Assembly (NCBI GenBank): GCA_002269645.1
Contig: NIVC01002451.1
Coordinates: forward strand, 1-64,000
Source of the DNA: Macrostomum lignano
Taxonomy: Eukaryota
Direction: 5' to 3'
DNA length: 64,000 nucleotides
Of the stretch, positions 1 to 64,000 are shown piece by piece. Within the stretch, counting starts at the first letter, position 1. Every line of letters begins with the position of its first letter. Below the pieces are notes generated by a model. That model was not told the DNA's origin, did not search any database, and saw only the letters and a list, made by a program, of their open reading frames with translations. The translations under genes and the position numbers were made by a program.

Positions 1-272
1 CAGTGTCTAATTGTTGTCTGTCACTCCAGTGTCTGTTGTCTGTCACTCAGTGTCTGTTGTTCTGTCACTCCAGTGTCTGTTGTCTGTCACTCCAGTGTCT
101 GTTGTCTGTCACTCCAGTGTCTGTTGTCTGTCACTCAGTGTCTGTTGTCTGTCACTCCAGTGTCTGTTGTCTGTCACTCCAGTGTCTTTGTTGTCTGTCA
201 CTCCAGTGTCTTTGTTGTCTGTAACTCCAGTGTGGTAAGTGTGTCACTCCAGTGTCTCCATCTGTCACTCCA
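1..272. repeat. Minisatellite, ~22-bp unit CAGTGTCTGTTGTCTGTCACTC (inside the RasGAP intron)
   Basis: Tandem copies read directly; runs off the window start. Confidence 0.95.
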
Positions 273-397
273 GCTTCTTCTTGACACTCTAAGGTATTAT
301 TAACAATCTATCTAACGATAAACAATCCCCCTATAATCTAAAGCCCATTCCACAATAATAGGATTGCAAGTTAATAAAAGTACAACACGTCCCGCAG

Positions 398-1992
398 GCG
401 CCCCGTTTGGCGGCAAGGAGGCCTACATGAGCTTCATGAACCGCTTCCTGGCAGATCACGCGTCCAGTATGCGCCAGTTCGTGCGCGGCTCACCGCCCGC
501 CGCCGCAGTCCCCCACGCCGCCGCCGCCGCCGCCGGCGGCCCCGCCACAGGCGTCTCTGTCCTCCTCCTCATCCTCGGTCGCCTCCACTGACGCGGCGTC
601 GGCCGCCTCGGCCGTGCTTGTCGACGCCGGGTTCGAGCTGGCCCAGCTGCACTGCCTGCTGTCCGCCGCGCTCAGCCAGATGGAGCAGGCCGAGCCGGGA
701 CTGCTGGCCAGGGAGCGCTGCTTGGCCAAGGTGGCCGCTCACCTGGCCGAGGTCACCAGGTGCTTGCGGTTCAACTGCCCTCCCAGCAGCAGCAGCAGCG
801 ACCGCAGAAGCAGCAGCAGCAGCCACCTCCAGAAGACTGGGTCTACAGCAACGCTAACGAATACGATTCTGATTTGCAGCAGCAGCAGCAGCAGCAGAAG
901 CAACAGCAGCAGAAGCAACAGGCCAGAACCAATCGAAAAGCCAATAGTCGGCATCAACGCCCTCCACCGCCGACTGAGTCTCTGCCGCCGCCGCCGCCGC
1001 CGCTTCCTCCGGCTGCAACAGCAGCCCAGGCCGCCGCGGCGGCGAAATGCTCTCCAGCCAGCGTCCAGGAGGACTGGCAGCGGGTGCTGGAAGCCGCCAG
1101 AGCCGCGGTCACCACGGCTTCAACAACCGGCAGCAGCGGCTATCAGAGCTGCCGCACCGCGCCGTCCCCGGTGCAGTTTCTCAATCCCACGTATCAGAAG
1201 GCCGGCTCCGGCCACCTGCCCACCCTGCAGTCCCGCCCATCCTCGGCCAGCAGCGAAGCCGCTGCCGCTGCTGATATTGAAACAGCTGAAGGCGCCTACG
1301 ATATCGAGGCCGACGATGAAGTCGGCATTGACGATAACGAGGCTGCTGAGGAGGACGAGGAGGAAGTGCCGGTCGCCGCTTCGCCGTCGCCCCGCTGCTC
1401 GCCGCTGCCTGCCGATGACGTCGGCGAGGAGGTCGGCGACTGCTCCGACGAATTGATCGACGAGCAGCGGGACCGTCAGCTGGCTGTCGAGGTGGCCGCG
1501 GCCGCCGCTGCCTACCAGCGCCAGCAGCAGGCATCGGCTACGTCGACTTCGACGTCAACAAAAGCGTCGGCCGCGTCGACAGCCTCGGCGACGTCCTCGA
1601 CTGCTGCCGGGCAGCAGCAGCAGCAGCAGCCGCGAGTTCGCATGGGCGTCAGCTCCGTGTCCGCCTACCGGGAGCGGAAGCAGCAACAGCAACTGCAGCA
1701 GCAGCCTCCGCCATCCGCTGACTACGAATCCGAGCTCTCGCAGCTGCACCTGGAGCTGCTGCACACCAGGCAGAGGCTGGAGGCTACCGAGGCTCGCCTA
1801 AGACTTAACGAGCAGGAGAAGCTGCAGCTCATCGCCGATGCCAGACAGCGGGTTGGCGAGAGTCAAGCTGCCGCCGCCGCCACCGCTGACCCGATGGACA
1901 GCCAACTGCAGCATCAGCAGCAGCTGCAGGCCATCCTTGACCGGTTGAACAGCCTGGAGTGCGACGTCCGCAATGGTCAGCAGGAGTGCTGA
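398..1992 (+). CDS. Terminal coding exon of a DAB2IP/SynGAP/RASAL2-like Ras GTPase-activating protein (end of GAP domain, low-complexity linker, C-terminal coiled coil); 3 apparent single-base frameshifts
   Basis: Acceptor CCGCAG ends at 397. FGGKEAYMSFMNRFL..MRQF and VDAGFELAQLHCLL match the RasGAP helices FGxKExYMxFMNxFL and IDLGRELSxLH. The C-terminal ESELSQL..QRLEATEARL..LQAILDRLNSLE resembles the DAB2IP/SynGAP coiled coil. Frame switches near 487, 497 and ~775 each need +1 base; with these, 1598-2=1596 nt =532 codons to TGA at 1990-1992. Confidence 0.8.
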
Positions 1993-2179
1993 CTGATCAG
2001 CATTCTCACCTGTCCTGTTGTTGTTTTTAATCTTCTGCATGATTGTGTTTTTAAAGTCCCGAAAACTAGTTGGCGTGCAATTTTATATTTTATGATTGCC
2101 TGTTGCTTTCGGTTGCTCTGTGCGTGGTGTTCATACAATTCGAACAAAATCTGCTTGGTTGTCCTCAATTTTCCTCAAT

Positions 2180-2675
2180 AACCGACGGGATATCCCCTCA
2201 ATGACCGATTAAATTCCCACTTAATAATTAATGAAATTTCCCCTCAATAATTAATGGGATTTCCTTCCATAGTCAGTGGGATTTCCTTCAAAATCGATAG
2301 GATTTTACCTTAAAAAACCGATGGGATTTCCCTTAGTAACCGATGGGTTTTCCCTCAATAACCGATGGGATTTCCCTCAATACCCGATGGGATTTCCCTC
2401 AATAACCGATGGGATTTCCCTTAGTAACCGATGGGTTTTCCCTCAATAACCGATGGGATTTCCCTCTATAACCGATAGGATTTCCCTCAATACCCGATGG
2501 GATTCACCTCAATACCCGATGGGATTTCCCTCAGTAACCGATGGTATTTCCCTCAATACCCGATGGGATTTCCCTCAATAACCGATGGGATTTCCCTCAA
2601 TACCCGATGGGATTTCCCTTAGTAACCGATGGGATTTCCCTTAGTAACCGATGGGTTTTCCCTCAATAACGGATG
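2180..2675. repeat. Minisatellite, ~22-bp unit AATAACCGATGGGATTTCCCTC
   Basis: About 20 tandem copies, degenerate at the left end. Confidence 0.95.
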
Positions 2676-3222
2676 GTATTATTCACGAAAAGGCTCGCGC
2701 ACGCAATCCTGGCATCATTCAAACCAAATTCAAGCCAGCTCGGCCTAGTCCATTATTTCTATGTTTTGTTTTTTTAAAGCGTAGGCATTTTCCTAGGATT
2801 GAAACTAATCTTAATTAGAATGCTTTATTGTGTGTCTGTCGCATCACTGTTGCGCCCAGCATATGCCACTGGAGAGGCATAGAGTTTATTTATATCTCTG
2901 TCTATGCTTAGTTCAGCTGCGTGAGACTGACTGCATTATTGTATATCGCTATTTTTCATTTCCAACACGTTTATGCCATGCGGTGTGCAATTCTAATGCA
3001 TCTCTCGCCCCCCCCCTGTCACTCATTACAGCAAACTGCCTTATAAGACTATTTACATGTATTGTCTGTCCATCTCTCTCTCTCGGTTGCTTGTGATAAG
3101 CTTCTAATTTTATTAGTTTGGTTTGTTGTTTGTTTGTTGTGTCTGAAGCTGGATTCTACCTGTGCTTGTGTTTGAGCATCTTAGCTGTTATCGAATATTA
3201 GATCGTTATTTTGAAATGCAGA

Positions 3223-3612
3223 GATCTCATATCCAGGGCTTGAGATCTCCCGGAGGTTAAGAGAAGAGAGATCTCATGAGTGAGATTCTACCGAAGTAGA
3301 GAGATCTCATGGGAGAGATTCTACCGAAGTAGAGAGATCTCATGGGAGAGATTCTACCGAAGAAGAGAGATCTCATGGGAGAGCTTCTGCCGAAGTAGAG
3401 AGATCTCATGGGAGAGCTTCTGCCGAAGAAGAGAGATCTCATGGGAGAGATCCAACCGAAGCAGAGATATCTCATGAGTGAGATTCTACCGAAGTAGAGA
3501 GATCTCATGGGAGAGATTCTGCCGAAGTAGAGAGATCTCATGGGAGAGATTCTGCCGAAGTAGAGAGATCTCATGGGAGAGATTCTGCCGAAGTAGAGAG
3601 ATCTCATGGGAG
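3223..3612. repeat. Minisatellite, 33-bp unit GAGAGATCTCATGGGAGAGATTCTRCCGAAGTA
   Basis: About 11 tandem copies; source of the RFYRSREISWE pseudo-ORFs. Confidence 0.95.
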
Positions 3613-3647
3613 AGGTTCTTCCTAAGTTTTAGGGAAGATACTTATCA

Positions 3648-3650
<3 letters not shown>

Positions 3651-3729
<79 letters not shown>
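3651..3729. repeat. (AG)n microsatellite
   Basis: Pure AG run. Confidence 0.99.
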
Positions 3730-3731
<2 letters not shown>

Positions 3732-5995
3732 AGGGGTGGATATTCCAAATTGACTTCAACCCCAGAATCCACGGTTGGGTGGGATCTCTGGAGTAGACAA
3801 GCTATCTTTAGAGCCTTCAAGTTCTAATTCATCGTAGTATTTTTCGGTTAGTAAAGTAATATTCGATACATATCGTCACACGAAACATTAATTCTGTTTA
3901 ATTTTCCAGCCCTATGCAAGGCTAACAGTCTATTAATTCTGCAGAGCTTTCCGTATAAAGACTTTGTCGCTTCTTTGGCATTGACATTTGAATTGGGCAA
4001 AGTCAGATTTATGCTCAAATTGCATAAATACAAATAGTTCAATATGTCAATCGCGTGTGCTGCTTAAATTTGTCTTTACAATCGTTTGTTGCTAGGTGGT
4101 TTATTATCATTGTAATATAAATCGGTCTATTAATAATCCAGTGTTTTAATTCTGTCTGCATCTGTGTTTTTAATGCTTTCTTATGCTGCTGGTACTTTTT
4201 TCTACCAGAGGAAAACCTATGTCTGCGGTTTTACACGAGTTAAAAAAGGTGACGAAAAAGATTTACCTGCTGATATTTTATGTTTACAATTGAGACTGTT
4301 CGAGAATTTGCACAATGACTGATGCGAATGCCTATATATTATTATCTTATAAATATATTCGCTTATTGAATATATGCTGATTGTGTATTTGTTGCCAGAT
4401 TGTCGCTTGCTATGAAAATATATGCTGCTTGAATTCAAGCGGCTTGTTTCATTTATTGTTTTAGCTTTACGTGAAGTGCACTACTTAATAAGTAGTAAGT
4501 AAGTAGTTGTACGTTTCTCCTTGGCATAGATTGGCACGTGGTGCATTGAATTAAAGCCATTAACGACTGAGGCTGTCTATACTACTGACCAACTTCATCA
4601 GTAGCAAGTTGGCTAGCGGTTGTTAAGGCGTCGTTTTTTGTCCAACCACTGTGGGCCGGTCCTCTGCCCCTCCCCAACTTTGGAATTTGTACAGTGGAAC
4701 CGCTGGGGTAGGGGGGTCACGCGCGCCCGAGGGGGTGTAAAGTAATAAAATTTGCTCGTGTCTCTCTTGCCTGGCTGCAGTGCAGTGTACTCAGCGTTGC
4801 CCTTGGATACGGAGGTAAGAAGAGCAGAGATAGTCGGAAGAGGGTGGGAGTTATGCGCTCTGCTGTGCGGCCCAGGAGAGAACAGTGGGGGGGGGAATTG
4901 CCCGGCTCCTTCGGAGCAGCATGTTTTGTAAGCAAATTCTGCTTCATCCATGGAGACCGGCCAGGGGACTCACGTCACCTGCTCTCACCCAGCCCATCCC
5001 CAGCAACCGGGAATTCCCTTCGGCCTGCCCCCTACCGCATGCTCAGGCATGGCTCCGTCTCTATGGACTATGTGGGTGATTGAAATTAAGGGAAAACTCA
5101 ATAATATATATGTTCTGTCTGGTCCCTCTGAAGTTTCTGAGGGATCAATCATAGTAAATATGTAATATATTTGTTCCTATAGATTCTGTTAGAAAGTTAT
5201 CATTTCAACAAAAAATTTGCGCTTTTTAAATATAGGTCGATAAAGCAGACAGAATTGTATCGGCACACGCAGTTACATTACATGATAGAAAATATCAATG
5301 CATTCGAAATTGTTTTTTTCAAACAAACGTTTTTTAACATTAGCTGGCACGTATACAGATTTATGCATATAATATACATGCCTATATATATCTCCTGGCT
5401 TTAACACTGTCTGAGCCCGAAAAATCAAATTCACAAGCCAGGTGTTATAACTAATCGACTGAAATATTTGTCCCAACGGTGCCTGTCAGCATAGCAGGTA
5501 GTAAAAATGAAGCATGCAATTAGCCAAGAACTGGACAATTTTATTAAGAAACAATATCAGAGTCAGGTTAATCCTGACAAAGATAAGCCAAGCCACGCTT
5601 ATGCAGCCAGCTTAAGCGATAATCCTTTACGTTCTGAATTACAGGTATAAAAGACAACAGGCCAGAGACAAAGCGGGAGAATGAGAGGACAGGACATTAG
5701 AGATATTTTAAACAATAATGTAATTTTGCATTCCCTAAGCTTGTTCTGGTTGTTATTGTTTAATTACATTCAGCCATCGAATTCCGCGATCCTAATAAGC
5801 TAGACTTTTCTATCATCATACGGTAAATTAAGTTACTCCATAAGTTATATTGAAGCATGCCAACAATTGTCATTAATAACAGTGGAATGGCGTGAATGCA
5901 CGATTAACGAGCTTGGGAGGCGGGGCTGGGAAGCGGGACAGGGAGGGGAAGTCGGGGGATTCAGAAGGGCATTAGGGGATGGCGAGGGGCGGGGT

Positions 5996-7413
5996 TCAGA
6001 CAGCCTGCTGCTGCGTTGCCGCCGGCAACTTGTCGCCGGACTTCTGGCCGCCAACAGGCAGGAAGAGCTTGAACTCGGCTGGCAGTTCGTCCTCGGTGTA
6101 GAGCCGGTCGGAGAAGTACACCCGCCTGATGCGGCAGTTCGCATGGATCTGCAAGTTAATCGCCGGCTTAGGGGAATTAACTCTCTGACTAACCGGATGT
6201 AGAGTGTTTTCAACAGGCTAAGTCTCAGATTAGAAGCTCTAACCTGGATTCGCAGAGTCTCGATGTAGTTGGTGCCGTAGGCTCGCCTGGTGAAGTCTGA
6301 CAGGTTGAACTGGATCTGGTTCCAGCCCTCGTCCAGCCGCATCGGCATGGTGCAGATGAACGGCTTCACCCGGGTGGTGCTCTGGTAATTGGAGGCTCGG
6401 AATCGGCGCCTGACGTTCTTGTCGTCCAGGATCTGTTGGCAAGTAAACAATCAGTGTTTATTTGTTTTTTTTCGAATGCGCTAGGCGTTTCCTGCTTAAC
6501 AAAATACCCACCCGAATTCATGGATTAATTTAATTACCTGCACTTCGAAAGTGAAGTACTTCTTCAGATTTTTAATGATCATAACGAGGAACGGCAATTT
6601 GATTCCCAGAGTCTTATCCGATTCGGCTGGGCACGTGATGTAGGTTGTGCTGACGTTGGTGCCAACAATCTCCAACACAAGCGATTGGATGTCGTTGTCT
6701 GTGATGCGCTTGATGTGGCCATTTCTGACCTGCAGTGTTAGGGAAGGAATTTCAAAGGGCATGTAAGCTTATGAGCCCATTTAAATACTTTTATTTTGAC
6801 AAATTTTGATGCTAGGCCAACTGAATTTAATTATGTTAAATCTTTAAATTATCAGAAAGTTAAAACCTCATCTGATAGGTATACTCATGATCTACTTGTA
6901 TTTGTTTCAAGTTTCTCCTAATTTTGAATTGAAAAAAATTAAGTTTTTTGCATTTAGTATGTCTGAAATGAACAGATCCAAAAATAGGAGAGTAACTGAA
7001 AATTCTAAGCTGTTAGCTTATGCAATATGATCTTAAAGTTTACAACAACTTTTAGTACGATTGAAATTTTATGTTTAATGAAGCTATACAGCTTTTTATC
7101 AATGTATTGAAATTTACTATATGCAGTTCTCTACCTATAGGCTATAGCTACATGTAGTTACGTTACATCTTGACCATGCCAACTCAAAAATAGAAATTAA
7201 CTTGCTTCCTTTAGTATATCATTAGTTAATAACATTGTTGAATTGAAATTGGCTAAATATAAGGAAGATTGTAATGCAACTACGAGGAAACAGCATAGAG
7301 GATTATCAAAATGAAATATGAAAATTTACCTGCTTGGTCCAAATCTGCAAAGGTTTGCTTCCAATACTATATAATACTGAAAGAAATCCGCTCTGGAAAG
7401 TATCCTTGAACAT
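5996..7413 (-). CDS. CFAP20: Cilia- and flagella-associated protein 20 (BUG22/GTL3/C16orf80), 205 aa; exons 7413-7330, 6729-6538, 6432-6244, 6148-5996
   Basis: Spliced translation [28 protein letters not shown]|[34 protein letters not shown]...FTFEVQ|[42 protein letters not shown]...ETLRIQ|[31 protein letters not shown] is nearly identical to vertebrate CFAP20. Three GT-AG phase-0 introns (600, 105, 95 bp); TGA at 5996-5998. Confidence 0.98.
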
Positions 7414-7563
7414 TTCGATGCAGGTTTTGTCAGGACACTGCTTAAAAAAAAACTGGCTGGCTTGGGTGGACGGAGAAGTGTCGTGCGAGCGTTTTAAAGG
7501 TTTAATAAATTCAACTCTTCTTAAGAATTTAAAAGCCCGCCGTTGTAGTCAATGGTTTCGTTG

Positions 7564-7595
7564 GTTGCTATTCGGTACAAGAATATGCGTTGCTA
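7564..7595 (-). promoter_or_regulatory. Two RFX half-site-like TAGCAAC motifs 150-180 bp upstream of the CFAP20 ATG
   Basis: GTTGCTA at 7564-7570 and 7589-7595. Ciliary genes are commonly RFX targets, but there is no full X-box match. Confidence 0.25.
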
Positions 7596-10216
7596 CATAA
7601 AGTAGTTCTAATCGAAATATCAAAAAGTTTAGCTACACTTTATAGCTTTTATCCACAAATTTTGCATTTTTATATTACATAGTAAGGTGAACTGTTGTCT
7701 TAGCGCTTTTACGCTTTAAAAATGTATACATTTTTATTTTAATGCACCCAATTAAAACGGTAATTATTCCGGAAGTCTTATAATTAATGAAAAAATGCAA
7801 AAGCAAGGGATCGATCCTCATGGCAAAATTTAGAATAGAACAGCATGCTGCTTTTTGTACTTTTAGTAGTGCACCTAATTCTTCCTAAATGAAGTAGGCT
7901 TAGAATTACAAACTTGGATGTTGACTTTAACCGCTTTAAAAGTTTTAAAGATTTCAAAAAGGAGTACAAAAGCTGTACATAGGACGACACTCATAGGATG
8001 TCAGAAAGACTTATGTAGGCTACAGTGTATTTCTCTCCTGAAAGTACAGTATATGTATTGGCGACGTCTATAGCTTTTAATTGTCTCTTAACAGTTATAG
8101 TTCTATTACTGTTCGTCCTTGGTTTTTTTCCCCCAAATCGCGGCTAATTTTAAATACCAAATAGAACTACTTACAGATTATCTGTACATGTACTTTCCAT
8201 GCACACATACTTTTGTCAATATTAAAGTTCAAAGAATATTTAAACATAGAATTTTTAAATTACAAGACAAATTACATGTACATGTAGCCTGAAAACGCAA
8301 CTCTTAGAATTAGAGTTCGCTGATCGATCTCTGGCATGCACATGTACCTGCATGCAATATTTTTGTGTTTTTGTTGTTTCCAGATCAAGAGCTAGCGTTG
8401 TCACCGGGGTGCAGTGAGGGGCATGTCCACCAAGTTAAAGCTGTGGGGGGGGGGGGCACGCAAATGCAGCCCCCCCTACTTTGTGACAGTCTCAAGGTTT
8501 TAACAGCTTAATGACCAAAAACATTTAAAACCTTGTACAGATTTGGAATCCTGAATTTTTCTCAGGTCATCCAACAAAGGACTGCCTACGGTGCTGAAAT
8601 GAGAGTCTGCGGCGTTTATAGCGATTGAGCCGGCGGCGCCAAAATGAGTATTAGATGCTGTTATCTCATGGTCGCTTGTGGCACCAAATTAGTACATGTA
8701 CATATACTTAACAATTCACTGGTTATTGTGTCCCCCGCCATAAAACATTTAAATGGATCACATGTAACAGCGCACCTGTTCCACATTCGGGCATGAATTG
8801 AGATTTTTGTTTCGAGTTTTAGATCGAAAAAGATATCGAAAAGGGGGAGAAAAGAGCTAAAATTGCTACTGCCATTCCTTGGATGTTGCGTACACAATAT
8901 GTCGATTGCTAATGGACGTCACACAGGGGAGAAATGTAATAACATTTACATGTTAAGAGAAAAGCGAAGATTTCGTGTGCAGAATTTACATATATGTACT
9001 GCTGGTTTAAAAAATCTGAAACTTTGAGAGAAGGTCTTAGGCCTAAAAAAAGGTAACACAAGAGTTGTGTGTATGTACGAGCGTACTATATACAATGCCG
9101 TGTAAAACGCAAATTGTGAAAATTTCCAAAATTTTAAAGCAAGATGTCTTCCTGCTCCCATGGCCTCAATGTTCAATGCATGCGGCTGGCTGCAGGACCC
9201 GGCCCAGTCCTGCCTCTCCGCTCAAGTACCACTGTATTATGTATACGTCTGTATATACACTGTATATGTGAGACACAGTATATATGAGACACTGTACGTA
9301 TATACAGTTGTCTTTGTCTCCGCTTTCCTCCAATCGAAAACTATAGAAAAGAAATTTGTTTACCAGTATAAGTCAATGCAGTACAGCTACTTACAGTAGA
9401 GCTATTTGCGCATTTTTTTGCCAATCGTTCAATAGTGTAAATAAATTGTTTAAAATTAAAAGTGGATTTGACAAAAATAATATGTTTTACCACTTCATAG
9501 TAAAATACAAAACTTTTTGAGTATTACCGGTCTGTTTCTGTACGAGATTTACGGATTGTGCAGAATTAATTCAAGTTTAGTGAGCCTGATTGTAGGCGCT
9601 ACGAAAACGAAGGTTTTTGACTTGTGTGTGGCCCAGTTATGTAAAAAAATTAGGCTTGATTAATGATTTCTTTATCGCTTCTCGGCCTTATTGGCTAAGA
9701 TCAAAGTGTAGTTTCTGTTCTTTAGAGATTAATTCCTCTAACGTAGGCCATTGGTCTACTAAGTAATTAATCCGGTTTTTGATGAGTCGGGCCAGTGCTT
9801 CGTGTTCACACGACCTGGTCCACGCGTAGGCCTTGCGCTGCAGTACAGCAAGGATCTGCGCATCTAATAAATTTAAAATAATGAAGGTTGGATATACAAA
9901 GCCTTTCATTGAATCAAGGCCAGTAAATTTGAAGCTTTGCGGAAAGTCGTATTAAAGTTTGAAACTGCACTAGGTCAGTCAGCTAGTCATTCATACAGCT
10001 AGCTAGAGAAAGTCAGTTTCTTGCTCTCGAATTGAGTCTGAGTTATATGGATGGACAATGGCAATTGACAATGTATAGCTTGCTTTTGACCGGGAGAACC
10101 TACAATGCATGCGTATAAAATCAGACACTTTAAACTGCTATTTGATTGCATTTATAGTGAGTATAGTCCGAGAGGTATCAACACTCATGCTTGTTAAACG
10201 TCTCTTGAGAATGAGA

Positions 10217-10873
10217 GGGTGAGACAGTGGGTGACAGGGTGAGACAGTGGGTGACAGGGGTGAGACAGTGAGTGACAGGGGTGAGACAGTGAGTGACAGG
10301 GTGAGACAGTGGGTGACAGGTGTGAGACAGTGGGTGACAGGTGTGAGACAGTGGGTGACAGGGTGAGACAGTGAGTGTCAGGGTGAGACAGTGGGTGTCA
10401 GGGTGAGACAGTGGGTGTCAGGGTGAGACAGTGGGTGAGACAGTGGGTGACAGGGTGAGACAGTGGGTGACAGGTGTGATACAGTGAGTGACAGGGTGAG
10501 ACAGTGAGTGACAGGGAGAGACAGTGAGTGACAGGGTGAGACAGTGGGTGTCAGGGTGAGACAGTGGGTGACAGGTGTGATACAGTGAGTGACAGGGTGA
10601 GACAGTGGGTGACAGGTGTGATACAGTGGGTGACAGAGTGAGACAGTGGGTGACAGGGTGAGACAGTGGGTGACAGGGTGAGACAGTGGGTGACAGGGTG
10701 AGACAGTGAGTGACAGGGTGAGACAGTGGGTGACAGGGTGAGACAGTGGGTGACAGGTGTGATACAGTGAGTGACAGGGTGAGACAGTGGGTGACAGGTG
10801 TGATACAGTGGGTGACAGGGTGAGACAGTGGGTGACAGGGTGAGACAGTGGGTGACAGGGTGAGACAGTGGGT
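10217..10873. repeat. Minisatellite, 20-bp unit GTGAGACAGTGGGTGACAGG (copy 1)
   Basis: About 33 tandem copies. Confidence 0.97.
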
Positions 10874-11632
10874 GGCTAACCACAATGGCTCGACAGCAGT
10901 ATAAAGCTTTCAATGGCATCAATCAATCAGCCTTCTCTTCCTTTATGCATATTTTGCTACAACAAATATTCACCTCATCAGCGCTGCGGTCTCCTGGGCC
11001 CCCGCGGCCGCCGCCGACTCTCAATGCACGCAGGTCCTCGCTTAATTTGTATGGAAATTCAAATTGGGCCGTGGGACCCGCGGGGCCACAGGTCAGCAGC
11101 CCCGGCAGCCGCTGACCCCTTGACCCCTGCGACTTCTCAAGCGGGATCTCTGGTGGGGACTCAGCATCCCGGGGTCGGTTCGTGCGTGCTTTTTCTTCCA
11201 ACAGTGAAATTCAATTTTCAGGGGCGGGAGCAAAGGGAAGGAGAGTGCTTTTGAAGATTCCCCGCTTCCCTTCTCTGGCTGATCCCATGGGAGGAGTTCA
11301 TTCGAGCCAGCGCTGCGGGTTGGGAAAAGCGAAAGTTGGGCTAAAAATGATTTAACAGCAACGAGAGGAGGCTGGCTCTGCATCGATACAGTAGCGATTG
11401 AGGTGGAGGAGAATTGTGTAACTACTCCAGTTCTTAGGGAGAAATATCCCCAAGAGACAAGTTTCCCGCATTAAGTGAGTGAAGGGGGAAGAATTGGAAA
11501 CGAAAAATTTGCTTAGGAATTGAAAACATTCCTGCGAGAGCTTTCACTGAGAGTGGATGCCTTCGCAAATGGATTCGTCAGGGGCGCTTGGGGTGGCCGA
11601 TCTAGCGATTTGATAGATATCTCTGAGGCATG

Positions 11633-13552
<1,920 letters not shown>

Positions 13553-14296
13553 GCAGGCAAAGCTGTGCAGTAGTTGACAACCAACTGCAGCCATTGGCAT
13601 TAGTTTTGCTAGCTATTATATATTTGCACGAACAGCTCACAGTAGCTCAACAAAATTTATTTATTTATAAAATTGGGTCACGTGATGCAGCAGCAGAGCG
13701 GATTACTGAGGGCTAAAATTGGTAACCAAATCGGGGGTAAAAAATTGCAACACTTGGATTAGCGCTGAGAGACAGTTAATTCAGGTTTGTGGCTAGAAAA
13801 GATCCCTGAGGCAAAAATCATGGCTGACAATGAACCTTTGGATTCCAGCATGGATTGCACAGTTGCGCAACCATTGTTTGTCTGCATGGCTAGCAAAATC
13901 TGCTCAGCCTGTGTTTTTGGTCTCAAAGTCAGTTTGGGGAAGAAATTAAGCAACATTTCAATCAAAGGTTGTGTGGATTTACAGGACAGAAGAGCAAAGG
14001 AATTCAACTGTAAAACAGCTGCAATCAGGTGTGTAAAGGGGAGCAACAGCTGACAGACAATGATCATAGCTCGTACAAGAGAGTTCGGTCTTTGAGACGC
14101 AAAAGGCTGAGGACAAGGAAATGTACAAATAAACATTAAAAACTGTTTGTTCAGTAATAAAAAAGTAGAAAACATTAGTGGTGGAATTGAACACGGCACC
14201 TACACAAGTGTTATGCTAATTACTGGTATTATTAAATAGATCGCCAATGCGTGTCCAGCTACTTGCAGTAGCGATAACAGCTCCTGCAATCCGCCG

Positions 14297-14784
14297 CTAG
14301 GGCAGAACCGGCCTGCAGACTCTGCGCCCGTCGCCAAGGCAGTTGAAGGCGTCGGCGAATCCCGGGAGTCGCGCCAGCAGGCGGCCGACGCGGTCAGGCA
14401 GCGGCCCCGCCCGGCCCCACCGGTGCCCCGGCACCGCCTTCTGGCAGTACAGCTGGCTGACCGACACGAAGAATTCCCGCCTGGCTGCTGGAAATGCCGG
14501 TGATGTCGGAGATGTCATTCTCAGCGCCGCGGCGGCCGCGGTGAACTCGACGAAGTCTCGACGGACGGTTGCCGTCTCGGCGTCCAGACAGTCGGCAGCT
14601 GAGCGGTTCAGGGCGGCTGGCGGCGCCTGGGCGGCGGCCCGGCTGGCCAGCTCGTAGGCCAGCAGGAAGTCGAGCTGGCGCGGCCGCGGCAGCAGCGCCG
14701 GCAAGTAGAAGGCCAGCGGATACGGGAACCGGCGCCCCTGGTCGTCGAGGGCGTCACGGAAGAATCGCGGCGGCAAAGGCGGCG
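14297..14784 (-). pseudogene. Duplicated 3' fragment (~160 codons) of the M13-like gene; fused at the junction to an in-frame ATG at 14821
   Basis: Same sequence as 20114-20600 apart from one extra C; reads ...REFFVSVSQLYCQ...RVGRLLARLPGFADAFNCLGDGRRVCRPVLP*. Confidence 0.85.
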
Positions 14785-15173
14785 TAGGCCTTGCGCTGCA
14801 GTACAGCAAGGATCTGCGCATCTAATAAATTTAAAATAATGAAGGTCGGACTTACAAAGCCTTTCATTGAATCAAGGCCAGTAAATTTGAAGCTTTGCGG
14901 AAAGTCGTATTAAAGTTTGAAACTGCACTAGGTCAGTCAGCTAGTCATCCATACAGCTAGCTAGAGAAAGTCAGTTTCTTGCTCTCGAATTGAGTCTGAG
15001 TTATATGGATGGACAATGGCAATTGACAATGTATAGCTTGCTTTTGACCGGGAGAACCTACAATGCATGCATATAAAATCAGACACTTTAAACTGCTATT
15101 TGATTGCATTTATAGTGAGTATAGTCCGAGAGGTATCAACACTCATGCTTGTTAAACGTCTCTTGAGAATGAG

Positions 15174-15856
15174 AGGGTGAGACAGTGGGTGACAGGGTGA
15201 GACAGTGGGTGACAGGGTGAGATAGTGGGTGACAGGGTGAGACAGTGGGTGACAGGGTGAGACAGTGGGTGACAGGGTGAGACAGTGGGTGACAGGGTGA
15301 GACAGTGGGTGACAGGGTGAGACAGTGGGTGACAGGTGTGATACAGTGAGTGACAGGGTGAGACAGTGGGTGACAGGGTGAGACAGTGGGTGACAGGGTG
15401 AGACAGTGGGTGACAGGGTGAGATAGTGGGTGACAGGGTGAGACAGTGGGTGACAGGGTGAGACAGTGGGTGACAGGGTGAGACAGTGGGTGACAGGGTG
15501 AGACAGTGGGTGACAGGGTGAGACAGTGGGTGACAGGGTGAGACAGTGGGTGACAGGGTGAGACAGTGGGTGACAAGTGTGAGACAGTGGGTGACAGGTG
15601 TGATACAGTGAGTGACAGGGTGAGACAGTGGGTGACAGGTGTGAGACAGTGGGTGACAGGTGTGAGACAGTGGGTGACAGGGATGAGACAGTGGGTGACA
15701 GGGTGAGACAGTGGGTGTCAGGGTGAGACAGTGGGTGACAGGGTGAGACAGTGGGTGACAGGGTGAGACAGTGGGTGACAGGGTGAGACAGTGGGTGACA
15801 GGCTGAGACAGTGGGTGACAGGGTGAGACAGTGAGTGACAGGGTGAGACAGTGGGT
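15174..15856. repeat. Minisatellite, 20-bp unit GTGAGACAGTGGGTGACAGG (copy 2)
   Basis: About 34 tandem copies. Confidence 0.97.
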
Positions 15857-16615
15857 GGCTAACCACAATGGCTCGACAGCAGTATAAAGCTTTCAATGGC
15901 AGCAATCAATCAGCCTTCTCTTCCTTTATGCATATTTTGCTACAACAAATATTCACCTCATCAGCGCTGCGGTCTCCTGGGCCCCCGCGGCCGCCGCCGA
16001 CTCTCAATGCACGCAGGTCCTCGCTTAATTTGTATGGAAATTCAAATTGGCCCGTGGGACCCCGCGGGGCCACAGGTCAGCAGCCCCGGCAGCCGCTGAC
16101 CCCTTGACCCCTGCGACTTCTCAAGCGGGATCTCTGGTGGGGACTCAGCATCCCGGGGTCGGTTCGTGCGTGCTTTTTCTTCCAACAGTGAAATTCAATT
16201 TTCAGGGGCGGGAGCAAAGGGAAGGAGAGTGCTTTTGAAGATTCCCCGCTTCCCTTCTCCGGCTGATCCCATGGGAGGAGTTCATTCGAGCCAGCGCTGC
16301 GGGTTGGGAAAAGCGAAAGTTGGGCTAAAAATGATTTAACAGCAACGAGAGGAGGCTGGCTCTGCATCGATACAGTAGCGATTGAGGTGGAGGAGAATTG
16401 TGTAACTACTCCAGTTCTTAGGGAGAAATATCCCCAAGAGACAAGTTTCCCGCATTAAGTGAGTGAAGGGGAAGAATTGGAAACGAAAAATTTGCTTAGG
16501 AATTGAAAACATTCCTGCGAGAGCTTTCACTGAGAGTGGATGCCTTCGCAAATGGATTCGTCAGGGGCGCTTGGGGTGGCCGATCTAGCGATTTGATAGA
16601 TATCTCTGAGGCATG

Positions 16616-19369
<2,754 letters not shown>

Positions 19370-20113
19370 GCAGGCAAAGCTGTGCAGTAGTTGACAACCA
19401 ACTGCAGCCATTGGCATTAGTTTTGCTAGCTATTATATATTTGCACGAACAGCTCACAGTAGCTCAACAAAATTTATTTATTTATAAAATTGGGTCACGT
19501 GATGCAGCAGCAGAGCGGATTACTGAGGGCTAAAATTGGTAACCAAATCGGGGGTAAAAAATTGCAACACTTGGATTAGCGCTGAGAGACAGTTAATTCA
19601 GGTTTGTGGCTAGAAAAGATCCCTGAGGCAAAAATCATGGCTGACAATGAACCTTTGGATTCCAGCATGGATTGCACAGTTGCGCAACCATTGTTTGTCT
19701 GCATGGCTAGCAAAATCTGCTCAGCCTGTGTTTTTGGTCTCAAAGTCAGTTTGGGGAAGAAATTAAGCAACATTTCAATCAAAGGTTGTGTGGATTTACA
19801 GGACAGAAGAGCAAAGGAATTCAACTGTAAAACAGCTGCAATCAGGTGTGTAAAGGGGAGCAACAGCTGACAGACAATGATCATAGCTCGTACAAGAGAG
19901 TTCGGTCTTTGAGACGCAAAAGGCTGAGGACAAGGAAATGTACAAATAAACATTAAAAACTGTTTGTTCAGTAATAAAAAAGTAGAAAACATTAGTGGTG
20001 GAATTGAACACGGCACCTACACAAGTGTTATGCTAATTACTGGTATTATTAAATAGATCGCCAATGCGTGTCCAGCTACTTGCAGTAGCGATAACAGCTC
20101 CTGCAATCCGCCG

Positions 20114-22358
20114 CTAGGGCAGAACCGGCCTGCAGACTCTGCGCCCGTCGCCAAGGCAGTTGAAGGCGTCGGCGAATCCCGGGAGTCGCGCCAGCAGGCG
20201 GCCGACGCGGTCAGGCAGCGGCCCCGCCCGGCCCACCGGTGCCCCGGCACCGCCTTCTGGCAGTACAGCTGGCTGACCGACACGAAGAATTCCCGCCTGG
20301 CTGCTGGAAATGCCGGTGATGTCGGAGATGTCATTCTCAGCGCCGCGGCGGCCGCGGTGAACTCGACGAAGTCTCGACGGACGGTTGCCGTCTCGGCGTC
20401 CAGACAGTCGGCAGCTGAGCGGTTCAGGGCGGCTGGCGGCGCCTGGGCGGCGGCCCGGCTGGCCAGCTCGTAGGCCAGCAGGAAGTCGAGCTGGCGCGGC
20501 CGCGGCAGCAGCGCCGGCAAGTAGAAGGCCAGCGGATACGGGAACCGGCGCCCCTGGTCGTCGAGGGCGTCACGGAAGAATCGCGGCGGCAAAGGCGGCG
20601 CCGGCGTCGGCAGCGGCGGAGCTGCGGAGGCGGCGTGAAAGGCGAGGCGGTGGGCGGACAGGCGGCGGTGACGCAGGGCATCCAGCAGGCCGGGCAGGAA
20701 GGCCGCATCGGCTGGCAGGCGGAGGTCGCCGTACAGGTTCAGCAGCTGCTCCTCGCCACCGAGGCCGCCGAAGTCAGTCGGCAGTCCAGGACCGGAACTT
20801 CGGGACGGCCGGCCAGGCGAGGGTCGCCGCCGGTCTCAGCCAGCAGCGCCGCCCTGGCCGCCTCTGTCCGGTCGGCGGCAAGCCGCAGCGGCCCGGCCCC
20901 GGGGCTGAGGTGTCTGGCAGCGAAGGTCGCTAGCAGAGCGTCGGGGAACAGGCGGTGCAGACTGCGCAGGCACCGCTCCGGCCTGTCGCCATCAGCGAAC
21001 CTGTCGGGATGCTCGCCAGCCGGCGCCACCTCCGTCGGCAGAGCGTCGAGCAGCTCGTGGAAGTGCGGCCTGAGCGCCACCAGCGAGTTGACGAACGCGT
21101 AGCCAACCAGCGTGTCCGGGTCCTGCCGGGACGCCAAGTCGAAGAGACGCCGCAGCCGGTCGGGCTGCCTGGCGCAGACCCGGCTGTACTTGCCCTCCGC
21201 CCAGGCTGGCAGGATGAGGCTGCGGAAGCTGGCCCAGCCGGTGGCGCCGTTCGGGAACAAGCCGGCAAGACCGGCGGCGTCCAGCAGGTGGTCCTCCGGG
21301 GCGGCCCGGCTCTCGCCGTCTAGCAGCTGATGCAGCGCCACGTGGTAGGCGGCCATCTTCTCCACGATGAGGTAGGGGACCCCGCGCTTGGCCAAGCGGA
21401 AGGCCGCCTCGACCAGGCGGACCAGGCGGTCCCGGCCGACACCCGCCAGGCCGCGGGTGGCGCCGGCGTCAGGCAGAGCGGCAGCGAGTCAGCCGGAATC
21501 GCTGACCCCGGCACGGGCGATACCAGATCCACCCCGGCTGGCAAGTCGTGCACCAGGAACTGGGCGAGGACCCGCTCCGGGGAGTGCTCGAAGCCCCAGA
21601 CCACCGACTCGGCGCCGAACACTGACATGGGGGTGAAGCGGGTCGGGTCGGAGAAGGCGGAGACCAGCTGGGTGGCGGTGAGGCCGGCCGAGGAGGCGCA
21701 GGCGCGCGTCAGGTTGGCCAGCGCCGCCTGCCAGGCCGGGCGCTGGCCGGCGCCGGTGTCAGCAGCGTCTCCAGCAGCGAGTCCCTCAGGCGGAGCTGCA
21801 GCTGCCTGATGGCGCTGGTCTCCCGCTCGACGCCCCGCCCGGTCCAGCGCAGGCTGACGGCGGCGTTGAATCTGCCGCAGGCGGCGGCGTAGAGGCCCCC
21901 GTCGGGGTCGCAGACGCCAGCCGCTGTCGACGTTGGGTCGGCGAAATCGGCCGCGTCGCCGCTCGCCGACGCCTGCCGCCAGCCGTCGGACGGTGCAGCC
22001 AGCAGCATCGACGAGGACGCGGCAGGGGAGAATCGCCGCCTGGCGCTGCCGCCGCGGCCGCAGTCGCCGGAGTTGGCGCCGAAGGCTGTCAGGGCGGTGC
22101 GGCCGTCCAAGAAGAAATAGAACAGGCAGAGTACGGCAAACCCGGCGGCCAGGAGAGTCAACAGGCCGGCCAGCACGCAGGTGGTGGCGCGGCAGCGGCC
22201 GCCCTGAAGTCGCCGACCGCAGCAGCCGGTGGATTTGGTCGCGGCCTCAGCATCCGAAGCCGCAGATGACGAGGCGGCGGAGTTGGCAGCGGTGGCTCCA
22301 GACGAGGCGGCGGGATCAGAGATTCGTCCTTGCCAGCTGTACCGTTGGACGTTGTCAT
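20114..22358 (-). CDS. Neprilysin/endothelin-converting-enzyme (peptidase M13) family type II membrane protein, ~749 aa, apparently single coding exon, zinc motif degenerate; 5 apparent single-base frameshifts
   Basis: Short N-terminus, TM helix CVLAGLLTLLAAGFAVLCLFYFF, M13 N-motif GVCDPDGGLYAAACGRF (cf. DPCxDFYxYACGxW). C-terminal motifs LDFLLAYELASRA (cf. IGHEITHGF), REFFVSVSQLYC (cf. QLFFLNFAQVWC) and LPGFADAFNC (cf. EFSEAFHC). Frame switches near 22321, 21750, 21470, ~20780 and 20232; 2245+5=2250 nt =750 codons. Acceptor-like TTCTTTTGCAG ends at 22418, upstream of the ATG. Confidence 0.8.
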
Positions 22359-22688
22359 GGTAACGGTGAAGCCAACGGACGCTTCCGAGCGTTTTCTGGC
22401 GTGTTTTTGAATCTTTTCTGCAAAAGAAAGTAGCGGGCGCCGAAAGCAGAAGACTTGCTTTGAAGTGGGAAGGGTAGCTATTGCTGCTTCTAGAGGAAGG
22501 CTTGGTTGAGTTTTTATGCAGGGGAATTCAGTGGCGGAAGGGCAGAGCTGATTGGACTGGGGAATCGCATGGGGTCGGCTGGATTGGCCGAGGTGGTCAC
22601 GAGTATTAGGCCGGGGAGACCCAGAGCCGGGGTCTGGAGCGGCATGGGTCATGTTTCCTGGAAAATGTCTCTAAATTAACGCTAAATA

Positions 22689-22975
22689 AACAGAACTCCT
22701 TGACTTCACCGAGGGTGCTAGCGGCAACTCCAGACTCTGATACTAAATCTCCTTGACTTCACCGAGGGTGCTAGCGGCAACTCCAGACTCTGATACTAGA
22801 TCTCCTTGATTCCATTGAGGGTGCTTGCGGCAACTCCAGACTCTGATACCAGATCTCCTTGATTCCATTGAGGGTGCTTGCGGCAACTCCAGACTCTGAT
22901 ACCAGATCTCCTTGATTCCATTGAGGGTGCTTGCGGCAACTCCAGACTCTGATACTAGATCTCCTTGATTCCACT
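22689..22975. repeat. Minisatellite, 53-bp unit CTCCTTGATTCCATTGAGGGTGCTTGCGGCAACTCCAGACTCTGATACCAGAT
   Basis: About 5.5 tandem copies, 5' of the M13-like gene. Confidence 0.95.
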
Positions 22976-23989
22976 GAAGGTGCTGGTTGGTGGGCAAACC
23001 AAGTGACAGCAGGGCAACGGACACATGCAAAGCAAAAGTGTTTGTGTTTCTTTCTGCTGTTGGCACTGAGATATAGGTAATGAGGCCAGCGCTAGCGGGA
23101 AGTGCGCTTCTGCCCTGGGGCTCTGCTTTTTTGCTCCCCTCCTTTTATCCCAGATTCCGGAGACCGGCGGCTTCAGAACGGGGGTTCGTTCAGAATTATT
23201 GACAGCAATGAATTAAAAGACAGGCAGGCATCCTGATAAAACAGCTTTACAAGAAGTTTTTTGTCATAGTTCACCCCGTCATCTTTTTTTAATAAATCTC
23301 CCCTGTTTGTTGATCCTCATGCTCATGATCACAAAAAAATGAAATTGCGACAGTAATCTGGGGATAAATAGAGAAGCAGGGGATATAGCACGAGGAAAAT
23401 GGAGAAATGATATTGAAGCAAGCATAGCTTCCTTCTCACTATAAATTCTAATGTTCCCAATTCCTTTTTTATCTTTATCCCAAAAGATCCCCCCTCCTAC
23501 AGACAGACGGTTAGGACTCGGCAATGCCCCAATCCCAGAAAATACAAGAACGTGTCAGCGCATTTCTCGTCTTTATTTTGTTTGTATCCTCAAATGACCC
23601 CAGTCTCCTAGATGTCTGCTTCAGGCATTAAAGTTTCTCGGTCGCCAGCAACACAGAGAACTGCTTATTTGCTTTCGCTTTGCTTTTATAGGCGGCTGTG
23701 TCCGACTCGACTCCCCACCCAACCCGCCTTGATTGCCGATGCGTGATTTGCCGCTGTTCCGATTGTCTGTGCGATTGCGCAACTCCCGACTGCAGACAGA
23801 CCGCGGCACAAACACTGCACGTAGATACAGAGAATTACAAGCTGCATACATCTGCACAAAATAATAAAAAGATTTACGGCACTGTCAAATCTCCTTTATC
23901 TTCTGCGTTTCCTGAAGGATCTTCACGAGTACCAGGGGAAGAAGTGTACGAATATTGTGCGGGCTTTGACCAAGGGTTGACAAGATACT

Positions 23990-24527
23990 CATTTTAGCGC
24001 CGCAGGCACTCGTTTTGGCGCCGCAAGCACTCCTTTTGGTGCCGCAGGCACTCATTTTAGCGCCACAGGCACTCCTTTTGGCGCCGCAGGAACTCGTTTT
24101 GGCGCCGCAGGCACTCGTTTTGGCGCCGCAGGCACTCGTTTTGGCGCCGCAGGCACTCGTTTTGGCGCCGCAGGCACTCATTTTGGCGCCGCAGGCACTC
24201 CTTTTGGCGCCGCAGGCACTCATTTTAGCGCCGCAGGCACTCATTTTAGCGCCGCAGGCACTCATTTTGGCACCGCAGGCACTCATTTTAGCGCCGCAGG
24301 CACTCATTTTGGCACCGCAGGCACTCATTTTAGCGCCGCAGGCACTCATTTTAGCGCCGCAGGCACTCATTTTGGCACCGCAGGCACTCATTTTAGCGCC
24401 GCAGGCACTCATTTTGGCGCCGCAGGCACTCGTGTTGGCGCCGCGGGCACTCATTTTGGCGCCGCAGGCACTCATTTTAGCGCCGCAGGCACTTATTTTG
24501 GCGCCAAAGGCGCTATATTTTGGCGCC
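23990..24527. repeat. Minisatellite, 21-bp unit TTGGCGCCGCAGGCACTCATT
   Basis: About 25 tandem copies. Confidence 0.97.
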
Positions 24528-24829
24528 CTGAAGCAAAATTATTGATTTCAACAACGGGTCACAAGGTGGGATGGGTGGACAAAGCATTGGCATGCCCCCT
24601 CATAGCTTTGGGGGGACATTGGGTTGCCGACACCCCTGGATCGTACTGTTGGTTGTCACGCTGGGCGACTCGAGTCTAGCTGGATGCTGGGATGGGAGCA
24701 GCTGCGTCATCAAGTTGTCAAGGGAAAGAGATGATAGGCATCTCTGAATAGCGGAGTTGAAAATTTCACAAATTGCTTTTTTTCTGTCCAACTTATGCGA
24801 CATAAGAGGCACTTCAGTCATCCCCCTCC

Positions 24830-24995
24830 CATCTCCTCTCCCTTCTCTCCCGTCTCCCTTCTCTCCCATCTCCCTTCTCTCCCGTCTCCCTTCTCTCCCA
24901 TCTCCCTTCTCTCCCGTCTCCCTTCTCTCCCGTCTCCCTTCTCTCCCGTCTCCCTTCTCTTCCGTCTCCCTTCTCTCCATCTCCCTTCTCTCCCA
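24830..24995. repeat. CT-rich minisatellite, ~16-bp unit CTCCCTTCTCTCCCGT
   Basis: About 10 copies. Confidence 0.9.
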
Positions 24996-25665
24996 TCCCC
25001 TCTCTTCCTTTCTCCCTCGTCCTTTGACCCTCACCCATTCCCTCCTCACTCTCTCCCGACCCCACTCTCACTCTCATGTCCGCTCTCTCCGCCCCATCCA
25101 GTGCTGCAGTAGGCTTGCTTCCATGTCTGCTCTGGCAAGCACTTCTCTCCTCAGCAGAGTGACACAATTTCATCGATTGCAGAGTGAGCTGTGACAGGCA
25201 GAAGCAGCAGCAGCAGCAGGAGGCCTCAGGTGAAAAAATAATATAAAATAATTGCCACTTGACTGACAGGGAGATCACTGCCCGGGCTGAGATGGTTGAA
25301 AAAAGTGCCAGGTGAATAGAGAAACGAGCTGAGCCCTTGGCGCAGGTGTGCTCAGAACAATATGTGCATATTTTAGAAAAAAACTAACTGATAACTTCTG
25401 GTGCGATGAAAAAATTGTTGTCGAATCAAAACCTTCTTGACGTTTCGTCTGAGTGGCTCACAGTGGGATCTCGACGGGGGGTGGCAGAGAATGGGATTAA
25501 TTATTCATCTAGACTGAGCAGGGTGGATCGCTTGAGCCTTTTAACAGACAGGTGCTGCCTGCTGTGCGACCCGGAGGAACAGCACACAGGGGATCTGGAT
25601 CTGAAGCTTAAAAACTTCTTCCTGAAAGTCTGTCGCAATCATAATCATTATTATGCGTCCTGAGA

Positions 25666-26092
25666 TGACGCCAAGACATTGAGGGTCTGGCGCCAAGACA
25701 TTGAGGGTCTGGCGCAAAGAAATTGAGAGTCTGGCGCCAAGGCATTGAGGGTCTGGCGCCACGACATTGAGGGTCTGGCGCCATAGCATTGAGGGTCTGG
25801 CGCCAAGGCATTGAGGGTCTGGCGCCAAGAAATTGAGAGTCTGGCGCCAAGACATTGAGGGTCTGGCGCCAAGGCATTGAGAGTCTGGCGCCAAGACATT
25901 GAGGGTCTGGCGCCAAGACATTGAGGGTCTGGCTTAAAGACATTGAGGGTCTGACGCCAAGACATTGAGGGTCTGGCGCCAAGGCATTGAGGGTCTGGCG
26001 CCAAGACATTAAGGGTCTGGCGCCAAGACATTGAGGGTCTGGCTTAAAGACATTGGGGGTCTGACGCCAAGGCATTGAGGGTCTGGCGCCCA
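25666..26092. repeat. Minisatellite, 22-bp unit GGCGCCAAGACATTGAGGGTCT
   Basis: About 19 tandem copies. Confidence 0.97.
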
Positions 26093-26634
26093 AACGTTCG
26101 GAATCAGGCAGCCGCTACTCTCTCACCTACTATCACAATTCCTTAGAATTGCACTCGCGTCCCCAGTTCTGGTCAGAACAAACTAATAACAACCCCCACC
26201 CATTCAGTACCGCATCGTGTCTTAGCGCGCAAACATTTCTTATAGTAACCATGGCGCTATTTATCGCGTGCAAATTGAGTTCTCGCTTTACATGAGGGAT
26301 TTCATACTCGTATTTTCCCAAATTAATAATCAAGGGATATCCGAAACATCTGCTTACAGTTCAGCAGTTTCCTTTTTAGGTAATGCAGCTCGTAATTGTG
26401 AAACATCTGTCACAAAAACTGGTACTATTCTTTGTTTGTTAACCATTATATTCCTAGAAATGGAATGGAAACATTTCGCACTCCATAAAACTGTTTTTTG
26501 AAACTTAGGAGAGAAAAAATCGAGCGGCCAGCAACAGAAAGGCTGAGCAAAAGAGGGGCTTTGAAAGAATGAAAAAGAGAGAAGAATGGAAAGGTGGAAG
26601 AAACACGTGGACTGGAGGAGAGTGGCTGAGGTAG

Positions 26635-28030
26635 TGACAGAGGAGAGTGACTGAGATGAGCGTGACCGAGAGGCGAGTGACCGAGAGGCGAGTGACCGAG
26701 AGGCGAGTGACCGAGAGGCGAGTGACCGAGAGGCGAGTGACCGAGAGGCGAGTGACCGAGAGGCGAGTGACCGAGAGGCGAGTGACCGAGAGGCGAGTGA
26801 CCGAGAGGCGAGTGACCGAGAGGCGAGTGACCGAGAGGCGAGTGACCGAGATGAGAGTGACCGAGATGAGAGTGACCGAGATGAGAGTGACCGAGATGAG
26901 AGTGACCGAGATGAGAGTGACCGAGATGAGAGTGACCGAGATGAGAGTGACCGAGAGGCGAGTGACCGAGAGGCGAGTGACCGAGATGAGAGTGACCGAG
27001 ATGAGAGTGACCGAGATGAGAGTGACCGAGTGAGAGTGACCGAGATGAGAGTGACCGAGATGAGAGTGACCGAGATGAGAGTGACCGAGATGAGAGTGAC
27101 CGAGATGAGAGTGACCGAGATGAGAGTGACCGAGATGAGAGTGACCGAGATGAGAGTGACCGAGATGAGAGTGACCGAGATGAGAGTGACCGAGATGAGA
27201 GTGACCGAGATGAGAGTGACCGAGATGAGAGTGACCGAGATGAGAGTGACCGAGATGAGAGGACCGAGATGAGAGTGACCGAGATGAGAGTGACCGAGAT
27301 GAGAGTGACCGAGATGAGATGACCGAGAGAGAGTGACCGAGATAAGAGTGACAAAGAGGAGAGTGACTGAGAGGGGGTTACAAAGGATAGTGACAGGGAG
27401 GCAGACAGTGACAGGAGGCAGACAGTGACAGGGAGGCAGACAGTGACAGGGAGGCAGACAGTGACAGGGAGGCAGACAGTGACAGGGAGGCAGACAGTGA
27501 CAGGGAGGCAGACAGTGACAGGAGGCAGACAGTGACAGGCAGAGAGTGAAAGAGAGGCAGACAGTGACAGGGAGGCAGACAGTGACAGGGAGACAGACAG
27601 TGACAGGGAGGCAGACAGTGACAGGGAGGCAGACAGTGACAGGCAGTGAGTGAAAGAGAGGCAGACAGTGACAGGGAGGCAGACAGTGACAGGAGGCAGA
27701 CAGTGACAGGGAGGCAGACAGTGACAGGGAGGCAGACAGTGACAGGGAGGCAGACAGTGACAGGAGGCAGACAGTGACAGGGAGGCAGACAGTGACAGGG
27801 AGGCAGACAGTGACAGGGAGGCAGACAGTGACAGGGAGGCAGACAGTGACAGGAGGCAGACAGTGACAGGGAGGCAGACAGTGACAGGAGGCAGACAGTG
27901 ACAGGAGGCAGACAGTGACAGGAGGCAGACAGTGACAGGCAGAGAGTGAAAGAGAGGCAGACAGTGACAGGGAGGCAGACAGTGACAGGCAGACAGTGAC
28001 AGGGAGGCAGACAGTGACAGGGAGACAGAC
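26635..28030. repeat. Compound minisatellite: 15-bp AGAGTGACCGAGATG/AGGCG array, then 18-bp GGGAGGCAGACAGTGACA array
   Basis: Directly visible; repeated at 28625-30070. Confidence 0.97.
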
Positions 28031-28414
28031 AGGGAATAACTGGAACTGGGAGCAAACGCGCCAGCCGCATCCCGGAACCGCTGACTCATGATCTTAATTA
28101 CGAACACAGCTTTGCTGCCCTCTCACCTGGAGGCTACGCAGATGCCAGCCAAGACCCGCTAATGACTGAAGCAGGCAAAAGCAGCTAAATAAAGCGCGCG
28201 GAGACCACAACTGCTGGGCCCCTAAGGCGAGAAAAGGCAGGCACTGAAGGGCGAACGGGGCTCGCGTGCGACCGCCCCCCCCCCTCCTAGTTTCCGTCTC
28301 GAGATGAGATCTCAAAGGTCTCAACTGTGTCAGTGGCTCCGCCTTGCGCCTGGCAACTGGGACCTGAGAAACCTTACGACTAAAAAAACGCCAAAATCTT
28401 GGCAACCGCATCGA

Positions 28415-28587
28415 NNNNNNNNNNNNNNNNNNNNNNNNNNNNNNNNNNNNNNNNNNNNNNNNNNNNNNNNNNNNNNNNNNNNNNNNNNNNNNNNNNNNNN
28501 NNNNNNNNNNNNNNNNNNNNNNNNNNNNNNNNNNNNNNNNNNNNNNNNNNNNNNNNNNNNNNNNNNNNNNNNNNNNNNNNNNNNNNN
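28415..28587. other. Assembly gap (173 N)
   Basis: Run of N. Confidence 1.
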
Positions 28588-30454
28588 AGAAACACGTGGA
28601 CTGGAGGAGAGTGGCTGAGGTAGTGACAGAGGAGAGTGACTGAGATGAGCGTGACCGAGAGGCGAGTGACCGAGAGGCGAGTGACCGAGAGGCGAGTGAC
28701 CGAGAGGCGAGTGACCGAGAGGCGAGTGACCGAGAGGCGAGTGACCGAGAGGCGAGTGACCGAGAGGCGAGTGACCGAGAGGCGAGTGACCGAGAGGCGA
28801 GTAACCGAGAGGCGAGTGACCGAGAGCGAGTGACCGAGATGAGAGTGACCGAGATGAGAGTGACCGAGATGAGAGTGACCGAGATGAGAGTGACCGAGAT
28901 GAGAGTGACCGAGATGAGAGTGACCGAGAGGCGAGTGACCGAGAGGCGAGTGACCGAGATGAGAGTGACCGAGATGAGAGTGACCGAGATGAGAGTGACC
29001 GAGTTGAGAGTGACCGAGATGAGAGTGACCGAGATGAGAGTGACCGAGATGAGAGTGACCGAGATGAGAGTGACCGAGATGAGAGTGACCGAGATGAGAG
29101 TGACCGAGATGAGAGTGACCGAGATGAGAGTGACCGAGATGAGAGTGACCGAGATGAGAGTGACCGAGATGAGAGTGACCGAGATGAGAGTGACCGAGAT
29201 GAGAGTGACCGAGATGAGAGTGACCGAGATGAGAGTGACCGAGATGAGAGTGACCGAGATGAGAGTGACCGAGATGAGAGTGACCGAGATGAGAGTGACC
29301 GAGATGAGAGTGACGCGAGATGAGAGTGACCGAGATGAGAGTGACCGAGAAGAGAGTGACCGAGATAAGAGTGACAAAGAGGAGAGTGACTGAGAGGGGA
29401 GTTACAAAGGATAGTGACAGGGAGGCAGACAAGTGACAGGAGGCAGACAGTGACAGGGAGGCAGACAGTGACAGGGAGGCAGACAGTGACAGGGAGGCAG
29501 ACAGTGACAGGGAGGCAGACAGTGACAGGGAGGCAGACAGTGACAGGAGGCAGACAGTGACAGGCAGAGAGTGAAAAAGAGGCAGACAGTGACAGGGAGG
29601 CAGACAGTGACAGGGAGACAGACAGTGACAGGGAGGCAGACAGTGACAGGGAGGCAGACAGTGACAGGCAGTGAGTGAAAGAGAGGCAGACAGTGACAGG
29701 GAGGCAGACAGTGACAGGAGGCAGACAGTGACAGGGAGGCAGACAGTGACAGGGAGGCAGACAGTGACAGGGAGGCAGACAGTGACAGGAAGGCAGACAG
29801 TGACAGGGAGGCAGACAGTGACAGGGAGGCAGACAGTGACAGGGAGGCAGACAGACAGGGAGGCAGACAGTGACAGGAGGCAGACAGTGACAGGGAGGCA
29901 GACAGTGACAGGAGGCAGACAGTGACAGGAGGCAGACAGTGACAGGAGGCAGACAGTGACAGGCAGAGAGTGAAAGAGAGGCAGACAGTGACAGGGAGAC
30001 AGACAGTGACAGGGAGGCAGACAGTGACAGGCAGACAGTGACAGGGAGGCAGACAGTGACAGGGAGACAGACAGGGAATAACTGGAACTGGGAGCAAACG
30101 CGCCAGCCGCATCCCGGAACCGCTGACTCATGATCTTAATTACGAACACAAAAGCTTTGCTGCCCTCTCACCTGGAGGCTACGCAGATGCCAGCCAAGAC
30201 CCGCTAATGACTGAAGCAGGCAAAAGCAGCTAAATAAAGCGCGCGGAGACCACAACTGCTGGCCCCTAAGGCGAGAAAAGGCAGGCACTGAAGGCGAACG
30301 GGGCTCGCGTGCGACCGCCCCCCCTCCCTAGTTTCCGTCTCGAGATGAGATCTCAAAGGTCTCAACTGTGTCAGTGGCTCCGCCTTGCGCCTGGCAACTG
30401 GGACCTGAGAAACCTTACGACTAAAAACGCCAAAATCTTGGCAACCGCATCGAG
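28588..30454 (+). repeat. Near-identical repeat of 26599-28414 on the other side of the gap (probable unmerged contig overlap)
   Basis: Starts AGAAACACGTGGACTGGAGG exactly at the gap edge, as at 26599; ends CTTGGCAACCGCATCGA, as the left contig does at 28414. Confidence 0.9.
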
Positions 30455-30924
30455 CGCCCCCCCCCCCCCCCAAGACATTCTGAGTCGCTCTCGCCCACGC
30501 CGCCCAGTTATGCCGTGATCTATGGCATTGGCACTGGGAAAAGGGGAGTGAGCTAGGGAGATGAAGATGGATGAAGCTGGGTAAGCAGAAAATCGCATCC
30601 TTCTCTCTTCTATCTGTCTACCCCCCATACTCTGGCGGCTGCATTGAGCCAGCAATCTAATCTAAGCCTGCTTCGCTGGCCGCGCAGATGGAATCGGGGC
30701 TGAGCTGAGGTCTTCTCAACTGACTAGCGGACCGAATTGAGAAATAACAAACGAGTGGCGACCTTGGGGGACTGGCGACTTTCACTCGGGTTTTGCCTGC
30801 GTCCCGGCTGTCTTACAAGCTTTAAAACTTGTGTCTGTCTTGCACTGGAGGATTCTGGACTGAAGCCGCGACTGTTGGTTTCTCCGCTACATCATTATCT
30901 CTCTGAGTGAGTCATACGCTACCC

Positions 30925-31195
30925 TACTCTCTTATCTCCCTCTCTCTATCTCCCCTCTCTTATCTCCCTCTCTTTTATCTCCCTCTCTCTTATCTCCCTT
31001 TCTCTTATCTCCCTCTCTCTTATCTCCCTTTCTCTTATCTCCCTCTCTCTTATCTCCCTCTCTTTATCTCCCTCTCTCTTATCTCCCTTTCTCTTATCTC
31101 CCTCTCTCTTATCTCCCTTTCTCTTATCTCCCTCTCTCTTATCTCCCTTTCTCTCATCTCCCCTCTCTTATCCCCTCTCTTATCTCCCCCTCTCT
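30925..31195. repeat. CT-rich minisatellite, 15-bp unit TCTCTTATCTCCCTC
   Basis: About 18 copies. Confidence 0.93.
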
Positions 31196-31998
31196 CTCTC
31201 CAATCTCTCTCCCACTTTCTCTCCCAGTGATTTCAACGTTGTAGCTGATTGGGCAGGGACTGCAGCTGTCTCTCCTCTCCATCTCTCTCAAACTCTTGCT
31301 CTCCTTTTGCTCATCAGATGGCCAGAGTCCTCAAGCAATCGACGGTTTCTCTTCTTCATTCTCATTTTCCTTATCCGACTTTGCTCGCATGCAACCTGGT
31401 TGCCGAAACGTTTGTCTCGGCATTTCTATTTTATCAGCAGAATCAAGCTTCATCAAGGTGTAGGAATGAGCTCATTATCCGAGACAGACAAAGACCACCA
31501 GCTAGAATTTTTCTAAAAACAAAGACCATGTTCGCTTGGACAATTAGAAAATCCCTTTAGGCGAGAAGTTATAACAAAAAACCAAAAGGTTAAGAATGAA
31601 ACATCTTGCAAGAAAAAACAAGGCAAGGAAATTCGATGAAGCCGAGGAGAGAAACAGGAACAAAGACCAGCCTCTGTAGATGATTGGCGTTCCTCATCAG
31701 TCCTGCCATCTCGCTTTGCAAGGTGACACGTGGCACTCCGACAGGCAGCTCAATGGGGCCGACTCATGAACTGCAGGGCTTGCTAGATTGATAGCTGATA
31801 GATTAAAGACGATTATTTATTAAGATTTTTGAGCTGCGCTGTACAGGGGGGAGGGGAGGAACAGATTTATTTAATCCGCGGTAGGCATCAAATTTTTACT
31901 CACTGATTTACGGCAATCGAAGATTGATGCTGGGGCTGGCGGCGAGTGAGATTTTGGAAGGTGGAAGTAGCGATTGCAGAGCGGGGGAGATACACGTC

Positions 31999-33135
<1,137 letters not shown>

Positions 33136-33579
33136 CCCAGGGAGACGCAGCAGAGATGAAGAGGGCAGCAAAGTGCTCAAACAGGATCATGGGATTAAGC
33201 ATCGAGCCAGAGGACACTCCCAGGACTCGCCAGTCTCCATTATTTGCGCTCAATTTCATATTTAGATATTTTCTTAAGGCATCGAATAACTGGGGCCCCG
33301 AGATGATTGCGTCACGATTCAGCCTCGTCCGTCATCTCGACGACCTACCCCCCACCCAGCTGCTTAGCTCGAAGCTGGTTCGAACTCGGGGGTGGGGACA
33401 AAAATTGTCTGTCAAAATCTCCCGCCCTGGCAAACACAGCTGCGGCCCGGTTTCTGGGACGGAAACGGCTCTGACGTGTGGGGCCGGATGCTAAACTCAC
33501 CGCTGGGCTTATGACTGCCTGCGATTATCTGCCTGTGTCAGCTGCCGAAACTGAAGAGTGTTAAGGTTGCTTAAGTAAT

Positions 33580-34101
<522 letters not shown>

Positions 34102-34760
34102 AGCGTGTCAGCCTGTCAAACCTAATGTTATCTAAGCCTTTCCCCACAATTGCACTCGTTGCCACTCATTCGCGTTATTAAGGCAGGAGAGTGACAGCAG
34201 CAGCCCCACAGGATCCTCGGATGCGAAACTTCGCTGTGAGAGCAAAAATAAGCGGCGCTGCTTCAACGGAGAGGGCGAGAGCGCAGTCGAGGGCCCGGCC
34301 AGTCAGGGCCAATGGCGATAATGCACAGCAGCAATGTTTGAGCTGCCAAAACTGACTGAGACAGGCGGGGGGGGGGGGTCGCCCCACTTACTCGAGTTCC
34401 TTCTTCTTCTAAAATGGCTCCTCCTAATATAAGCTCCCTCCAGCCACTGCCACTACACCTCTGCTCCCATACTTGACGGGTGTCAGCTCAGAGGCCCGCT
34501 GCTGCCTATTCTGCGGCTATTTGGGCTAAAATGGGGAATATTATTTTCGAGTGCGGCCGCGTGCTGGGCGGAACCCCCCCCCCCAACCGGGGTTCCAGTC
34601 GTCGGTAGGCGTGGCTCTTTCCAATTCTCGCCTAGTCAAGGAGATCGTCAACCAGAGTCTGGGGAGAGCCAATTCCCCCCGGACCCTAAAGATGCCAGTT
34701 TGACAGAGCCTTCGGCGGCATTGTGGTCCCGCAGCCAGCGCTAAAGCGCTAAAGACACTA

Positions 34761-34762
<2 letters not shown>

Positions 34763-34814
<52 letters not shown>
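34763..34814. repeat. Short (GACA)n with the GACACTAAGAC interruption
   Basis: Directly visible. Confidence 0.9.
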
Positions 34815-34815
<1 letters not shown>

Positions 34816-35319
34816 AAGACTTTCTATCCCAGCAACTTTTTTGCGTCTTGAAATCACGGAGTTCGTGATAGAGCCGATGGCACTCCGGACTCTGGCTGGC
34901 GGTCTCCTTGCACTGGGGGGTGGAAGGCCCCAGCCAGAAAATATTCCCCTTCTCAAGTGCTTTCGGGCCTGGGAAGTGAATAAAGCGGGACTGTGGGCGG
35001 AGAGAGGCCTGAGTGCGCCGCTAAATAGGAAGTGGGTCGATCTGAGATGCCTCAGGGGCAGCCTGGATTCGAGGGGAGTGGCCCAAACTATTATGGCACA
35101 CCTCAACCCTTCTAAACACCTTTATGACGTCAACAAACAGTGACACGGTTCCGGCTCCTTCCCTCCGCACCACTCAACACTCAACTCCTCTTTTGCTTCA
35201 CTATTTGGCAGCCCCCACTCAGCTGCGTTTGACAGAAAATGAATGAAATCTCCAGGGCGAAAACTGCCTTCCCTCTGAAAGCTGGGGGAAAAGACACCGA
35301 AGACAGTAAAAACTTCAGA

Positions 35320-35650
35320 AGACAGTCAGAGGAACTTAAGAAGACAGTCAGAAGAACTTAAGAAGACAGTCAGAAGAACTTAAGAAGACAGTCAGAAGAA
35401 CTTAAGAAGACAGCAAAAACCTCAAAAGACAGTCAGAAGAACGTCAGAACAGTCAGAAGAACTTAAAAAGACAGCAAGAACCTCAGAACAGTTAGAAGAA
35501 CCTCAGAAGACAGCAAAAACCTCAGAAGACAGTCAGAAGAACTTCAGAAGACAGCAAGAACCTCAGAAGAAGCCAGAAGAACCTCAGATAAAGAACCTCA
35601 CATGAAGAATCTCAGATGAAGAACCTCAGATGAAGAACCTCAGATGAAGA
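35320..35650. repeat. Degenerate GAA-rich minisatellite (AGAAGAACTTAAGAAGACAGTC-like)
   Basis: Imperfect tandem copies. Confidence 0.85.
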
Positions 35651-36377
35651 ACAAGACAAAGCAAAAGCAGAAGTCAGCAGTCTCCTAGCTATGCTAACCC
35701 GAAAAACTCCAAAAGACGGCCTGAGTCTCTTTGCTTTCAAAAAAATCTTTAAGGGCTCAACTCAAAATTTGGACCGTCACCCCAGCCTCTGACTCAGCGG
35801 CTCGAGAACTACTCTCTGAGTGGGAGCCTCATCTCTTCACATCTGACAGGGGACTGAATTTGGGCTCTCGCTTCAGTTTGAAATTATTTTTGTTTATCCA
35901 GGCCGACACTGGGAAAACAAGTTTTGACAGGGCGCGCTGTCGCCCCCCCCCCGCTCTTCCGTCTGAGTTTCCTTCTTCTCTGGTGAATCAGTTTCTCAGA
36001 TCTGATGCAGCTTAAGTTAGCGAACAGTAGGAATAACCTTGAAGCCTCTAACTACAGCATCAGGTACATTCCAGAGTCAGTGGGTGTTACTAAGGCCTAA
36101 GAAGATTCCACAGGAAATTTGAGTCTGCAAATTGTTTTCCTAATTAAATAATTAATGAGATATCTCCTCCAACAAATTTCTTCCGAAAACTCAGAAAGGA
36201 CGAATGAGGTCGTGAATAATGACCTGCGCTTGGGGTTCGTTAGCAGAACAGCTCAAATTACCTGCACGCTAAAACTAACTGTGACCTGCTGGAACCCGAC
36301 TACTGGGTATCGAATTCTTCGTGAAATTATGCAAAACGAAGCGTTTTCTCTAATGACCTCTTATTCGATTAAAATAT

Positions 36378-37620
<1,243 letters not shown>

Positions 37621-38404
37621 CACCCGGAGGCAATAAATCTCGCAGTCAGATAATTAGCAGGTGATTCAGTCCCACAGACCAGCAATGCAGATAATTAGGC
37701 AAGCCAAGTGTTGATTTCTGACTATTCTAAAGAAGCAGAAACGCATCTGTCTGGGCCGGTCCTTGTCCCCCCCCCCCTGGTTGGCCATAGCGGAGCCTCG
37801 CCAACTGTTGCATCACAGGCTCCGCCATCCAGTCTAGGAGGAATAATCCAGAGAGTGTGGGAGACAGAAAGTCAGTTGTAAAAAATGCCATTTCTTGTTG
37901 CTAAGTCGATCGGGGCTTCCTTTTTTCTCTCGCTTCCCCAGCTTCAAGCAGGGCGCGGCGACCTCAGCTTGTTAAGCTACAGGCCTGGGCAAAGCTCCGA
38001 ATTTCGTGGGAAAAGACGCGGGAAGAAAGAAAAGTTTCAAAGTCTGCTGCTTCAAGCTGGCCAAGAAATGGAATTAAAAGCAGAGAAGCAAAGAGTAATC
38101 GGTTATTCCACCTGCCGGTCAGCTGCTGACGGGGTCAGTTGGTGCATTACCGGCACCGGATTATCGAGTGGAAACTCGAAAGCACAGAGCAAGGTTCAAA
38201 TGGCGGTTTGGGATTCTTTGAATCCGAAGCAGGGCATGCTGGAATGGCTCTCCGGCTGCATGGGTGGCCAGCTTCTTGCCCAAGGACCGCTACAGGTCTG
38301 GACGGACAAGGGCTGCGTTTCTTCGAATAATTACATTTAAAGGCTCGCGTTTGCAGCAAAAATGCGCTAAAATACACTTGTTTTCTGCTAACTTCAAGGC
38401 TAAA

Positions 38405-39780
38405 GCTATAGAATCTTCACAAACTATGGAATCTTCACAAACTATAGAATCTTCACAAACTATGGAATCTTCACAAACTATAGAATCTTCACAAACTATG
38501 GAATCTTCACAAACTATAGAATCTTCACAAACTATGGAATCTTCACAAACTATGGAATCTTCACAAACTATGGAATCTTCACAGACTATGGAATCTTCAC
38601 AAACTATAGAATCTTCACAAACTATAGAATCTTCACAAACTATGGAATCTTCACAAACTATGGAATCTTCACAAACTATGGAATCTTCACAAACTATGGA
38701 ATCTTCACAAACTATAGAATCTTCACAAACTATGGAATCTTCACAAACTATGGAATCTTCACAAACTATAGAATCTTCACAAACTATAGAATCTTCACAA
38801 ACTATGGAATCTTCACAAACTATGGAATCTTCACAAACTATGGAATCTTCACAAACTATGGAATCTTCACAAACTATAGAATCTTCACAAACTATGGAAT
38901 CTTCACAAACTATGGAATCTTCACAAACTATAGAATCTTCACAAACTATAGAATTTTCACAAACTATGGAATCTTCACAAACTATGGAATCTTCACAAAC
39001 TATGGAATCTTCACAAACTATGGAATCTTCACAAACTATGGAATCTTCACAAACTATAGAATCTTCACAAACTATGGAATCTTCACAAACTATAGAATCT
39101 TCACAAACTATGGAATCTTCACAAACTATAGAATCTTCACAAACTATGGAATCTTCACAAACTATGGAATCTTCACAAACTATAGAATCTTCACAAACTA
39201 TAGAATCTTCACAAACTATGGAATCTTCACAAACTATGGAATCTTCACAAACTATGGAATCTTCACAAACTATGGAATCTTCACAAACTATAGAATCTTC
39301 ACAAACTATGGAATCTTCACAAACTATACAATCTTCACAAACTATACAATCTTCACAAACTATACAATCTTCACAAACTATATAGAATCTTCACAAACTA
39401 TACAATCTTCACAAACTATAGAATCTTCACAAACTATAGAATCTTCACAAACTATACAATCTTCACAAACTATAGAATCTTCACAAACTATATAGAATCT
39501 TCACAAACTATGGAATCTTCACAAACTATAGAATCTTCACAAACTATAGAATCTTCACAAACTATGGAATCTTCACAAACTATGGAATCTTCACAAACTA
39601 TGGAATCTTCACAAACTATACAATCTTCACAAACTATATACAATCTTCACAAACTATGGAATCTTCACAAACTATACAGTCTTCACAAACTATATACAAT
39701 CTTCACAAACTATAGAATCTTCACAAACTATAGAATCTTCACAAACTATAGAATCTTCACAAACTATAGAATCTTCACAG
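38405..39780. repeat. Minisatellite, 18-bp unit GAATCTTCACAAACTATR
   Basis: About 75 copies; gives the (M/I)ESSQT pseudo-ORF. Confidence 0.98.
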
Positions 39781-40204
39781 GCTTCACAAGAAATACAAGC
39801 CAGCTGCAATACAAGAAAGAGAGTCTGGCACGCTATTTCAGCTCCATCTGATCGAAGCGGCACCGAACCGAACCGAAATCGGGGTCTTGGTGTCGGAAAT
39901 CCCATCAAGGTTCGGTCTGCCAACCCCCAGGCACTTTCTGTTTCAATAAAAATATATAGGATCTTCTTCCACAATTTCACTATTGACACTTTCGCTTGTT
40001 CGCTCATTCCATTGATTGATTTTCCACAAGGCCTTTCTCTGTTCCCCGAGTTCGCTTGATTGCGTCAAAATCCTGTCCAGGATGAAAGGAGATGAGCTGC
40101 TGGGGACAGAAGGAACACAGACTGAAGTGAGGACTTGCTATTGAACTGGGAGCACATTATGAGATTGGTTCTATGTGGTGACATTATGTTCCACCTTACT
40201 AGCT

Positions 40205-43200
40205 CGTGCATCAGTATGGTAACACTTTGTCCCACACTGCTACACAAGTATGGTAACACTATCCCACACTGCTGCACCAGTATGGTAGCACTCTGTCCCA
40301 CACTGCTACACAAGTATGGTAACACTCTATCCCACACTGCTGCACCAGTATGGTAGCACTCTGTCCCACACTGCTACACCAGTATGGTAGCACTCTGTCC
40401 CACACTGCTACACCAGTATGGTAGCACTCTGTCCCACACTGCTACACCAGTATGGTAGCACTCTGTCCCACACTGCTACACCAGTATGGTAGCACTCTGT
40501 CCCACACTGCTACACCAGTATGGTAGCACTCTGTCCCACACTGCTACACCAGTATGGTAGCACTCTGTCCCACACTGCTACACCAGTATGGTAGCACTCT
40601 GTCCCACACTGCTACACAAGTATGGTAACACTATCCCACACTGCTGCACCAGTATGGTAGCACTCTGTCCCACACTGCTACACAAGTATGGTAACACTCT
40701 ATCCCACACTGCTGCACCAGTATGGTAGCACTCTGTCCCACACTGCTACACCAGTATGGTAGCACTCTGTCCCACACTGCTACACCAGTATGGTAGCACT
40801 CTGTCCCACACTGCTACACCAGTATGGTAGCACTCTGTCCCACACTGCTACACCAGTATGGTAGCACTCTGTCCCACACTGCTACACCAGTATGGTAGCA
40901 CTCTGTCCCACACTGCTACACCAGTATGGTAGCACTCTGTCCCACACTGCTACACCAGTATGGTAGCACTCTGTCCCACACTGCTACACCAGTATGGTAG
41001 CACTCTGTCCCACACTGCTACACCAGTATGGTAGCACTCTGTCCCACACTGCTACACCAGTATGGTAGCACTCTGTCCCACACTGCTACACCAGTATGGT
41101 AGCACTCTGTCCCACACTGCTACACCAGTATGGTAGCACTCTGTCCCACACTGCTACACAAGTATGGTAACACTATCCCACACTGCTGCACCAGTATGGT
41201 AGCACTCTGTCCCACACTGCTACACAAGTATGGTAACACTCTATCCCACACTGCTGCACCAGTATGGTAGCACTCTGTCCCACACTGCTACACCAGTATG
41301 GTAGCACTCTGTCCCACACTGCTACACCAGTATGGTAGCACTCTGTCCCACACTGCTACACCAGTATGGTAGCACTCTGTCCCACACTGCTACACCAGTA
41401 TGGTAGCACTCTGTCCCACACTGCTACACCAGTATGGTAGCACTCTGTCCCACACTGCTACACCAGTATGGTAGCACTCTGTCCCACACTGCTACACCAG
41501 TATGGTAGCACTCTGTCCCACACTGCTACACCAGTATGGTAACACTCTGTCCCACACTGCTACACCAGTATGGTAGCACTCTGTCCCACACTGCTACACC
41601 AGTATGGTAGCACTCTGTCCCACACTGCTACACCAGTATGGTAGCACTCTGTCCCACACTGCTGCACAAGTAAGTAACACTCTATCCCACACTGCTACAC
41701 CAGTATGGTAACACTCTGTCCCACACTGCTGCACAAGTATGGTAACACTCTATCCCACACTGCTACACCAGTATGGTAACACTCTGTCCCACACTGCTAC
41801 ACCAGTATGGTAACACTCTGTCCCACACTGCTACACCAGTATGGTAGCACTCTGTCCCACACTGCTGCACAAGTATGTAACACTCTATCCCACACTGCTG
41901 CACAAGTATGTAACACTCTGTCCCACACTGCTGCACAAGTATGTAACACTCTGTCCCACACTGCTACACCAGTATGGTAACACTCTGTCCCACACTGCTA
42001 CACCAGTATGGTAGCACTCTGTCCCACACTGCTGCACAAGTATGTAACACTCTATCCCACACTGCTGCACAAGTATGTAACACTCTGTCCCACACTGCTG
42101 CACAAGTATGTAACACTCTGTCCCACACTGCTGCACAAGTATGTAACACTCTGTCCCACACTGCTGCACAAGTATGTAACACTCTATCCCACACTGCTGC
42201 ACAAGTATGTAACACTCTGTCCCACACTGCTGCACAAGTATGTAACACTCTGTCCCACACTGCTGCACAAGTATGTAACACTCTGTCCCACACTGCTGCA
42301 CAAGTATGTAACACTCTGTCCCACACTGCTGCACAAGTATGTAACACTCTATCCCACACTGCTGCACAAGTATGTAACACTCTGTCCCACACTGCTGCAC
42401 AAGTATGTAACACTCTGTCCCACACTGCTGCACAAGTATGTAACACTCTGTCCCACACTGCTGCACAAGTATGTAACACTCTGTCCCACACTGCTGCACA
42501 AGTATGTAACACTCTGTCCCACACTGCTGCACAAGTATGTAACACTCTGTCCCACACTGCTACACCAGTATGTAACACTCTGTCCCACACTGCTGCACAA
42601 GTATGTAACACTCTGTCCCACACTGCTGCACAAGTATGTAACACTCTGTCCCACACTGCTACACAAGTATGTAACACTCTGTCCCACACTGCTGCACAAG
42701 TATGTAACACTCTGTCCCACACTGCTACACCAGTATGGTAACACTCTGTCCCACACTGCTACACCAGTATGGTAGCACTCTGTCCCACACTGCTGCACAA
42801 GTATGTAACACTCTATCCCACACTGCTGCACAAGTATGTAACACTCTGTCCCACACTGCTGCACAAGTATGTAACACTCTGTCCCACACTGCTGCACAAG
42901 TATGTAACACTCTGTCCCACACTGCTGCACAAGTATGTAACACTCTGTCCCACACTGCTACACCAGTATGTAACACTCTGTCCCACACTGCTGCACAAGT
43001 ATGTAACACTCTGTCCCACACTGCTGCACAAGTATGTAACACTCTGTCCCACACTGCTACACCAGTATGTAACACTCTGTCCCACACTGCTGCACAAGTA
43101 TGTAACACTCTGTCCCACACTGCTGCACAAGTATGTAACACTCTATCCCACACTGCTACACCAGTATGGTAACACTCTATCCCACACTGCTGCACAAGTA

Positions 43201-43395
43201 TGTAACACTCTATCCCACACTGCTGCACAAGTATGTAACATTCTATCCCACACTGCTGCACAAGTATGTAACACTCTGTCCCACACTGCTGCACAAGTAT
43301 GTAACACTCTATCCCACACTGCTGCACAAGTATGTAACACTCTGTCCCACACTGCTGCACAAGTATGTAACACTCTATCCCACACTGCTGCACCA
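40205..43395. repeat. 3.2 kb minisatellite with 34-bp (CACTCTGTCCCACACTGCTACACCAGTATGGTAG) and 33-bp (CACTCTGTCCCACACTGCTGCACAAGTATGTAA) variant domains
   Basis: About 95 copies; the 34-mer dominates to ~41650, the 33-mer after ~41870. Confidence 0.98.
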
Positions 43396-44689
43396 CTCAT
43401 CAAACTGATAATTCAAAATTATCTCAGAAACCGGAATTGGATGCTGAAAATAAATTTAAAAAATGATGTGGATGTTTTGAAGAAAAAAATCACTGATTTT
43501 ATCATTTTGCGACTCACAGAGTTTGAGACTGACTGCTGGCACGCATCATTTATTGAATACAATAAATAAGATACAACAAACAATTCTCATTCAGTCTCAT
43601 GGTCACTGCGAATGCATGCCGAGAATCTCTCCAGTCATCATTGTATTCTGAAACTTGTTTCGATACAATCTTTGTTCAGCTTCAATTGTTGGCTCACGCA
43701 AAACGTGCAGTCGGTTGGTTGTTTGGTTCATAAAAAGTTCTACTTTTAATCCACGCAGCTTAATGGGTTTGCGTGCCTAAGCTCCTGATTCACATCCGAG
43801 TGGCCTGGCTGACTCAAATAGGTCTCAGACAAACTCATTATAGAATCCACTGCTCAGGAGGGAGTCTGTCTGCTTAGCGTTTTGATAATGTTACATTTTT
43901 CTTTTATTGATTTGTTAATTAATTTCTACTTGGCACGAACGCTGCAAGTTTTGTTGCATTTTTGCATGCATTCTTTCGCTGCGCAACACCTGTTGAAATG
44001 GGAATAATGATAATCAAATAGACATGGGAGCGCTTGGGAGGGAGTGGGTGCTAGGGTTAGGGTTGAGCAACTGCCAAAACAGTTTTAATGACTATGTAAA
44101 ATAAATTTGTAATTAGTTAGCCAACCAACCGAAAGGTACCTGATCTAAAATCTCGCCCGGACCTTCGGGACATTCCCGTTCTGGGAGGGGGAGGGGGAGA
44201 GTGAGGGTGAGAGTGAGGGTGAGAGTGAGGGTGAGAGTGAAGTAGAGTGGGAAATGGGGATGCAGAGAGAGGTGGGAGAGTGCAGTGGCCTATCCCAGGA
44301 TCCATAGCGCAGTCAACACGGCAATGATTTATTGCATAGTGCCGCTAGTTCGCGCCTGCGCAGATGACCCGCACTGATAAAGAGGTCGGTCGCAGAAATG
44401 ACAGCCGAAGCAAGTGCCTGTCACAGGCACAGCCACCCCCCCCCCCCGATGCACTGCTGCAGCCTGTGCGGCCTCCCACCAAACAGAAACACTGGCCGTG
44501 CGGTCTCTGGGACCTGCACGTTCGAGGGATGAAGTCGGCACTCTATTCTCCCGATTGGCAAACCCCCCCACCCCCCCTGTTTACTCTGCGTGTCAATCTC
44601 GCGATTTCCCGTTTCGTTTTCTTATAGTTTCGGTTCTAGTTTGAAAATAAATATATAACTCTCTGCTGCAGTGAAACTTCTGAGGCGCC

Positions 44690-45030
44690 GCCGCCACTCT
44701 GATCCTTCAGTGGGAATCCGCCTCCTCTCTGATCCTTCAGTGGGAATCCGCCCCTCTGATCATTCAGTGGGAATCCGCCCCCTCTCTGATCCTTCAGTGG
44801 GAATCCGCCCCCCTCTGATCATTCAGTGGGAATCCGCCCCCTCTCTGATCCTTCAGTGGGAATCCGCCCCCTCTGATCATTCAGTGGGAATCCGCCTCCT
44901 CTCTGATCCTTCAGTGGGAATCCGCCCCCTCTGATCATTCAGTGGGAATCCGCCCCCTCTCTGATCCTTCAGTGGGAATCCGCCCCCTCTGATCATTCAG
45001 TGGGAATCCGCACCCCCCCCCCTGATGCTT
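44690..45030. repeat. Minisatellite, ~28-30-bp unit TCTGATCMTTCAGTGGGAATCCGCCCC
   Basis: About 11 copies. Confidence 0.95.
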
Positions 45031-46311
45031 CAGTGAAAGAAGAAATCTCTGACTTCAAAGAAGATGGTACAGGATAAAGTGTGACAAAATTCTTTTTTGC
45101 ATGGCAACACGGCCTCGGAGATCCCAGATGAGATAACTAAAAAAGCCTTGCATTCTTCTGCATCGTAGAGAGACTTCGACCTGGAATATTTTATGTCACC
45201 AATATGCTACACTAAGAATTAATTAATACTTTCCCAAAATGTACCGAAACTCCTACATAAAAGTGCCTTTTCGATGCATATCGGATTATTAGGGAGCCAG
45301 GCAAATAACTAACTTGAAAAAAGACACAACGGGTTTAAAGCCAGGCTTATCTGGACGTCGATCAGATAAACCCTTGCCATTACAAAACGCTGTTACGTCA
45401 CCCTCCAACTTGACTTGGCAGTCACTAGGCAATTTTTTTCACGACTTCGCGCAGATGCATCACCCGCCACTCAGTTTCCTAAAAATATTTTTTTCTCAAG
45501 ATTTACTACTTATAAACTAAATATAATTAGTATGACGCAAATATACAGGGAAATAATATAAATGGATAGGTGTACAAATATTCACAATTTAGCTTATCTA
45601 ACCGCGGTCAATTCTGCTTAACTTGAATCTCTAGCCAATTCCCTTACATAAAGCAAGTGTTCATCCACCAATATTACAGTTTATTATAATAAAAAGATCT
45701 TTACAATCGAAACAATTATAACAATTGAATACAGGTACGCGTGCATCGAGCGGACCTGGAGTCAAATCATGTACGATTCTGTCAACCTGTCATTCAAGTT
45801 CTGAATTTCGACACTTTGCACAGCTGAATTCATTCTCTCTTAAAGTCCTTGCAGCGACCTCAGGTCACTCTTCATCGCTGTCCGGCCCAGCGAAGATCGG
45901 GTTGGACACCTCGAGACCGCTGGTCTGGGGAGGGGGGGCTGGGTGGCTTATTGAGGCTGCCCTATCTCTCATTTCTCCCCATATCTCCCTTTTCTCCCTC
46001 TCTCTCTACATTTTCCCCCCTCTCTCCCTTTTCTCCCCCTCTCTCCCTTCTCTCCCTCTCCCTCCCTTTCCTTTCTCTATCTCTCGTCCTCTCTTTTTTT
46101 CTTCATCTATCCTCTCTAAACTACCTTTCTTCTCCCATTCTGTTTGAAATCTCTCCCAGATCTCCACCCTAAAAACTTGGCAGTCACTCACAGACGCGAG
46201 TCCGGGACAGCCGTAGATATTGGAGTCCTCCTGGTCCGAGTCAGCCTCTTGGATGGGCGACTTAGAGGGGCCGCTTCTGGTATGAAAGAGAATGGGAAAT
46301 ATTGCTGCTGG

Positions 46312-46715
46312 AAAATGGGATTGATCAGCTGGGATATGGGATTGATCAGCCGGGGGATGGGATTGATCAGCTGGGATATGGGATTGATCAGCTGGGATAT
46401 GGGATTGATCAGCTGGGATATGGGATTGATCAGCCGGGGGATGGGATTGATCAGCTGGGATATGGGATTGATCAGCTGGGATATGGGATTGATCAGCTGG
46501 GGGATGGGATTGATCAGCTGGGATATGGGATTGATCAGCTGGGATATGGGATTGATCAGCCGGGGGATGGGATTGATCAGCTGGGGGATGGGATTGATCA
46601 GCTGGGATATGGGATTGATCAGCCGGGGGATGGGATTGATCAGCTGGGGGATGGGATTGATCAGCTGGGGGATGGGATTGATCAGCTGGGAAATGGGATT
46701 GATCAGCTGAAATAT
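46312..46715. repeat. Minisatellite, 21-bp unit GGGATTGATCAGCTGGGATAT
   Basis: About 19 copies. Confidence 0.97.
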
Positions 46716-47009
46716 GGGATTGCTCACCACGAGCGTTATGGTAAAAAATATCCAAAACAGTAAACTCACTTTGGTTTAAAAGCGGAAGCAATATTCTGCT
46801 TCTGTCGCTGATAGTAGGACTTCTGCGCATGAACGGCTAATTTTGTATCGCCAGCAACCGCGCCGCCGCCGCTGACTCCGCTAAAGGCGCTGCCCTGGCT
46901 GCCGAACACGATGGGCTGCCGGCCACCCGGGTCGTTTTCGTCAGCGGCTCGGAGGGCGGCAGAATATCTGCAGTTTGGAGTGATTCTCTGCGGTTTGGAG
47001 TGATTCACT

Positions 47010-47520
47010 CGAGCTTAGAGTGATTCTCTGCGGTGTGCGGGATTCTCTGCGGTGTGTGCGGGATTCTGTGCGGTGTGCGGGATTCTCTGCGGTGTGTGCG
47101 GGATTCTCTGTGGAGTGTGCGGGATTCTCTGTGGTGTGTGCGGGATTCTCTGTGGTGTGTGCGGGATTCTCTGTGGTGTGTGCGGGATTCTCTGGTGTGT
47201 GCGGGATTCTCTGTGGTGTGTGCGGGATTCTCTGTGGTGTGTGCGGGATTCTCTGTGGTGTGTGCGGGATTCTCTGTGGTGTGTGCGGGATTCTCTGGTG
47301 TGTGCGGGATTCTCTGTGGAGTGTGCGGGATTCTCTGTGGAGTGTGCGGGATTCTCTGTGGTGTGTGCGGGATTCCCTGTGGAGTGTGTGGGATTCTCTG
47401 TGGTGTGTGCGGGATTCTCTGTGGAGTGTGCGGGATTCTCTACAGCTTAGAGTGACTCTCTACAGCTTGGAGTGATTCTATACAGCTTAGAGTGACTCTC
47501 ACAGCTCGGAGTGATATTTT
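47010..47520. repeat. Minisatellite, 21-bp unit GGGATTCTCTGTGGTGTGTGC with degenerate flanks
   Basis: About 21 copies. Confidence 0.95.
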
Positions 47521-48015
47521 ACATTGATAAGATTCATTTGCTGGAGAGGGGTTATCGACTGGAAAATATCAATCCTCTAAATACAGATTGTAAAGTTCAA
47601 TAAAATATCACAAGCTCAGTAATCCCAGAAGTCATCCTGGGCTGACCAGCTCGGGAATGCGTGAGCTGTGAGACGAGTCAATTTAATTTTCTAATCTGTC
47701 AGTCTCCCCCTCTCCGAAGGGGATCAGAGCGCCGATCGGGTAATCCATTAGCTTGCATGTATGCTCCAATCAAACTGATTAAAGTCCGCAGTGAGCTTAC
47801 TTGTAGCAGAACACGGAGCCGACAATGATTAATGTGACAGCAATCAGAGTCAGTACGCCGATGGCCACTGGAATGTTTCGAAGTGACTCAGAATGATTTG
47901 GTTGATGATTTGTCTATCAATTTGTTAGTTCGCTTGTGTACACATGCTTGACGATGAGTCAGGCCCGCTGTACACCCTGTGTAAGCGTGTGCATGCGTAC
48001 AGTAACCGTGTCATT

Positions 48016-48621
48016 CAGGGGTCGGCAACTCCGGCCCGCGAGGCCTGTCTATCCGGTCCTCGGGTGCTTTGACACTTCACAATAGCAATCCGGCCCGCTC
48101 AAGGCTTGTGTCTCTTCTCAGCTCCCTTCTCTCTTGTTTTCTCCTCTTCCTCTCATCTCCCCTCCCATCTCTCCCCTCCTCTACCGTCTCTCTCATCTAC
48201 CCTCTCTCCTTTCTCCCCTCCTCTTCCGTCTCTCCCATCTACCCTCTCTCCTTTCTCCCCTCCTCTCCCGTCTCTCCCATCTACCCTCTCTCCTTTCTCC
48301 CCTCCTCTCCCGTCTCTCTCATCTACCCTCTCTCCTTTCTCCCCTCCTCTCCCGTCTCTCTCATCTACCCTCCCTCCTTTCTCCCTCCTCTCCCGTCTCT
48401 CTCATCTACCCTCCCTCCTTTCTCCCTCCTCTCCCGTCTCTCTCATCTACCCTCCCTCCTTTCTCCCTCCTCTCCCGTCTCTCTCATCTACCCTCTCTCA
48501 TTTCTCCCCTCCTCTCCAGTCTCTCTCATCTACCCTGTTCTCTCCTCTCCTCTCTCTGTCCTGCAATCATACGCTAGATTCTATATCCAGCCTTTCAGTT
48601 AAAAAATTTTACCGACCCCTC
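48016..48621 (+). mobile_element. Probable degenerate hAT (Charlie-like) MITE containing a ~42-bp CT-rich minisatellite (48165-48535)
   Basis: Left end CAGGGGTCGGCAACTCCGGCCCGCGAGGCC is the typical hAT-Charlie terminus. Right end TTTACCGACCCCTC matches its reverse complement at 11/14 nt. No 8-bp TSD found. Confidence 0.5.
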
Positions 48622-48979
48622 AGGAGCCAGCGGAATGGGGCATGACTGCTCACTGGGCTGAGGGTCCGCTGACGCAGTGCTCAGAGCGAACTAAATTGGT
48701 GACAGCTTGTATAAAACTTGCTGAACAAGTGAACGAATGTTGTTCTAATTCCAAGAAATAAAGAAATACACAATGCGTCAGTCCGTACCATAGACAGAAA
48801 TCTCGGAGCCCGACAGCTCCTGCTGGTTCATCATCCTGGACCGCATGGGAACCACGTAGTCAGTGTCCGTCAGGTACTGCCTATCGCTGGCTCGGCTGCC
48901 CGCTGGCTCGGCTGCAACATTGGAATTCACTGCTCAAGAGTCTGCTTGAACATGCTTTATTCAATGGAATCTTGCAAGC

Positions 48980-49710
48980 TTGCAACCTTCACATCCCTGC
49001 AACCTTCACAACCCTGCAACCTTCACATCCCTGCAACCTTCACAACCCTGCAACCTTCACATCCCTGCAACCTTCACAACCCTGCAACCTTCACATCCCT
49101 GCAACCTTCACAACCCTGCAACCTTCACATCCCTGCAATCTTCACACCCCTGCAACCTTCACACCCCTGCAATCTTCACATCCCTGCAACTTCACAACCC
49201 TGCAACCTTCACATTTCTGCAACCTTCACATCCCTGCAATCTTCACATTACTGTAAGCTTCACATCCCTGCAACCTTCACATCCCTGCAACCTTCACAAC
49301 CCTGCAACCTTCACATTTCTGCAACTTTCACATCCCTGCAATCTTCACATTACTGTAAGCTTCACATCCCTGCAATCTTCACATTCCTGCAACCTTCACA
49401 TCCCTGCAACCTTCACATTCCTGCAACCTTCACATTCCTGCAACCTTCACATCCCTGCAATCTTCACATTACTGTAAGCTTCACATCCCTGCAACCTTCA
49501 CACCCCTGCAATCTTCACATCCCTGCAACCTTCACAACCCTGCAACCTTCACATTTCTGCAACCTTCACATCCCTGCAATCTTCACATTACTGTAAGCTT
49601 CACATCCCTGCAACCTTCACACCCCTGCAATCTTCACATTCCTGCAACCTTCACATTCCTGCAACCTTCACATTCCTGCAACCTTCACACCGCTGCAACC
49701 TTCACATCCC
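48980..49710. repeat. Minisatellite, 17-bp unit CTGCAACCTTCACATCC
   Basis: About 42 copies with variants. Confidence 0.96.
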
Positions 49711-50009
49711 TACAATAAAATTCCTATCCCTACAAATAGATCCTGCAACTGATCCCCCTGAACCCCCCAGTCTCCCCTCCTCATCACCAGCCGGCTGTGG
49801 CGGGGGCGACAGAGGACCCTCCTTAACGCCGGTCAGATTCCTGAACTCCGCGGCCGAGTTGGGTGCGCCAGAGGTGGCCAGCTGGTCAACGAGGCCGTCC
49901 TCAGCGGATGGCCCGTGGTCCACGGCTACCGCGGTTGCGACTGTAACGAAAGTTCACTGATCCAATAGCTTAAATTTTTTATGCTTTCCAAAATTACGCC
50001 TATCACTAA

Positions 50010-51260
50010 TGCTCCCCACTGAAGCACTGAAACATTCCCCACACGGGCACTGAAACACCCCCACAGACACTGAAACACCCCCAGACACTGAAACACCCCC
50101 ACAGACACTGAAACACCCCCAGACACTGAAACACCCCCACAGACACTGAAACACCCCTAGACACTGAAACACCCCCAGACACTGAAACACCCCCAGACAC
50201 TGAAACACCCCCACAGACACTGAAACACCCCCAGACACTGAAACACCCCCACAGACACTGAAACAAACCCCAAAGACACTGAAACACCGTACAGACACTG
50301 AAACACCCCCACAGACACTGAAATACGCCACAGACACTGAAACACCCCAGCAGACACTGAAACACTCCCCCCCCACATACACTGAAACTCCCCCCACAGA
50401 CACTGAAACACCCCCACAGACACTGAAACACTCCCCCCACAGACACTGAAACACCCCCACAGACACTGAAACACCCCCACAGACACTGAAACACCCCCAT
50501 CAGACACTGAAACAAATCCCACAGACACTGAAACACCCCCATCAGACACTGAAACAAATCCCACAGACACTGAAACACCCCCACAGACACTGAAACACTC
50601 CCCCCACAGACACTGAAACACCCCACAGACGCTGAAACACCCCACAGACGCTAAAACAATCCTCATAGACACTGAAACACCCTAACAGACGCTGAAACAC
50701 CCCACAGACGCTAAAACACTCCTCATAGACACTGAAACACCCCACAGACGCTAAAACACTCCTCATAGACACTGAAACACCCCACAGACGCTAAAACACC
50801 CCTCATAGACACTGAAACACCCCACAGACGCTAAAACACTCCTCAAAGACACTGAAACACCCCACAGACGCTAAAACACTCCTCATAGACACTGAAACAC
50901 CCCAACAGACACTGAAACACCCCACAGACGCTAAAACACTCCTCATAGACACTGAAACACCCCACAGACGCTAAAACACTCCTCATAGACACTGAAACAC
51001 CCCACAGACGCTAAAACACCCCTCATAGACACTGAAACACCCCACAGACGCTAAAACACCCCTCATAGACACTGAAACACCCCACATACGTTAAAACACT
51101 CCTCATAGACACTGAAACACCCCACAGACGCTAAAACACTCCTCATAGACACTGAAACACCCCAACAGACACTGAAACACCCCACAGACGCTAAAACACT
51201 CCTCATAGACACTGAAACACCCCACAGACGCTAAAACACTCCTCATAGACACTGAAACAC
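50010..51260. repeat. Minisatellite: ~20-22-bp CAGACACTGAAACACCCCCA monomers, then ~40-bp dimers CAGACGCTAAAACACTCCTCATAGACACTGAAACACCCCA
   Basis: Monomer to dimer switch near 50630. Confidence 0.95.
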
Positions 51261-51814
51261 CTCCACGGACAAGCACCAGTCAATACTCACAGCCGTGAAG
51301 CGCAACCGCCGCCAAACAGAGCCAGAGGAATATTAGCCGGCCGTAGCAGTCAGTTGCAGACTGCATTGCTGCCATAACCGTATGTGAAATCGCCGATAAA
51401 CACAAGCCCGCGTTTCGCATGCAGATAAAGCATGCCGACCAGTGCAGTTTAAGAGCCTATCATCCGTCACTGCTAGTTGCAGCTGCTCTCATTTGATGGT
51501 TGGCATGCCGAGGACGGGAGGGGGCCGGCACGAAGGGAGGCTTGCAGCTTCCGGACAGTCGGAGACCAACTCCCCCATGGGACCGAGGGAGAAGGGAAAG
51601 GCAGGAGGACCTGGTCCGATTCTGCAGCCAAAATAAATCGATAGCTCCGTGCATAACACTGCAAATGGCCCACAGCCCAGCTCCAAACCGTATGAAAAAA
51701 TTTCCAATCTGAACTACATATAGTGTTTTTTTAACTAAATAGAGAAATCAATAGCAGCTCAAGCGAAGAGCCACTCGTATTCCAGTCATTTTTTTAGGTA
51801 TTAAATAGTCGTAC

Positions 51815-52565
51815 TTGATACTGAACTGACAAGGCTATGGTAGATACTGAACTGACAAGGCTATGGTAGATACTGAACTGACAAGGCTATGGTAGATACT
51901 GAACTGACAAGGCTATGGTAGATACTGAACTGACAAGGCTTGTAGATACTGAACTGACAAGGCTATGGTAGATACTGAACTGACAAGGCTATGGTGGATA
52001 CTGAACTGACAAGGCTTGTAGATACTGAACTGACAAGGCTATGGTAGATACTGAACTGACAAGGCTATGGTAGATACTGAACTGACAAGGCTATGGTAGA
52101 TACTGAACTGACAAGGCTATGGTAGATACTGAACTGACAAGGCTATGGTAGATACTGAACTGACAAGGCTATGGTAGATACTGAACTGACAAGGCTATGG
52201 TAGATACTGAACTGACAAGGCTATGGTAGATACTGAACTGACAAGGCTATGGTAGATACTGAACTGACAAGGCTATGGTAGATACTGAACTGACAAGGCT
52301 ATGGTAGATACTGAACTGACAAGGCTATGGTAGATACTGAACTGACAAGGATATGGTAGATACTGAACTGACAAGGCTATGGTAGATACTGAACTGACAA
52401 GGCTATGGTAGATACTGAACTGACAAGGCTATGGTAGATACTGAACTGACAAGGCTATGGTAGATACTGAACTGACAAGGCTATGGTGGATACTGAACTG
52501 ACAAGGCTATGGTGGATACTGAACTGACAAGGCTGGTAGATACTGAACTGACAATGCTGGTAGAT
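51815..52565. repeat. Minisatellite, 26-bp unit TAGATACTGAACTGACAAGGCTATGG
   Basis: About 29 near-perfect copies. Confidence 0.98.
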
Positions 52566-53129
52566 AATTGGGCTGACAATGCACGATCCCTACTCAATTA
52601 ACACTTTGAAACAGGTGGAAGAAACGGTATTGACAACTGTCGAAGTTAAATAAATAAAACACAAAGAGAGCAGCATGGTCCAATTATTTACTATCAATAG
52701 AATATCAATTAACTAAATAATATTAATAAATATTTTATAAGGAATCTGAATTCAGTCTGTGACAGTTTGCTACAGAAAGAGAACTTAGACTTCGAGTTTA
52801 ATTATCACTTGTACACAAAAATCTTTGATATCATATGTTGCTATGTTTAACTTGTCAATGCAATTGAAAGCAGATAAAGATGAAGCCACTTAGGTTAAAA
52901 TAGAGTCTCAAACTATTGCCAGATTGCAGGTATCGTTAAGTAATAAAACAAAAAAATCGAGGATTGCAGAAGAATTTCATGCAATCCGAGTAGCCTCATC
53001 AGCGTTTTTGTGTCTAGAAAATAAATGCCGAAGACACAGCAACAACATTTAACTAGAATATAATGACAACTGGTACTACACAGAACACATTTTAGGGCAA
53101 AAATTCCCAAGCGATAAGTTGCACTCCTA

Positions 53130-53595
53130 CCCCATCAGGACAAACACTTCCCTATCCAATGTACACTCCTACCTCAGCTAGACAAACCCCTCACTATTCC
53201 AATGTACACTCCTACCCCACCAGGACAAACCCCTCACTATTCCAATGTACACTCCTACCCCACCAGGACAAACCCCTCACTATTCCAATGTACACTCCTA
53301 CCCCACCAGGACAAACCCCTCACTATTCCAATGTACACTCCTACCCCACCAGGACAAACCCCTCACTATTCCAATGTACACTCCTACCCCACCAGGACAT
53401 ACCCCTCAATATTCCAATGTACACTCCTACCCCACCAGGACAAACCCCTCACTATTCCAATGTACACTCCTACCCCACCAGGACAAACCCCTCACTATTC
53501 CAATGTACACTCCTACCCCACCAGGACAAACCCCTCACTATTCCAATGTACACTCCTACCCCAGCTAGACAAACACCTCACTATTCCAATGCACA
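53130..53595. repeat. Minisatellite, 43-bp unit CCAATGTACACTCCTACCCCACCAGGACAAACCCCTCACTATT
   Basis: About 10 copies. Confidence 0.97.
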
Positions 53596-55455
53596 TTTGA
53601 AAGAAACTTATCTAATGCTGCATAACTTCCATGGTTTGGAAAAAGACATTTGCTTCCTAAAAAATGAAAATATAACCACACACAAAATACCACAATTGAT
53701 AAAAATTAAATCCCCCATCAATTCCATATGGTATGGTTTACTTGATTTTAACTAAATCAAAGGAAACGATAAACAATACAAAAAGACGTCGTACGCTTCT
53801 AGCAGCTACACGCTACACACATGTAAGACTCGGAATGCAAGCGCAAACTACTCGAGCTAAGAAGCAAATGATAAAAATAGCTGGCATTAACGGGGTAAAG
53901 AAACGTAACAGCAAACTGCAATCAGCTAGTGGATCAGTTTAGATCGCAAAGCCAGGAACGAATCGAGCTGATTTGGTCACAAAATACAAATATATGAAAA
54001 GCCAAAAGATAAAGCCCGTGTTACGAGTGTATCTGCTCTACCGTATATACATCTCAGGAGATTCTGTAGTTCATTAGCAAATTGATAAATACAACAGAGC
54101 TTTTAAAAACTGATTAAGATAAAAGTTGCCCAGACTGGCTTCTGCGGTATTAGCCTAGCCTAGATTTGATGCAAGTGACAGCCAATTATTGATTGAACGC
54201 AACAACTGTTCTTCAGAGTTTCAATATACCAATTAACTTCTGGAACGAGATAGAAAAAATATATTCTACTTAATTCAGTGCTTAAATTTCAGCTTCATCA
54301 GGTTGACAGAACAAAAGCAATCGAGAATTTACTGGCGAGCCTACCGTCAGAGGTTGGTTCTGCGCACTCTGTTTATTGCTGCTGGTGAAATCTGCGTTTA
54401 ATTTGGTGCGAATTCGCCAGTAGGCCGACTTCTCAGCCACTTAGGGTTTGGCCATAAACTTAGCAGAAAGCAATTTAGAAGTGCTATGGTAATATTCTAA
54501 TGTCTAATGTCTATAGACATCTAAATGTCTATGGTAATATTTGAAAAGTGTAATAATGATCACAACTTGTTTCAATTGTGTGCAGGTGTAAGTATATGTA
54601 CAATGGATAAATAATCAGCGGTCCCAGTGCGTGACGATTGTCTGGCGAGCGCCGGTAGGCTTGGAGCCATAGACAAATCGTTGTCACGTGCTGCGACCGC
54701 TGATTCTTTGCATTGTTTGTAGTAATGATTGTTCTGTATAAAATATGTGAATAATGATCGTCAAATTGCTAAACAATGATTAATCAATACCCAGCGAAAG
54801 CTTTAGACACAGAATATACACAGAATGTCAAATCAAGCGATTTTCATGAAGCCGAATTAAAATTCGTGTGCACTACTCTTGTTGTGAAGTCTATGGCCAG
54901 TAGTATAAATTAGCGAAGAATAATAAGTAACCTGGAGGACCAAATGTAAAATTTTATCATTTTTTCGTAGATGATAATCTAAACAAACCAAACAATGAAG
55001 AACTCAAGTTAAACAGAATTCATTCGCATCATCAACAAACAACAGCTAAGCAGAATTCATTCGCATCACAGTTAAACTACAGTTAAACAGCATTTAATCG
55101 CATTCAGCTTCTCCCTCTCTTCAGCTCTCTATATTTCTGTCGTACGCCCCCGCTTTCTCTGCTGAGCGAGCGTCCTCTGACTGTTGCACCAGTGATTCAG
55201 GCGAAGTCTGGCAAACAACTTGGCCATTGCCTTAGCACAGCGTTCGCCGTGAGGAATCGGGTGTCCGGGACTCCGGAGGGCACTTGTAGGCATAGTTTGG
55301 GCATCCATAGGCTGCGCACTGGAGTCTGGATTTTCCAGCCATGCTGCGCAGAAAAGCTCAGACTGAACTTAGTTTTCAGTTAAGTGAAAACCTTTCCTTT
55401 CCTTTTTCATTTTCATTCATAGAATAGTCTATGGCAAAAACTCAAGCCCTACTTA

Positions 55456-56204
55456 CTGGGTGAACACTTAAAATCTGGACTTTCCGAGTTACTTTCCGAG
55501 TACTTCCACATGTCCAGCCAAACGATTTCTGGCAACAGCTTCTACTATGCCACTGCACGCGGCGACGCTCCTGTTGAGAAGCGCGTTTCACCTCAAAAAG
55601 AAGTTCGGCGACAAGATCCTGGTGTGGCTGGCCATCAGCAGGCACGGGGCTTCGCGAGTGTACACGTGTCACTCCAAGACGATGAACAAGGAGATGTACG
55701 CAAACGAGTGCATTCGCAAGCGGCTGGTGCCATTTCTCAATGAGCAGCACAGCGATGGCAATTACCTGTTCTGGCCAGATCTGGCCTCCTGCTATTACGC
55801 CAAGGACGTGATCGAGGTGTTCCAGCAGCTGGACATCAACTTTGTCTCGAAGGAGCAGAATCCTTCCTGCGTGCCTCACCTTCGTCCAATCGAGCAATTT
55901 TGGGGCATTTTGAAGCAGCAGGTGTACCATCATAGTTGGCAGGCTCAGACACTTCAGCAGCTGGAGAACAGAATCAAGAAATGCCTGAGGGAGATGGACT
56001 GGTCCGTTGTACATCACATGATGGGACAGGTCAAGTCGCAGATTCGCAGGGCGCGCTGATGGCTTTTAATCGGCTTATTGTTAACTCTATGATGATTACT
56101 GTTTCTTGTTGAATACTTCCCTGTTAAAAAGTTTGATTATCCTGTTTATAACGCCACGAAATATAAACATTTAGAGACGTCCAGATTTTAAGTGTTTACC
56201 CACG
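55456..56204 (+). mobile_element. Internally deleted IS630-Tc1-mariner DNA transposon, DD37E (ITmD37E/mosquito-like), 749 bp
   Basis: TIRs CTGGGTGAACACTTAAAATCTGGAC (55456-55480) and GTCCAGATTTTAAGTGTTTACCCACG (56179-56204), flanked by TA on both sides. Transposase C-half contains KKFGDKILVWLAIS...FWPDLASCYYAK...NPSCVPHLRPIEQFW with 37 residues between D and E. Confidence 0.9.
55510..56059 (+). pseudogene. Truncated DD37E transposase (N-terminal HTH and first Asp missing; one frameshift ~55585)
   Basis: GNSFYYATARGDAPVEKR joins, after removing one base, FHLKKKFGDKILVW...RRAR*. Confidence 0.85.
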
Positions 56205-56728
56205 TATCAAAGCTTCACAACAAGAGTAGGCTGGTGGGATTTTAATGCTTGTACCGATTTTTTAAACAAAAATACTCGAATCGGCATTCTGTGTATATTC
56301 TGTGGCTTTAGATGCGTTTAAAGATATTTCGGCTAAAATAAAACGGCCAACAGCAAGAAGACAAGTCATATAGGTTTTTGCAAGGATCTGGGAGGGTTGC
56401 CCAGCAACTGAGGATCTGGGAGGCTGGCTCAGGCAACTGATCGTGGATCTGGAAGGCTGACAGCCAACCGGAAGATTTTTCTCGTCGGGAAATAATTGTC
56501 CTTTAACAGTGTCAGTTGGCACATGAAAAAGAGATTAATTAATATGCTGATTGTTTTATAAATGTGCCAATTGACAGTTGTGGGCACAGTTGGCAGAATT
56601 GCAGATTTTGCTAGGACAATTATTTCCCACCGGGAGAGTACAGCACGCAAAGGTTGTCGGACAACAGACTGACAGAAATAAGCGTCCTAAGGGCGCAGTT
56701 GGCACACTTAAGAACGGGTGACAGGTCT

Positions 56729-59700
56729 CTATGTAGGCTTAGTTTTCTTTACCAGCGTGGAATTGCCGTACAGTACGTAGCGGAACATATCGCCAAGAGT
56801 GGAATCTACATACTTAATAGTCTCCATATTGTACTGTTTGCCGTGAAATCTGTACCAGAGATGCATAACGTAGTTCTTCTTACGCCAGTCCCATTTCCGC
56901 ACGGGGCCATAGATCAAAGGCAGCTCGCCGCCAGTCCAATTGGGTCGGTCCATGCTCTCCTGCTCGATGTGGCAGTGCTCGGAGTACATGGGGCACAGGG
57001 TGTTGGGATAGGTGACGGAGTGGGCAGCCCATATGCCATCGTCGAGAACCTGGTAGGTGACGTACCACATGCACATGAAGGTGGAGTTGGCCGCGGCCAG
57101 AAAGACGCCGTTGCAGAGTCCGCCGCCCGTCTCCCTGCCGATGGTGAACGGGTAGCGGCGCAGCGGCTCCAGCGGCTTCAATGTGACCACGTCGATGTCG
57201 AAATAGGCGCCGCCAAGTACCAGCACGGCTTCCATGCGGATCACATCGGCCTGGTGCTCCTTCACGCGCATCGGCACCGAATAGGACTGCGGTTGGGGAG
57301 ACGCGGGAGCACTCGGTGTTGGGGTGACCTGCCATTAGCCCTACTCAATAGCGTGCCCATTAGCCCCATTCACTCAATAGCTTGCCCATTAGCCCCATTC
57401 ACTCAATAGCTTGCCCATTAGCCCCATTCACTCAATAGCTTGCCCATTAGCCCTACTCACTCAATAGCTTACCCATTAGCCCTACTCACTCAATAGCTTG
57501 CCCATTAGCCCTATTCACTCAATAGCTTGCCAATTAGCTTCATTCACTCAATAGCTTGCCCATTAGCCCCATTCACTCAATAGCTTGCCCATTAGCCCTA
57601 CTCACTCAGTTACCCTTTCCATTGGCTCCATTCACTCAATAGCTTGCCCATTAGGCCCATTCACTCAATAGCTTGCCCATTAGCCCCATTCACTCAATAG
57701 CTTGCCAATTAGCCCTACTCACTCAGTTACCCTTTCCATTGGCTCCATTCACTCAATAGCTTGCCCATTAGCCCCATTCACTCAATAGCTTGCCCATTAG
57801 CCCCATTCACTCAATAGCTTGCCCATTAGCCCCATTCACTCAATAGCTTGCCCATTAGCCCCATTCACTCAATAGCTTGCCCATTAGCCGAAGGGGGGCC
57901 GTAGCCCAGCGGTAGCGCAGCTGCTCTGGTGTGCCAGCGACCCAGGCTCGATTCCAAGTGCAGCCACATTAATTTGGGGCTGAATTGGAATTTCGGCTTG
58001 GCTCGCTTGTGCAATTAACGGCCTTGAGAGCCAACCCCCCCAAGGCGCAGTGAAGTGTACATGCCTAACAATTGATAAAGTTAGGGCCGCTGTACACTCC
58101 TGTGTGAGTGTGTGCCTGCGTACGTATCCGCGCGCTTGTATGCCTGCTCAGGGGAGTCGGCGGAATGGGCAGTAATGCCTCTCGCCGGTTGTGTGCCTAT
58201 GTCGCTTAAAGTGCGCCAGGGTGCACACAACCCCCCTGCCTCTAATAAAAAAAATTGCCCATTAGCCCTACTCACTCAATAGCTTGCCCATTGGCCCCAT
58301 TCACTCAATAGCTTGCCCATTAGCCCCATTCACTCAATAGCTTGCCAATTAGCCCCACTCACTCAGTTACCCTTTCCATTGGCTCCACTCACTCAGTAGC
58401 CTTTCCATTAGCCCCACTCCCTAGCTTCCCCAAAATCAACTCCATCCACTCAGCAGCTTTCCGTATTAGTGGAATCAGAGGATTTAGGTACGAGTATATC
58501 AATACCTTTGTGGGCACGGGCCGATTAATCATGATAACGTTGCTCTCCCAGATGCCAGAGTCGGTGAGATTCTTCTTAAACGCTTCCCAATGCTCGCCAT
58601 AAGGCTGCTTAGCGTACCAGATAACAGTAAATTTGGGCCGCATCACCCAGACTCCGCTGAGCATACAGACTAGATGATGAAATTGCAGCTGAGGATTCAC
58701 AAACGGCAGTACATAGTGAGCAACATTGGGCACAAGATACGGAGCGGTAGGCTTAGTCATAGCCTGCACTTCGGCAACAGTGTACTGCTTGCCGCTAGGA
58801 GAGTGCAGGCGCCATCCGCTCGTGTCAACAATTGGCAGTTTGTGCACCATCAGCTCGTTGATTCGAGACGCGTATTTGCCGGAGAATGGACGCACTGAGC
58901 TCTTCAGCTTGTCGAATTGGCTAATAATGTAGCTCTTATTCATGGGGGCGTACACGTAGTCTCGGCCGGCCACCTGGTCGGCGACCTTCACCGGCGTTGG
59001 CTTGACAGCAGCAGACGTGGACGAGACGGCAGTTCCTGCCAGAGGTCGGGAAGAGATGAGGGTGATGGTACAGGGTAGCGGGGAATCAAATCTTAGCGAG
59101 TCAAATCTCTGGGGGAGTCAAATCTCACTGAGAGGGATTCAAATCTTTACTGAGAGGGAGTCAAATCTCACAGAGAGGGAGTCAAATCTCACTGAGAGGG
59201 AATCAAATCTCACTGAGAGAGGGAGTCAAATCTCATTGAGAGGGAGTCAAATCTCACAGAGAGGAGTCAAATCTCACAGAGAGGGAGTCAAATCTCACTG
59301 AGAGGGAATCAAATCTCACTGAGAGAGGGAGTCAAATCTCACTGACAGAGGGACTCAAATCTCACTGAGAGGGAGTCAAACCTGACTGAGAGGGAGTCGA
59401 ATCTCACTGATAGGGAGTCAAACCTGACTGAGAGGGAGTCGAATCTCACTGAGAGGGAGTCAAATCTCACAGAGAGGGAGTCAAATCTCACAGAGAGGGA
59501 GTCAAATCTCACTGAGAGAGGGAGTCAAATCTCACAGAGAGGGAGTCAAATCTCACTGAGAGGGATTTAAATCTTTACTGAGAGGGAGTCAAATCTCACT
59601 TAGAGGGAGTCAAATCTCACTGAGAGGGAGTCAAATCTCACTGAGAGGGAGTCAAACCTGACTGAGAGGGAGTCAAATCTCACTGAGAGGAAATCAAATC

Positions 59701-61038
59701 TCATTTTGAAGAAATCAAATCTCACTGAGAGGGAGTCAAATCTCACTGAGAGGGAGTCAAATCTCACTGAAAGGGAGTCAAAGCTCACGAATAGGTAATG
59801 AAATCTCACAGAAGTGAATCAAATAGAAGGAATAAAATCCACTCACGCGCATCAGCAATGGGCTGTATGCTAGAATTGCCAAACAGTATATGCCTAGCGA
59901 TTTGGCCAAAGGCGGAGTTCAACTGTTTAACCGAATTGAAATCAACTGTCAAAGTCGCGCCCGGAGATTGCAGCTCCCGCTGCCTGCGCCACAGGTTAAT
60001 AAGCCAGTTATCTCGCCAGTTCCAAGCGGGCGGAGAGCCGGGCGGCCCGTAGATCAGCCGCAAGCCGGCCGCCTGCCAGCCGGGCTTGTGCATGCCGCCA
60101 ATCTCAATTTTGGCCAAGTGCGGGAAAGCCGATTGCAATGCGAACGGCAGCAGAGTGGAATGCTGATCAGGCAGAGAATCGTCAAGCAGCTGGTAGCACA
60201 GGTGCCAGGCTAGCAGGAATCGAGAGTTTCGCTTAGCCAAGTAAGCGGAGCTGCCAATGCCGCGGTCGTGCTGCAGGCCCAGCACGGTCTCGGCTGAACG
60301 AAGCGCCCGGCTAGCCGGCCGCATGGGCAGCACGTCAGTGTCCAGCCTGAGGCCGCCGAACAGTAGCACAGCCTCCAGGCCGATCAGATCCGATCGATGA
60401 CGCCAAGAGTTGATTGGCATATTGTACACAGATGCTGGAGGCTGGCGACGAGCCAGTACAACTGTGCGCTCCCAGACCGGCTCGGTGACATTGGCAATGA
60501 GATGAGACCAGTAGCCGCCACTCACAGGCTGCTGATGCCATAGAAACACGCGCAGCGGCTTAGCCAGGTGAAATGCGGCCAATAAGCTGAGCAGCTCGTG
60601 AAATTGCAGCTCAGCCCGACGGAATGGCAGCACATAGTGGATAATGTTGGGGGCCAGGCCCGGCTCCGTAGCGTTGGCTATGCTAGTCCGCAGCTGCTCA
60701 TAGTTCAACTGATGGCCTCCGGGTGTCTGCAGTTCAAGTTGACTCAACGTGAGCACGGGCTCCTTGGCGGTGAACAGCTGCTCGGCTAGGCGAGTATTAG
60801 CTCCGGCAAACTGTACAGCCACAGATCGAATAGTTTTCCAATTAGTCAGCGTGAAATTGCGCGCCTCGGACAGTTCAGACGGGCTAGTCCGGCCACCGTA
60901 ATCGTACTCGTACGAGTAGGACAGATTCAAGAATTTGCCAATGTTGCCGCTCCGGCTGGCGTATGCGAGCACCAGAGCGATGGTGACCAAGCATAGGATT
61001 GCCACTGCCCGGCGATAGAGCAGAGCTCGCTGCGTCAT
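56729..61038 (-). CDS. Type II membrane protein with two tandem GT32-like (DxD, Gly_transf_sug/alpha-1,4-glycosyltransferase-like) domains, 759 aa; exons 61038-59847, 59035-58506, 57286-56729
   Basis: Signal-anchor AVAILCLVTIALVLAYA. Domain 1: PNIIHYVLPF...HRSDLIGLEAVLLFGGLRLDTDV...ARHILFG. Domain 2: PNVAHYVLPF...HQADVIRMEAVLVLGGAYFDIDV...FRYVLYG. Donor C|GTGAGT (59847) and acceptor CTGGCAG|GA (59035) are both phase 1; AAG|GTATTG (58506) and CCGCAG|TCC (57286) are both phase 0. 1192+530+558=2280 nt =760 codons, no frameshift. Confidence 0.88.
57330..58415. repeat. Intronic minisatellite, 29-bp unit CCCATTCACTCAATAGCTTGCCCATTAGC, interrupted by a SINE
   Basis: Copies on both sides of 57890-58254. 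Confidence 0.95.
57890..58254 (+). mobile_element. tRNA-derived SINE, 365 bp, antisense in glycosyltransferase intron 2
   Basis: Pol III A-box TAGCCCAGCGG (57902-57912), B-box GGCTCGATTCC (57945-57955), 3' AATAAAAAAAA tail, and a 13-bp direct repeat TTGCCCATTAGCC at 57877-57889 and 58255-58267. The head does not fold into a proper cloverleaf. Confidence 0.85.
59085..59790. repeat. Intronic minisatellite, ~21-bp unit GAGGGAGTCAAATCTCACTGA
   Basis: About 32 copies filling glycosyltransferase intron 1. Confidence 0.96.
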
Positions 61039-61050
61039 TGGCCCCCCAGG

Positions 61051-61100
61051 CTGCGGATGGTCAAGTGCGCGGGCTAATTTGAATGGTTATTAATACTCAC
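61051..61100 (-). other. Probable 50-bp 5'UTR intron of the glycosyltransferase gene
   Basis: GAG|GTGAGTATT...CTTGACCATCCGCAG|CCTGGGGGGCCAATG. After splicing there is an in-frame TAA upstream of the ATG, supporting 61038 as the start. Confidence 0.6.
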
Positions 61101-61671
61101 CTCTTAGAAGACACTAAACTGGCTCTCTTGAGTAAGAGTCGTGTGAAACAAGAGCAGAAAGATGAAGTCTTTGAAGTCGTGAATGATAAAATTCCGGATT
61201 TTGTACAGCCTGCAAGAGAGTCAACAGACCTCCTACCCTCCCTACCTACCTACCCAATGGCAGTCTCTACCAAGGAGGCCCATTGTCTGGGCTAACACCG
61301 ACCCTCAAACTATTGGCGCGTGCACACCCATACACGCACAGCATAGCTACTGGAGAACCCAACCCTATTGGCTGTCGAGCTTGGCCCTAATTGAAGCTAG
61401 CTAAGCATAAAATCATTTTTATAAGTACAGCAGCGCGCAGCAATTCTACCCCTCTTCCCGTTGTGACTATCATCACCAAAAAGGTAATGGAATTGAATTC
61501 TAGCAGCTAGCTTTGACTGAGCCACTTGCCAGACGGGAAAATTCCTATTCAAACACATTAGTATTTGCTTTAATGACGAAGTGCTGGGAGGTTTATTACT
61601 AATAATCAAAAGTACTTTTAAAATTGTTACTTAGAAACTGCCTCAGTTAAATCACTTCAGTAGCTAATCAG

Positions 61672-62595
61672 GAACCATTCTAAGAGGGAATCAGGGATCA
61701 TTCTAAGAGGGAATCAGGGATCATTCTAAGAGGGAATCAGGGATCATTCTAAGAGGGAATCAGGGATCATTCTAAGAGGGAATCAGGGACCATTCTAAGA
61801 GGGAATCAGGGATCATTCTAAGAGGGAATCAGGGACCATTCTAAGAGGGAATCAGGGATCATTCTAAGAGGGAATCAGGGACCATTCTAAGAGGGAATCA
61901 GGGATCATTCTAAGAGGGAATCAGGACCATTCTAAGAGGGAATCAGGGATCATTCTAAGAGGGAATCAGGGATCATTCTAAGAGGGAATCAGGGACCATT
62001 CTAAGAGGGAATCAGGGATCATTCTAAGAGGGAATCAGGGATCATTCTAAGAGGGAATCAGGGATCATTCTAAGAGGGAATCAGGGACCATTCTAAGAGG
62101 GAATCAGGGATCATTCTAAGAGGGAATCAGGACCATTCTAAGAGGGAATCAGGGACCATTCTAAGAGGGAATCAGGGATCATTCTAAGAGGGAATCAGGG
62201 ATCATTCTAAGAGGGAATCAGGGATCATTCTAAGAGGGAATCAGGACCATTCTAAGAGGGAATCAGGGACCATTCTAAGAGGGAATCAGGGATCATTCTA
62301 AGAGGGAATCAGGACCATTCTAAGAGGGAATCAGGGACCATTCTAAGAGGGAATCAGGGACCATTCTAAGAGAGAATCATGAACCATTCCGAGGGAATCA
62401 GGGACCATTCTAAGAGGGAATCAGCATCAGGGACCATTCTAAGAGGGAATCAGCATCAGGGACCATTCTAAGAGGGAATCAGCATCAGGGACCATTCTAA
62501 GAGGGAATCAGCATCAGGGACCATTCTAAGAGGGAATCAGCATCAGGGACCATTCTAAGAGGGAATCAGCATCAGGGACCATTCTAAGAGGGAAT
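61672..62595. repeat. Minisatellite, 23-bp unit ATTCTAAGAGGGAATCAGGGAYC (29-bp variant with CATCAG insert at the right end)
   Basis: About 38 copies. Confidence 0.97.
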
Positions 62596-63349
62596 TAATG
62601 ACTGCTCTAAGAGAGCCGCCGGGAACATTCTAAGAAGAATCAGTGACTCATTTAGAAGGCAATCAGGGAGTCCAAAAGACCCTTCTAAGAGAGAATTCAG
62701 AGACAGTTAGTAATGGATTAGGACAATTTAAACACCACGGTACAAACACTACAACGGCAGAAAATTCTTAGTTGCTCGGAAGCATAAGTGTAAAACTCTC
62801 ACAGGCAGAGTAGAGGTACAGAAAAATTGCTAAGGTGGAATTTTCTAATCGTCTTAGATAGCAGGAGCAGCAGAAGCAGCAGAAAAATGTGTAAGTTATC
62901 CACACAGACCCAATATTTAGTCAGGTTGGAATTTCAGAAACGAGCCAGTCAGTGTTTTGCCCCACCCCAACACCCTAGCAACAGACCTGGGAAGTCACAG
63001 CTGCGAAATATCTGGCAAAAATATCCCCCCATCCACTCTTCTTTCCCTCTCCTCTCTGACGACTCTCCCACACTTGAGAGATCTGATCCCATAGACCCGA
63101 AGCCGGCTTGCTTTCTTGATCCAAGCGGTAGGGCTAGTAAGGAAGGACAGTAGAACAGGGGGGGGTTCCGGCAATATTCAGGGAATTAATACTTGATCTC
63201 CCGTGAACAAAAAAACTGGATGAGTCAACTCTAGGAATTCCTCGCTCTCTTGATAAAAAATGAATTTCTAACTAAGAAGAAATTCCTCACTGACTCAAAC
63301 GGAAATCCCCACTAACTTGGGTGGGAATTTCCCACTAACGCCAAGGGAA

Positions 63350-64000
63350 TTCCTGACTCACGCTGAAGGGGATTCCTGATTCACGCTGAAGAGAATTCCT
63401 CACTCACGCTGAAGAGAATTCCTCACTCACGCTGAAGATAATTCCTCACTCACGCTGAAGAGAATTCCTCACTCACGCTGAAGATAATTCCTCACTCACG
63501 CTGAAGAGAATTCCTCACTCACGCTGAAGAGAATTCCTCACTCACGCTGAAGAGAATTCCTCACTCACGCTGAAGAGAATTCCTCACTCACGCTGAAGAT
63601 AATTCCTCACTCACGCTGAAGAGAATTCCTCACTCACGCTGAAGAGAATTCCTCACTCACGCTGAAGAGAATTCCTCACTCACGCTGAAGAGAATTCCTC
63701 ACTCACGCTGAAGGGAATTCCTCACTCACGCTGAAGAGAATTCCTCACTCACGCTGAAGAGAATTCCTCACTCACGCTGAAGGGAATTCCTCACTCACGC
63801 TGAAGAGAATTCCTCACTCACGCTGAAGAGAATTCCTCACTCACGCTGAAGAGAATTCCTTACTCACGCTGAAGATAATTCCTCACTCACGCTGAAGGGA
63901 ATTCCTCACTCACGCTGAAGAGAATTCCTCACTCACGCTGAAGAGAATTCTTCACTCACGCTGAAGGGAATTCCTCACTCACGCTGAAGAGAATTCCTCA
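63350..64000. repeat. Minisatellite, 23-bp unit CTCACTCACGCTGAAGAGAATTC
   Basis: About 28 copies; runs off the window end. Confidence 0.97.

Follow-up and report, generated by a model that had tools for sequence, protein, structure and literature searches.

A Macrostomum lignano gene encoding two paralogous GT32-like GT-A domains, one canonical and one that looks degenerate

We found that three minus-strand open reading frames in the window (the whole 64,000-nt stretch of DNA that was analysed) belong to one gene, not two or three, which is already annotated as a single Macrostomum lignano gene, BOX15_Mlig025082g1 / PAA57727.1 (UniProt A0A1I8JBU2). Its product carries two paralogous GT-A domains, units 1 and 2, related to PF04488 (CAZy GT32-like, retaining type). 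Judging from comparisons of the aligned copies, unit 2 is clearly constrained between homeologs, and unit 1 has the look of a degenerate copy and not of a second enzyme. We lean, with slightly better than even confidence, towards a protein in which one catalytic retaining GT32-like domain is accompanied by an N-terminal GT-A paralog that has degenerated, an arrangement known from B3GLCT and COLGALT1. The features of the locus are as follows.

61051-61100, minus strand: possible 5'UTR intron, 50 nt, GTGAGT...CCGCAG, immediately before the start codon
59847-61038, minus strand: exon 1, ATG at 61038, codons 1-397 and base 1 of codon 398; cytoplasmic tail, signal anchor, stem and GT-A unit 1
60958-61008, minus strand: signal anchor / transmembrane segment, aa 11-27, AVAILCLVTIALVLAYA
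59863-60756, minus strand: GT-A unit 1, aa 95-392, divergent
60334-60342, minus strand: DXD motif of unit 1, D233-T234-D235
59036-59846, minus strand: intron 1, 811 nt, phase 1, GTGAGT...CTGGCAG
58506-59035, minus strand: exon 2, last two bases of codon 398 to codon 574; linker, stem-like helices and N-terminal half of GT-A unit 2
56744-58964, minus strand, intron 2 inside: GT-A unit 2, aa 422-755, every family-conserved residue kept
57287-58505, minus strand: intron 2, 1219 nt, phase 0, GTATTG...CCGCAG
56729-57286, minus strand: exon 3, codons 575-759 and TAG stop (56731-56729); C-terminal half of GT-A unit 2
57191-57199, minus strand: DXD motif of unit 2, D604-I605-D606

The first-pass annotation had joined the listed ORFs (59806-61038, 58389-58991 and 56729-57277) into one 759-aa protein, and its coordinates and arithmetic hold. 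The in-frame join of 61038-59847, 59035-58506 and 57286-56729 adds up to 1192 + 530 + 558 = 2280 nt, that is, exactly the proposed 760 codons with one stop, which is terminal. The spliced 759-aa product is identical to residues 5-763 of GenBank PAA57727.1 and to residues 6-764 of UniRef100_A0A1I8JBU2 / UniProt A0A1I8JBU2. The splice sites can likewise be read in the sequence as proposed. The donor GTGAGT (59846-59841) adjoins the end of unit 1, ...SSIQPIADA plus one base, which makes intron 1 phase 1, and the matching acceptor CAG ends at 59036, with exon 2 beginning at 59035. The second, phase 0 intron has its donor AAG/GTATTG after 58506 and its acceptor GCAG ending at 57287, so that exon 3 begins at 57286. 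The middle exon had been said to lack an anchor of its own, pointing to fusion, and this is borne out by a single hydrophobic segment (aa 4-31) in the whole protein and by a frame that is shut upstream of exon 2 by a TGA (59120-59118), with no ATG between this TGA and the acceptor. Beyond the three exons, no relic anchor exon or additional paralogous pieces were found in the window.

When examining the other copies, we find two homeologous loci (L001 and L002), ~99% identical, with the same junctions and identical splice sites, in which intron 1 measures 918 nt and 734 nt and intron 2 measures 1232 nt and 395 nt, respectively. The same junctions appear both in the WormBase ParaSite/UniProt models and in GenBank Mlig_3_7, which are independent annotations, the latter built on RNA-seq, StringTie and de novo transcripts and cut at SL and poly(A) sites (PMC5730564); transcript support for the junctions comes via this annotation pipeline. 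Exon 1 is 100% identical to exon 1 of PAA57727.1 (locus L003), and the GenBank CDS of the window locus starts at 61050 (L003 position 6001), the first base past the AG of the possible 5'UTR intron. The protein P0004 begins PGGPM. In exact look-ups the GenBank forms matched contigs, and no contig matched the UniProt form P0001. Additionally, the intronless paralog P0009 aligns unbroken over the exon 2/exon 3 junction, paralog homology ends at 58503-58506, the edge of exon 2, and the paralog Mlig008330 (P0008) has an intron within 1 nt of the intron 2 site, as read from translated frames.

Both introns are rich in tandem repeats. A 21-bp minisatellite (59098-59824) makes up nearly all of intron 1, whose ORFs are satellite translations, and in intron 2 arrays of a 29-bp minisatellite (57343-57889 and 58255-58419) flank a unique core. 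ARAGORN does not call the tRNA-like stretch of intron 2 a tRNA gene, and Rfam at gathering thresholds gave no family. Retention of intron 1 would lead to an in-frame stop at 59808-59806 and a complete 410-aa single-domain product; no AATAAA follows this stop.

The by-eye gene model was therefore right, yet it does not amount to the discovery of a hidden gene, as the exact model is public in GenBank and UniProt through transcript-based annotation. We found no papers with the locus tags Mlig025082, Mlig019258 or Mlig026117 in a full-text literature search, and a word-indexed homology search, run on the complete protein, recovered nothing but its own cluster, with no fragment clusters of the tandem protein in the collection.

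Next, we considered the topology of the protein. The predicted layout of anchor, stem, first domain, S/T/A/P linker and second domain stands, with one hydrophobic segment and two paralogous GT-A units. The sole 19-residue Kyte-Doolittle window above 1.6 in the protein is the anchor, AF2 places a helix at residues 3-29, and the basic residues R4, R9 and R10 precede the anchor, which indicates type II topology. A short basic tail, a predicted uncleaved N-terminal anchor and a sequon-bearing body, with 10 N-X-S/T sequons distributed over both units, are the features of a type II Golgi/secretory membrane protein. The domains are connected by a disordered linker of ~35 residues in exon 2, RTAVSSTSAAVKPTPVKVADQVAGRD, which is S/T/A/P-rich with pLDDT <50, and unit 2 carries no anchor. 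The protein would reside in the Golgi/secretory-pathway membrane with both domains lumenal.

The two units share 30% identity over 334 aa (E 5e-61), and the family HMM scores them at 214 bits (unit 1) and 397 bits (unit 2). A search for two PF04488 matches in one protein had been suggested; unit 2 gave one, reaching 28.2 bits (Pfam gathering cut-off 23) over its residues 182-220, and unit 1 on its own gave no Pfam match at E<=1. Structure prediction, also suggested at first pass, returned confident GT-A models for both units, modelled separately with AF2 (pLDDT 88.7 for unit 2 and 80.4 for unit 1). Foldseek matched them to retaining GT-A enzymes, namely GT8, GT44-like toxins, UGGT and MNT2, and to Och1 (9n3s, GT32) with E 4e-4 for unit 2 and 1e-3 for unit 1, with TM only 0.25-0.5. 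A PDB profile search with unit 2 reached only the TcdA/B-type DXD stretch and not Och1, and a single-sequence search of PDB sequences gave only chance matches to fructose-1,6-bisphosphatase. Neither unit, nor the paralog P0009, matched PF04572 (Gb3_synth) at E<=1; because this tail is absent, an A4GALT/A4GNT orthologue is ruled out, despite the automatic UniProt names of the paralogs.

Upon closer examination of the donor site, unit 2 has the fully canonical D-x2-R...Y-F-D-I-D, whereas unit 1 reads D-x2-G...R-L-D-T-D, in which the Asp residues stay and the Arg and Tyr are gone. The D-x2-R-x10-Y-x-D-x-D spacing is that of TcdA/B, and the D, R and D-x-D positions also match Och1 D171, R174 and D187-x-D189. 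Unit 1 lacks four of the seven signature residues through the substitutions R184G, Y195R, H273K and H306N, at positions that are 86-95% conserved in 129 family domains. The lost Arg and Tyr correspond to TcdB R273 and Y284, described as indispensable for the binding of Mn2+, UDP and glucose, and the Arg also to the donor-binding Och1 R174; H306 is equated with Och1 H463 only by its position near the C-terminus. Between homeologs, exon 1 differs by 1.0-1.3%, with no significant departure from the 3' flank (p 0.28-0.50), and exons 2 and 3 by 0.28-0.37% (p 0.002-0.003), a comparison that is based on 3-20 substitutions in three copies that are not independent. For unit 1 the nonsynonymous to synonymous counts are 6-9:4-5, against 1-2:2 for unit 2. 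The DXD, D181, H178, the GG motif and the GT-A fold are still present in unit 1, whose ORF is uninterrupted in each of the three copies, so altered rather than lost activity is possible; sequence alone cannot decide this, since the non-catalytic COLGALT1 GT1 is still able to bind metal and UDP-sugar.

Under the favoured reading, of one catalytic domain with a degenerate module, unit 2 is predicted to be a working Mn2+/DXD-dependent retaining glycosyltransferase that takes the sugar of a nucleotide sugar and attaches it in alpha linkage to a glycan acceptor. Unit 1 would have a remodelled donor pocket, most likely no longer catalysing the ancestral reaction, and may act as a structural, spacer or acceptor-binding module, like the N-terminal GT-A domain of B3GLCT and COLGALT1.

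A bifunctional polymerase is less likely than this arrangement, and the proposal of a bifunctional or processive synthase, in which both GT-A domains are active with differing donor or acceptor specificity and build a repeating or extended alpha-linked glycan, is speculative, as is its suggested use in mucus or adhesive glycoconjugates; we regard such a synthase as unlikely. It can draw on the DXD, preceding Asp, GG motif and GT-A fold present in both units, on the R-to-G and Y-to-R changes and the Thr within the DXD of unit 1, which could retune sugar specificity, and on a tandem architecture that is ancient in deuterostomes, where partner domains that are position-orthologous must have been kept for hundreds of millions of years. 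The evidence nevertheless leans against it, as the residues lost from unit 1 include the equivalents of the essential TcdB residues and of Och1 R174, unit 1 fails the Pfam threshold, constraint on exon 1 between homeologs is not detectable, and the recurring pattern in the family is one canonical domain with degenerate partners. To our knowledge, in the known animal polymerases (LARGE, EXT, CHSY) the paired domains come from different GT families and are not diverged paralogs, an arrangement unlike the one observed here. Comparably doubtful is a pair of bolder readings taken jointly, namely that unit 1 has been retuned to another sugar or acceptor, making a macrostomid-specific two-step or processive alpha-glycan synthase, or that degenerate GT-A paralogs serve as acceptor-recognition modules as a general principle; as part of it, the change of GT32-like genes into tandems with exactly one canonical domain would have recurred in separate events, on at least 3-4 occasions in metazoa.

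Somewhat less probable again is that unit 1 is inert cargo, giving unit 2 no more than an anchor and an extended stalk, with a GT-A body drifting neutrally to decay. The divergence of exon 1, not distinguishable from that of flanking DNA, its nonsynonymous to synonymous counts near the neutral expectation, the missing Pfam match and the lower AF2 confidence of unit 1 would fit such drift. However, the 397-codon ORF is intact, the GT-A fold is confident and most residues of the structural core are present in a unit that is only 30-37% identical to any paralog, which points to long-term purifying selection on unit 1 since the duplication; furthermore, deuterostome tandems keep their partner domains across phyla. 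An annotation artefact, in which two adjacent genes or a polycistronic precursor yield the 410-aa protein ending at 59806 and a transcript for unit 2 alone, with the fused CDS stemming from rare read-through or a mis-assembled transcript, is improbable: although polycistronic precursors, resolved through SL trans-splicing, account for ~7% of the transcriptional units in M. lignano (PMC5730564) and an mRNA retaining intron 1 would encode a complete single-domain protein, both junctions are in frame and stop-free, two independent annotations and three loci agree on the junction, unit 2 has no ATG-led anchor behind the closing TGA, the 59806 stop has no AATAAA past it, and the TBONE pipeline would cut at any detected SL site (PMC5730564).

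The family has ~1,800 cluster representatives and came into view through an exhaustive phmmer search (a profile-seeded word search saw only 16 proteins), and members with two or three tandem domains were found in amphioxus, hemichordates and abalone. These uncharacterised proteins are Branchiostoma XP_035679663.1 / XP_019624544.1 (three domains), Saccoglossus XP_006824871.1 and XP_077863513.1, Ptychodera XP_070554338.1 and Haliotis LOC124264870; with such relatives in RefSeq, the architecture cannot be called undescribed. As in M. lignano, one domain family stands two to three times behind one anchor, usually as one canonical domain with divergent partners in which the conserved Arg and/or His is missing. 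In the deuterostome tandems, domains at corresponding positions are orthologous, whereas both M. lignano units group with single-domain paralogs of M. lignano, and on this grouping the tandem forms arose several times independently. The full seven-residue signature is present in 83 of 109 single-domain relatives and in 7 of 22 domains of tandem proteins (p 1e-4), and the number of canonical domains is exactly one in 7 of 10 tandem proteins. The M. lignano form probably goes back to a tandem duplication of a single-domain gene in the flatworm lineage, followed by fusion, in which a donor 13 codons upstream of the old stop of copy 1 would now splice into copy 2 past its former anchor, the lost anchor region being what is now the satellite-filled intron. 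Our literature search found no published study of the metazoan GT32-like family and none describing tandem GT32 proteins.

These findings add a flatworm example to a metazoan GT32-like family with recurring tandem multi-domain forms, and from the domain comparison comes a hypothesis open to testing, namely that a single canonical catalytic domain is accompanied by degenerate partners, a situation paralleled in the recent crystal structures of B3GLCT and COLGALT1. Should it be confirmed, evolution would have arrived at pseudo-glycosyltransferase partner domains recurrently and not in two isolated cases, and the use of degenerate GT-A paralogs as acceptor-recognition modules, if true, would be a general and unstudied principle. 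M. lignano is a practical test system because RNAi, in situ hybridisation and transgenesis exist.

Among known systems, the glucosylating toxins TcdA/TcdB (GT44), PaTox, YeGT and SetA are the best sequence-profile and fold matches with solved structures and have the motif SD-x2-R-x8-GG-x-Y-x-D-x-D in common with the family, but the likeness does not extend beyond the GT-A core and the site for the nucleotide sugar, toxin architecture being absent here, and we used them only as a reference for residue function. Yeast Och1 and Sur1/Csh1, animal A4GALT/A4GNT and Cryptococcus Cgm1 (GT32/PF04488) share type II topology and the GT-A fold; Och1 (D171/R174/D187/D189) has the same spacing of D-x2-R before the DXD, and the DXD of unit 2 has the aliphatic x typical of retaining enzymes. 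The GT32 enzymes differ in having one domain instead of two, and the stretch matched by Pfam is limited to ~39 residues surrounding the DXD. LARGE1/2, EXT1/2 and the chondroitin synthases, the first two being the analogues proposed at first pass, also place two GT domains in one Golgi type II protein; that analogy is weak because they combine domains drawn from distinct GT families whose activities complement each other, with both sites intact and alternating polymers as products, whereas the M. lignano domains are paralogs of one family, one with an apparently damaged donor site. Closer are B3GLCT (GT31) and COLGALT1/GLT25D1 (GT25), likewise animal secretory-pathway enzymes with two GT-A domains, in which the C-terminal domain is catalytic and the N-terminal domain is a diverged non-catalytic copy, involved in acceptor binding in B3GLCT and in folding in COLGALT1. 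They belong to other GT families and are inverting, soluble ER proteins in contrast to the anchored type II protein described here, and the inactivity of the N-terminal domain, shown by experiment in B3GLCT and COLGALT1, is a prediction in M. lignano.

We re-derived the reading frames and junctions of the minus-strand glycosyltransferase gene from the sequence, and the coordinates, splice signals and spliced length put forward in the first-pass annotation were all correct.

Reading frames and splice sites of the glycosyltransferase gene
59806-61038, minus strand: ORF 1, 410 aa
58389-58991, minus strand: ORF 2, from the ORF listing
56729-57277, minus strand: ORF 3, from the ORF listing
59846-59841, minus strand: intron 1 donor GTGAGT, one base past the ...PIADA codon
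CAG ending at 59036, minus strand: intron 1 acceptor, preceded by a pyrimidine-rich tract
Directly past 58506, minus strand: intron 2 donor AAG/GTATTG
Ending at 57287, minus strand: intron 2 acceptor CCGCAG

The spliced coding sequence (61038-59847, 59035-58506 and 57286-56729; 1192 + 530 + 558 = 2280 nt) comprises 760 codons with the sole stop at the end, and therefore specifies a 759-aa product. On the upstream side, the start codon is adjoined by a 50-nt GTGAGT...CCGCAG interval (61051-61100, minus strand), whose AG is followed at once by the first base of the GenBank CDS; this interval may represent a short intron in the 5'UTR or an acceptor for the spliced leader.

When searching a collection of 5.8 billion proteins, we found one matching cluster (100% identity, 100% query coverage), UniRef100_A0A1I8JBU2, named as a 'Nucleotid_trans domain-containing protein' of Macrostomum lignano; the cluster also holds PAA57727.1, PAA84848.1, PAA59563.1 and three more UniProt entries. 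The gene had been described as hidden, but the identical model is already present in GenBank (PAA57727.1) and UniProt (A0A1I8JBU2); the protein as first spliced equals the former less its first four residues and the latter less its first five, the additional (Q)PGGP residues being the translation of bases just upstream of the ATG. Since the GenBank annotation of GCA_002269645.1 draws on RNA-seq (StringTie/TACO) together with a de novo transcriptome that was mapped to it, and since its transcriptional units were split at spliced-leader and poly(A) sites known from experiment (PMC5730564), the fused model is both transcript-derived and public. Our literature search found no papers mentioning the locus tags or describing tandem GT32 proteins.

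The three GenBank proteins sit on three contigs of the assembly, corresponding to the window locus, with exons 100% identical, and two homeologous copies (L001 and L002) that are ~99% identical. Donor and acceptor sequences are identical and the 2280-nt CDS is intact in all three loci. Both introns are mostly satellite, and their differences in length (intron 1, 811/918/734 nt; intron 2, 1219/1232/395 nt; window locus/L001/L002) reflect satellite copy number. Minisatellites of 15-53 bp and tetranucleotide arrays are extremely dense across the whole window, where more than 30 arrays score >400, and a run of N (X in ORF translations) at ~28.4-28.6 kb is an assembly gap within a satellite block.

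Satellite arrays and further features of the window
40212-43395, 38406-39779, 61666-62595 and 63325-64000: examples of satellite arrays
14297-14821 and 20017-20592, minus strand: two ORFs about 5.7 kb apart whose translations are almost identical, suggestive of segmental duplication
11631-13544 and 16614-19361: long (TGTC)n arrays, in the same region as the duplicated ORF pair
20739-21395, minus strand: neighbouring ORF with a weak, sub-threshold Peptidase_M13_N match (20.7 bits, cut-off 32)
9674-9868, plus strand: U2 spliceosomal snRNA gene, complete from model position 1 to 192 of 192 (Rfam RF00004, 143 bits)
5845-6450, minus strand: ORF carrying a CFAP20 exon of high conservation (Pfam CFA20_dom, 102 bits), from a cilia/flagella-associated protein 20 gene close to the window start
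55547-56059, plus strand: DDE_3 (Tc1/mariner-type) transposase remnant (30.6 bits, cut-off 28.6), some 700 bp beyond the stop codon of the glycosyltransferase

Next, we consider the two GT-A domains of the protein, N-terminal unit 1 and C-terminal unit 2, which share 30% identity over 334 aa (E 5e-61), a similarity that takes in the helical 'stem' ahead of the Rossmann core. The expectation of two PF04488 matches in one protein held for unit 2 (28.2 bits, cut-off 23 bits), whereas the Pfam scan gave no match for unit 1. The PF04572 tail of A4GALT/A4GNT was absent from both units in the same scan, and the label 'A4GALT/A4GNT-like' was rejected on that ground. AF2 models from 13-sequence alignments were confident, reaching pLDDT 88.7 and pTM 0.86 for unit 2, with the first 28 residues (linker) below 50, and pLDDT 80.4 and pTM 0.79 for unit 1, with an N-terminal helix at residues 3-29. 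Using Foldseek against the PDB, both units matched retaining GT-A enzymes, among them a GT8 protein, the toxins PaTox, YeGT and SetA, UGGT, MNT2, glycogenin, LgtC and the yeast GT32 enzyme Och1, with TM-scores of only 0.25-0.5. The sole match of the family profile among PDB sequences was the nucleotide-sugar motif of TcdA/TcdB-type toxins, in which the consensus qSDvvRleavlkyGGiYlDlDv aligns with a toxin segment of 23 residues. The family spacing D-x2-R-x10-Y-x-D-x-D is that of D270/R273/Y284/D286/D288 in TcdB, which a review lists as indispensable for binding Mn2+, UDP and glucose (PMC4690124), and its D, R and D-x-D positions are fitted by D171/R174/D187/D189 of Och1, which line the donor site together with H463 (PMC12312940). 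Given the Pfam and fold matches and this shared spacing, 'GT32-like retaining GT-A domain' is a fair label.

Upon examining columns conserved in at least 80% of 129 family domains, we observed that few are lost from unit 2, in which the seven-residue signature (D181, R184, Y195, D197, D199, H273 and H306) is intact throughout. Unit 1 retains the GG, a DXD in the form D-T-D and, upstream of it, the Asp and His, and carries the substitutions P139->V, R184->G, Y195->R, H273->K and H306->N. The counterparts of R184 and Y195 are R273 and Y284 in TcdB, and that of R184 is R174 in Och1, whose H463 lies near the C-terminus as H306 does, an equivalence that is positional only. Across the family, the complete signature is found in 83/109 single-domain proteins versus 7/22 domains of tandem proteins (Fisher p 1e-4), and exactly one domain is canonical in 7/10 tandem proteins. 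Among the three homeologs, unit 1 also diverges faster than unit 2.

Differences of the homeologous copies from the window copy
Exon 1 (1192 nt): 12-15 differences, p 0.28-0.50 versus the 3' flank
Exons 2+3 (1088 nt): 3-4 differences, p 0.002-0.003 versus the 3' flank
3' flank: 19-20 differences per 1234 nt, the reference for the rate comparison

Direct comparison of exon 1 with exons 2+3 gives p 0.02-0.04, and the nonsynonymous to synonymous counts are 6-9:4-5 in unit 1 and 1-2:2 in unit 2. In all of these rate comparisons, including those with the flank, counts are small and the copies non-independent.

These patterns are consistent with a type II secretory-pathway glycosyltransferase, a reading to which we give somewhat better than even chances, in which unit 2 would be the catalytic retaining GT32-like domain and unit 1 a degenerate paralog kept as a structural, spacer or acceptor-binding module. 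The first-pass annotation had raised a glycan polymerase instead, with a speculative role in mucus or adhesive glycans; a truly bifunctional or processive enzyme would accord with unit 1 having kept its DXD and fold intact, but the residue-level and rate evidence speaks against favouring it, and we regard it as unlikely. That unit 1 is an inert stalk is more doubtful still, being weakened by the long-term preservation of its ORF and fold.

Several independent points favour a single gene rather than two, as had been proposed for the three ORFs. Both exon junctions are in frame, and the only hydrophobic segment of the 759-aa protein spans aa 4-31. The middle exon had been said to lack a signal anchor of its own, in agreement with which no 19-residue Kyte-Doolittle window exceeds 0.5 near the start of unit 2. 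A TGA 29 codons upstream of the acceptor closes the exon 2 frame with no ATG between them, and intron 1 is a 21-bp minisatellite in which we found no anchor-like ORF. Homology to single-domain paralogs ends at 58503-58506 and restarts at 57283-57298; because one of them, P0009, has no introns, splicing of intron 2 restores a contiguous domain. In the paralog Mlig008330, an intron interrupts the gene at this position too, to within one nucleotide. An annotation artefact concealing two genes is, in view of these junctions, the single anchor and the closed frame, very improbable.

The preferred type II enzyme with a degenerate unit 1 would have originated by tandem duplication followed by exon fusion, with a donor 13 codons ahead of the copy 1 stop allowing that stop to be bypassed, and with loss of the copy 2 anchor. 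The enzyme had been put forward as possibly undescribed, but the tandem layout recurs in other invertebrates. When 1.84 billion cluster representatives were searched exhaustively with phmmer, 1,797 proteins were returned at E<=1e-3, most of them single-domain, 330-420 aa long and matching unit 2; with the family HMM, at least 10 of the top 150 representatives had two or three near-complete domains, and a few more were partial cases. These include three-domain proteins of 838-840 aa in several Branchiostoma species, tandem proteins of 594 and 754 aa in Saccoglossus and 590 aa in Ptychodera, and proteins of Haliotis, all named 'uncharacterized'. In a Branchiostoma lanceolatum RefSeq model (XP_066267614.1, 1388 aa), three GT32-like domains are joined with an SLC35A3-like nucleotide-sugar transporter; a genuine fusion would place transporter and transferase in one polypeptide, and an alternative is that separate genes were merged in the model.

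The deuterostome tandem is ancient, since its domains are orthologous position by position across phyla (cross-phylum identity 49-55% for last domains, about 39% for first domains). The flatworm fusion appears to be an independent, lineage-specific event, because the nearest relatives of both units are M. lignano single-domain paralogs (Mlig008330, 026197, 013063 and others), all forming one clade in a distance tree. The Saccoglossus 754-aa protein and P0012, an ENA protein closest to one of the gastropod Gigantopelta, are likewise independent and lineage-specific. The Mlig013063 locus (L004, on NIVC01000572.1) is a further local tandem duplication within the GT32-like gene family, with a partial upstream duplicate (3001-3684) that covers aa 1-202 at 88% identity and, about 3.7 kb downstream, a full copy (7365-8675). 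In UniProt A0A1I8F4W8 (918 aa), a partial and a full GT domain, both closely resembling the Mlig013063 paralog, flank a reverse-transcriptase insertion.

Overall, the gene is a member of a large GT32-like family that has gone unstudied, and is best filed as an independently evolved two-GT-A-domain glycosyltransferase with a divergent N-terminal paralog, a kind already known. In two animal enzymes with two GT-A domains, the N-terminal GT-A paralog was recently shown to be non-catalytic: in B3GLCT the extra N-terminal domain is needed for acceptor binding and binds neither UDP nor Mn2+ (PMC13597200), and in COLGALT1 GT1 binds Ca2+ and UDP-Gal for stability, with catalysis by GT2 only (PMC12003778).
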